Assembly (NCBI GenBank): GCA_030704615.1
Contig: CM060732.1
Span: 31,744,001-31,808,000, forward strand
DNA length: 64,000 nucleotides
Direction of reading: 5' to 3'
From: Takakia lepidozioides
Lineage: Eukaryota > Plantae > Bryophyta
Shown piece by piece: positions 1-64,000 of the stretch. Each line of letters begins with the position of its first letter. The stretch's first letter is position 1. The position numbers and the translations under genes are program-made. The notes under the pieces were generated by a model. It saw nothing but the letters and a program-made list of their open reading frames with translations, was not told where the DNA came from and did not search any database.

Positions 1-1119
1 TTTTTCATTTTTTTGTTGGCCTTGACTCCTTGAGCAGTGACTACATTAGAATGCATGCATATGCAGCATCAAGTACCTTATACCTCGAGTGGGTCCCAGC
101 TGGGCACATGCTCCTTATGTTTTTAATGTGTTCTATTCATGGCTGATTGTCTATGTATATTCATCTACTCATAGATCAAATGATAATATGTGATTACATC
201 CCAAGTGATCACAGATTCCTCATGTTCTTTATGTGTTCTACTCGAGCCCACAATGCCAAATTTTTTTCCCCCTCATTGCCAAAAAGGCAGGTGATAAGTT
301 ATGAATGAGGACATAATATAATATGAAAATATATATGTAATATGCTATAATAAACAGTACATATATTTTAGTTTTCTTTTTTCTTTTTTTTTTTTTTTTC
401 TTTTAAAAAAAAAATAGATACCAGTGGTGTATTGGTATATAACTTAGGAGACTGATATGTGCACGGTATATGCACTGCTATTAAATACCAAATTAGTCAA
501 CAACAGGGCTTAAGTGTTTGTTAGGCATAACATCAAAACTTCATATCAGTAAAACAAAGGCAGGGCCTCCGTGTATCTCACGGCTTGTTGATCACTTCTC
601 ACCTCCACTGAGAATCATCTGTCTCTCTGCCCCCGTCATGCCTCCATGGCTCTGAAAGGGCCTCAAGGCTCTTGTTGCCGGGGCTAGTATTTCCCTGGAA
701 GAGGAAAAACAAAACAGTGCGCTGTTCCCTTTCGTTTAAATAGATCAAAAATGGAACTAAAAACTTAATAGAACTACCGTATTAATTACGAGTATGGGAA
801 TACTGCGTTGCACAGTCAGCATTTTTTTTGTGAAATTTGGAAACAGCATGACTGGCTACAGAGTTTTGCGAAAAATAGGCATAGATTCTGTTCATCCATT
901 CAAATTAGGATAGAATCATCTACCTCCATACTTTAATCTATTGTATCATCCATATTTGGAAAATTCATCCATAATTTATTTTGTATTTGGAGAAATTTGG
1001 TGATTTCATCCATGAAAAGACAGGGAATTTGTGACAGAATATTCTTTTTAAAAATACTCATATATGTTTTAAATAGAAGCTTGTTTCTCTGCTTGGCCTT
1101 TGGATGACCAGAGATAATA

Positions 1120-2415
1120 CCGTCGTGGACAACGGATTAGACAATAATTATATTCAAAATGAAATTGCCTGATCAATTCTGTGAATTTTTCAGATTTTGG
1201 CCTAATTGTTGGGAAATTATGGGACCAAAGTGCCTAATGCCCAAAAATTCCACCAAAAAACTTGCAAGCCTCTTCTCATGTTGTTTGTAATAAGATCAAA
1301 ATTTCTTTGAACAAAAATCAATACAAATATATGCGTGCAGAAATAACTTCCCACTAATCGCAATCTATTTGCGAGAGCTCCATGTAACTTTGAAAGGCCC
1401 TTGCATGGACTCCACAATGTCATCATATTCATCATCCTCACTAGTCCTCATGATCTCTCCATCTACCTCGTCCACCACATCGAGATCAGGGATATTGTCC
1501 CTTATCAACCGTTTAGCCATTTTTGTCCTTATCAACCGTTTAGCCATTTTTGCGCCTAATAATTATAAACCAAACGAGTCGGTTAGGCACGTTTCTTGAA
1601 CCATTTCTCACATTAGGCATTTTCATGCTATGAAATATTCTGTTGCAAATTCCCTGTTTTTCCATGGATGAAATAGTCAAATTTCTCCAAATGAAAAATA
1701 AATTATGGATGAATTTGCCAAATATAAATGATATAAATGGATGATATAAATGGATTTATGTAAGGACATGGATGATTCTGTCCTAATTTCAATGGATGAA
1801 CAGAATGTGTGGCTATTTTTTGCCAAACTCTGTAGCCACTCACGCTTTCTTTCAAATTCCAAAAAAAAAAAAAAACAAAAACTGGTTTCCTTGCAATTAG
1901 GCCATTTTGAAAAATTCCCAAAACGCGTTAGGCACTTTCAATTTGAATTAATTATCGCCTAAACGGTTGATAAGGGACGGTATCCTCATTTTCAATGTGC
2001 AGATTTGTAAGACATCTACACATAGTTTCCTCTACACTAAGGCCTTGTACCGCCTACACTAGTGTGGACTATCAATATTGAACTCACCTAAAGTGTGAGA
2101 GCGAAGGGAGAGCTTGCCTATACCAGCTTGAGCCTTGGAGCACTGCGTACAACAAAGAGGGGCATTTTTAGGGTTTCAAAGGAAATGAAAGGTAGCTGGA
2201 GCCTGGAAGGGCCCATGGGCATTGGGTGTCTATTTTGTAATTTTTATTCTTAAGAAAATAAATGTTTTCTCTTCTCATGTGCCTAATTCTAAAAACTCAT
2301 AGCATGAATCTGATGCCTAATTTGAGAAAATATTTTCAAAACATGCCTTATTTTCTGATTGATTGATTTTATTATTAGGCGCAAAAATGGGGCCTAATCC
2401 GTTGTCCAGGGACGG
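1120..2415. mobile_element. Non-autonomous TIR element (Tc1/mariner-like MITE), TA target duplication
   Basis: Left end TA|CCGTCGTGGACAACGGATTAG (1118-1140) is nearly the reverse complement of right end CTAATCCGTTGTCCAGGGACGG|TA (to 2417). No transposase ORF. Confidence 0.7.
1495..1980. mobile_element. Related MITE nested in opposite orientation inside the 1120-2415 element
   Basis: TA|TTGTCCCTTATCAACCGTTTAG ... CTAAACGGTTGATAAGGGACGG|TA. Its ends are similar to the opposite ends of the host element. Internal 1633-1870 is an inverted copy of 820-1045. Confidence 0.7.
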
Positions 2416-2444
2416 TACGGGTAACCCAGTATTGGGTCCCTTAA

Positions 2445-3767
2445 CCCCTAAAGGACAAGGGCCAATTTTTGCCAAGACCTCAAAAACTGGACCCTGGCCC
2501 TCTAAAACATTTATATCTTGAGATTTACTAAGACCCAGTAAAACTAACCGTTGGAATATACTCTCAACTACCCCACCTACGACCCAACAAAAATCCCTGT
2601 CTAAATCCAACCAGCAGATCCAAAGAATATAATGTCTAAAGTGGTGCAAAAAACAAAAAACATGAAGTAAATAGGGAAAAAAAAAAGTGTTTTTTCTATC
2701 GAATTTCCCATCTGCGAACTGGTCCGACATGACACTCTCCAGAATCTGGTGCCCTGTCATATAAGACACCTTCCCTGCAGATTTCATCTTTGTCTGACAT
2801 AATCTCAGGTGGGCTGCTTTGTATGCTAAAAATGGGGGGTCAAATTTGGGGTTTTCCTTCGGGCAGGAAAAAAGCTTTGTTCAGAAAATTGAGGAAACAT
2901 TTTGAGCCGTTCATTTGGCAATCGCTCCGGTGGGAATGTTGTGGGTGGGTATGGCTTTTCCGCAAAAACATTTCGGGCCAATCTGAGTCTTCTACTAGGT
3001 ATTTTTACCCCCTGCCCATGAGACTTGCAATTGCACCTATGTGGGCCTATAATTTTTCGGCAATAACCCTCTCTTGTGGAGGGTTTTAGGGGGTGCCTCA
3101 TCCTACCCGTCCCTAAATTGATTAGGCCTCCACCCCTCCCAAGGCATGTCCACCCCCCCCCCACCCAGGTTCGGATCACCCCTATGTTTATTGGGTTTTG
3201 GGGTCACCCACTCCACGCGTTCATGGGCCACCCATGCCGGAAATGTGTCCCGGTTTTCATGACGGGAAAACAAAACTCGCCGGATTTCACAAAGTGGACG
3301 GAAGCATCTCCAGGCAGCTCTCGAGCTGCCTATCAATTGAGTCTCCGCCCGCGCTCTCTCCCCCCCCCCACAACAATAGGTTTGACACCAAACCCCGTCC
3401 GGAGCTACCATCGCCATTGATTCCAACTTGGGGATTAGGCATGGCGCAATAAAGAGTGTTGGGAGACGCGCCACCCTCCCATGGGGGGTGCATGGAATTT
3501 CACCCTAACCTGACCCTAGTTGCCACATCATCCTCAGGGCAGGTTAGATGGTGGAAAGTGGCCACAAAATCACCAGTGTGGCGGACTCTACGCTCTCCAC
3601 ATTGCAATTGTCAGGTCGTATGACCAATTGGGAAATGCCACGTCATACTTGACTTGATTTCCAATCGAATGAGCCTATGTGGGCCCACATCAGGCTTAAC
3701 CTCAGGGATAACCAACCTATTTTCTAAACCCAACCGACCCAAGTTGGGTCGTTTTGACGCTTAGGGG
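2445..3767. mobile_element. piggyBac-like non-autonomous element (TTAA TSD)
   Basis: TTAA|CCCCTAAAGGACAA ... TTGACGCTTAGGGG|TTAA. TIR matches 11/14, CCC/GGG termini, non-coding interior. Confidence 0.6.
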
Positions 3768-4191
3768 TTAATAAGGGTTGAGCTTGGCATGTCTAGGGTA
3801 TTACCCAATGGTCAAGATGTAACCCTCTTATGACCATGGTTATTTTTTCCATGACTAATTTTAATATGGATTGCAATGCTTTCCCATTTTCTTATATGTA
3901 TATATATATTCACACACACACAACCTGTTGGCATGATTTTTTTCACACCATAATTTTACTGTCTAAGTTAATGCTGCTAAGATTAGCCTATCTACCTACC
4001 ACAAAGCATGACGTATATGTAGGTGCGTACCTGGCACCTGCATGCACTCACCAAAATTGCATGCTCTGTAAAACCCAAAATTAAAAAGAACAAAAAAAAA
4101 ATCCTTGTTAAATTAAAACTCACAATAATCTGGAAATAGATTTCGACCTGGCAATTAGATCAGGTATTTGAACAAAGAGATTATGAACTAG

Positions 4192-4268
4192 GTAACCGGT
4201 GAGAAGGGGCTGGGTTATCGGTTGTAGCTGAGGCGCTACCAATAACCCGCCCCCTTCTCACCGGTTAC
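4192..4268. repeat. ~77-bp hairpin/palindrome next to the left end of the Crypton-like element
   Basis: GTAACCGGTGAGAAGGGG (4192-4209) and CCCCTTCTCACCGGTTAC (4251-4268) are perfect 18-bp arms, with further imperfect inner pairing. Confidence 0.85.
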
Positions 4269-4423
4269 TGGGCATAGTCGACCGGATCAGCAGGTCGAGA
4301 TGATGGCTCCCTGCTCATTTCCGCTCATTGTCGTTAGGTTTTCTACTTTCTTGCTGCTACATTTGATTTTACAGGTTCAATGTTGCTTGTACTGCTTGTT
4401 AGTGCGTATGTTTTGCGATCAGC

Positions 4424-5020
4424 ATGCGTAATGTAAGGAAAAAGGTCGGAGCATCTAAGAAGAGGGGTGTTGCAAGAATTGAAGGGCCGATTGAGGCTCC
4501 ATCATTTGATTTGCTTTCTATATTGTCGTCCCCTAAGCGTGTTGTTGTAGGTGAAGTAGAGGAGGATATCCAGGGTGGTGTGCATATTGTTAAGAAGCAA
4601 TGAGGTATAGAAATTGCCAAGTGCATTATTACTCTTCCTACAGCTGTTGATGGCGACCCCGAGGTTAGAGATGTTAATCATATGCCTGCCCTATCTGTGC
4701 TTATTTCTCTCCCTCCTGTACTAGAATTGAGTCCAGTTGACATATCACCTACTCGTGCGATACAAGCTTTTCTTCCATTCGATGAGACAAAATTCGATAA
4801 ACTCAAGAAGAACGCTGGCAATCCGTCTATGAAGAATGAAGAGCGGGCTGTGAGGAAGTTTAATAAATGGAGACAGTTCATGTCACTGGGAGATTCACAG
4901 CCAGTGTTAGAAATCCCACTCAAGGAACTTGGAGAGTTACTCACAAAATTCTTTATGATGGTTTGTAAGGACCATGGGCAGCGATACCCCACAGCGTCCC
5001 TGATGAATATGTATATGTCA
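4424..5020 (+). pseudogene. Crypton/DUF3504-type tyrosine recombinase, N-terminal part
   Basis: ATG at 4424 with one in-frame TGA. ERAVRKFNKWR...ELGELLTKFFMMVCKDHGQRYPTASLMNMYMS resembles the ZMYM/QRICH1/Crypton core-binding region. Confidence 0.7.
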
Positions 5021-5670
5021 TTATTAGTCAGTTTTGATGTGGCCTAAAAGATGATGTAAAAGATTTGAGTTAACAATGCCAAACGTGAGCATACTGAGTG
5101 AATTCATCACCCAAGTCATTGCATGCGATAATTGTTTGTTCGAAAGACGTCAAGAGAAGCGATCCGGATGGTCAACGACGCATCATGCCGCTGCTACTAC
5201 GACACCAAACACAATGATCCATCAGACATCCGGTAATAATCATATGCAGATTGATGCTGTCCGATTCAAGCCATTGACGCCACAAGAAAAACAAAAACGT
5301 CGCTCAAATGGATTATGCCGTTATTGCGGAGAAGATGATCACATAACATTAAACTACCCCAACAAGAGAAGATTCAAAGCTCGGGGCACAACTCAAGTGT
5401 TCGATACGAGGAGGTCGGAAAACGAAGATGTTCAGTCGCAGTAGGGACCATGCGGCTGGACACCCCAAATTCCTCACCAAAAAAAGGTCTATTTCTACCT
5501 CCAGACCTTGTACCTTGTTTCATAGTTTCAGTAAAGATCAGGATGCAAAATCGAGATATGTCCGTAAAAGCACTTTTGGACTCGGGCGCTTCAGCGTGTT
5601 TTATTGACAAAGACTTTGTGAAGCAACACAATTTAACGCTTGTAAGAAATAAATTTCCGGCCCCTGTTGG
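5017..5670 (+). mobile_element. Ty3/gypsy (chromovirus-like) gag C-terminus, zinc knuckle and aspartic protease (inverted segment)
   Basis: ISQF*CGLKDDVKD...MQID...EKQKRRSNGLCRYCGEDDH, followed by KALLDSGASACFID (protease DSG motif). Confidence 0.85.
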
Positions 5671-5671
5671 A

Positions 5672-6217
5672 GACAAAAAAAAAAAATGAACATCCTCAAC
5701 ACTTTCACCCTCAGTACAAAGTGGCATGTGATCTCGAAGAACAGTGAATGTGTTGATCACATCCTTGTTATCGGAATATACCGCAGGTCTGAATTGCTCT
5801 GTTTGAAATCTCTTGACGCTCACCTTGTAAGTTTTACTGGTTCTCTCATCATATTTCAGATATGAAGTACCATCTGGAGAATTACCAAGTGTGAAGTCCA
5901 CCATCTTCAGATTGTACATTTAGAATTACCACGAATCAGAAAAACCACGAAGCAGTAATATGCGAACATTTTTTGGGTTCCACCAGGGGTGTTCGCCTAA
6001 TAATCTGGATGATTAAGGATGAATCGCTCTTCTTCGAATGTGATATCGTCTACCTTCCGTCTCCCCACATTCACTCCTGCATCTCGAGATAAGCGCATTG
6101 CATAGTTCACTGCCTTAATAGCGGTATGAAACAAAGGATCCTCAGTAATTTTGAATCTGAACATCTTCACTTTAGTAAGAGCACATTGCTCATCTTGAGC
6201 TCTGCAGATTATGTGAT
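5672..6217 (-). pseudogene. Crypton/DUF3504-type tyrosine recombinase core (inverted segment)
   Basis: NHIICRAQ...ITEDPLF...RDAGVNVGRRKVDDITFEEE...NTPGG...FLIRG, then a frameshift into YNLKMVDF...YLKYDERTSKT...FFLSP. The catalytic R-G and K motifs are present; the HxxR/Y part is absent. Confidence 0.7.
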
Positions 6218-6835
6218 TTTTTCATTCCAGTCGAGGTCGCATGCAAGTTGTCGAAATTCGGCAGCATAAACGGAAGTAGGACGTGCTCTTTGTCGAAAAT
6301 TTCGCATTTTTGTCTCTGCAACTCTCTCTCTATGATTCTCTCCAAACATTGCAGTGAACACGGACATGAATGCTTCAAAATTGTATAGTAAATGCGATTT
6401 TTTCTCTAATAGCGGTACAAACCAAGATAGGGCAGTGCCTGATAGAAGGGTGCCCACGAATCCTACTTGAATACCTTCATCAGGGTAGCGTTGTGGATGT
6501 AGTCGTATGAACAATTGTAATTGTTGAACAAAACCGCGAAATCTTGATCTCGTCCCATCAAATTTTTCGGGCATGCTGACCTTTGGTTCCCTTGTAATCT
6601 GTTGAAGATTTGGAGGAACCGTTGCAGTAGGATTTGTTATAGTAGGGACTCATAAGGTTGAAGATCCATTGTTCGACTCCTTCAACTCTGAAATTTGTTG
6701 TTGCAAATTGTTGAGAGCGTTGCCAAGATCTTGAGACTGATCAGCTTGTAGTTGGGCAGTAGAGACACGAAGTTTTTACATCTGTAGCTAAAGACTCTGC
6801 AATATGGCGACCATTTCCACAAATGTACCTTCCAT
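6218..6835 (-). mobile_element. Ty3/gypsy gag N-terminal part
   Basis: PEKFDGTRSRFRGFVQQLQL...GTLLSGTALSWFVPLLEK...YAAEFRQLACDLDWNEK (retrotransposon gag). Upstream part has stops. Confidence 0.9.
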
Positions 6836-6873
6836 CTTAACTAACTAAGGAACAAACTTTAGTCTCGCCGAAC

Positions 6874-7502
6874 TGTCAAGGACGAGAACACGACTGAACA
6901 CAAACAAGAGATCAGACTAGAGATACAGACTAGACAAGAAGTCAAGGTCGGCGGGGCCGTATGCACTATGAGTAAATATGAATTAAGACGATCTTTATAA
7001 CAATGAACAAGAGTACAAGATATTGGAACACGACTTGAATACTGGAATGCTGGAAACTGGACTGGAGTACCAGATACTGGAAACTAGGCTAGAGTACTGG
7101 GAACTGGAAATAAGAGTAGCTTGAACTGGTGTTGGCGAGACTGAAAAGTGTCCAGTCTCGCCTCCTATATATACTGGCTACTAAGAAGTCTCCTAAGAAG
7201 CTTCCCTATGGAGGTTTCTTGATGGAGAAGTTTCCAAGAGTAAACAAAGGTTTCTTGATGAAGAAGCTTCCTTAAACAAATGAGGTATCTTGATGGAGAA
7301 GTTTCCTCCAAATGAAGCTTCCTGAGCAATTTCCCAAGATACTCTTGGTAATTTGGTAAACTCCCGGTAACATGATAAGTAATGATAAATCATGGTAAAT
7401 CATGGTAAATCACGATAAATCACGATAACTTCCGGTAACATGGTAACTTGATAACTTCTGGTATTTACTCATGGTAAGTTCATCTGGGCTATGTCCGTGA
7501 CA
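6874..7502 (-). mobile_element. 5' LTR (629 bp) of the gypsy element, with self-complementary PBS at 6857-6873
   Basis: TGTCAAGGAC...GTCCGTGACA termini, TATA box at 7166-7173, located just upstream of gag on the minus strand. Confidence 0.85.
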
Positions 7503-7652
7503 GTTGGTGATACTTGCAATAGTCAGCACTATCGTCCTTATGGTCCTGGTTATAATAACCTTCGACCCCCTGTGACGTCTAGTAATTACTGACACACGCC
7601 GAATCACAACAATGTAATTCAGCAGCAGAATACAACTAATATTCATCCCACT

Positions 7653-8194
7653 CAGACTCAATCCATTGGAGAATTTCTCTATAGCCATGTAGTTCGTCTT
7701 CTTCAACATCAGAATGTGGTTGAATCACAGACATTCAGTGAGAGTACTCCACTTTCTTGTCTGGATAACGAGGATTATGGAGATGTTTTCTATGCTTTTC
7801 TTGAGATTGATGGTAACAAGTTGAAGAGAGAACTTGCAGCTAATGTTTCCCGGTCTGGTGCTAATCTCGTTGATAAGTTCAACAAAACAGCAGTCGATGT
7901 TGTACAGGTCGATAAGATGCAGACTCAATCCACTGGAGAATTTCTCTATAGCCATGTCGTTCGCCCTCTTGAACAGTTGAATGTGGTTGAATCACAAACA
8001 TTCAGTGAGAGTACTCCACTTTCTTGTCTGGATAGCGAGGATTATGGAGATGCTTTCTATGCTTCTCTTGAGATTGATGGTAACAAGTTGAAGAGAGAAC
8101 TTGCAGCTAATGTTTCCCGGTCTGGTGCTAATCTCGTTGATAAGTTCAACAAAACAGCAGTCGATGTTGTCTAGGTCAATAAGGTGTAGACTCA
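7653..8194 (+). repeat. 267-bp (89-codon) in-frame tandem duplication in the probable C-terminal tail of the Crypton ORF
   Basis: CAGACTCAATCCA at 7653 and 7920. The ORF track shows VESQTFSESTPLSCLD...KTAVDVV twice. Confidence 0.9.
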
Positions 8195-11100
8195 ACAGGC
8201 TGTTTCATCATATAATAGTGGACAGTCAAATGACCCCATGTCTTCTTCCAATGCACGACCTGTTGTTGTTGTTTGTCAAGGTCTTTAGCATGTGTTGGTG
8301 GTCAGGAGATTGATAAAGCTACCCCAGTATTCCCAACTGGTTCTAGGGTATTAACAAATATTTTTGCACCACCAAACTTGGGGTCTAATTTTTATAGAGA
8401 AGTTAAGAGTGTATATGTGTTCAACTTTCCAGAGCTTGACCCGGAGTCCTTGAAGAGTTTTTTCAGCCTTGCTAAGCAGCAATGAGCAAGAAGCAAAAAC
8501 TATGAAAATGATTCATTGAGCAGTTGTAGAGGTCTATGTGTTGTCAATGATCTTCAAGTTCAACTTTCCAGCATTTGACCTAAAGCTGATGAAGATTTTC
8601 TTATGGTAGTTAGGAATGCAACTATGAATATAAATATCAAATCTCTATCTTTGCATTGTCTTTTCTCAATCACAATATGACTTGCATTGCAATCATAAAA
8701 ATATGGCTGACATTTGTGCCAGTAAATTCAGCTGGAATAACAATGCTAGTAGTTGACTATCAATCACTGTGGCATTTCCAGGCTCAATTCCAATAGTCAA
8801 GTGGGTAGACCCCCACAACCGGTGTCCATAGAATTCACATCCTGCAAATGATATGACTTAGTTCATAGCCAATGGTGAGAGGGACCATTATGTGAATCCC
8901 TGCCCTTATCCATCCTTTCGCATGAGTGACGATTGTGCCTCTGCACTCCTCCAGATCTGAGGTAACTACCCGTTGCATAAGGTAAATTCAATTGGAACTG
9001 TCTGCTAAACCATGTCAAACCTGTCACGCTGAGAAAACCTATTGTCGTCCTCTGTTGCAGCATTTGTAGAGGTGCTGAAGGACCACTTGAAGGTGGGTAA
9101 GGATGCCTCTGATAATCGGGTTCCTCTACAGCTTTGAATGACCAGAGTCAATATCAATGGATCAAATTTTCATCCATGAGGAACAGGGTAGGTTACGGTG
9201 GCAACCACTCAGATGTAAGCAACAGGACACACAGTACATCTGGACAGCAGGGTAGGTTATGGTGGCAGCCAATGAAAGTTAAGCAGTGTGTCAGGCGCGC
9301 GACGTCTGGAGAGCAGGCTACCCTGCGTAACCCCACCTGTTCAAAACCACTAAAAAACCACCACGTCATAGAGACCTGCTGATCGGTCGACTATGGGGGA
9401 AAAAATAAAAAAAATCGCCAAAAACCGCCAATAGTTGAGTATCAGGAACCTCATTTTGCCTACGTGGACCTGTAAAATGTGCCACCTGTTACATAGCCAC
9501 TTTTCTAACCCTGCCACTTCGATATTCTCGCACCATGGGCACTGGGAAGAATTTTATATGTGGCCCCTGTCGCATAGTTGCGATTTTGGAAAAATGAAAG
9601 AAAAACACTGTCTATGTGTGGTACCAAAGGCAAGTCCTCACCAAATTTGAGGGAAAAATTCCATAAAATTAGGCCTATGGTGCTTGGTAGGTGTTTCTAG
9701 GGGGGTTGAAATGGCCTCTGTATAGATTTGGGGAGGCCGCTCGCTAACATGTCATTTTATTACTGGCTTTCACTAGGACTGTCACCACCCATATTTTCCA
9801 CCTACTTGCCAGTGTTTTTTTTTTCAAATTTGGAAAATAACAGGAGTGGCTACTGAGTTTTGCAGGAAATAGCCATATTTTCTGTTCATTCAACGGCTCG
9901 TAAATTAGTGCCGTCGTGCCCATCCACAGCTTGCAACCTCCCCCTAAATCTACTACATGCGGTAGCTATGTCCGGGAGATTGGCTACGGTTTGTAGCCCA
10001 TCATGAGCACAAGCATGCTCATGTGAGCACAACCCGCGGTCATAGGGGTTAAATGTTTTCAAACCGCGGTCATAGGAATTACATATTAACATGCACGGTG
10101 CATATGAGTACCTGCAGATTTCTTTTCTCTTTTCTAGGGCTTAAATTGCCGATACCTACCTGGACTGAAAACCACGATTTTTGCTTTTTTGGGGTTTTTT
10201 GAGGTATTCGGTTCGTATGACACGTGAGGAAACCCCACGCCTATAGGGTAACATGTTTATCGTGTATAGGTGTTACTTGTTTCTTAAGTGATGTTGTGAG
10301 GGCCTATGTGAGCAGTTAGAAAAAGTTTCGCAAAGTTTTTAGTTTCTCAATTTTCGTTTCATTGGAGAATATTCAAAAGGCATCTAAGGAATATCCTTAA
10401 TATTAGCTTGTGCGCGTGAGCATGCTCACACGCTACCCAACCTCCAAATGGTAGCCAATCTTGAGGACTCCCTTACATAGAGCCACACAATTTGGTTGTT
10501 GTTTACTGGTATGGCATAGCCTAGTCCATAGCTTGGAGCTTCAAAATGGCATCATGTCTCTTCAAGAGTGCTACCCCACATTCGCTCCCAGGTGTTTCCC
10601 TTTTTTTAAGACAATAAATAAAATAAAATAAAATTTGCATATTCTCTCCTGAGAGGATGCCACATGGCACATAGAAAACTCAAGAGGAGTGACATGACAA
10701 GGTTGACATGATGACCATGTGGTGACCACTCAGGGGTTGGCCACGTATTGGATCAACTATCCATCGCCACCCTCCAAGAGCCCAAATAGTAATGTACACG
10801 TGCCATGCATCTATTGGCTAAAACTTTAACTCTGACATGTCAAAAGCTCTTCAATCCACATGACTTTACCATATGGTTATAAGGGTTACAGTAAGTTAAA
10901 CAGGAATAAGAAAAAAGGAAAGTAAAATTCTGTTAACACTTCACATTTATCTTGTAGTAGAATAACAGGGAAAAAGTTTGAATGATTTTTCCAAGTATGA
11001 AACCGGGTGATCCATTCCTGTGTGACTGCCAAGAATCAGCTAAGATTAGCCGATTTGTGCATGGATTCCCCTCCACCGTTCGGTGGAGACTCAGATGCAT

Positions 11101-14100
11101 CTCACTTAGGAACAGTTTTGCAGGGGACACAGTCAAACCTGGATCAATGTTACCTCTTCCACTGTTAGAATGTCTAACTGTTAACAACCTCCCTGTTGTT
11201 TTTACAGAGCTGAATGTGATGTGGAGTGGGATCCATGCACAAACTGGCTATTGTAAGCTGAAGAAGCCTGCAAACCACACAGCTGGGGTGGTTTGCAGGC
11301 ACAGCAAAAACTTGTACATTTCAGGAAGGAAATGTGAGATTGTGTTCAAGGATATTGGGAGGGGAGCGTGAGGCTCTGACAGCGGCTTAACTTACCAGGA
11401 AGTGTGTGCCACTTCGATAAGTAGCGAAGAGAAGCAAGAAGAAGTTGCTTCCATGTGCCACAGTCAGGTGCATTGACAGCAGCAATTTGTCTGTTGTGGT
11501 CTCATTCGTTCTCCTCAACGGAACACAGAACGGCCGCCTGCTGTGCCCAACACCCTGCCTAGTTCAGCGCTTCTGCACATACGGTAATATTCCACTAAAA
11601 TAGTGAGGCGGTGGTGACGTGCTGAAAATCCACAAACTTTTGCTGTGAGGCCGCCACCAACTGGAGATGGACTGATCCCTCAAACATCAGTTGTCAGTTA
11701 AGTATGTCGATATCTTCGCCTCAAATTTCGTCTTACATTGGAACAGTGACTAACTAAGCACTTACTTACCTGCAAGATCAGCACATAAGATTTATTTGGG
11801 CTTTGCCGTGTGATGCAATGGGCGATCTTTCATTTTAGCCTCGTCGAAATTCAGAACTGACCAAAGTGTTCCCTGCTAATTAGTAAGGAATCCACTTACG
11901 ATTTACAATCCGTCCTCCAAATTGCAATCCTTACAATCATCATGTAACTTTGACCGTCAATCGCTCGCATGCACGTTTCCGTAGGATACCTACCCAGGAT
12001 TTTACATGCTTTGGGTGTCTCTCAGTAGCTGCAGTAGATGTCTCCTTCTACCAACGGTTGCCTGACTTGAGACTCCTGGCGCTTGCCCAGTGATCGTTGG
12101 AAAAGCTTCTCGCAAGAGTCAGCGACTCAGCTGAATGCCTCCATCAAATATCCGTTACGGCAGACAAGCCAGGGCTTTCATAAACAGTCAGTGACAGGCC
12201 CGTGCAGTTATTTCAAGACGAGCAGCAAAGATAGAGAGTAGGTACCCCACTGCACTTTTGTCAGGCTTTTCTTAGTCAAGTAATTTCCCAGGCACTGGGT
12301 TAACTTTCCCAGGCTCCTTTCAGCCGCCAATAAAGAGTATTTATCACTCTAATTAATGGCTCATGAGTCTGGTTGCGAAGAGATTACTCCATCATTTCAA
12401 ACACCCAGGAGAAATTCAATGAGCCTCCTAATCTCTTTCATTGGCGCTTCTATAAATGGGCGAGAAAGTTCGCATAAAACCCTATTTGTTTCGGTTGCCA
12501 CTGCACATGTGACTCACCATCGGGCCTACCTTTGATGGAGAACCTACTTACCGATGTTTCCTCCAGCTCCAAATTTAGTTGAAGTACCCCAGTTCGTAGT
12601 TTCAGAAGTACTGAAGCAATACTGAGGAAACCCACCTACTTCGGATGGGGCCCCGGAACCTTCCATTGCGGGGCAAAACAAACACTGCACCCAAAGATGT
12701 GCACACAGCCAATGCCATGACAGCTGCGATGAGCTTGGATTTTAAATAGCCCATATTATAATAACAGCAGTCGGGGTGCTGTCAATGTCCTTTGTAGACT
12801 TGAATGGATGCAATTACTCTTCATGCCATGTTGCAGTCTTGGAGCAGGACTTCTGCAAATGCCTGGCCTTGGTTCACCCAACAATTAGGCTACCGCGAAG
12901 TAGTGTGTATGGACAAAGTACTGTTATAATAGCCCCCAGAATGGATGCCGTAGTTAGGATTGGAGCGCTTATTACAATGAACACTAAATATCCTGTAGGA
13001 AGCGTCATACTGCAGTTCAACAAGGAAGCGTCATAGTTCCTAGAACCGATCACTTTGGATCCAATTTGACACCTCTGGTATCTATCTACTGGGCCACTGG
13101 CGAAACAATTACTCCAAGCTGCGGAGCAGGCTGTCAAACTGACCAGAAATCTTCCTGAACCTGCGCCCTAACACAACAAGGATACTTATTACTCCAATCA
13201 TAGTACAAGATTGGTTTCATCACCTGTGCCATGGTTTCGTCACCTGTGCCTACTCAAAACTCTTCCACCCTTTCATACGCCATGCAATTCTAGAACAATT
13301 CAGGCTCTGCACTCTTCGTGGATCAAATACGAGCTCCGATCGATGGCGATGGAGATACTTAGCAGGCAAGTCATCAGACCCCCGCTGCCACCATCGCGTC
13401 CTTGCCCCTGCCCCATCCCCCTCTCTGTGGTGGCGGCGCCTTCCTCCCGTGGGGGCATTCCACGTGGCGAGTTGTACCACACGTGTCTGCACGACTGTAA
13501 ATATTCACAGCTGTAACTCAGTCATATCGGATGGATGGACAGGTAATGGACGGACAGATAGCATCATCCACGATGGGCATGCCCAATGATGATGGTGATG
13601 ATGATGGTAATCAGTCCATGGCCCGGAAACCCATGGAGCGACCATTTTTTATCTACTTAATATTAACCTACTAAATCTAATCTGATTTCCGTTACTATCT
13701 CGCGTATAGCGTGGGTATCGGGAACTGTACAGAGTAGTAATGGGTGGGAGCCAGTTAGAGGCTGCCACGAGGGCGAGTGGGGAGCCACGTATTTGTGGAC
13801 GTGCCAAGTACTTTGAAACGCGCGCATGTCTTTTTTTTCTTACCGCGGGTACGGTAAGAAAAACATCACACCACCTTTCTTGGCGTATTATCTACTTATG
13901 TATTTTTAATGAACCCTGACCTTCTTCGGCCGAAGAACAGGGACCCGTGGTAGGCAACATGCAGCAGACGACGAGGGCAGTCTGAGCACGGAGGGTGGCG
14001 GCGGAGCTCCACGCTCGTGTCATGACGCTGCTTGTCTGTCGCACACATCCTCATGTTAACTTACCTCCACGCTCTCGGAAAATGCGAGACTTGCTTTCCT

Positions 14101-14164
14101 GTTCATTTCTCTGCTGCCGCTGTGCGTGTCCATTGTTTCTGGCTCTGCTATATATTAGACTCTA

Positions 14165-14720
14165 AATCGGTGGCAAGTGTGTCTGTGTGCTGGAGCTTCA
14201 GTTTCCGATATTTTTGGAACTTCTGCCTCTGCAAACTCCCTTCTTGGTAGCTACGCTTACCTTCAACCATTTCTCTCCTCCTCTCTCTTCCAAACCTGCC
14301 GCCGTACACGTTGAAGGTTCTGTGTAGCAGCACTAAATGTGCTGGAGAATCGGTGGCTAGTCTGTGTGCTGGAGCGTCAATTTCGGATAATTTTTGAAAC
14401 TTCTACCTCTGCAGCCTCCCTTCTTGGTACTAACCTTTAACCATATCGCTCTTTCTCTCTCTACCAAACTTGCTGGCGTACATGCTGACGGCTCTGTGTT
14501 GCGGCACTGTGCGTATCCCTGCTTCATGCTCTGTTATTCATTACACTGAGGATCGGTGGTGAAAGTGTCTGTGCTGGAGCTTCAATTCCAGACATCCTTT
14601 GGAACTTCTGCCTCTGCAGCCTCCTCCCTTCTTGGTACTCACCTTGGACCATCTCTCTCTCTCTCTCTCCCCCCCCCCAAGACGTGCTGCCGTACACGTT
14701 GAAGGCTCTTTGTGGCAGCT
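14165..14720 (+). repeat. Three diverged ~160-170-bp tandem copies upstream of the XTH ATG
   Basis: Unit ATCGGTGG...GTGCTGGAGC...AACTTCT(G/A)CCTCTGCA...CCCTTCTTGGTA...(CT)n...CGTACA at ~14165, ~14349 and ~14551. Confidence 0.85.
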
Positions 14721-14952
14721 GTTTATGAACTGGACTTGAAGAACGGAGTCGACGTCTTTGGTGGAGATACTGGCCACATTTCCAGCTGGTTCAGTGTCTT
14801 CAGTTGGTATATGTGTCTAACTTGATTTATACACTTTTCCCTCGTCATTTTGGTGGAGGTTTTCTGTCGAAGTGGTTTCTTCTCTTCACACGGCCGAGTT
14901 CTGTTAGAGGAACTACCATTGACGCCCGGCCGTGAAACTGTCGTAGATAAAC

Positions 14953-17026
14953 ATGGAAAGCTCGTGTGAACTACGGACTGTAGGCAGGCGAGGAAACACT
15001 GGTGTCGTCCTGTTGCTATTAGGATCGCTTGTGATGTTGTCGAGCGTAGTCATGGGACGCACGGAGCACGAGGCTAAACACATAGCAGCGGGAACGTTTC
15101 ATCAACACTTTTGGACCACCTCCGATGCTGGCCACTACAGGGTTGCTGATGATGGCGAGTCGGTACATCTGGTGCTCGATCGTGAGTCAGGTGGATGCTT
15201 TTCCCCTGTGACCTATTTCCATTCCTGCATGGTATTGTCAGCATTATAGTGGGTCCTCTATGAGGTTCATGGCTCTGCCTAAGCCCCGAAACACTTTCTG
15301 TGATTTTTCACCGTCGGGGATTGGCATGTCATTCATGTGCTTTAAATGTTTGTGATTCTGCTGGTGAAGCTACATGGTCTCATCCTCCAACAACTGCAAA
15401 GCCTGAAGTTGAAAGTGGCAACTTCTTTCGTTCGAGACATTACCCGTACACCGCATTGAGTGTGTCATTACGTACTGCATCTGTGGCTAAGTGCTTGACA
15501 AAAACACCTTTTGCGCATCATTGGCCTGCTTTATGCCTGATAACGTCTTCAAATTTTCTATAAGCTGGTGAATCTCAACTACCTGTGTTTCACTGGGAGC
15601 CGTGTTAAGGTTGCATTTCAGTGTTTTGTTCTTACCATAACCTGTCCCTGGTTGGAATTTGTTAGCTTCGGGATTTGCGTCGAGGACAAGGTATTTGTTC
15701 GGACGTATCAGCATACGAATGAAGTTACATCCAGGCAATTCAGCAGGCACAGTCACGACTTTCTACGTAAGCTATCAATACTCCAATCATTCACTTTGTG
15801 CTCTGCGTACAGGATTCATACATGTATTAGCAAACATGTGCAGAGGATTTCTCCTTTTCTACCTTCTTTTCCTGCCAAGGATGATTGAAGACTGAATGTT
15901 TGTCTAATGCAGGTCTACTGGTTACTGAATGTGTGTGGCTTGTTGTAGACTTCTTCATTGAGTGGGAAGCATGATGAGCTCGACTTCGAGTTTCTTGGAA
16001 ATGAGACAGGCGAGCCGTATGTTCTGCAAACCAATGTCTACGCAGGAGGGGTTGGTGACCGAGAGCAGAGAATCAACCTCTGGTTCGACCCAACTACTGA
16101 GTTTCATACTTACTCTCTCCACTGGAATAAGCATCTTATTATGTAAGATAACTTCACCTCTGCCCTTCCTTGCCCAATCTAGATTGGCGTATTTCATTGC
16201 ATATGTTGGAGAGGTCAATGAGTGCATGGAAGGCCCTTCAAGTGATTTTTGGCTTGTGAAGTTTTTCTGCCAAGAGTTCAGTACTTCCAATCAATTATCA
16301 ACGAGAAGAAGCTGTCATGGTGTTCAGGGAGGGATGCTGGTTTTGGTGAAAATGTCAAAAAACTCAAAAAGTAACTTGCAGGATTTGAGGAGCGGGTGTG
16401 AGTGTGGTGTGCTGCTCAGTTAACAGTGACCTGCGAACCCAATGGAGTACCTGACAGACGTTGGAGGATTTGTGGTGTTCTAAATGAGTATGGTCAGATA
16501 TTCTTAATTATTAGTGACCTATCAAACATCAACTTTTGACACCTGACTGTGATTGTGGCAATGCAGTTTTATGGTGGACAATACACCAATTCGACTGTAC
16601 AGAAATAATGAGGACTTGGGTGTTCCTTACCCCAATAGGCAGCCAATGAGTGTTTTTGCGAGCCTGTGGAATGGTGACCAATGGGCCACCCAGTATGGAG
16701 CGGTGAAGCTTAACTGGTCTTATGCTCCGTTTGTGGCCAGCTATCAGAGTTATGCTGCAAAAGGATGCGAGGTTTCTTGGTACAGTGGTGACATTACACA
16801 CTGCATTTCCAAAGACTCGGACAATCTACTGAATGAGGCTACCTTGCATTCTTTGGATCGCACACTTTTGGCTCGGTTACAATGGGTTCGTGACAACATG
16901 ATGTTCTACGACTACTGTACTGACAGATGGCGATATCCCACACCTCACCCTGAGTGTAGCCGGAATTCTGGACAGGCACTTTCAGTTTCAGGTGACCCAG
17001 TGACTAGTCAATCTCAAGCCTCTTGA
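14953..17026 (+). CDS. XTH: Xyloglucan endotransglucosylase/hydrolase (GH16), 4 exons: 14953-15190, 15666-15766, 15949-16142, 16567-17026
   Basis: Signal-peptide-like N-terminus, catalytic [21 protein letters not shown]-terminal [11 protein letters not shown]...PEC. GT-AG introns; internal exons of 101 and 194 nt are the lengths typical of XTH genes. Confidence 0.96.
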
Positions 17027-19299
17027 CTTGAATAACTCTCTACGAGGAAGGCAAAACAACAACAAAAGCATGGACTCAAATGCTAGAGTTCATGTATTCA
17101 CTGTGATTTATTATGGGGTCAGGTGCATAACCAATTCTAGGAGAGCTCTACAGAAAAGCTGGAGGACTGGAAATGGAATCTGTACCAGTCCCTTCCACAT
17201 GTTTGTGAAGCTGTATGATGACGTTCGGGTAAGATGATGTTCATGGACTGTTTCTATGGGGAGCTCACCAAGCTCTATCAGGTGTTTAGTAGAGGAATCT
17301 TATTCCTTTTAAGTCTTTGGTGGACGAAGTTGTGTTGGGGGGAGGGGGAGAGAGGTAAAGCTATTGATCTCGAGAGTATGATTAGAATGGGACACTCGCG
17401 CAAGTGTTCACCTCCGTCAGTGCATTTTGCATGGAGAAGTGATACAGACGGACTGCTTTTGTGTGATCAGGCGATGATTAGGTGGTCCCATAACCTAGGC
17501 CTTGGACACCTGTTCGTTCTACAGAGTGAGACTGGGATGGAAGTAGGAACTTGATTATCTTCTATAGTCCTGGACATCTCGAAATCCCCTTGGCAGATCG
17601 ACGCTAATAACACACTGGCCTCTGGCCTCCAGATTTAGCATTTATTCAACTATCACATGTTCCTTGGTTTGTTCAGCTTGTGGTTTCCATTTGAATGTTC
17701 ATCTGGTTCTCTCTGCAGTGGGCTGCCTGACGTCTATAGTATGGAATTGTACTTGGTCGTTGTCAGAGTCGTTACTTTCTTAACAGGTGTGGCAATGCAA
17801 ATTGAGGTGGCGGTATGGGAAAACCAGCTCTGTACAGATGAACGACTGTGCACAGCAGAGTTGTTACCTTGGCCCCGAATGACTTAGCCTGTAGAGACCT
17901 GAATAGGAGGAATGACTGTGCTCTAAGTAGATAGTAGTAGATGACGGTGATAGTCTTCGAGTAAATTCATTCATGCACGTCTTCAAGTAATGTGAGGAGG
18001 TTTTCATCCCCTGCTTTCGAAGACGATTCCATCTAAATGGCATTTTCAGACATGCCTATGCAAAGGATTCCCATTCAGTTAATAACATGTGCATGAAATC
18101 CATGCAAGTGATGGCATACAGATTGGGACTCCCCCTTCTCAACCTCCAACTTCACAGCAGCCTTCTGTTTGCAGGGACTCGTTCATCAGCCGTCTGAATG
18201 AAGCTCGGGACCTCGGGTCACCTCACCATGGCCCGACGTGCTAGCCGTAGCACCCGCCAGCAATGGAGTGATCCGCCTGATTAGGGCAGTGGGCACAGAA
18301 GCTCTTGCCATGTTCTGATGCCTTTTCACGAATTTCCGACTTGAAGCAGCCATAACTTTGTCTCCGTCTGGCCAATGAAGCTCGGGCAGGTGACGTTCGG
18401 AAGCTATCAATCCGGACTTGGCTACAATCTTCCTGTTGACAGCTCTTCAACTGGACCTGCAATCAGGAGTTATGGCTGTTCGGAAACAATGGTGCGAGGA
18501 AACAATGGTGCGAGGTCGGCGTACTAAGACATTAGGGTTAAGAGTGGGGAGGAAACCACAAGGAAAATTAAGCTTGTGAACTTCATCAACTTTCACCATA
18601 ACAGAATGAACTTGGGCGCCACATTTCAGTGTAACCGACTAGTCTCTTTGAAGGTGAGTATCACAAGGCATATGGGAAATCAGAGTTGATAACACAGACA
18701 CATTGGGGTTACTGCATTATGTCACTGGCGCACCAAATGTGCTTGTTCACATCAGAACACAGCGCCAAAAGAACTAGTGAAGTTTTGGTTGTCAGAGAGT
18801 AATTTAGCATGGTCCTCTTAACGGTAGAAGGTTTGAATTGAGAATTGATCTATCGTCTCAATGAAGCAGCATCTAGGTCCACAACGGAGATGCGTCTTGG
18901 GAGGAAAGCAAGTATCAGCCAGAGTTGGTCTGCCAGGCCCTCATCCCAAACTGGCCATCCTTCTGCTAATAAGTATCAGTCTCCAAAATCTCAACTCCAA
19001 TATCTTCCCTCACATGTCAGGAGATTCGATGTGGGGGCGGATGAGGATAGTGCAGGACAGTATCAATTAAAGGATGATGAGCGAGATTAATGCATGCGAG
19101 ACAAAGACAAAGTAATGACGGCGCGGGGCTTCGATATAATTGGTGAGGGAAAAATAAGCAAATGTAAACTCGGGATTCTTTGGCAAAGCTCCAAGTTAGT
19201 AGTGCAGAGGTGTCGAGAGAATAGTTGTAGTTGTACGCCCACAGGTATCTAACTGCACTGGGCCGCAGCACAGAGGGGACATGGCCCTAACTAAGAACG

Positions 19300-20850
19300 G
19301 CTTGCGAATCATGTTTGAGCCAGCTCAACCCTGGGGATCCTCAAATTCACTCGGAAGGGATCGTCGTGCGGGTACTTACGCCTCCTCTCTGCATTCGATT
19401 AAGATCGTAGAGAACCGAGCAGCAGTTTGCAACATCCGGATCCTGTGAAGATCGGGGCATCACGGGGATCGATCATAGTTCCGCTGGATTTATCCATGGT
19501 CTGTATGCGAATGTACACTGATGGGGTGAGCATAGATAATGCAGGTATCTAGCCTGAAGTACTCAAGTCGCCGAATTTCCGGGTAAGTTCTTTTTCTACG
19601 TCTGAGATCTGAGAGATTTGTCCATGGATACAGTACCTGCAAGGGGGTAGGCCTGAATTTGTGGCGTGAAACAGTAAACTTCTTGAGTAGAGCAATGTCA
19701 CTTGTGCCGTTTTAGTAGAGCGATTTATGTGTGAGTAAACTGATTAGCATGAAAATGCGCCCATGGAGACTCTTTGGGTGCTAGTGCAAGTGAGAGAAAG
19801 TGACAGGAGCGATGTGTTTCTTTCGCAGGTTACATGTATCTGATGACTCCCAGGGGCTGCATGCTATAATGAAATACAAACGAACAATGGTGCATATGGT
19901 GAGGTCTGGCCGGTTGCTGGAGGGGCCTTCTGCGCGTCTTTCAGTACTCTATTTTGACAGTACATCAGCATTTACTGTATTAGTACATGCTACACCGCTA
20001 GGTACCCCTCCAAAATTAAGTACGCTTTTGCCAAGCAGCTTCCCACACGGAAAGAAATATGATGCTGTTACTTGTACGTTAACCTATAAGATGTGCTGAA
20101 TTGTGCGCAGTATACTCGTGATCTGGCGATGTGCTGTGGTGTGTGCACCTGCGTTGGACGTGGACAGGGAAATTCCTGGCAGCAGCATGCAGGAGCATGG
20201 TGCCAAGCTGTGAGTGCCACCTTTCTGTGTTGTTGCCTTCAATATCAAATTGATTGCCTCTTCCTAGTTTGTAAACTGTAAACCTTCAACGTTGACTTGG
20301 AACTGCCTACTAAATTGTTGGGGTCATGACCATCACTGTCTATCCAATGCAGACTGATGTAGACACTGGTCAATATATTCCGATGTGGGTCTCAACAGCA
20401 GAAAAGTAACCCAGTACTGTTCACAATGTCCATCTTGGCAGTCTTTCTTCTTGGGCCTTCCATTCCGACGCTGCATTCAACAAAGTCTGAGGGCTATGGC
20501 CAGTCGAACAGTTTCGAACGGCTTGCTTGTTTTGCCGTCTCGTCATCTCTCATTGATTTCATCGATCGTGGATCTTCTTCCCTGCAGCCGCACGGTAGTT
20601 CATTGAGCTGTTAGCTGATTTAATGTTCTGACTCTAATATCAGCAGCTGCTGATAGATGGACATCGCTCGTCACGGCTGAGTTAGCACTTGCTTCTTAAC
20701 TACAGTTGCACCACATGGAGATTCGCTTCTCAGAGCTCTGTTGTTTGAGATGAAAAGGTTGCAGGCGAGGCAGTCATTTCTGACAACATGGGATCGAGAC
20801 TCTATGCGACCACCCCACACAGACCTCATCTTGAGGTCTACAGATTCTGG
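19300..20850 (+). repeat. Segmental duplicate of the BTB-gene 5' region; paralogous to 59506-59800 (inverted) and 60688-61300 (direct)
   Basis: Long shared blocks, e.g. CATGGAGATTCGCTTCTCAGAGCTCTG at ~20714 and ~61181, and AAAAGAACTTACCC...TAGATACCTGCA in opposite orientation at ~19590 and ~59512. Confidence 0.85.
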
Positions 20851-21357
20851 AGAGGTCCATGCACACAGAGCTGCTCTGGTATTCTTTTCTTACAAGTGTT
20901 TTGAAATATGCTTATAATACTAGATGGGACACTGCGCACATGTTGCTGACTTGTGAACTTCATGCAGGGACTGGAGAGGTCCACACACATTTATGCATTC
21001 TCTATCTCCAATTCCCTGGCCTCCACCTAATCATTGCTGTTACCAAATGACCTTTTGTTCCCTCTCTCTCAAACACACATTCCTAACACATGTCTTTCTT
21101 TCGTTCTCATATGTGCAAATTCATGTTCGCAGGTGGGCAAGTCCAAAGTGTTCAAGGCTATGTTTCTGCACGAGATGGAAGAATCACGCACAGGAGTGGT
21201 GCAAATGGAAATGGAGCATTTGGTCCTTGAAGCATTTGTTAAATTTTTTTACACAGGTCATGTGGAGGCTGACAGCGCAAGGAAGAAGCCTGTCCCCGAA
21301 GAAGGATGGGATCTGCCCATCAGAGGAGGAGCTGTGGCTCTCATGCGCGAGTCCTGA
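20750..21357 (+). pseudogene. BTB/POZ-domain protein, 3'-truncated (exons ~20750-20878 and 21133-21357)
   Basis: TDLILRSTDSGEVHAHRAAL|VGKSKVFKAMFLHEMEESRTGVVQMEMEHLVLEAFVKFFYTG, then loss of similarity before the usual AADKY helix. Confidence 0.75.
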
Positions 21358-22149
21358 TGGCCTCTCATATTGAGCTGCCCGTTTGCAGGAGGAGTCATTG
21401 GTACTAGGAGAAGCACAAAAGAGCACCACACTAAGAAGCACTAAAAGAGCCCCACACTAAGAAGCACCCTTAAAAGCAGTACAGGAGAAGGCGCACTCCC
21501 CTGATCCTAGAGATTAGCTGAAAGGAGGGGCACTTAAGACGGAATAACCCTAGAGCAATTGATATTAGAGAAGCCAGGAAACAGATCGAGAGGCAAGCAC
21601 GCTTCAGCCTTGAGGCTGCACAGACGGAAGGGTCACCACGATTAAGGGCCACTAAACTCAATCACTAACCGCTAATCTGCACTAAACCAGCGAGATTAGA
21701 CACTGACGGGCGACTGCGAGGAGAGAGGTGAAGAGAAACCTGATTACGATGGGGGACAATGAGGAGTGAGAAAAAGAGTGGGGAAGGGTGGATTCAACGT
21801 GCGATATTAATGCATGACGGCTGCGGTGATAGAGCTCGGAGGGTGACACTAGGGGGAGTGTGGTTTATGATGAGACTATGGAGATGAATGAGGAAAGGCT
21901 TGAAAGGAGAATGGGGGCGAGGATGAGAGAATGTTGATGAAACACCAGAAACATCTTACAAAAAAGAAGGTCAGGCCCAGCATGAAGAGGAGGGGAACGA
22001 TCGGCCCCAGCGACAGGATGGTCTTGTTGTGCTGCGGCATGGGGGACGACAGGATGGTCTTGTTGCGCTGCGGCATGGAATTGAGTTGAGGTAGGCGAGA
22101 GGACCGTTGCGCGCCTCTCCGCCAGTGCTCTCTCCCCCTTCATACCCCT

Positions 22150-22620
22150 ATGCATATTATGTCAAAGAAAAACCACAATTCATGGACCTCCCACAAGTCC
22201 TCCAACGATACAATAAAAAATGATTTCATTTTTATTTTTCTTAAAAATGAATGTGAGGACTTATGCGGTTATTGACCCCTGCGAGTCCTCCAATGACACA
22301 AAGACAGAAAATAATAAATAAAAACTTATGTGGGTAGTGGCGCCCAGATAATTCGTGGACCTTTCACAAGTCTTCTAATAACACACAAAAAAATAAAAAC
22401 AAAAAATATATTTTTCATTTTTTAATATGAGGACTTATGTTGGTGATGACGCTCGCATAATTCATGGACCTCCCATGGACCTCCCACAAGTCCTCCGCTG
22501 ATACAATAAAAAACAAAAATTTCAAATTATTTCAAAAAAAAAAACATATCATGATCTACCATAGCTTTGTAGGTCTAGGAACTATGTGGTCATCAACACC
22601 CACATAAGTCCTCACACCTG
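22150..22620. repeat. Degenerate array of short motifs (CATGGACCTCCCACAAGTCCTC / GAGGACTTATG) with A/T spacers, probably a TE subterminal region
   Basis: The motif recurs in both orientations several times within 470 bp. Confidence 0.55.
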
Positions 22621-22936
22621 ATTATAGGCACATAGTGAATGCACCAATACGATTCCAACTTTTCAAATGTCATTGAGGGTATTCTCACAAGAATAGGTCT
22701 GTCTTTGTCCTCGGGTATAGGCCCCATTTCTAATGTCGTACCGTACCACTTTGTGTTCAAGACCACTAAGCATGATGCCCGGGCTCATAGATTCATGTGA
22801 GCAGGCTCATGGCGTAGCTTCCCTCCGTTCCTGGAGGCCCGAGGGGGCTTTAATGTTTGCATTTTATATATATTGTTTGTTTGCCCAATAGCGCTACTAT
22901 GGCAAACCTCCGACGGTGCTATAGGCGCCACCTACA

Positions 22937-23012
22937 TACCCACCGGGATTCGAACCCAACCCCATATGGGATTGGAGTGCACCTTCTGGCCAGAGTGCTG
23001 CCACTGTGGGCA
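22937..23012 (-). mobile_element. tRNA-derived SINE-like head
   Basis: B-box GGTTCGAATCC on the minus strand and an acceptor-like stem TGCCCAC/GTGGGTA. No canonical cloverleaf; A-rich tract downstream (~22860-22885). Confidence 0.45.
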
Positions 23013-23199
23013 AGAAAAAAATCTCCGTATCAAACAATTTAACCAATTATATATTTAGTTGTGGACGGACCATGCTCCTCAATATAACCTGATACGTTAC
23101 ATTGGCTATCCCAGTTTCATTTATCGACATCCCGCCGTGGGGTGCTTGGATGGCAGATTGTTTAGCGAATGAAATAGGGTGTCGAGAGTACCCAGATGA

Positions 23200-24050
23200 A
23201 AGTCTCATTGTCTTTCTGGCTTTATATATCTGTCGTGGTGCTTTGTTGCCTCTGACCATTATTGCAAGAAGGTTTGCAATAGCAAGCTGGGTATCTGTAG
23301 CTTGACAACGACTCTCTAATTCATTTGCAGTTTACATTCGACGACTCTCCATCCCTAACTCTTCCAATTTCAGAGTCATTCATTCATTTGACTCAATGAC
23401 CATTGCAGTCATCTTCTCATTGCTTTCAAGTTTGTGATGCTCAACTTTAGTAGATCATTTGACAAATTTGCCAATGGCTTCTGTCAGATATGATGCACCA
23501 TAAGACAATGACCGTTTGCGAGTATTTGATTTGTCTGCTATTCTAGGCTTTTTGCATGATGTCGTCTTCGAAGTTAACGGACTTTGCACTGACATTTCCT
23601 CAGATGTTATAATGTCATTATAGGTGGTGACATGTCGTCAACATGAGGCTCGGTGTGTCATATCACAAGAGAGCTAGGACATGCCATAAATTGGGTATCA
23701 TGAACTGTTCTCGCCAAAATTGTCATTTGCATTGGCCCATGATGCTCAACCTTGATCACAACCACCTGACATACCATCTTTTTTTGCTGAATCCCCCATG
23801 ATTTTTGTTGAAAGCAAAGCCAGTCGCTGCATTCACTACATGTTTGCTCTGCAAACAAAGTCTTCAGTCTCTTGTATTCGTGCTTCATCTTCTCAATTTT
23901 GCCCTTGATGAGGGTCTTCGAACGGCAGAGGATAGATGCAGGAGTGGGTGGATTAAAATTTGCGTTATAACATGGCAATTTCTGCAGTGACCTCCATCAA
24001 GATTTCAACTATATTTTTCCAACAAATCAGAACTTCACGTCAGTTTGGTT
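23200..24050 (-). pseudogene. Degenerate Myb/SANT (trihelix-type) DNA-binding protein, like the PIF/Harbinger accessory ORF
   Basis: RSKTLIKGKIEKMKHEYKRLK...SDWLCF followed by a coiled-coil tail (LTEAIGKF...), with many stops and frameshifts. Confidence 0.5.
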
Positions 24051-25259
24051 GGAGTAGGGTTTCTAACTACAATATAAATGTGTACAAATTATGAGATTGC
24101 AAAAATATATATTTTTTATAGAGCAATGGACTTTTAAAGATGATTGTTGTGGACTGCAGATGTTACAGCATAAAATCTTATGGACTAAAAAAAATGGATC
24201 TACACTCATATAATGATAGAAAGGAAAACAAAATAAGTATGTCATTTTAGAAACCAACCCAAATCCACTTTTATATGGACTAATTACCTTATGAATTGAG
24301 AGCTATGAACTATTTTATACCTAAAAAATAGGTTGATTTGCTCTAGTCCATAGCATCTTCTGTTTTGGGTTTTTGGGGTATTATCTTTTATTAAAAAAAA
24401 TACAAACCTATAATCTAGTATGACCAGGTGGTATATGGACAAACGGTTATAAACTCTAAGTTTTGAAGTCTATATGTTTTTTCAAGTTAAAGATTAAAAT
24501 TTATAATAAACAATATCTTCAATATTTGGGGGAGGGGGCTCTTCACTAAAAAATGTTATGTATACTACTGTTTTTTTTTAAAAATAAACTGAAAATACAT
24601 GGTCAAATTTGTTTTTTCCCATGGACTCTCAATGGACTCAACATTTGCCGCGCATCTACCCGGAGCTCAAGTGGCATTTGTCTTGCATGCTTAGTACGGA
24701 TGTGCCATCAATGCCTCGCTGCCAAAATGCTTTTGTTGCATCTTCATCATTCTTCCTCATAGAAACCCAAAATGTTTGCAAGCACCACATCATCTCCTTC
24801 CCAGTGCAATTCCACATCAAGTGCAATGGTTTTTTTCTTCATTTTTCTTCAGAACTCCCAAGGCTTGATTTGGTAGAGGAGCACGCGTAAGTATAGAAGG
24901 TGCAAGTATAGAAGGAGGAGCAGATGTATGAGCAATGGCCAGAGAAATATAAGGAGAATGTGAATCCTCGTGTGAATCTTCATCTGGCATTTGCAAAAAT
25001 GAGTTTGGCTAATCTCATCACCTATCTTGGGCACTTCATCATAATTACAATCTTACACTTGTATGTAATACGTGTTAAAAATGGCTAGATCGCAGTCTCC
25101 TCTGTACAGCTCATTCCTTGTTGCCAATCAATCTTTATCTTCATCTTATAAATAGTGCTTATCATCATAAGTCAGCAGATAAACTTAAAGAGCCACCGGT
25201 TCTATAAATATAGAATAATAGGTACTACCATGACGGTGCCATTATTATCATCAGTGGAA

Positions 25260-26010
25260 TGTTACAATATAATGAGTTGCTTCATAAGCTCACTGTAATG
25301 CAGAGAGTAGTATATTTAGAGACACCATGGGAGAGAGATAGAGCAGGTCTATGCATTATGAGTGCTGAGAAGATTAAGCCTTGTGTATTTTTGTTCACCT
25401 TAGTCTCTAAAAGATATTCATATATTTGTAAGAATGGATTTTTCTAGTTCTACCGCCATTATAGGTGATGTGCAATCTCAATAGGTTATGTGCTCACGAT
25501 TCGCCAGAAGTTTGGCTTTGGTAGAAAAGTTAGATCGTTCTAACTATGTAAATTGGAAGGAGATCATAAAGGTGTTGCTCGAGCGTGATGATTTACTTGA
25601 GATTGTCACAAGAGAAGAAAAACAACAGAACTGGAAAAGAGTGGAAGCATAAAGATGCTACAACACGTTTTCACGTCTTCTCTAGAATGTGTCGAAGGAG
25701 AAGTTCCAGTACATTACGAACGCCACAACCGCAAAAGAGGCATGGAATCTATTAGAGAAACGACATGAAGACAAAGACGATGTCAGCATACTAGCAATCT
25801 GTACTCGTCTATTCACCTTCAAGATTAGAAGGAGAGGACGTTAACCTATGTTTGACCGAGCTCAAAAATCTACTTGTTTATTTCAAGTCGGCAAAGATAA
25901 ATGTCTCAGACATGATGATCGATTCTTATTGCTTGTTTGTTTCACAGCCTCCCGCCATCTTTCCATGTGATGGTGACTTCCCTTAACACCCTAGGAAAAA
26001 ACTTGTCTTT
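25260..26010 (+). mobile_element. Ty1/copia relic: short LTR (25260-25483), PBS and degenerate gag
   Basis: TGTTACA...CTCAATA, then GGTTATGTGCTC. Gag motifs EKLDRSNYVNWK...TTAKEAWNLLEKRH...SLPPSF. Confidence 0.75.
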
Positions 26011-28260
26011 AGAGCTGCCACAAATTTTGGAGACAAGCTCTTGACGGTCAATGGTGGGGGAGAGTTGACCTCAACTTCATTGTTGAGAGTGTGCTCCAGT
26101 GAGGGAAGGGGGTCCGCAATCGGGATGACATCATGTCGCAGTTCATCAGTTACAATAAGATCATTGAAGGATAGGTGTATTGCAGCATCGTCGTCATTAA
26201 ATTCATATGGGTCATGTGGAGGATTGCCGACATCATCGGACCCATCCCAATCGTTAGAGTTGGAGTCCCACGCGGCGTCGGTGTCATCATTGCTACTAGA
26301 TTGGACCTCTGAGGCAGATTCTTCAGACAACAGATTCTTCTCATACCATGCCGATGCCTCGCTTGCTGTCCTCTCTTGCAGTAGCCTACAATTCGTGTAG
26401 ACGTAAACCAATTTGTCAGCCATGGCATGATTCAACCTGTTGCGAATCTTGTTATAAACAAACGAGTCACTGCTCCAGTTCCGCTCACAAGACGAGGCAG
26501 AACACACTTGAGCAAGAATACGCTTTGCAATGGGACCTAACGTTCTTGCTCCAGCTCCAATCAGATCCCACCATTCATGTGACACATGTTCATTGCTTTT
26601 GGATCCGGCATGTCATGGAAATGATTATGGCGATCCGAGAAGCACTGGTACTCGGACAAAGCCCGCTCTGTCATATTCAAGGGCGCGAGTTGCATAATGA
26701 CCCGTTCAAGCCCGACTTTAGCATCCACATTGTCTCTCAAATCCGTATTGTCCAGCAAGAATGGATTTAGCAAGGCCCCCGCATAATGCAAATCCGTGCG
26801 AACCATCCGTTTGCGGTCGTAAAATGCATCCTCGGTCATTGCCACCAAATCATCGTCCATAGAAAATGGAGGACGCCTCCAGGATTGCACGTGCTTCTGA
26901 AGGTTTTCCAATATCAACCATGATTTGCCCATTATTGTTTGTTTTCCATCAAACTCCCGCAAAACAATCAACACTGGCTCCACCATGTATACAAAATTTG
27001 CACATTTCGTCCAGAAATCGTCGGAGCGAATGATTGCGCGGACCCTCCGACTTTTGCTCAAATACTTGGACTTATGAGAGTCGCGTAAGGTGCTCACATA
27101 CGCATCTCATTGAGGGTCGATGATCACCTGCTCCAGACCCGTCCTCACAGTCACCATTCGATCCACCATAAAAAAGTTTGTGGCAAAGCGGGTTTCACCC
27201 GGGTTCCTAAGGCTGTATTTGGGTTCATGCTTTCTGAATAATGCCAAAGGGATGTGATGTGCATGGATGAACGTCACAACCGACTTTGCTTTTTTTACTA
27301 GCTGTTTCATCCATGCTTCTTTTCCCCAATCCTCCAAAAGGAGATCAAAGATATGAGCAGCACACCCTTGGTAATATAGATGGGGATATCGTACCATCAA
27401 AATATCGGCCATATTAACCATGTTAGATGCATTGTCCGTGCACACTTGGACAATTTTATGAGCTCCAATTGTATCGATGAAACTTGTCAACAACCTTGCT
27501 TGATAACATGCATCTTTTCTCTCTCCGCTTGTGTCAGTGGATCCCAAAAATTGTTCCCTCGCAGGACAGACCAGCATGACATTGAACAGTGGTCGATTAG
27601 TAACAGAACTCAAACTGTCCACACATATAGTGCTTCCATACTTCCGGAGAGAATCACATGTCTTTTCATTCACCTTTTGGGTGAGGTCAGACATAGCCTC
27701 TTTTAGCAATCATATGCGGAGATCGCGATAACTCGGAGGTGTGTATGTGGACTTGGAATCGGACATGGCTTTGACAGCAGCCACAAACGCAGGAAGCCTC
27801 GAGACATTGAACGGAATATTGACCTCGTAGAAAAATTGGGCCCACTTCTTATCCAGAGTCCTCTTATGCGACAAATTTAAGCTTTATTGCATTGATTGTT
27901 GCTTCAATGGTCTGGTCTATACAAGTGTTGGCGTACAATCGGGTGTTGCTCCTGATCCACCGGCTTCTCCACGAACAGCAGACGCCTCGTAAGAATCCCC
28001 ATAGGTATAACTCTGAGGGGCATTTTGATTCGAATATGGAGTATTTGGCTCAGAAGCCGCGGCCATATCAAAAGACGATGGGATATTGCCTCCACATTGG
28101 GCAAAGTGGGCTTTCACTCCCATGGAGGCTTTTGGGCACAAACTAACCGCTGCATTCTTCCCATCTCTATAGCCGAGGTGATATAACATGCCATCTTTGC
28201 GACCCGCTAGCTTCAATGCACAGAGATTACATTGAACACCATCCTTTTTGTGCGGGTCTA
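25983..28260 (-). pseudogene. hAT transposase (BED-like N-terminus, DUF659, hATC dimerisation), frameshifted
   Basis: VQVCTDNASNM...CAAHIFDLLLED...PGETRFATNF; LHYAGALLNP; WWDLIG...IAKRILAQVCSASSCERNWS...RNRL, spread over several broken ORFs. Confidence 0.92.
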
Positions 28261-29305
28261 CGGTGAACTAAGGGTTCCACTCATCCCTCATCCTCACACC
28301 CAGAACCCTAATCACAGACTTAAGGTTGAACGAAGAACACTAGTGTACTTAGTAGATTTGTCAAGAGCAATAGAAGGTAGAACAGAATGCGATGACCCAA
28401 CACTACGGCATCAATCCAAGTGGATCAATGCACTATGTACTATTATGCTTTTCGACAATTTGCTGCAGTGGCTTTGGTGGAAGCCACAATAGCAAACGGT
28501 CTGCAACCTCCTATTGGGCTACACTTTTGCTCAAGAAATAGAGAACATTCACTCGCCACAAAAGTGTTTGCCACAAAAGAAGTGAGACGCTCGATGCCCC
28601 ATGTTGGTGGTCGCACATATATATATTTTTTTTAAAAACTACTACGACCACCCCCATGCTGGTGGTCGCAGATATTAAAAAACAGAAAAATGCTATAACC
28701 ACCCCCTGCTAGTGGTCGCATATATATATATATATATATATAGCGACCATCCCCATGATGGTGGTCGTAGATATTAAAAAATAGAAAAATGTTGCGACCA
28801 CCCCCATGCTGATGGTCGTAGATATTAAAAAACAAAAAAATGTTGCGACCACCCCCCTGATGGTGGTCGCACCTATTACAAATAAAATAAAAATTGTGCG
28901 ACCACTAGTAGCGGTGGTCGCAACTGTTTAAAAAAAGAAAAAAATGCGACCACCCTTGCTGGTGGTCGCATCTATTTAAAAAAAACAAAAATGCTGCGAC
29001 CACCCCTCTGCTGGTGGTCGCAATTATTAAAAAATAAGATAAATTCTGCGACCACCAACATTTAGAGGTCGCACCAATTTAACAATAATTATTTAAAAAT
29101 GACCTCAAATACTGGCGGTTGGAGTAATTTATAAAACAATTTATTCACTTGCCAAGGTGTCGCTTGGAATACAACGTGTCCACCTACGTGACATATTTTT
29201 CATCTAACTCATGTTTTATTGATTTTTCGGCAAAACTTACGTGACGTTGGTCGCGTTAGCGTCAGGTCCGACGTGACGGGACTTGACGTGACGTGTGCAA
29301 CCCTG
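26030..29305 (-). mobile_element. hAT DNA transposon, 3'-truncated
   Basis: 5' terminus CAGGGTTGCAC on the minus strand ending at 29305, ACGTG-rich and palindromic subterminal repeats, then the transposase. Confidence 0.75.
28600..29075. repeat. Array of ~9 hairpins TGCGACCACC-loop-GGTGGTCGCA with ~50-bp period and A-rich spacers
   Basis: Units at ~28643, 28692, 28742, 28793, 28843, 28896, 28944, 28994 and 29047. Confidence 0.9.
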
Positions 29306-30952
29306 AGACACAGTCCGTCACAGCGTTCACAGGGAACGGTTATCATTGGCAAGGAACGACTGTGTGAGAACGACATCTGCAGAGGGAACGTGCGTTCTGT
29401 CCTAGATGACAGTTAGTTAGTTGCAGGTAGAATAGACAAAGTAGCTACAGGGAGGGGATCACTTCTCGAAGCACTTCTAGCATCAGGGGGAGAAACACGA
29501 TCTGGAGCACAGGGATGGAGAGCACAGTGAAGAAGGACACACGATCTGACGATGCTTGATACATGCAAGCTGTAGAGATGTACTATAGGGCAAAATAGAG
29601 ACACCATGGCTTCGCCCTGATACATGACAGATATAAATCTGATTCTTTTTTTCATACTCACAATGTGTAGAGAAATTTGAGTGAAGCTGTGGAATGAATG
29701 CTTGAGTAGATGGAACATGGTAGATTGTTGAAGCAATCTGATACTTAATCATAGTCAGTAAGGTAACTTACTAAACATGAGTGCAAGGAGGAATAGATAT
29801 AGGAAAGTACCCCCATGATACACTAGCTGTAGGTCATGACTGATTGTTCTGAGCGGGAAGAGTATTTAGAGATATCCAACTTTTCTATCTTGGAGTTTCC
29901 ACCAGATAGCCAAGGGATGGATGAGTATAAACCACTTGATAGCTGCATTGTCACTTCGAAATTTTTTCAGGAAGAGGCGCTCATGCGTGTTCGGACCATT
30001 TTCTTGTTGACTCCTAATCATAATTCCCTCTCCCATTGGTTGACTTTTTCCTGTTGGTTGTTGATTTTCTCCCAATGGCTGTCGGCTCGTTCCTCCTTCA
30101 GACTGATGTCGGCTTCCACTGCTCGCTTCCGCGTACGATGGTTGACAAATATTTTCTCTACCACGGTAAGCAATTCACCATGGTAAACCTGAACAGCAGG
30201 GCGTGAAGGAGCTCTGTGATCACCTGCATGTGCACGATGTCCCTCAATCTGCACATTCTATCCATCTCCAACATATGGAGGTGTTACTCTATGCATTCTC
30301 AATCGATACAACCTTGGTCCCTCATGTCCCTCGGTCGCTTGATATGTAGCAAAATCTCTCTCAAATAGAAACACGATGGCTTCCATGTCAATTCAAGATC
30401 CACTGCACCACCATTGCTCCTGAAGCTTCCGAAGTACAACGCGTAGCGAGAAAAAGAAAAATGCAAAGCGGGAGTCGTCGAAAGAGACGGTGTGTATGAA
30501 AATATATAAAGATTAATAGGTAATGTAGATCCCTTTATATATGAATGAAAAGATGGATGCAAAGATGAAGAGGTCACAAGATGGGACCAAGAACAGCAAT
30601 ACTAATAAGGAGAGCATTCAGTAGTGGTAAGTTGTCCTGTAAAATTATGAATGACACTTTACTTCTCATACTCAGTACTCAGCCCGAGCCTCGCTCAGCT
30701 GGGGCCTGCTGAGTGACAATGATGAGCCTCATGGATTGTCATTCTTGTTTAGGTTGCAGTAATGCAGCAGGGGGTGAATACATTGGCTTGACTTGAGGGC
30801 TATTTCAAGGCCTCTTGAACAAGTCACATTCATTTCTGAGTCGCTTTGTATTGACCCAATGTCTAACTTCATGGGACACCCAACTCCATTAGACAAGAAT
30901 GTTGCAAGAAACCTCCCAAGACCTCATTAGGTCATATGTTTATATCATTTCA

Positions 30953-32260
30953 CCTTGCATCCTTCGGGATGATCGCAAATGTACGCATAAAGAAGTGGAA
31001 ATACCCACTGCTCATTACCAAAAGGGTCTGATAAAGCTATGCCACTGCAAACAAAGGCAAAAAGTTAGAAATGGAGTCTCTCAATTGATTATTGTTCATA
31101 CAAACATTCAACCATGTGTTGAAAATAGTGGAAATGAAAGATTAGTGATGATTTAACCTATAACCAGCTTTCTTCAGTGGCTCCAAGATGTGGCTGAGGC
31201 ATTCATGAAAAATCTGTAGCCTTCGTTCATGTGACACCTCAGATGACGAAAAAATAGGTAGACCTGCAAGTAACAAATGTCTCTCGTCCATATATCTATT
31301 TTTGCATGCAATGTTTCCAATCGTCATAACAAGTGAATAGCCAGACACCCTTCCATTGTTGGATAAAGTTGTTTGATCACTATACAAGATCAATGGTGCT
31401 ACCACTGCTCCATCACATTTAATGTGTTACTGCATCATGGACAAAAAAAGATGTGAAGATCTAGCTCACAAGGTATTGGTAAAGAACTAAGGGGAGTTTT
31501 TCATCATACAAGAAGAATGGCTGGTCTTCAAGCAACAAGTTGGATTCAGAATGAGTCAAATAATCTCCATTAAGTTAGGGGATTGGACAATTTATGTGAT
31601 ATACCACTCCCATTGACAAACATACTTGCATTGTTTGCCACCATCGGCCAGTGTCGGGTGTAGAGAATCCCGAGTCATGGCGTATTATCCTTGGAGCCAT
31701 TTGAAAGCCCTCTGCAACTTGGGGGGACGAGAAAAGAGGCGCTAGAGCCTCGAGAGGATCTCGATAGTACATTCTTTGTCCAATATCTCCGTCCTCGATA
31801 TGCACCACGTGCTCAAACCAACCATCATTTTTTTTTAATAGTGTTTCCTCGTATTTTTCTGTGTCAGCCACAGACCTCACAGTAATCTCCTCCAGTTTGA
31901 ATGAGGGATGAAACAAAATCTGGCTAAAGAGTGAATTGATATCATTGATTGACAATCCTGTCTTGTTTTTGCAATTTCTGATCCAATGCATAAGAGAGAA
32001 CGTGGGATTGTATTGGGGGGCGGGAATTTCTTCAATGGGCGGGGACAAATATTCAAGCTCTTCAAGAAGGTCATGACTACCACAAGGTTGGTCGAGTGGT
32101 ATGAAAGACCTATGGTGAGCCCTTGCTAAGTCAATAGCCAGCCTCTTCTCTCTCACGAGCTCATGGGATCGACATGCTATGCTTTTTTGGTGTGCCTGTA
32201 GTGCAGATTTGTGAGCAAAGTTGATGGCTCCACATCAGGAGCAATTAAAAGGACCCTGCA
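30953..32260 (-). pseudogene. Plavaka-type (CMC-related) transposase with introns, C-terminal half missing or decayed
   Basis: YYRDPLEAL...TPDTGRWWQTMQ | APLILYSDQTTLS...YSLVMTIGNI...QIFHECLSHILEPLKKAG | GIALSDPFG...VFPLLYAYICDHPEG. N-terminal C2H2-like segment and GT-AG junctions. Confidence 0.8.
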
Positions 32261-33379
32261 TAATCCCTAGCCAAACCCTATTCCAGATCCAGTTTGTATT
32301 AAAGACACGTAAATACAGCCTCAAGACAGAACTATCCCCCCATGGTATAGGCTGTTCCCAACCTCCCAACCAGCTGGGGTGGAGCACCCCTCTCTTATTT
32401 AAACCTCTATATGGACCACACTCCTTGATTCTATTAGCACCTTGGTTTACTGGAGCTCAGACTAATATATTACAAAGATGTGCAGTGTGTTAGTTGGAAC
32501 AGGGTGCCACCTCATAGAAGAAAGGAGGGCTAGTATGTACAGATGGAGCCAATTGAATGGAGTGATCAAAATCTCCCAGTGCCTGCAGTGCTCCAATCTG
32601 CCCTGCGAGCAAAGGGAGGTGCTACGGTAAGCTGGCATTTAGACTTAAAGAGACTTCAATCAGGTCTTCTTTTCCTGGGATAGTAGACATGTAAAGAGGC
32701 TCCTTGCTCTGAATACGAATATGTCACTGTAAAAGGTTTGGTGGAAAACTGTTAAATTGTTCCAAAATTGAGGTCCACCGCTTACGGTAGGTGTAAAAAA
32801 GAACTCACAACAGAGAACTTCCCTGCTTGGATCTCTTCCTGCTATGCATACTCATTTGTATCACACGTATTTCCACCCAAACTCAAGTGTAGACAGAAGA
32901 CTATTGAATAGACATTTTTGACAATAAAAACCTGACGTTTTGGGTTCTGATGACAGTCAAGAAAGGCTGACCTGGCGACTGCGAGCGTTTCCGCGGTTAT
33001 CCCATGCTCTTGCCACAATGTCTGGAACCCACTCAGTATCAACCTTTTGGTATAAGTTGTCAATCACCTCCGTCCACAGCCTCTCCTCCTCTTCAACTTG
33101 CAGAAACACTCTGTTGTCGCAGAAAGAACTCTTTTGGGACACACAAGAGTTCCTTGATGTTCCTACACACATTGCAAGCTATTGCACTAAAAATCCGCTA
33201 TGAATTTGAATTTAAGCTCGTACAACGTGATCAACACTGCCAAGTACGGACGTCTCCATTGCACTCCAATACATGTGATTTTCTACTTTAATTGTTAGGT
33301 TGATTTTACATTGTGCCACTCTTGAATTACCTATGTTGTAGGTAAAATGTTGAAACCAAGCAGTCTGGCATCTCCATAA

Positions 33380-34072
33380 GCTCTTTCTAAACCGTGCTGA
33401 AACCAGATGGTTCTTGCTTATAAACGCTGGTACCTATCAAGGTCGGCCACCCGACCACACTGTGCCACCCTGGCTGCTACCATGCATATGTACCCGATCA
33501 CCATGCTCATGCCTTGCTAGGCTTTGCCCGGACATACTCCTTGTACAAGGCCTACCCATTAACACCCTATCCCCTACCTCACCATCCCCACAATTCACCA
33601 TTTATGTCATTGAATTCACATTTTGTCACGATCGTTACCCCAATGACTCGATTTTAGAAAAGCCGTAAAAAATATGTCATGCTTATCTTTGCAATCCGAC
33701 GGTATGGCTGAAAAACTGGCCCATTACCCGTCATCACCACCGGTACTCGAGGCGGCATTCATAACACCAATATCAATGACATACATGATTACTTCAAAAT
33801 TCTCACTCTTCCCATCCACAAATGCTTCAAAGTAATTCACCTCACAGCACTCGGTTCACTCAGAGCTATTATCGCCAACAAACGCCAACTGGAATCCGGC
33901 ACTCCAAACTCACCCTAGGCCCCAGGGTAACCAGAGACTCCCCTACTTTCTACAGTCACTTCGTGTCCTATATGACACCTTTCTTTTTATAGGGGGGCCC
34001 TTTAAAAGGGGCAGTAGCCGCAAGGCAAAGTGGCTCCGAGTTACGCTGCCTTCGGCCAAAGTCTTCTCTCTC
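33380..34072 (+). mobile_element. 3' end of a non-LTR retrotransposon with a restriction-like endonuclease (RLE) domain
   Basis: WLLPCIC...CSCLARLCPDILLVQG...IYVIEFTFCHD, frameshifting to LPVITTGTRGGIH. PD...E motif; ends in a CT-rich tract. Confidence 0.55.
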
Positions 34073-34087
34073 TTGAAACTAGATTGA

Positions 34088-35330
34088 TTTTTATTTTTAT
34101 TTTTTTTCCCCAGAACGGGGGACAAGGGGAATTTTATTAATAAAAAAAAAGGGGGAGAACACCGCAGAGGAAAAAATAACCTCCAGGAATGCCGTGAAGG
34201 CGTAAACACCCAGAGCATCTAGGGACGAGGGGGAGAAGCTGGATAAGTCCGCCTACCAGAACCAAGAGATAAGTGACAACTTTCACAAAACAAGATCACG
34301 AGGAGAAAAGACCAGCGCAGAAAGCAATAAGGTTCAGAAGCTTCATCTACGCAGATAGGCAACTGTCCAGAATACTAAACTGTCTGGTCCTATTGCGCCC
34401 ACTTTCTGAGGCACACTACTGGCTGCCACTCCCAAAATCCAGATGCGCTTTCGATTTGGAGGAGCTCAGTTTCTGATGTCGCCAATTGATGTCTGGCGCT
34501 TCGGAGTCAGCCGGCAAATTGCCAATCCCGGGGGATGTCGTCATTCCATTGGACTCTAGATTCCGATAGCCTGGTGCACAGGGTGTTGCCTTTTGCCCAG
34601 GAGAGGTCGAAATCCGAGTACAGCTGCTGGCACCTTCCTTCACTACACTTGCAGGCTGCTGCAATCAAAGTCATCCATGCTTTTTGGCTCTCAATCATCA
34701 AATCCACATATATTTTGCAGAGAACGGATCTGACATTGGGGCATTTTCCCTGAAAAACTAAGGAGCATCTAGCCTTCCATATAGACCAGAGAGAGAGAGC
34801 TCTAAGGGGCGTCCATACTGGGCAATTGGACCATGAAGAAACATTGTGCAGATTGAGTAGCAGAAGGGGCGGAGCTAAAGAGGGTATAGTCCCCCAGTTA
34901 GATCCTGACATAGTTCCACACCCTGGCAGAAACCGGACAGTGAATCAAACACTGCTCTATCGTTTCACTTCTTCCATTCTGGCAAGATCTGCAGGCTGGG
35001 TCAAAATCAGGTATGGAGATAGCTACTGGGAGGATCCTGTTGGCAATTTTCCACAAAAAAGCACTGATTTTTTGCAGATCTATGCTTTGCCCATATGTCC
35101 TTCAAACACTACTCCATCGTTGGTCTTGCATCTGCAAAGACCATTTCCTGTTCCATTTAGACTTAAAATCTGGTTTCCCAAGCAGCAGTCTATACCCTGT
35201 CTTGACAGTGTAGCCCAGAAATGGAGTATTGGAGGTGTTTTTCCAAGTCCATTCTCCTGGGTCTACTTGTAATCTGCTCAAAGGGAAACGCAGATTGAAT
35301 TAGTGTTGATCTTATAATCAAGGATCCCGT
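34088..35330 (-). mobile_element. L1/Tx1-like LINE 3' fragment
   Basis: WTPLRALSLWSIWKARCSLVFQG (typical ORF2 C-terminal motif) and an A-rich tail on the minus strand at 34088-34107. Confidence 0.7.
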
Positions 35331-35595
35331 GCTTTGTGAACATTGCATCATCAAAAATTGCATATACATAAATATCACGACATTAAAATAAATATTTAAT
35401 TTTGTTTTTTTATAATGATCAAGACTAAGTAGCTTTAACTCCGATTCAAGTAGGCAGTAAGTTTCAGATGCATGTACTGTGTAACAACTGACACTCTGCC
35501 TACATGCTGCTCTACCTACATGCGGCTGCTACGGTTATTTGACTATCCAAGGCCATCAACAACAGTTCAAGGGCATCCAACGTTCTCAACGTCTT

Positions 35596-37168
35596 AAATT
35601 GTGCACAGAGAGAGAGGAACTTCAGTTCATCCACAGGTCCTCCACGTGATTCTGGTTGACACATGATAGGACAAAAGTATACACAGTTCCTTTGAATCCA
35701 AGCTTTTGCCATATTACGCATAAGTTGCGCTTGCATCGGCACGAGCCTTCCATAGCCTTGTGGCCAAGAGACTTCATAATGAGAGAGAAAAGGAGGAGGG
35801 GTGTTTAAGGGCACAAGAGAGACAGTGTGCAGTGCCACAACAGCAAATCCTTCTAAATGACTTGACTGGATTGACTCATTATGTCAGAGCACTGTGACAG
35901 AAGTTAAGTAGTGCCATACCCATGACAGCTGTTGGACAACACATAATCAGAAGGCTTGGAGCTTTCGCCACCTCCGCTGGTAGGTCACCAGTTAAGTGGT
36001 TGTTGTCCAGCAGTCTGCAGACCCAAACACACCCAAGGTTAAACTTGTAAATGTGTATAATCACACCATCCCACAAGGCATTTCTTGACAATTCTATCCA
36101 AAGGCTTTTCCTTTTCTATCCGTGTAATCCTGCCTTTCTGTGCTACGACCCTGTATTGATCACTTCAGTCTTGTCAACTCTGCTTCATACCACCTCACAT
36201 CCCACGTGAACAAAGGTGTAGAGTTGCATCCCACCAGTTGTCACACGGAGGGCATGGCAACTTATGTATACAATCTTTTGCTCCCCTGACCTGCGTGTCT
36301 TCTTGGAAAGAAGCAAATACTTACATATGAACAAGCTTCGGTAGCTTGCCAAGTCCGGCGGGAAGGTTGCCATTCAAAGAGTTGTTGTTCATGTGCCTAT
36401 ATTACAAACAACCAGCCATCTGATCAGACCTTTCCCAGAGGAGAAAGAACAAGGCAGTAAGCACAAACTGAAATTTTGAAAATGATTGGAAGCTACAACG
36501 CGCTCCCTTCCACCGGGACCAGTTGAGTTTTGGGAGAACTGGGCACTTCTCCTGCTTGCGAATTCATGACCATGACACCACGCCTGGGTGTTGAGACTAT
36601 TTGAGAGACAATGGCTTCTCTCACCGTGCATTCCAGCGACAATCTCAAACCTTGACTTTGCAGACATGTTGGGAGCAAGTTGCTTTCTAGAAGTAAACTT
36701 CTGGACGCTCACTGTGTGGTAATGACAACTGAGCACCAAAATCTTTTCCAGTGATGGATGAATCACCAAATGTCACAGAAGGAGAAATACTTTCAGCATA
36801 GGACACTGGTTCAAACTCTCAAGTTTCACACTATCTGAACACAAAGTAGATACACTCACAGATACTGGATATTTGGAAGGTTTTCAAAAGTCGTGGGCAC
36901 TGGTCCAGAAATATTGTTCTGATCAATCTGTATTCTGTTGAGGTTGGACAAATCACCAAGCTCTGGAGGAAGAATCCCTGTGAATGGTTTCCATTCAGCA
37001 GCCTGTTCCAAGCACCACCAAGTCTTTATGCTATCCCCATAGACATCCAAATTGTGCAGAGAGAGAGAGGAACTTCAGTTCATCCACAGGTCCTCCACGT
37101 GATTCTGGTTGACACATGATAGGACAAAAGTATACACAGCTCCTTTGAATCCAAGCTTTTGCCATATT
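35596..37168. repeat. Two near-identical ~120-bp direct copies (35596-35716 and 37048-37168)
   Basis: GGAACTTCAGTTCATCCACAGGTCCTCCACGTGATTCTGG...GCTTTTGCCATATT occurs in both. Confidence 0.9.
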
Positions 37169-39166
37169 GATTTGTACTGCTATCTTCATAGGAAGAAGCT
37201 GAATCTGGTGGTATGACAACCTTACAGCGGACAAGTTCAACGTTACTGATCGGAGCTACACTGAACTTTTTATGTCCCCACACATTGGAATCGATGCAAT
37301 CTCTCTAGAGGTTGAAGTTACATACAACAGGAACAGCTTCTGTTGCCAAATGAGGAGGGAATGCTCCCAGTGAGATTGTTCCACATCACTTCCCTAGAAG
37401 CAAGAACTCTGCATACGTTAGAAAGGAAATACATACTGCACAAAAAAGTCACTCTCACCTGAGATGGATCAACAGTGGCAGTCACAATCTTCCACAGGAT
37501 ACTATGACACTCCTCCACAGGAAACATGAATCATGCTTGACAGTGAAGGAGCAGCCATTTTTATTTTTCTTGGGGTGCCGCTTGGCTGACATACCCATCA
37601 TGCAGTCAAGACAAAAGATAGCTCATGCCTCCATTAGAAAGGAACAAACACCTCAGCAAGAAGGCCAAAAGCAACACCATGGAAGCAACTAACGATAAAG
37701 CATAGCGAATATAAAAGTTCTAAGGTTTGCAACTCACAGGTACACAAGCTCAGAGAGATTTCCAAGTTCAGGAACCAAAGTGCCCTGTAGATTGAGTTCG
37801 AAAAGACGACTGCAACAAACAAAAACATCCATCAGCCAGAGACATCAGCTCCCATATGATAAATGATGCAGTATCGTTAACAAATAAATATTCTGAGAAC
37901 TCAAAGTGAGAAAAAGCCAAATAAAAGTCCATCTGCTCCAGCCCTCTCAGTTGATGCCCTTTGACATTGTCATGCAAACACAAAGCACCCATTGAATGTG
38001 GAACAACGAGTGAGAAGTGGAGGACCTACAGCTCCGTTACGTGAGAGCCATTGTTACTAACTTGATTACAATATACCCCATTCCCACTGCATGGGTCATT
38101 GCCATTCCAATCGTCGAGGTGGCCATCTGGGTCTATCAGACTTTTGTGGAAAGCTTGGAGTGCCTCAGCTGCAATCATCCTCAACCAAGGAGAGGTCAAA
38201 AGACTTTGGACTTCAGCAAATTCGATAGAAAGTGTCTATATAAAAAGATAAATGTAGGGAGTCAGCCATGCAATGGTGTATCATGTGGGCAGATTGGAGC
38301 CACCCCCTCAGTGACAAGTCCTCTCCAATCCTGAGAGTGATTATCAGTTTGGAAGCATCCACCAAATTCTGAATGTCCCTCCTTGGGTCTGATCCTCCAC
38401 AATTTGAGCATGAAATGGAGATATACTAAAGGGCCTTCTGGAATGGAAGGCCTAGAATACACATAAGTCTTAAACCTAAGTTGCCCGATTCTGCTCTCCT
38501 CTAACTCCTCCCCAGCCTTTTCTCCACTTTGTCTGCCTGGGGTAGTAAATCACACCAGACCTTGTTTTGTAAGGAGGTCCCTGCATTGAGATTTTTGGCC
38601 CAGAAAGACAGGAATTTATTATGTTCCATGGCCAATTGGTACAAGTGAGCCAACACACTTTTTAGCCCACACTGGATTTTCTTGGTGACCTTACAGCGGT
38701 TGTCTAAGATAGGTTCAAGATTACCCACTGGTGGTCGGCACATTACTATAGCCAGTCACTTGAGGGTAACTGTAAAGGCGTCACAAGAAACTGTCTCAAA
38801 CCCTGAGACAGACTGCAAAAGAAGCCTATGGAAAATGGTCCTGAGAAGCTGTATAGCTAGTAGAGCTGATGCATGGTCCTTGATCCAATCCTGTGCAAAA
38901 GACCCATATCAACATGCCACCAAGTCTTGAGACCACAAGCTTTGGCCTGTCGACAGCTCAATCGGCTCGCTCAGTGGCTGCCACAGCCCGCCTTGGAAAC
39001 AACTTATTTCAACATTAGATGCCAAACCATAAAAATTGATGGTGCAAGCAGTGCACTTACTTTCCACCGGATCTGATGTGGCTGCGACAGGTTTGAAGAG
39101 TGCTGAGAGGCCGCAAAGAATTAAAAGTCCTACATGACAGGCTAGAGCTTCTCTTGACACCCCCAT
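35943..39166 (-). pseudogene. LRR receptor-like kinase (LRR-VIII-1-like), only signal peptide, LRRNT and first LRR exons
   Basis: Exons MGVSREAL...SDPVE | SLIDPDGHLDDWNGNDPC | LNLQGTLVPELGNLS | MWNNLTGSIP | [24 protein letters not shown] (frameshifted) | HMNNNSLNG | LLDNNHLTGDLP. No transmembrane or kinase exons downstream. Confidence 0.85.
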
Positions 39167-41088
39167 ATCTCCTCAACCTTGCAATTGCATTTCCTCAGTC
39201 AATTCTTCGGAACTGCTTCAGACCTGCTTCTCGCTCAATCCCTTGCTCCTCATTTCAGAAGACGGTAGTTCCTACTGTGAAGATCTCCTCTCAATGTAAA
39301 CCGCTGGATATAACTCTGGACCCGTAGTCGCCACTCACTGATATACTGTTCCTGGTGAAAGAAATTGCCTACGTCACCACCAACTGTGACCGCAAAGTTC
39401 AAAACATCTGGTTTCTTCTCTTCGGCTTTTTCCTAACACCGCCGATTTTGGCCGTGTGTGACCCTTTGCATGAAGGCGGATATCCTCCTTTTCAACTCTC
39501 TTTCTCTTGTGTCACACAACAGACGAGCATGTGGGAGTCTTGGATTGTAATATTGGATGGCTTGGATAGATTTGAGACAGTATCAGGGCCAGGATGACTA
39601 TAAATGCACGACCCCTCTAAAATGACAACACATCTGAGAAGGAAACATACAAACCCAGAAAAATACTTAACTCACCTCGTGCTTCTCTCTAAAATTTATA
39701 GGTCGAAAAATTTCAGGAGAACGGTCATACACAACAGTGGCCCTGCAGTACATAGCAAAGGCATTCAAATTCGTTAAAGGAGTATAGCTAGTGGGAAAGT
39801 TAAAAATTGAAATGTCATTTGAAGTTAACCGTTAAATTTTTATAATAGTAACTCGCTAATTGAATATTCATAGATTACCGGTCATGCGAGGATATTCAAT
39901 GAATGATTCGACAACCGATTGCACATACCTGATCCCCCAGTTCTGTTCTAATTCATGCTGCATAGCCCTGATCACACACAAGTACCCATCTGTCGTTTTT
40001 CCATGTCGTCGTTCATACCTGCATGTTCCAAAAATCGTTTGCTGCTGATGCCAGAGGGGAATTCTTTTCGTTGTTTCCAAACTAAAAAATAGAGCTGAAA
40101 GCAACCTAATTTGGGACCACAAGTTGGAGGCGTACCAGGAGTGGATCTTCACAAAAGGATGGCTTGAGCCAAGAGATAGAGCTAGAAGAGTAAAGCCAAA
40201 ATTGTGCCAGTCTATAACAAAAGCAGCCTGGCGAAGCCAACACGCAATCCTCACTACAGTCAACGTTGGAATCGATGGTGGGTTTGTTAATCAACACAAA
40301 CACAAAACAAATTACAAAACAAAATTTATATAAAAGTGAAGCTAGTACAACCACTTCAAATAGGAGAGACATAACTCATTTATCGCAAACCACATACATG
40401 TACCAGAAAAAAGTCTGGAGCGGGTATTTGAAAGCACAGGACCCAGAGAAATGTTGTGAACTGTATCATCAACTTCAAAGGCAAGAGCAACATATACAGT
40501 ATCCTTGACAGGCCTTGTGGAAAAGGAGAACTCTGCAAGAAAAAAATACAAAAACTCAGACCCTTTTAAAACAAAATTCCGATTGACAAAATCTAGATCT
40601 CTAACTCCTGCAGGCCTAATCGACTTCAACGACACCGAATACCTACGACAGCAGGTTTAATGAAACTCATACATATGACTTAATGCACGCTTCCCTGCCT
40701 AATGATAAACCTTAGACGTATGCTGATTTGCTTAAAAGGCAAATTATTGAAAGAGGACCGCAAAAAAAGTGAGTTAGCGATCAAATAACCAGATGGAGGT
40801 GAATATGTGGATGTTGCAAAAGTCCAGCATGGAGCTCCATTCCTAATAAACAGTGAACATACAGTAATTTAGTAAAATTCCATTCCACTATCTGTCTGCA
40901 TTGTCACTTAACGAAAAATGAACCATGGTCATGATCTTGAGGAAATCCTGAAAGACTATGTTCTTACCTGCAAATGCCACCACATCAACGTCCAGGCCAG
41001 CCTACCATTGTTCAACACCAATATTTCAATACTCTTGCATCAACATTTGTAGCAGTGCCGACATTGTCATGTGCTCTAAAGCCATTAA

Positions 41089-41912
41089 CCTTCAAGTTCC
41101 CAAGCTACCTGAATCGGGTCACTTTGAATTTGCAGTTCCACCTAATTTTTGCAGATCTAATCTGATGGGGCCCACTCCTGAAGCTTTAATGACAAGGGAT
41201 TTGTCTCGAGTATGATGCAAAAAAACAAAATTAAAAATAAATAAAAGCTACTACCTACAAAAAAATATCTTAGATCTCTCATTTACGTTTTGGGCCTGAA
41301 AAGGGCTTGTTGACCGCTGACGTGGCAGGTAAACAAGCCCAAAACAGATTGCACTCCAAAGGCCATTTTTGGCAGAAAATTAGCAATTTTGGAAAAGCAC
41401 TTCACTTGTGGTGTGTGAGCATTACATAGACACATCCACCATTGGCTTTTTCATTTGGAGGCACATTTTCTCTTGTCAATTTTGAGATTTCTACCCCTAT
41501 GTAATTACATGCAAAGCAAGCATAGGTGAAAAAATCAGTTGGACCTGCAATTTAGTGGGGTCATAGCCACTCGACTATTGATTTGGAAATGGTGGGTCTT
41601 GGGGCAAGCAAAATTGGATAAAGCTAGGTTTTGTTTTTCAAAGGGAAACACCTGGGAGCGACAGCTCACAAATCAGGCCCGAGCTAGGTTTTAATTTGGT
41701 CAAACCAATTTTTTTCTCACTTTTTCTTTGGGACCTCACAATTGCCATGGTGGAATCGGCTCATTTTTTGGTATGTCATGCATAAATGAGCTGGGCCACT
41801 GCTATAAGGTTGGAATCTCTGGATGATTTTTGGTAGGTTTCTAGGGGCAATTTACTGCAGCTGGGTACCAAAAATTGGTAAAATGTCAAAAAAAGGCTTG
41901 GAAACTTAAGGG
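41089..41912. mobile_element. piggyBac-like MITE in ALG1 intron 1
   Basis: TTAA|CCTTCAAGTTCCCAAGC ... GCTTGGAAACTTAAGGG|TAAA. TIR matches 14/17; TSD has one mismatch. Confidence 0.55.
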
Positions 41913-42067
41913 TAAAATAAGGTAAAGGCACTTAATTCAGACCTAAAATCTTTCACGATGAGTACAAATTAATTTTGAAAATGTCCACCACCTTGACATA
42001 AAAACTTGCGTCGGTTCTAAGTCACCTAACAAAAAAACTTTGAAACCTTATGATTTTTTAATCCACG

Positions 42068-42443
42068 CATTCTTTGCTGCATTGGAATCCACTTTAATTT
42101 GCTAACAAAAATATACAAAAATTTAATCATTCTAATAGTAGTAACTATGCTCAGTGATTGAAATATCACTTATTTTGTTGGCAACAGCAAAAAATTAGAT
42201 TTAACTTCAATCACAAAATCGGATAATGCAAGAAACTATGCTCAATTTTCATGCATTCCTTGCTGCATTGGAATCCACTTTAATTTGATAACAAAAATAT
42301 ACAAAAACTTGACCATTCTAATAGTAGTAACTATGCCCACTGATTAATATATCACTTAATTTGGTACGATCACCTTACCTTTGACAACAGCAAAAAAATT
42401 AGGTTTCACTTCAATCACAAAATCAGAAACTATGCTCAATTTT
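42068..42443. repeat. ~185-bp tandem duplication in ALG1 intron 1
   Basis: GCTGCATTGGAATCCACTTTAATTTG...AGAAACTATGCTCAATTTTC occurs twice. Confidence 0.9.
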
Positions 42444-44319
42444 CGAACGATTGCCATTGTGGAATACCTCATGGGCAAGAGACAGAGCGTGATACTGCAT
42501 ACGAGGACTCATGCGTAAGTCGCCGAGAACAGCCGTTCTCCGCCTTTGACTGGTCCGCTTGCGCTTCCCGAACAACGATCGGATCGAAACGAAAAGCCAC
42601 GATCGAGATCCGCACCCTCCTCCTCCATGGCCCTATGCACGGACAGCTAGGGTTGCAAGAAACCCTATGCAATCAAAGACGGGGAATTGAGCAATAAATG
42701 CTTGGAAGGAAATGTTGCGGTGACAGAAACGAAATACATGAAAATGTGGCATGTGATTACAGTGGAGAATCAAAACAAAAACAAATGAAAAACAGGAGAA
42801 GAACGCAAAGATTTCAAGGTGGTGTGGAATTGGAAAGAAGAGCACCGACTAAAAACCTTGAAGCAGAGTTTCCCTTGCAACGCAGAGACAGACGTTCTCT
42901 AGTCAACAAAGTTGAGGGCCCGTTTCCTGACATGCACGAGGTGGCGGTGCCCCGCTATGAGATCTGCGATTTGCCGGTTCAGTTGGGCATGCCCTGCCGC
43001 CCTGTGATTAATTATCCCTCTATCACGAGAGTACTGTAGCGGCCTGGGCTTGGCACCTCGAAAAGGATCTGGTCCCAACTGCCCGGCTCTAAGAAAATTG
43101 AAGGGCAGCCCGCCCCTTCATGCGTCATAACGATAGTATAAAAAATTAATGGACTTAAATCAACCCTCTTTCCGTGATTTTTTTTCGGAGGGCGAGTTTA
43201 AAATTATATGTCGTCATAAGGCAGAAACTAGAGATTTGGAGAGGAACAATATCAAGAAGTGTTACAAAACCCACGACCTGTCGTCTTTCCTATAATTAGG
43301 AATTGGAAAGTATTCATATATGTATATACATAATTCATGGATCGAGGTAGATATTTTCCATCTAATTTTCCACCGCCAAATGTATTTAGTATCAATGTGC
43401 GTGCCATCAACAGACATCATCTTGTAAGATTTTTTAGTTGCAGAATTTGGAGTAAAATTCATGAACCTTGTTATGAGTTCAAATGTCTTTTTTGTATTAC
43501 CAATAGTCACGTACGGGATGGTTTGGGATTGCACTATTTACATATTATATTAGGATAAGAGAATAACGATAGTATGGTGAATGTAGGGTTGATTAGACTA
43601 AAATGGACGTTACCAGCACAGTTTTAGATGACTGCAATTGATGGTGTCATCAATTGAAATTGAATTAACTCATTAAAACCAGCAATTATATATGTCATTG
43701 GATTCCTAGCTTCAATATGCATCCATAGCAACTCTCCAATCATGAATCCGATAAGAAATGACTCCGCTATGGACTTTTGAACACTGTCATTGTGGACTGT
43801 TACCACAATGAATGGAATTACAATGGACTCAAGTTCTCCTATGTGCCATAGCCCAGCTCCAAATTGTAAATCACCCAGCTATTTGTGTCACTTTGTAGGT
43901 CACTATATATCAATGTCTTACATTTAAAATTTTGACTTCTAGACTACTAGTGCATAGTGACACAAATAAGGTGAACTCTAAATAATGGTTTTCATCTCTT
44001 ACTCCCTTTGTTCCGAAATAAAAAGCACTTTTGATTTCTTCATGTATTTATATCTCTTCATATATTTGTATTTGTATTTATATTTCTTAATATATTTGTA
44101 TTTCTTCTTTTATTTTATTTTTCTTTATTGTTTTTTCTTTTAAAAAAAAGAAACATATGGGAGCGACAGCTCACAAATCAGGCCCCTTAATAGTGAGAGG
44201 TGAAAATAACCTCTTTCACAATAACCCGCGCCATGAGGCATAGGAACGGGACACCACCCAAGAACCGGGGAGAAGAGTATGCCACACCCATTAGTAGGTT
44301 GATTCGACCCCAGAATCGT

Positions 44320-45490
44320 CTGGGTATTTCATTCGAGCAGTTGTAACAATATCTACTGTCTTGAATTGTTGGAGCAGTCCCGTTTTTAAGGTGCTCCATA
44401 GTAAATGTTTTCCTTTTGCAATCTGTCTTCTCTCCCATGTCTGTAACCATGTTGAAGCATTGTCGAGTAGAAAAGATCGTATGAACATTCCGTGGTCCAA
44501 ATCGTTTGATATAAAGGAAATATGATAGATGTACCTCCATTCTTGCTCCACTACCCCTTCCTTTGTGGTGTTTGTCTTCTAAGATTAATGTATACTGGGC
44601 AGTTGCAGGGTTGAGTGGACCAAAAACGACAGACCCCTGCTCCATGAAAGTCCATGACCAAAAAACCAAATTGAGGATACTATCCCAAAATATTATTTTA
44701 ATGATAGATAATGGTATACTGAACATATTTAGTAAAGAGTCCTATCCCAAATATTAAATATATAATTCATTGAATATTTTAGTATATTATTTAGAAAAAT
44801 TATGAAAAACTAAAAATTAGAGTTTACAAAAAAAATTCAAAATGACACCTAGACATTGAAGATTATAGGTTTTAATACTTCTAGAAAAAAAAAATGGCAC
44901 CCAAAATCCAAAAAACAAGATGAGCTATGGACTTTTCAAAAAACGTCTATTTGTTTTTAATATATTAGTCCATATATTATCTATTCAACACTTAAAAATA
45001 TTAACAAAAAAAATCTCTTAAAAAAAACATCTTAATCGAATCATGGGTATTCACTCCCAACTTCAAGAAAGACTAGGCTCTGATACCATTGTAACACCCA
45101 GGATCTACACAAACTAGAATAAAAGTACTTCTCAATTTTTTTCCAAAACAACTCTATGCCTTCTAGGCTTTCATTGCATGTTTATATACCTTTCACAATA
45201 TGATTATTTTAAAGGTTTGACTTGAGAGCCTCAAGTCAAAACTTCATAAAGTCAACCTTCATAGGTTTGACATATTTCCCACAATATGACTTGCTCAAAC
45301 ATTTGACGTACTCTCCATAATATAAATATTTTATAGGTTTGATTTGAGAGCCTCAAGTCAAACCTCCTAGGAACTTTCCTAGTTATTTTGAAAACTTCTA
45401 GGGAACTTTCATCATTCATCTAGAACCTTCTAGATTCTACCATGTCAAGTGTTCAAAACTAGGTTGTTCAGCGTCTATAACTCAGTTACA
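44320..45490 (-). mobile_element. LTR retrotransposon relic: LTR 45090-45490, tRNA-Met PBS, gag fragment 44320-44560
   Basis: TGTAAC...GTTACA termini, TGGTATCAGAGCC on the minus strand (45076-45088), and gag-like FLLDNASTWLQTW...WSTLKTGLLQQF...ARMK. Confidence 0.75.
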
Positions 45491-45749
45491 TTCGTTACTG
45501 GAGCACCAGATCGAGAGGTAACATTCAAACTGACGATGTAAGCATTTTGCACACTATATTGAGGGGCTTTAGATCGCAGGATAATCCACGGGACTAGAAC
45601 AGTAATGCACAAAGCTATAAAAACGAACACGACTATCGTGCAAAAAAGAGCCAGGAGATAATAGTAAGAATCAGAGGACCGACGCCGAGGTCGGCCGTAG
45701 ATAGAGAATGGGGGAAGAGGGGGGTCACAACATGGCCTGGAGTCGCAAA

Positions 45750-47060
45750 TCCCTTGTCAACAAACTGAGGAACAAGATTGCATCCGATGTTCATGCCAGA
45801 AAACCCTTTATCTTTAGTAATTGACACCTTGAGACAAATCTTTGGTGCCTCAATAGTTGCCTGTATAATAGCTGGAACGGGTACCTCCATGATTGTGAAG
45901 ACACAAAATATTACGGGAAGCAACATTGCCAAAGATGATCAACAGTTCTATTTTGTCTTTGACAATTTCGGGTTTGAGAACACGGAGGAGGTCATGGCTT
46001 ATGTGGAGAAGTTTTCAATGTTAAGGATGCGCAGCTTGATTCTGTGTGTGAGGTGTATAAGGGCAGGTGCAGACCTTTGACAAGTTCTATTGAAAAATGC
46101 GCGAGGAAAAATGTCGAAGCGTCGAAAATCCCAAAGACCTTATTCGAACATGCACGCAATCTTGTTTCTAAAGTCTGGTCTAGAAATGGATTTTATGATG
46201 ACCTTCAAGGATCAAATAAATATATTTTTCATGGGTACAGAGGAATATATCAGGTGACACTCAGGCACCTCGCTTCAAAATTGATATTCTACTATAATAT
46301 TATTTCGGTGACCTTTTGGTGGCCTTTCCAGACGTGAAGTCCTTAGCTATTGTCGAATCGTGCTTGGGGAGACTCCACAAGATCCATTCGGAATCCAAAC
46401 TAGCTCGTCTTGAGAATTATTATTTAAAGATAGGCATGTCAGCGGAGGAGGAGCTTCAGTTAAGCATAGCTTTTCCTTCTTTGCAAGCTAAGACCAATGA
46501 GCATCTGGTGATACATGCGCTTTTACAACGTATTGGAAAATCTCACAGGCAAAACCATGGACTTGTTTAATGATCGTGCTGTTATGGGTAATTTAGCTAA
46601 GCCACTCGTGGTCGGGCTGGTAGGGCATGCCCTGGAAGGAATGGAGTTTACTAATTGTATAAGCAGTCACTCAGTGGACGATTTTGGAGGCACAATCAAG
46701 GTGGTGGGTCATGCTCCTCAAGTGGAAACACCTTACGTGCTAAGCAAATCGGACTTTCATAAGCTGAAAAATTGGGGTGATACACGAAAGTAAACGTCCG
46801 CCAATGTTCCACACTGAAATTGACCACTCCTTTGGTCCGGATTTTTTTTGTGTGATGTAGGGGAAAAAAGATTGTTGGTTCTTGTTCAGGTGAAAATAGG
46901 AATTCATTTCAAGAAAGGCCAAGCTTGGGACAGTCTCAACCCCCAAAATATGTTTTTACACGGGAGAAAAGAAGTTGCAGAAGAGGAAAAGGAAGGACCA
47001 CTCCTTGCGTGCACCTGTAGAAGCACACACAAAGCGTGTGTTGTATGGGGTCCTTAATGT
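45750..47060 (+). pseudogene. Crinkler/CR-effector-like NTPase + restriction-endonuclease-fold protein, frameshifted
   Basis: PLSLVIDTLR...IIAGTGTSM...DNFGFEN...KGRCR...AIVESCLGR...NEHLVIHAL...FGPDFF...LLVLVQVK...AWDSLNP, across about five frames. Confidence 0.6.
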
Positions 47061-47559
47061 GGATTCAAGATTTGGTATTGGTGTGGACGAGTTCTTTGAC
47101 ACTGTGGATGATATAAAAAAGAAGAAGTGTATTTTTGTTGGACATCTCTCTTAGGGTGAGGATTCTCTGTGGTGACAAGAAATCTCAATGCTCACCAAGT
47201 TTTGGAGCAAGACTGCAATGAGGTTTAGGAGCAGAACTGCAATGAGGTTTAGGAGCAGAACTGCAAGGGGTTGCAAAGGACGATTCTAGGTGTTTTTTTG
47301 CTGAGCAACAGCAGTTGCTGCAAAGCCTTCCTATAGTTGATGATTGTCAGACTCCAAGGTCAAATTCGGCCCCTCTCAATTCACTGGTATAGCCATTTGA
47401 CACCGTAGGCTTGTAGACTCACTGAATTTCTTTCAAATGGCATGTAGCCATGTTGTTTGCAGAAGCAGTTGAAGCTGATGCATCTTGTCCTCGTTGGAGT
47501 ATGTCCCAGCTTTCCAGCATCTGGTTCATTTCTTAGGATTTTGAAACCAGTGTTCCTAA

Positions 47560-48174
47560 CCCTTGAACACCTAGTGGCTATCTTGACTTTTGCAAAAAAC
47601 ATGACCCCGCCTCGAAAAATCAGAAGTCCATGAAAACACAAAATTTTGAAAATTTGATTGGACACTAGCTGCTCACGTACCAGCTGCACCTAGTGGAATT
47701 TCAGGCCAATCAGACACTTTTTTGTGAAACGCCACCAATGACAACATGAGTCAAAATTTTCAGATTACATATTTTTATTTAGTTAGGAACAATTGTTTTT
47801 CATTTTCACATTTTGGGATGAAAGGCGTTGGTCTTGAGATTTCAAGCACTTTATCACTTTATCCTCCTGGGATGTTGCATCCAATGAACCAAGGAAGACA
47901 TGTCTTCAACCCATATCATGTCCTCAGCACTTCCTCAAAGCTCAGTTTCTATTGCTTCAGGCACTGGAAACCGCAAACGCAGGACAGAGACTAATTTGCA
48001 GGAGCTGACCCCTGCATGTTCTGAGGCCTAAGAACTAACCCTAAACTCAGATGAGTTCAATCGGAACCCAGATCTGGGCACTACACATGACGTAGAATTT
48101 TCAACAAGCGTCAGGGAGATATGTCAGATTTGCTACTCTCTGAGGCCCAAAAAGGGCCACTGGGCATTTAAGGG
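47560..48174. mobile_element. piggyBac-like MITE with CTAA target duplication
   Basis: CTAA|CCCTTGAACACCTAGTGGC ... GCCACTGGGCATTTAAGGG|CTAA. TIR matches 15/19 and all mismatches are transitions. Confidence 0.7.
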
Positions 48175-48426
48175 CTAAACAAATTCGTGACAAAAATTAT
48201 ATTGACTGGAAAGATAAGCCCTTGCCAGAGACAGGCCACTCTTCTCTTATGTTTTTCAACCATCCGGCAAAACCAAAACCACGCGGTTGTGTGCACAAAT
48301 TCTTCGAAATGTAGCACCAATTTCCAGGTCAATTTCCAAGCGAATTTGTAATCTTGTACCATCACTTTGAACATCTATAAGCTGGACTACAAGATCCTGC
48401 TCCCATCTTGGTCCTCATCTGCACCT

Positions 48427-51400
48427 TCAGGTGTTGTGTTGGTTGCATCGTTCCGGGTCACCAGACTTCTCCTCAATTTTCTTATTTGTCTTGGAATTGC
48501 TTAGTATTTTCAACTGCCATCATGAGACAAAATATGTTAATGTGAGAATGGAATGTCAAAATTTGCATCAAGAAATTGTCACATGCAGGACTCAAATCCA
48601 ATTTACAAATATCAGCCATGCCCACCCCACTCCATGTGTTTGGACTTCCTTAGACATAATTTAAAGTTCTTTTCTTTCATTATTTCTCTTTCAATATCTG
48701 TACCAAAATGAAGGAAGCAGGGGTCAGCGTCACTCTCTCTCTCTCACTCTCTCGTGGGGGTGCTTAAGGAGTGTATGTCAGCATGCTCCAAAACAGCCAA
48801 TGTGGCTGTTCGGGGTGAGTTTGGCATTCCGTCCTTAAGCTCCCGACGAGATGAATTCAAGGTCAGATGGTGGGGTCAGCTGCAACATATGCCCAACACC
48901 AGATATCCTAAGTTAATCGACTCTATATCTTGGAAACAGGACCGCCCTGTCAAACAGGCTAAGTCCTGGCAGAAGAGAGTAGAAGAGATTCTCAAGGACC
49001 TGGACCTGGATCCGGAAGTCTTGACCCTGCTGGATAAATCTGACTTAGAGGCTGTAGTGTCCTCAGCCATGTCTGTTGCCATGAGATTGTCTGATGAAAA
49101 TGAAGTTAGGCAGAAAACTTCCCTGAACTTGTTTCCAGTCAGTGACATGGGGGAGGACATCTTGGATGACCTCAAGGGTCTACCCACTCTCGGCACTAGA
49201 CTGAAATTTAAACTCAGGGCAGGAAGCCTACCTTTGAACAGCAAACAGAAGCAGAGAGGAAAGGGAGAGTGCAATTGCCCGCTGTGTGGGCAATCTGAAG
49301 ACAGTATTCACTTTCTGATACACTGTCCGGGGTTCTCTCACCAAAGAGACGCTCTCTTCAATTCTATCAAGGGAATTGTGCCTGTACCCCTGTTTAACAA
49401 CTTTGAAAGTCTCGAGGCTGAGCCAAAAGCCCAGGCCCTCCTGAGGCCTAGTTTTTGGGCAAATCACACACAGCAGATTGATACTTGGGTGAAGGGATTT
49501 CTAGAGGATATCTGGAGAACCCGGATTAATTCTATATATGATGGTAAGTCACACTACCAACGTCAGCCCCTGACAGAGGTAGGTTCTGTCCCTTTTGTTC
49601 CCGCTCAAACTGGGCACGTTGTCAATGGCCACAAGGCTACGGCAAACAACGTCTTAAGAGTACAATCTCTCCTACCACCCCTCCCAATTCTGTTCTGTTA
49701 ATCAGAAAGGAAGGAAAAATGCCAGATTATAGGAAAAGCCCAAACCTTCGCCACAAAAAAGCCATCCATGTTATGCACATGGGGGTAGAACCGTCTTGTG
49801 TTCCTTAGTGTGGGATGGAAGTGATGCTCACGGAAGTTGGTGTATCTGGTAAAACAGCGACAACAAACAAGAAGTCAAGGTTAGTGTCCAGTTTGCCTAT
49901 GCAAATGTAGATCAATACTGCCAAAGTGAAACAGAGATATGAAAGGGAATCTCCTCAATAAACCACACATGCTGCTGTCTTGTAGCATAATCACTGTTCA
50001 CAGTTCTGACCTGAGGCAGAAGAAAGCGATAAAAAATTACCTCCACCGAGGCACAGCAGGCTATGGGACAGAGAGCAAAATCATCACAGGAGCTTATCTT
50101 ATAACCATGAATATAAGTAGACATACACAACAGCGGTGAAAAGTAACAGTGTGTTATCTAGTTACAAAGTAACAGAGATGAAAAGGGGTCAAACATACCC
50201 TTCTCGACCAAAGTCCAAACCGCAAGGTACAATTTTCACATCGCGTTTGCGTAGTGCGTAGTCCACAACTGCCTCATTCTGCCAACACAGTACTCACACC
50301 TTATTCCTTCGGTGTCTTCTACCAGGCTGAAGAGTTGTGGAAGGTACTGATGTCATGTAGGTCTCTGGGAGTGAATCCACTCTTTTGCTTGCATCACTAA
50401 ACGTCTTGTTAACACTTGTTAACACTTGTGACCAACTTAACTCAATCAGATACCATCACCTTATGGTTATGAGAGGTATGACAGTTCAGTCCCCTACCTA
50501 ATGCATCTCCTCCACACAAGTCCAATCACCCCAATCACTTTGTAGCCCATTTCCTGTGTTATTAAGCTATCATCAGGCTTTCTGTCTCTTCACACCATTA
50601 TGTTGTCCTTGACCATGCGAGATATAGGTGCACACCTCACCAGAATGTAAGCATATATGGCACTGTTATTTCTTCCGCAAAGCAGGTATTAGAATTACCT
50701 CAGCGACCATAACAGAGCAAGTGGAGTAGACAAGAAACCCTCCTGTCTTTGATGATGCATCCACCATGTCTATGGCTGCTAATATTAGCTCCTGCCGGAA
50801 ATACCAAATAACAGCAGTCAACACAGGCTCTGACACACCATTGAAACACATTGAATTAAACACCCACAACTGTTCCAAGATCAGCCTCGGACAATACAAG
50901 GACTCAGAAGGAACTGGAATGGTGAAATAACCCACCCAGGGAAGGGAGCACCCTGCTGAGGTTGGTTGCTTTTGACTCACAAAATGGATAACTTAGGAAG
51001 AAAATGTCCAACTAACAAATGGGACACAGACAAAAGCACCACCTTTTGTAGGGAAGAGCACCGCTGAATGTCCTCAACATCCTTTGTTACCTTCACTGAT
51101 GGGTCCTTACCAATAACCTGCAAGAAACCAATCATTTGAGATTTGAGACTGGGTTGTGGTCCACACATTACTACTTGCGAGAAGATGCACTACATACGTG
51201 TCTATGAAAAGGTGAAAGACTGACTTTAAAGAGCACTGTCATTGAGGACACCCCTGGTAAAATTTGACACTGCTTCAGATAAGTACAGGTGTACAATCCT
51301 AATTTGCGAGTACCACCTACTCAAAAGCACATCAAATTTGAGCTCATCATCATGGTCTTCCCTTGACTGCTATCTACGGTCCTCAGCTTAGCCTTGGTAG

Positions 51401-54400
51401 AAATGGATACAGCAGATGTGGAACTGTCACCCACCCAATATATCTCCATGGAACTACAGTGCACACTCCTGAATACCACCCATCCAATATAACACAGTTC
51501 TCTGCACTGCAGAAAAGTAATCATCTGATGTGTAACCAGTTACACTGAAACTGTTAGCAAATAAATAAAACCATCTCCTAACCACAACATAACAACTAGG
51601 ATATAAATTAGCCAAAATAAAACAAGAAGCAGGCACTTACACCAGTTCCACTGCATGGTGCATCTAACAGCACTCGATCAGCTGTGTTTGAGCCCAGGAT
51701 TTTCGGTAGCTGCAGGTGCAGACTCAAGCAGATCAGTGGTCCAGCATGCAAGGAGAGGACATGAAACCACATGACTGACATTAGAGACGAATGGAAGTAT
51801 ATGATCTCACGAAAATGCACATCCCACAATGTAACGACTATTGATGCATTCCGCAAAGCAATAACAACAGGAGCTGAAAGAGACATAGTCAGTAGCACCT
51901 CACCTCGCGGCCGTCATAATTGCAAATGATAGTGTTGGTCACGCCCATTCGATGAATGTTGGCTGACAATGACTTTATCCTTGACTCCTTGAGCTCATTG
52001 GCAAATAATACCCCTGCCACATTTCCCCACATGCACAACCTGAGATGCTGAACCACTTTTAAGTATAAGATACAGCAATTCAAGCCATGCACAGGGATAG
52101 TTCAAGCTTGGTTGAGATCACTGATACCTAAAGACTTCTACTATCTAGGTAGAAACCTGAAAGTGCAGTCACTACAGGCTATAGACTTCCTCTGTACCTA
52201 CAGTGCCATCAGAAACCCCACACCTGCTATTCTGGTGTCCAAAATACAAACTAAATGACCGATTTCAATTGACAACCTACCTGTATTCTTCATAAGTGCT
52301 GCAATGTAGGTTGTTTTCCCACCTGGCGCAGCTCTGTAAAATTCCAGGTCCAAGAGGCCAGACAAGATATGGCAATCAGATTACTTCCTTTATGACAGCA
52401 TATTGCAAAAACTACACCTAAAGAGCAAGAGGGGAAGAATAGACAAGACAACGGATAAGACAAGTACTGAAGGGGCAGAGAAGAGAAATCAGTATGAAGT
52501 GTCCAGTCTCTAGCCTCAAGGCAGGAGAACAAAAGGTGCGAATAGGGTACATACGCCATATCCACAACACGTTCTCTCTCTTGAGGTGCCAGAGCCATGA
52601 CTGGTAAAAAGGATGACCCACTTTGCAGCTGCAGACCCAACCAACGTCGATTAGGCAACTTCGGTGAGACATTATCAATAACCACGAATTCACAGTGAAA
52701 GGCATGATTAAAACAAGTAGAACAAAACTCATCATGACCTAACCAGTGACAGTGGCATGCAAGGGTAGGCTCCGTCTCATAAATTCAGAGCCAGCCCACC
52801 TGAATAAGACTCTTCTGCAGAATCCATGTGGGACATTATCCCAACTACAATCATTGCATCGGGTTCTGATACCAGCGGTGTTTCAAAAAGTACCTACTGT
52901 AACCAGCCAGCTCGATACATCTACTCACAGAGAAGAAAAGAAGATGATAAAGAAAAGAAGGTTACCATGTAGTGACCAGCCATGTATTCTGGAGTTGCAC
53001 CCACAGGCACTTGAGAATCATACACAACCAGGCCCACCTGCCAGTACAAGCAATGACATCTAAACATCATATGTAGGAAGAGAATTTGTTTCACTTTTCT
53101 TTTCAAAATGAAATAAGATTTGGTTTCGGTTCTGATGTTTCAGTAAGGCTACAGAAACATTACAAGCACTTTGTACAGTTGACTCGCACAGACATTACTA
53201 GAACTCACTGTGGCAATTGTCTACACTTACAACTGTGGCACCATCTGATTTTTTTGATATACTGGATGGAAGTTGTACAGGCACGTTCCAAGAAAACTTC
53301 ATGCCTCACGATCTTTCTGTCTTTCTGGACTACTATATATACATTTGTTTAAAGAACTTGTGATGATCTTAAGATCAAACTTTAGTAGTTGAGTCAATGC
53401 CAGCGCAAACATAAATGATACATCAGAAAAGGTAATATGCCGCAAGGGAAAAATCCTGCTGCATGCCACTGTCATGGTCAACTCGAGTGACATACCACTT
53501 CATAATACCTTAGTCCATTTCCCTAGAGGGTCCAAATTCACCCCCCTGTTAATCAAGGCTTGAGCCAAATCTTTCCTCCGAGACTGCATAATAACACCCA
53601 AAATGAATCATTAGCTCTGTACGATGGGCTTCCTTGGATTGGGAGAGCATGGAAGGGCACAAAATAGCAGAAGATTTGCTTGAAAAATGAGAGTACAACA
53701 AATGGGAGTTTTTCTGACTGCAGGTTTTTGCCAGTCATAGGCATACACCTATTTCAATTTATGATTAGGTCAATTATTGCCAGCAGCAGTTTCTTTCTTG
53801 ACATACCAAACAAGCAAATCCACAATCATCACAAGACAGGTGAAATAATGACCTTCAAGGTATTGGTCCTCAAAGAGATTGGCCGAGGCTTCTCATTTGC
53901 TTCCAAAAACTCAACTACTTCAGCAACAGGGAACATCTGCTCCCAACCAAAAGCCCTCTCTTCAGCTACTAGATATGCAAACAACAAACAAAGTGCTAAC
54001 TTGAGCCAAACGCTATTTGGCTTTACCCACCCAGCGCAAGCATATTGTTTGAGATAAAAGAAAGCAGACAACCCCAAGAAAATATCAAGGTGCGCACTGC
54101 ATGGGGCACCTTCAAACAAACAAAACCTGGCAATCACCCCATACACCAATTGACAAGAGTTTAATAAGGTGGACTTCTGCCCCAAGCAAGCATAGATTAT
54201 GGTGTCCCTTTAGCCCGAAAGAGACTACTGCCTTCCATTTGGAAGGTGGACACCTTCTAATGGCTGGAACCAGGGCAAGATGCCTCTCCAAACCTCCCCA
54301 GACTCGAAAGTACGCACACATCAGGTGACAGGTTGACCAGTGACCCCCTTTTACAGCTGGGTATAATGGTTACCCATCTAACATACACCTATATGGGACA

Positions 54401-56124
54401 CAAGAGCAAATGGTTAATGAATGTAAGACCTGAATGCCAAGACTGAATTTCTAACCAATTCAAAAGCATTCAAAATTCAGATTAGGACAGAAAATGACCT
54501 GAAGAAACATATTGACCAGGAAATCATTGTAGCCATAATAAGAAGCCAGGTCGGTAGCCAACTGCTTCACATAATCAGTTCTGGCAACTCCTTCAGGCCT
54601 GAGCGCCTTGAAATTTGAAAGCACCCGTACAACTGCCATGTGTAGACCATTTAAGATTCATGCTCACTTTCCCATCCTTGCATATACGTATGTGCAAGTT
54701 GACCTATTAAGGCACTAAAACAATATACCACTTACTAAGAACTGGTCTTCCCACAACACTACTGCACTGGAGCCCCCAGTTGCCAAAAACAGACATTCAG
54801 TATCGCTACTTACTGTCCTTGATTCGTTGTAGAATGCTGCGAAGATCTGGTGGGCCCTTACCCTCCTCCTCCAGCTCCTGGAAACACCAACAAGACACCA
54901 TCCTTCATGATATCCACTCCTTCATTACATTCATGGTCCAAATTCTTCATGCATGAAACTTCTATGCGCCAAATCATCCCATTGTTTCCTGACGATACAC
55001 TTTGCAGAACAGAAAACTACACAGGTTCCACTTCTGCACCAGATATCTCTATGAAATGTGTAACCATCTTAACCTTTCAGGCATCTTTACAATTAGGTTT
55101 TGAAATACAACCTTATCATGCAGATATCCTGAGAAATAAATCTTTCCAACACATCAAACTAGAAAGGTCAAATCTAATGCTACGAAAGTAAACTTGCAAA
55201 CGCAGATACTTTGTTCCAAAAGTGAACCCTACAGACCTCTGCTGTGGGTAGACGGAAATCATCAGAGTCACCCTGAATGTTCAACTGCAATTCATCCTCT
55301 TCTGCATCTTTGGCCTCACGGGCTTTCTCGGAATCTAACCTTCGCGCCTTTTTCTCCACCTCCAATTCACCATCACTCTCATCTGCAGACACCGTGAATT
55401 GATGTCACCGCGCAATGAATTGCAATGACAAACATGTCTATCCCATTGATCCACTGTGGTTTGGAGATGATTGCTCATTGTGTGTTAAAACAGAAAAACT
55501 GGAGGCCACATTTCCAGCTAATCCGTCTGTCTTGCCAACAGCAACCACGGTTCAACAGGCCCCTGGTAAGTGGTCCGTTGCTTAAAATATGACATAAAGG
55601 AGGTCTTTGGTTAGTTACGTTTTCTAACCTTCGGAAATGGAGAGCGCTCCTGAGATGTCGGAGTCATCTTCCTCGTCGCCGTCATTCAATTTGGCCTTCA
55701 GCCACTTCCTGTTATCATCGCTAAAACCCTTCCTGCTTTTCTTCTCTCCCTCTTGTTCCACCTTCATCTCGGGAACTTGTCTCCCTTTAACTTTCTCCCC
55801 ACCTTTGAGACCACTGATACCCCCCTTAAGTTCCTCACTGACGTCGCTTTCTTCCCCTTCTTCTTCCTCGTCATCACTAAAACCCTTCCTCTTCAATAGT
55901 TTTGCTACTTTTTTATCGCGCCCTTCCTTCTTCTTCACCTCCATAGCTGCACGAAGGGACTTCAAGCTCCCGGTAACTGTAGTCATCGGTTTAATTTCGG
56001 GAGGGGCCGAAAGTGTCACGGCTGTGACCTCCGTACTAGTTGTCTTCTTGGCCTTCTTGAGAGTGGCACGACTCGGCAGTGTGGGAGGAGCCTGCCCCAC
56101 TTTCCTTTTCTTAGTTCGCGCCAT
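48427..56124 (-). CDS. NOP2: 25S rRNA cytosine-C5 methyltransferase NOP2 (NOL1/NOP2/Sun family), about 16 exons
   Basis: In-frame GT-AG exons: [75 protein letters not shown], and last exon LKILSNSK...* (48513-48427). Confidence 0.95.
48754..49650 (+). mobile_element. 5'-truncated LINE (RTE-X/CR1-like ORF2 C-terminus) inserted antisense in the last NOP2 intron next to a (CT)n tract
   Basis: [10 protein letters not shown]...KLRAGSLPL...[18 protein letters not shown] (CCHC knuckle), uninterrupted frame. Confidence 0.8.
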
Positions 56125-56356
56125 AGCTCGATCGCAACGCAACATGTGTGCGGAAACACAGCTATGGTGCGAGAGAGAAGAGAGGTGGTCCTGGAACCCT
56201 ATGTTCATCCATCACTCACGACTCTAACCCTAAGTTCATCCATGCCTTACAGGAACCTATGAAGTTTGTGACTGTGAAGTGCTCAGCAGAGCCCTTAGCG
56301 GTGTGGAGGGCTTTGGCTTGAATCACAGTTGAGGGAGGCTTTCGAATTGAGGATTG

Positions 56357-57669
56357 ATGGCGAAGAAGGGAGAGCGAGTGGTGGGGATGTCAGCCCCGCA
56401 GTTTTCCTGCACAGACGATGTCGCACTCAATGTCGAGAAAGCAGAGAGGTGGGTCTCTTCGTGTCGGCGTTTCGTCATATTCGTTTATCTTTTCCACTCT
56501 AACTCTTTCCCTCACAATGTAGCGATGTGGGTGCTTCTTACACATGCCATCTCAGTAGTATATTACTGCGCTCTGTGATTTTATCTTTTGCTAACTCCTA
56601 TTGTCCTAAGGATTTGGTGGAAATTGAAGAATAGAACTTGTTAGAGCTTAGTTGCCTTCACACCAGCTCGCTTGCTTCACGTAGTGCATCGCAGGAAGAA
56701 CATTGTGGAAGATCTAGTAACGTTGTAACAAAAGCCAGTCATTGTGTCTTTTGGTTAAGCAAGTTCTGAATCTGCATCTTGTTGACACGGGGTTTAAGCC
56801 AAATGCTAGTAACCACCGAAACCTCCTTTAATTAGTTTCTCATGCGACATCGATGTTGTTGGCATCTTTCTGTCAAAGACACTTGGAGTTTGGCAACATA
56901 TCTCAAGCTCATTGGGAAGATATATGCTGTGGCATGATACTGTTACTGAATAGTCAAGAAGATAGTGTGCTTATGGGGTTGAAGAAGACTTCGTAAAATT
57001 AATCAGTTTGATTGTGGGATCTTTTGGCAGGATTGTGAGAGACACCCATGCAAAAGGTGCCAACGTTGTGCTCATTCAGGTAGAACATCTGAAGCCATTG
57101 CTTATCTATGTCCAACTAACTTTGTGGGTTCTTGTAAGCATTCCAAGTTCAGCTATAAAGTAGAATTGCATACTAGGAGGAACAGTGTCTTCTTCATGAG
57201 TTGAAGCTCTTACCTTAGCAAAGCTTTCAGCTTAGAACTCTCTCTCTTTTGTTTGGTCTTATTCTTGTTCTTCAGCTTCTGATTCTCCTCCCCCTGACCC
57301 TTGTAGACCTGGTTTGTAGTTGTTGTTGACGACAGGCATTGGGTATTGTCCCATAAGCTCTTGGCTTTTCGTGGATGGCAACATGTCTCTTTGTTTCCCT
57401 CTCTCCTTCTTTCTATCAGTCTGTTCCTTTCTAGTCAATTTCGAGTCTATGCTTTGCAATCTCATGCCTTAGATATGTAGAACACTCATGTTATATTGTG
57501 GGGTTTATTTGACACACCACAGGAGCTTTTTGAGGGTTCTTACTTCTGCCAGGTCCAGAGGGAAGATTCCTTTGCACACGGCCATCCTCAGGAAGACCAC
57601 CCCACAACAATGGTCTCTTCTATGCTCACTGGCAGTTGTCACAGAGTAGTCCAAGGTCACCAGACTTGA
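56357..57669 (+). pseudogene. N-carbamoylputrescine amidase (nitrilase-like NLP1/CPA), first three exons only (56357-56448, 57031-57079, 57523-~57612)
   Basis: QFSCTDDVALNVEKAER | IVRDTHAKGANVVLIQ | ELFEGSYFCQVQRED...HPT. Several conserved positions are substituted and no downstream exons were found. Confidence 0.88.
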
Positions 57670-59501
57670 GAAATAAATGCACAATGAAGGCCCTTTGTAT
57701 TGACTGTGGATTGAACCCTCCTTGGGTGAGAGCGGCACTACCTGCTGTGATACAACGCTCAGGTGATGGGGTCAATGAGAACTCTTCATGCTCTTGTGAG
57801 CATTTGACGACTCTATGTAAGGCAGGACGATTGAAAGAGGCAGTGCACATTTTGAACAAACATGGCACTTTGCCAGACTCCAAGACCTACATCTGTCTCT
57901 TGAAGGAGTGCATCAAAATTGAAAACCTTGAAATGGGAAACCAGGTGCATACCCACATCATCCGAAGTGGATTGAAGACAAACATCTTCCTGCTAAACAC
58001 CCTTGTCAACATGTACGCCAAGTGTGGGAGCATGGTGGACGCATATCTAGTGTTTGACAACATGCCTGAGCGAGATGTGTTTACATGGACCATGATGATG
58101 GCAGGATACGTCAAGCATGGGTGTTGTTGGGACGCTTTCAAGATGTACAAGCAGATGATGTCGGAAGGGTCCACACCCAACAGCGTCACCTTCATTTGCA
58201 TTCTCAAGGCTTGTGCCAATCTAGGAGCACTGGAACAGGGGAAAGAGGTGCATGCTGACATCATCAAATCTGGAATTGTATCAGATACTAAGTTGGAGAA
58301 TACCCTTCTTAACATGTATGCCAAATGTGGGAGCATGAAGGATGCTCAACAAGTGTTTAACTCTATGACTAAACGAACTTTGGTCTCATGGAACGCCATG
58401 ATTGGAGGATATGCTCAGCACGGGTATGGTAGGGAGGCATTCGAGATGTATGAGCAAATGAAACAAGAAAGTGTGACGCCTGACAGGGTCACATTCATTT
58501 GCATTCTCAATGCATGCTTGACCCAGTCAGCCCAGGAAAGAGGCAAAGAGGTTCATGATGACATCATCAAGGCTAAACTACCACGGGATGTCATTTTGGA
58601 CACAGCACTTGTTGACATGTATGCCAAATGTGGGAGTATGGTAGATGCACGTCAAGTATTTGACAATATGGCTAAGCGGGATAGGGTCTGCTGGAATGCG
58701 ATCATTGCAGGATATTGTCAACATAGGTGTGGTAAGGAGGCTTTTGAAATGTATGAGCAAATGATACAGGAAGGGGTGATACCCAACAAGGTTACGTTCA
58801 CTTGCGCTCTCAATGCATGTGCCAGTTTGGCAGCCCTGGAAGAAGGCAAAGAGGTCCATGCTGACATTATCGAAGCTGGAACTACCCTTGATATTATTTT
58901 GGAAACTGCCCTTGTTGACATGTATGCCAAATGTGGGAACATGAATTATGCGCATCAGGTGTTCGACAAGATGCATCAACGAAACATTGTCTCATGGAGT
59001 GTGATGATCACAGGATATGCTCAGCATGGGTGTGGTAGGGAGGCCCTGCAACTGTTTGAACAAATGCAACAGGAAGGCTTGAAGCCAAATGGTATCACCT
59101 TTATAGGTGTTATTTCCGCATGTAGCCATGTGGGCCTAGTGGATGAAGGCTGTCACTACTTTGAATCAATGAGTAGAGAGCATGGCCTTACTCCGACAAT
59201 GGGGCATTTTGGTTGCTTGGTGGACCTTCTTGGGCGTGCAGGGCGATTGGATGAGGCAGAGGGCTTCATTGCCAGAATGCCAATTGAACCAGATGCTGTG
59301 GTTTGGGGAGCCCTGCTTGGTGCCTGCAAACTCCATGGCAATCTTGAGCTTGCAGAACATGCGGTGGAAGGCCTTCTCAAGTGTGATCCACAGCACACTG
59401 CACCTTATGTTCTGCTATCGAACATAGCCAGTGGGATGATACTCAGAGGTGAAGAAAGGGCATTCCCCACACGATCGCTATACCAGATGTCATCTCCTTA
59501 G
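57636..59501 (+). CDS. PLS-class pentatricopeptide repeat protein with a truncated E domain (first ATG 57684)
   Basis: Intronless ORF with repeated P-L-S triplets (LVDMYAKCG..., WNAMIGGY..., VTFICILNAC), then VDLLGRAG, WGALLGAC and YVLLSNI, after which similarity is lost. Confidence 0.95.
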   Translation: MSQSSPRSPDLRNKCTMKALCIDCGLNPPWVRAALPAVIQRSGDGVNENSSCSCEHLTTLCKAGRLKEAVHILNKHGTLPDSKTYICLLKECIKIENLEMGNQVHTHIIRSGLKTNIFLLNTLVNMYAKCGSMVDAYLVFDNMPERDVFTWTMMMAGYVKHGCCWDAFKMYKQMMSEGSTPNSVTFICILKACANLGALEQGKEVHADIIKSGIVSDTKLENTLLNMYAKCGSMKDAQQVFNSMTKRTLVSWNAMIGGYAQHGYGREAFEMYEQMKQESVTPDRVTFICILNACLTQSAQERGKEVHDDIIKAKLPRDVILDTALVDMYAKCGSMVDARQVFDNMAKRDRVCWNAIIAGYCQHRCGKEAFEMYEQMIQEGVIPNKVTFTCALNACASLAALEEGKEVHADIIEAGTTLDIILETALVDMYAKCGNMNYAHQVFDKMHQRNIVSWSVMITGYAQHGCGREALQLFEQMQQEGLKPNGITFIGVISACSHVGLVDEGCHYFESMSREHGLTPTMGHFGCLVDLLGRAGRLDEAEGFIARMPIEPDAVVWGALLGACKLHGNLELAEHAVEGLLKCDPQHTAPYVLLSNIASGMILRGEERAFPTRSLYQMSSP

Positions 59502-60351
59502 TCTTAGTAGGAAAAGAACTTACCCAGATATTCGGCAACATGAGTACATCAGGTTAGATACCTGCAGTATTTATACTTACCCATCAGTGAGACATTCGCC
59601 TTGGCCAGCATACAGTCCATGGATGCATCCAGGGCAACTATCATTCCCCGCGATGCCCCCATCTTCACAGGATGCAGATCTTCAGATCAATTCTCTTCAC
59701 ATTATCTTAATCCAATGCACAGAGGAGGTGTAAGTACAACGATGTCTTCCCAGTGAGAGTGAGGATGGGATGGGTTGGGATGGGTCAACATGAGTTGCAA
59801 GATGAATATGATGGAGGCGATTACTTCAGCCCTGTAATTACTTCAGGCGTGACGATTTCTCCCGATGACGCAAAGAAAGTGTCCCAAGGGGTGTGCATGT
59901 GCTCTCAGCCCAAAAACCAGACTTGACACTGGATATTCTTTCCCCTCCACACTCTCATGCAATAGAAAGAGCGTGTTAGATACATAAAATTCATTCATCT
60001 GGCCACACGATCATTTGGCTGGTATTAGATTTTCGCACCTTGTGGATGCACATTATCTTGTACAACAATGACATAAACCAAGATGTCTATCCTATCCGAG
60101 TATCACTGAGTCTTCCCATATGTTGCAGATGCCCTCTTCTTGATGCAAAAACTTGAATATTTCTTGATGCCTCTGCAATACGGTTTCCTTGCTTTCACTG
60201 CTGTTGTTCGAATCATACGTGACTTGGGCAGCTTACAGGAAGTGCAAAACTGTCTGTCGCATCCAATGACACATTGCTTTGCCGCAAACCTGCTTGCTTG
60301 TAAATGTAAGGAGAAAGTATGACTGTTCTTTCATGCCAGTTGCTTCATTCG

Positions 60352-60676
60352 TCAATAATCCCCATGAGAACCCTTGCCATCTTGGAAGTTGTGATGGTGG
60401 CTGGCATCTCTGGCCGTTGCTTTTGGGCTGATCAGCATGTTCCCGGGATGTCTATCCACGTCATGATCCCAAAGAGAGGTTTCCTTCTGCTTCTCTTCCA
60501 CATCATGCAATACAACTTGCATGTCAGGCACATACCTGCCGTCCTTCATCAGCCCAGACAATATCAGCAAGGATTTTTTCTCAATTGTGAATGTCCTCCA
60601 CAATGAATGAATCCACCTGTTTGTCCGCCTCGTGCAGCTGCACTCTGCCTCCTTCCTAATACTTCTCTCCTGCACG
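60352..60676 (-). pseudogene. Degenerate E+/DYW domain of a PPR editing factor
   Basis: QERSIRKEAECS...LMKDGRYVPDMQVVLHDVEEKQKETSL...ARDASHHHNFQDGKGSHGDY*. The HxE and CxxC zinc motifs are deleted. Confidence 0.85.
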
Positions 60677-60687
60677 TCGCTGGCCTT

Positions 60688-61300
60688 GGACAGGGTAAAA
60701 TTTCCTGGCTTCAGCATGGAGGAGCATGGCGCCAAGTTGTGAGTGCCACCTTCCTGTCTTGTTGCCTTCATTGTCAAGTTGTCAACCTTCAGTGACTTGG
60801 AAGGGCCTGCCAAACTGTTGGGGTCATGAGCACCTCCGTCTATCCAATGCGGCCTATGTAGACACTGGTCAAAGTAACCCAATATTGTTCACAAGGCCCC
60901 CTCTTGGCACTCTTTTCAATTGGGCCTTTCATCCCGATGCTGCATTCAAGAAAGTCTGAGGGCTATGGCCAGTCGGACTGTTTCAGAACGGTCTGCTTGT
61001 TTTACTGCCTCTTCATCCCTTGTTGATTTCATTCTTCTTCCCTGCAGCCGCACGGTAGACTTTCACTGAGGTGTTAGTTAATTTAATGTTCTGACTTTCA
61101 ACAGCTGCTGCCGATAGATGGACGGACATCGTTCGCCACGGCGAAGTTACACTTGATTATTCACTAAGTAGAGTGGCTCCCATGGAGATTCGCTTCTCAG
61201 AGCTCTGTCGTTTGAGATGAAAAGGTTGCAAGCGAGGCAGTCGTTTCTGACAACATGGGATCGACACTCTATACGATCACCCCACACAGATCGGAGGTCT
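60688..61300 (+). pseudogene. Truncated duplicate of the BTB gene 5' region
   Basis: Direct homology to 20161-20850, including EMKRLQARQSFLTTWDR; ends at the start of the BTB domain. Confidence 0.8.
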
Positions 61301-62457
61301 AGACACGAGCATTATGGGCGGCCCACTGTAGTGGTACTTACCTCGACATAGACATTTTGTCTATAGATCCAGATTTCCTCTAGAAAGCCACCCCAACAGT
61401 AGGCCCAGGGTTTAGCTCAGCATTTGGATTTGCCATTTGCAGGGATGCTTATGACGGTCCTGAACAGGTTGATCTTGCACCCAGGACTTTGTAACAGAAA
61501 ATGGATTTTGTCTTCAGGTCAATCTCCTCTGAGCTCTGTGCATCTGTTCATTGTACAAAGGTGTAAACAGGGTGTAAACTTAAACGATGGGGTACTGTCA
61601 ACCTGCGAATTGTATGTGCAGGTTATTGAATAGATGAAGCAGATATGAAGCAGGAATGACAATGTGAGAGTGATCTCTAAAACTTCCATCAGAGATTGGA
61701 AAGTAAGATAATATCCAGTAAGATCGAACTGTCAACCAGCCCTTCCAACTGATGCGTTCCAACTGGTCATACTTTAAGGCACTTTCGGTATACTTGAAAC
61801 ACTGTCTTAGGTCAAGATGGTCAAGCTTAGTTCTTGAATAAAAGTTAAGTGGACATGCAAAAAAGTAATCAAAGAGAGGTCTGCCTCGTGATTTCTCATA
61901 GAGATATAACAAGAAAGGTAGCAAGCAAGAAAGACACCTTATAGAGTCTGCAGGAACACCCAAGATAAAATTACACCTGAAGAAAGCACAAAGAGCCATA
62001 GTGCGATGGAGAGAAGCAATTCCTGATTACTGTTCACTCATAATTATAAACTTGAGACAGACAGTCAGAACTGACAGAGCATCAACTGACAGGTCAAAAT
62101 TGATCCATTTCAACCCTTGCTCACAGTTTCCTTACCAGCTTCTTCCAAATCAAGGTCACCCGGGAGTAGAAAGGCTCCCTAAGAACCCAGTTGGCACACT
62201 CAAGAGTAAAGCAAAGAAGCTTCTGCCCAGTCTTTGAAGGATGCATCACTGACTGAAAATTTTCATTTTCTGCTCAATAATATTATGCATGTGTACAGTG
62301 ATGGGGTACATACAAAGAACAATGCCAACACACTAGGGGTTGAGCTCACTCAGGCAAATGAAGTTAACTGACTGAAATTATACACACTGGATCAACTAAG
62401 ATATGGCGGCTGTAATATTATTTATTGTCAACCCAAGGGAGTGCCTAAATCATGCTA

Positions 62458-63803
62458 TCAGCATTGCAGATGCTGGTAGACCTGACACTTGATCACTTTC
62501 TGGTGAACCTGGAACCCCGGCATGGTCATAAACTGCACTTTCGGCATCGTGCATTTTTGACATTGAATTGTTGCATCAGGAGTGACAGTCTCCACGTAGA
62601 GAGGGTTGAGTTCCATACCTCTTCCCACCCTCAGGATTGTAGCCACAGGGTTGAAAGAGAATGCCAGGCGATGTAGCAACCATACACACTTAGCGGCATC
62701 TAGGAATGCTCCAGTGAACACTTGTCGCTCTGCTGCTTCCTTGAATACAATGTTCCAAGGGAATAGAAACCACATTCCTCGCATTTTCCTCTCACAGAAG
62801 GCCAAAAATTTCGGTTCAAAACTGACATGATGAGAATTGGCTGCATCAATGGCATCCACTAGTTTCATGCGTTGGAACTCCTCAAACCGTTTAGTGCATC
62901 GCCTGCTAGGATCAATGATCAGGGTCAGCCCTGTCTCATCAAAGCTGTCATTCTCAAAGCAATGGTACATGGCCTGCCGACAATCCACACACCTGTTAGA
63001 AAATATTCAGACTGTCGTTGTTGTGGATTTGGAACACTGGACAAACAGGAGTTCAAACGTCCATAAAAGTGGAAGCAGAAATGCAGTAATCCAAGCCAGG
63101 TATGTGGCAATAGCCTTCTTATCCCAGACTTCCAACAACCCAACCACTTTTTACCCCAATGGTGGCACTGGGTTCCATTGTCAACAAATTATGTAAGTGT
63201 ACAAGTAGTACTCCAGAATCTCAAGCCCGCAATAAACCCTGAGCGATCAAACTTTGGGAGGTCAGATCTTCAAGAAATGTCTTCTAGATAGAGTGGAACT
63301 GTAATGTGCCAGTTTGTATCTACCTTGTTAATGTTGGACTCCAGTGCAAATGCACTATGCTCCTTTTTACCAAAGCTTGCATCAGGGTCAATTGCTGCAA
63401 GCGTCCTCCAGACTGAGTACCCAGAGATTTCCATCTGATTCATAAATACTTTGCAGAAGTAACGGACAGCAACCCGAGCCCGGATTAATGCCATCTCAAA
63501 CAGAAGGATTCTTGCTGACATTCTTGTTTCCTGTGTCCCTGGACAGGGGCCGTCTGAAGTCTCCTCTGCATCCCCAGAGCCCTCCGAAAATATTTCCTGT
63601 GTTGCAATCTTTGGCTTTGCTGCTTCTGGTCTTGTGCATGTAGGCTGAGAGTCATCGGTACTTTCCAATAAACCATTGCTGGAAGAGGAGGAACCTGAGG
63701 TTTCAGAGGATGTCTCATTTTGCAAAAGGTCACCAGGAGTGCTAGTCTTTGAGTGTGGGTTGCCTGCACGGGTAGCAGGCTTCTTACAATCTGTCATCTG
63801 CAC
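62458..63803 (-). CDS. IRK-interacting / GIL1-like protein, 3' exons (63324-~63800 and 62458-62973); 5' part extends toward or beyond the window end
   Basis: FALESNINK | AMYHCFENDSF...FLAFCERKM...FLDAAKCVWLLHRLAFSF...VQFMTMPGFQV...IKCQVY, with a GT-AG intron at 62974-63323. Confidence 0.85.
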
Positions 63804-64000
63804 TTAAAAGCAATTGTCTCCATCAGAAATCCAGTATCAACTCACCAAAAAACTGAAGACAAATTCAAGGGTTTTTAGAACTGCCATCCTCCATGTCTCC
63901 AACTCTTTGCATCTGCACATCTATGTGAATAGCATTTCCATCACTGTTCTTCAACCTCTCAGGTTCTAGCTTAAACAGTAAATAACTCCCAAAATGGAAG

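Follow-up and report, generated by a model that had tools for sequence, protein, structure and literature searches.

A rearranged PPR gene lies towards one end of the window, which is the whole 64-kb stretch of Takakia lepidozioides DNA that was analyzed. PPR proteins are a family of RNA-binding proteins, and about two thousand PPR genes are present in this moss. The reading frame of the gene is open from 57636, has its first ATG at 57684, and stops at 59499-59501. It contains a PLS tract on the plus strand (57879-59294), identified with Pfam PPR and a motif table, that is arranged as L1-S1-(P1-L1-S1)x3-P2-L2-S2. The 14 tandem motifs are of full and regular length (35/35/31) and contain no indel. 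The code residues (positions 5 and last) of the P and S motifs before L2 are ND, TN, NT, ND, TD, NN, TN, and SN, seven of the eight being canonical. E1 and the first helix of E2 follow (59295-59426, plus strand). E1 is complete, with 34 residues (59295-59396). E2 is incomplete, as only its first helix is in frame and the Pfam E_motif match covers positions 1-32 of 63. PPR homology ends after YVLLSNI, and QWDDTQR-stop-RK follows out of frame at 59429-59458, as the sequence-only reading had noted; the half-matched Pfam motif and a frameshift-aware alignment agree with it. In that alignment, a 13-bp deletion relative to the consensus precedes the remainder of E2, which is out of frame and has an in-frame stop (59427-59458). 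The deletion lies outside the inversion described below and is a separate event that removes the second half of E2. A novel 24-residue tail (59427-59501, plus strand) runs across the left inversion join to the stop, with M to T (59437) in two samples and R to a stop (59472) in one. The PLS tract had also been described as an unbroken frame of about 600 codons. The frame is indeed open and without frameshift, but it is the last exon only and the native N-terminus is missing.

The missing C-terminal domains were found on the opposite strand. From 60672 to 60352, the minus strand reads QERSIRKEAECS...YVPD...LHDVEE...RDA...GDY-stop, a continuation that had been proposed from these motifs. Pfam DYW_deaminase matches it weakly (E 2.8e-4) and 65 tblastn matches of homologues fall in this region. 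The end of E2 and the E+ motif (60541-60674, minus strand) contain at least three frameshifting indels. The PG box is changed to A-E. Together with the start of the gating domain, it is mutated, on the opposite strand, and not in frame with the PPR gene. In the DYW remnant (60352-60540, minus strand) the HSE and the CxxC zinc ligands are deleted and the final W is a stop. Overall, the frameshift-aware alignment gave 6-7 frameshifts in 356 bp. The features of a DYW-type editing factor, namely an in-frame E+/DYW with PG box, HxE, CxxC, and a terminal DYW, are thus lost here. The remnant is dead; it has decayed, as had been claimed, and did so neutrally. Its indels look like ordinary neutral decay because similar small indels are equally common in the BTB flank outside the inversion.

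The inverted segment, on the minus strand, spans approximately 59460-60674 (about 1215 bp), as placed by self-BLAST and an in-silico flip. Microhomology of 3-4 bp (GCA) is found at the joins, with GCA at 59460-59462 and TGCA at 60671-60674. Sequence comparison of the joins revealed no long inverted repeat or element ends at either, and recombination between such repeats is therefore ruled out. One DNA unitig of 1771 bp spans both joins with 0 differences from the window, and RNA contigs from two other samples additionally span the left join. Unitigs across the joins rule out an assembly artefact. Reads were aligned at an 80% likeness threshold to catch an un-inverted paralogue; paralogues dominated the joint table and masked splice joints of the locus.

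A paralogous BTB pseudogene region (19301-21288, plus strand) provides the ancestral orientation. Its identity is given by an exon (21133-21288) that matches Pfam BTB (E 2e-6). As had been suggested, one block of its 5' region matches in reverse and another directly. In a self-BLAST, 19301-19599 matched 59801-59507 reversed (75%, E 2e-48) and 20144-20823 matched 60671-61290 directly (76%, E 6e-143). The locus thus contains a BTB gene fragment whose 5' non-coding region is now reversed at 59507-59801 (minus strand) and continues at 60675-61290 (plus strand), where it is truncated in the first coding exon. When the segment is flipped, both blocks fall into a single collinear chain that is interrupted, immediately inside the right join, by a gap of about 500 bp, and E2-E+-DYW is restored together with the BTB-paralogue match. 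The unitig across the joins, the restored domain order, and this collinearity together bear out the proposal that an inversion detached E+/DYW from the PPR gene.

The two parts of the former gene have fared differently. There are no frameshifts in the 1782 bp of the PLS exon, compared with the 6-7 in the remnant (P 2e-5 to 4e-6). Conserved residues are changed at 12-15 of about 40 positions in the remnant and at 6 of 56 in P2-E2a (Fisher P 0.005-0.018). Measured against 78 intact DYW proteins, the conservation of P2-E2a is at the 14th percentile and that of the remnant is lower than in any of them. With no frameshift and conservation within the range of intact proteins, the statistics show purifying selection on the PLS-E1 tract for much of the time after DYW loss; the original suggestion was that the truncated protein is possibly still under selection. 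The internal omega of the tract is 0.22-0.36, a value that combines the periods preceding and following DYW loss. Of the 27 listed private changes at near-fixed family sites, which are a biased sample, 19 are non-synonymous. Protein searches found no orthologue or close paralogue (the best match is 54% overall and 68% in the C-terminal part) and no candidate relative of the remnant. The exact full-length truncated protein is absent from the searched protein collection.

The 5' end of the gene has been replaced. The native upstream exons, which would hold the transit peptide and half of the PDF module, are absent, and exons 1-3 of a duplicated, degenerate 5' fragment of a gene for N-carbamoylputrescine amidase (CPA) are found in their place on the plus strand, in a head-to-head arrangement with a NOP2-like gene. 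Searches with spliced models were run by individual exon. Exon 1 (56357-56448) has an ATG and a GT donor at 56449, and matches residues 8-34 of PDB 5h8i/5h8k with phmmer (E 0.0016). Exon 2 (57031-57079) ends in phase 0 and is recognized by a weak tblastn match with bacterial CPA and by AG/GT ends, being too short for a separate library search. Exon 3 (57523-57612) matches residues 51-80 of 5h8i (E 9e-7) and has private changes relative to the parent copy, A to V (57554) and F to S (57569). The remaining CPA exons were found nowhere else in the window. The CPA relatives obtained from metagenomes are bacterial, in a set biased by the search pattern. Contigs of the parent CPA end at 57606 and those of the PPR family begin at about 57638, which would place the fusion point at approximately 57606-57638. 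The stretch at 57613-57644 (plus strand), with an AG acceptor at 57643-57644 in phase 0, is probably the tail of the PPR gene's own intron. The exon 3 frame runs into this tail and stops at a TGA (57667-57669), 15 nt before the PPR ATG. The CPA exons look younger than the remnant because they have no frameshift in 231 bp (P 0.03 against the remnant).

Beyond the acceptor lies the second half of an OSB-type PDF module (57645-57740, plus strand). It is eroded, with H to N at 57672 and W to C at 57698 relative to the family alleles, and contains the first in-frame ATG. An HMM of the first half of the module finds nothing in the window. Homologues from Diphasiastrum and Sphagnum carry a matching motif, and the arrangement resembles that of the PDF-PLS-DYW family of seedless plants, in which the second half of the PDF module is directly before the PLS tract. 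Unlike that family, the gene lacks the first half and all upstream exons, and its motif has substitutions of the H and the W. Descent from the PDF-PLS-DYW family is supported. The first 40 residues from ATG 57684 include 3 basic and 4 acidic ones.

A search for transcripts, which the sequence-only reading had proposed, was positive. RNA-type contigs from two runs cover the coding exon with 0-3 differences, and introns and flanks are almost or wholly uncovered. A probable 3' untranslated region of the truncated transcript (59502-60004, putative plus strand) is indicated by RNA-type contigs 59241-60004 and 59220-59774. An A-rich element precedes 60004 by about 15-20 nt. No splicing is seen at the CPA/PPR junction in the assembled RNA, which is out of frame with CPA. 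The gene is still transcribed, probably from the CPA region.

The favored reading, with a probability of roughly 0.6, is that a former editor was long kept as a non-catalytic RNA binder and was later decapitated. It would have begun as a PDF-PLS-E1-E2-DYW gene for organellar C-to-U editing with the BTB 5' region downstream. A 1.2-kb inversion, presumably by double-strand break repair at the microhomology, and the E2 deletion, in either order, removed the deaminase. The detached domain then decayed as described above. During much of this period, purifying selection acted on the PLS-E1 part. By analogy with CRR21, DOT4, and PpPPR_9/31/43, its protein most likely served as a sequence-specific RNA binder in splicing or stabilization. 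Probably later, the promoter and the transit-peptide and first PDF exons would have been lost through the fusion to the CPA fragment, a fusion that is itself observed. Its present function is doubtful: the gene today is most likely either a pseudogene, young and still transcribed, or the source of a poorly translated, untargeted protein.

Some other readings were weighed. A living chimera, still under selection, is rather unlikely. In it, a PLS-E1 protein that has no normal transit peptide would be made either from the promoter and exons of CPA or by re-initiation at ATG 57684, and would act as an RNA binder in the nucleus or cytosol or be targeted through a makeshift N-terminus. The frame of CPA exons 1-3 is open and their splice sites are intact, and the phases of the exon 2 end and the PPR acceptor match, so that an mRNA skipping exon 3 would stay in frame. 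At 57554, a private C to T also creates a GT donor in phase 0, giving a candidate intron of 92 nt, and ATG 57684 has an A at -3. RNA contig depth is about one third of the parent CPA's, contig depth being a poor measure. Several private changes suggest that the CPA copy has existed for some time, and the PLS exon has nonetheless stayed intact; if the fusion is as old as the CPA duplication, the PPR frame would still be selected now. Against this, the X5 RNA contig 57600-57934 reads through the acceptor without splicing, in X6 the candidate intron is present with the window's alleles, and this intron has 53% GC and a weak donor. A promoter common to the NOP2-like gene could explain transcription without selection. 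The narrower version, a still-selected, sequence-specific PLS binder in the cytosol or nucleus driven by the CPA promoter next to NOP2, without transit peptide and deaminase, appears improbable. If such a CPA-fused, untargeted protein were made and selected, natural nucleo-cytosolic PLS proteins would arise from discarded editors.

Somewhat less probable still is a neutral pseudogene since the rearrangement, with the remnant's deletions stemming from one complex repair event or the PLS tract being refreshed by gene conversion from paralogues. Every coding indel lies within about 330 bp of a join, radical private changes are present in the PLS tract, the family offers thousands of conversion templates, and the substitution difference alone was modest in the first alignment (Fisher P 0.23). 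However, numerous substitutions are also scattered over invariant residues of the remnant, the flank beyond the inversion is equally rich in indels, and long paralogous pieces are only 80-90% alike among the matches listed, so no recent conversion donor is visible. The proposed conversion from DYW to E type, with a deaminase recruited in trans, is very unlikely. Canonical code residues and the intact E1 would suit it, and angiosperm E and E+ proteins are known to work in this way (PMC11897456). However, E2 was cut by a separate deletion and has no second helix, the PG box is gone, E2 and the PG box complete the pocket in CRR4-DYW1, and the transit-peptide exons are lost. Trans DYW donors are described in angiosperms only (PMC11897456, PMC9459714); in Physcomitrium, editing is by DYW-type proteins only and most accessory factors are absent (PMC9459714). 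The locus provides no demonstration of trans-DYW editing in a moss. Derivation of the remnant from a different, oppositely oriented gene, or an assembly error, is largely refuted and hardly credible. The similarity correlation across homologues was uninformative about lineage (rho 0.06). After the flip the halves meet to within one codon of the consensus (R-K followed by Q-E-R) in the frameshift-aware alignment, the BTB paralogue independently yields identical joins, and unitigs of three samples carry the layout.

The favored history, of an editor kept as an RNA binder and then decapitated, has precedents. Truncated CRR21 of Brassicaceae has a coding part under negative selection and diverging sequence beyond the truncation (Hayes et al., 2012, PMC3441922). 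It is likewise a C-terminally truncated PLS editing factor with its kept part selected; the moss locus differs in that the cut involves an inversion and lies in E2, and the 5' exons are also lost. In DOT4, for example in Poaceae, the DYW domain is degenerate or deleted and an RNA-binding role was proposed (PMC6424221). There too, a transcribed PPR array keeps canonical code residues while DYW degenerates, but in DOT4 the targeting peptide is retained and the former target is known. Physcomitrium PpPPR_9 and PpPPR_31 (PLS-type) and PpPPR_43 (deviant DYW) act in intron splicing (PMC9459714). These are moss PLS proteins without an active deaminase, and they suggest how the present protein likely worked as long as it was targeted. 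They have been tested and are targeted to organelles; the N-terminal exons of the Takakia gene are missing. In angiosperms, PPR-E and PPR-E+ factors work with a DYW in trans, as in CRR4-DYW1, CLB19/SLO2-DYW2, and PPR-E with PCW1 or MEF8 (PMC11897456). They share a PLS tract and E1 without their own DYW, but at the moss locus E2 is incomplete, there is no PG box, and no donors or helpers are known in mosses. The locus is thus a clear example of a known degradation route for such genes and not a new editing mechanism. With both pieces side by side, base-pair joins, and a built-in neutral clock, it is a tidy example of the origin of a DYW-less PLS gene in a genome whose editing family is very large.

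The window is plant nuclear DNA and contains introns. One ORF, at 57636-59501 (+), encodes the PPR tract L1-S1-(P1-L1-S1)x3-P2-L2-S2-E1 followed by the first helix of E2. There is a frameshift past YVLLSNI, and the remainder of E2 is legible out of frame up to 59458. The expected continuation of the protein was found on the minus strand, from 60672 to a stop at 60352. An independent marker pointed the same way: when the window was compared with itself, a BTB pseudogene region identified by Pfam (19301-20823) matched 59507-59801 in reverse and 60671-61290 directly. A scripted flip of 59460-60674 made E2, E+ and DYW contiguous, about one codon short at the join. The same flip turned the BTB match into a single collinear chain that is interrupted, immediately inside the right join, by a gap of about 500 bp; the 36 bp separating this gap from the join match weakly (P 0.03). 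The segment 59460-60674 is inverted, and the broken PPR frame, the opposite-strand DYW and the BTB collinearity described in the sequence-only reading were all recovered. The joins have GCA in common (TGCA with one mismatch), and no long inverted repeat was found at them. This fits end-joining at microhomology as the probable origin of the inversion, which detached the E+/DYW part. Takakia lepidozioides has 2016 PPR genes, 750 of them DYW members (PMC13386178). At one DYW position the contig depths add up to 78311, versus about 63 for single-copy DNA, a rough sign of more than a thousand related copies in the genome.

The arrangement was also found in sequencing data. A unitig of 1771 bp (59241-61011) covers both joins with zero differences in each of two DNA runs from one sample, which may be the assembled one; unitigs are independent of scaffolding. 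The left join is also present in contigs 59241-60004 (2 differences) and 59220-59774 (3 differences), from two runs of other samples and studies. Thus, the layout is common to three samples. These two runs behave like RNA, as the parent CPA contig begins at an exon boundary and depth is zero at 56800-56986, 60727-61287, and 61662-62400. Since such contigs reach 60004, the truncated PPR gene is transcribed up to about that position, although the contigs carry no information on transcript strand or level. Transcription at the left join may instead be antisense, from the flipped BTB 5' region, but the contigs cross the splice donor of that region unspliced.

The detached E+/DYW remnant (356 bp) is dead. 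Compared with a profile built from 78 intact DYW homologues, it has 6-7 frameshifting indels; the first listed event comes from an offset artefact, and the alignment is ambiguous in its middle portion. About 120 bp are gone, HSE and CxxC among them, 12-15 of about 40 conserved residues are altered, and the final W is a stop. The PLS exon (1782 bp) has an intact frame with zero indels. For every indel event to land in the remnant, the probability is 2e-5 to 4e-6. From P2 to E2a, 50/56 conserved residues are kept (14th percentile of intact proteins). The PLS triplets fall at the 21st-36th percentile with a strict threshold and the 4th-16th with a loose one, and 7/8 P/S code pairs are canonical. 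Substitutions alone separate remnant and PLS on a strict alignment (P 0.005-0.018) but not on the first alignment (P 0.23). Small indels are likewise frequent in the BTB flank beyond the inversion. Taken together, the indel contrast, conservation, code pairs, and BTB-flank indels argue that selection protected the PLS-E1 frame through much of the remnant's decay. The evidence concerns that period and says nothing of present protection. Among the private changes listed at near-fixed family sites, an incomplete sample biased towards invariant sites, 19/27 are non-synonymous, some of them radical.

It had been proposed that the locus records a DYW-to-E conversion with DYW activity supplied in trans. 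Angiosperm E and E+ proteins recruit DYW1, DYW2, PCW1, or MEF8, and in CRR4-DYW1 the pocket is completed by E2 with the PG box (PMC11897456). Here, a 13-bp deletion at 59427 takes away the second helix of E2. It lies outside the inversion, which alone would have left most of E2. The substitute tail of 24 residues is unconstrained, as it has a stop in one sample and M>T in two. In Physcomitrium, editing is by DYW-type proteins only, and the majority of accessory factors are lacking (PMC9459714). Conversion to the E class is not supported on these grounds. Ends in or soon after E2 are common among homologues; of about 225 fetched, 57 terminate no more than 80 residues from the LLSNI motif, some possibly as annotation artefacts.

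The roughly 600-codon open frame stands as described, but it is the last exon only and not a whole PPR gene. Beginning at the acceptor 57644|57645, it first encodes the second half of an OSB-type PDF module, as in Diphasiastrum and Sphagnum homologues, which have a median of 67 residues ahead of this half. The H and W of the second half are altered relative to the family, and the first half was not found anywhere in the 64-kb window. Searching exons individually showed that exons 1-3 of an N-carbamoylputrescine amidase (CPA) gene are fused directly upstream (56357-57612, +). Depth indicates that these exons occur twice in the genome; here they carry private changes at conserved residues. Exon 3 reads on into the tail of the PPR intron, and its frame closes with a stop at 57667-57669, which lies 15 nt before the first ATG of the PPR part. 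On paper, two splice routes would be in frame, from exon 2 to 57645 and from a new GT at 57553 to 57645, the latter an in-frame donor created in exon 3 by a private C>T at 57554. The RNA contigs seen at the junction are unspliced.

Since the CPA exons have zero frameshifts in 231 bp (P 0.03), the DYW domain was probably lost earlier than the CPA fusion. The former editor would have served for a long phase as a non-editing RNA binder. Possible analogues are Poaceae DOT4 (PMC6424221), PpPPR_9/31/43, and truncated CRR21, in which the coding part is under negative selection and the region past the cut diverges (PMC3441922). A recent deletion as the source of the fusion would make the locus a young transcribed pseudogene. 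Were the fusion as old as the CPA duplication, many frameshifts would be expected by now in a neutral PLS exon, and selection would still be acting on a chimeric or re-initiated protein. A detargeted PLS protein is conceivable, given that mistargeted moss DYW editors can reportedly work outside organelles (PMC9508816), a precedent that is no evidence for this locus. Retention of a PPR array with loss of DYW is already published; the present locus adds a well-resolved further case of it rather than a novel system.

The CPA fragment and a multi-exon NOP2-like rRNA methyltransferase gene (about 50000-56208, -) stand head-to-head. The ORF of the latter starts no more than about 150-230 bp away, and a shared promoter is possible. 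The NOP2-like gene appears complete, its identity judged by eye from translations. Within it or just past its 3' end is a 329-codon open stretch like the C-terminal part of LINE ORF2 (48712-49701, +; by eye). The BTB/POZ gene fragment (19301-21300, +; Pfam BTB on 21133-21288) breaks off at about 21290, and the BTB part at 61100-61290 has 3-5 genome copies by depth and is without RNA cover. Also identified by eye were a hAT-like transposase split among three frameshifted ORF pieces (25983-27709, -), the final exon of a gene resembling xyloglucan endotransglucosylase (16553-17026, +), and an open stretch like an NHL/LEA_2-type membrane protein (45480-45756, -). An IRKI/GIL1-family gene is present at 62458-63803 (-; Pfam PF24994 on 62461-62988). 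Self-comparison revealed two pairs of inverted repeats that may be MITE-like or of another kind (822-1043 versus 1870-1634, and 24345-24636 versus 44933-44641), and tandem duplications at 28597-29088, 14120-14719, 7653-8195, and 42064-42444. The stretch 28600-28853 is also partly self-complementary.
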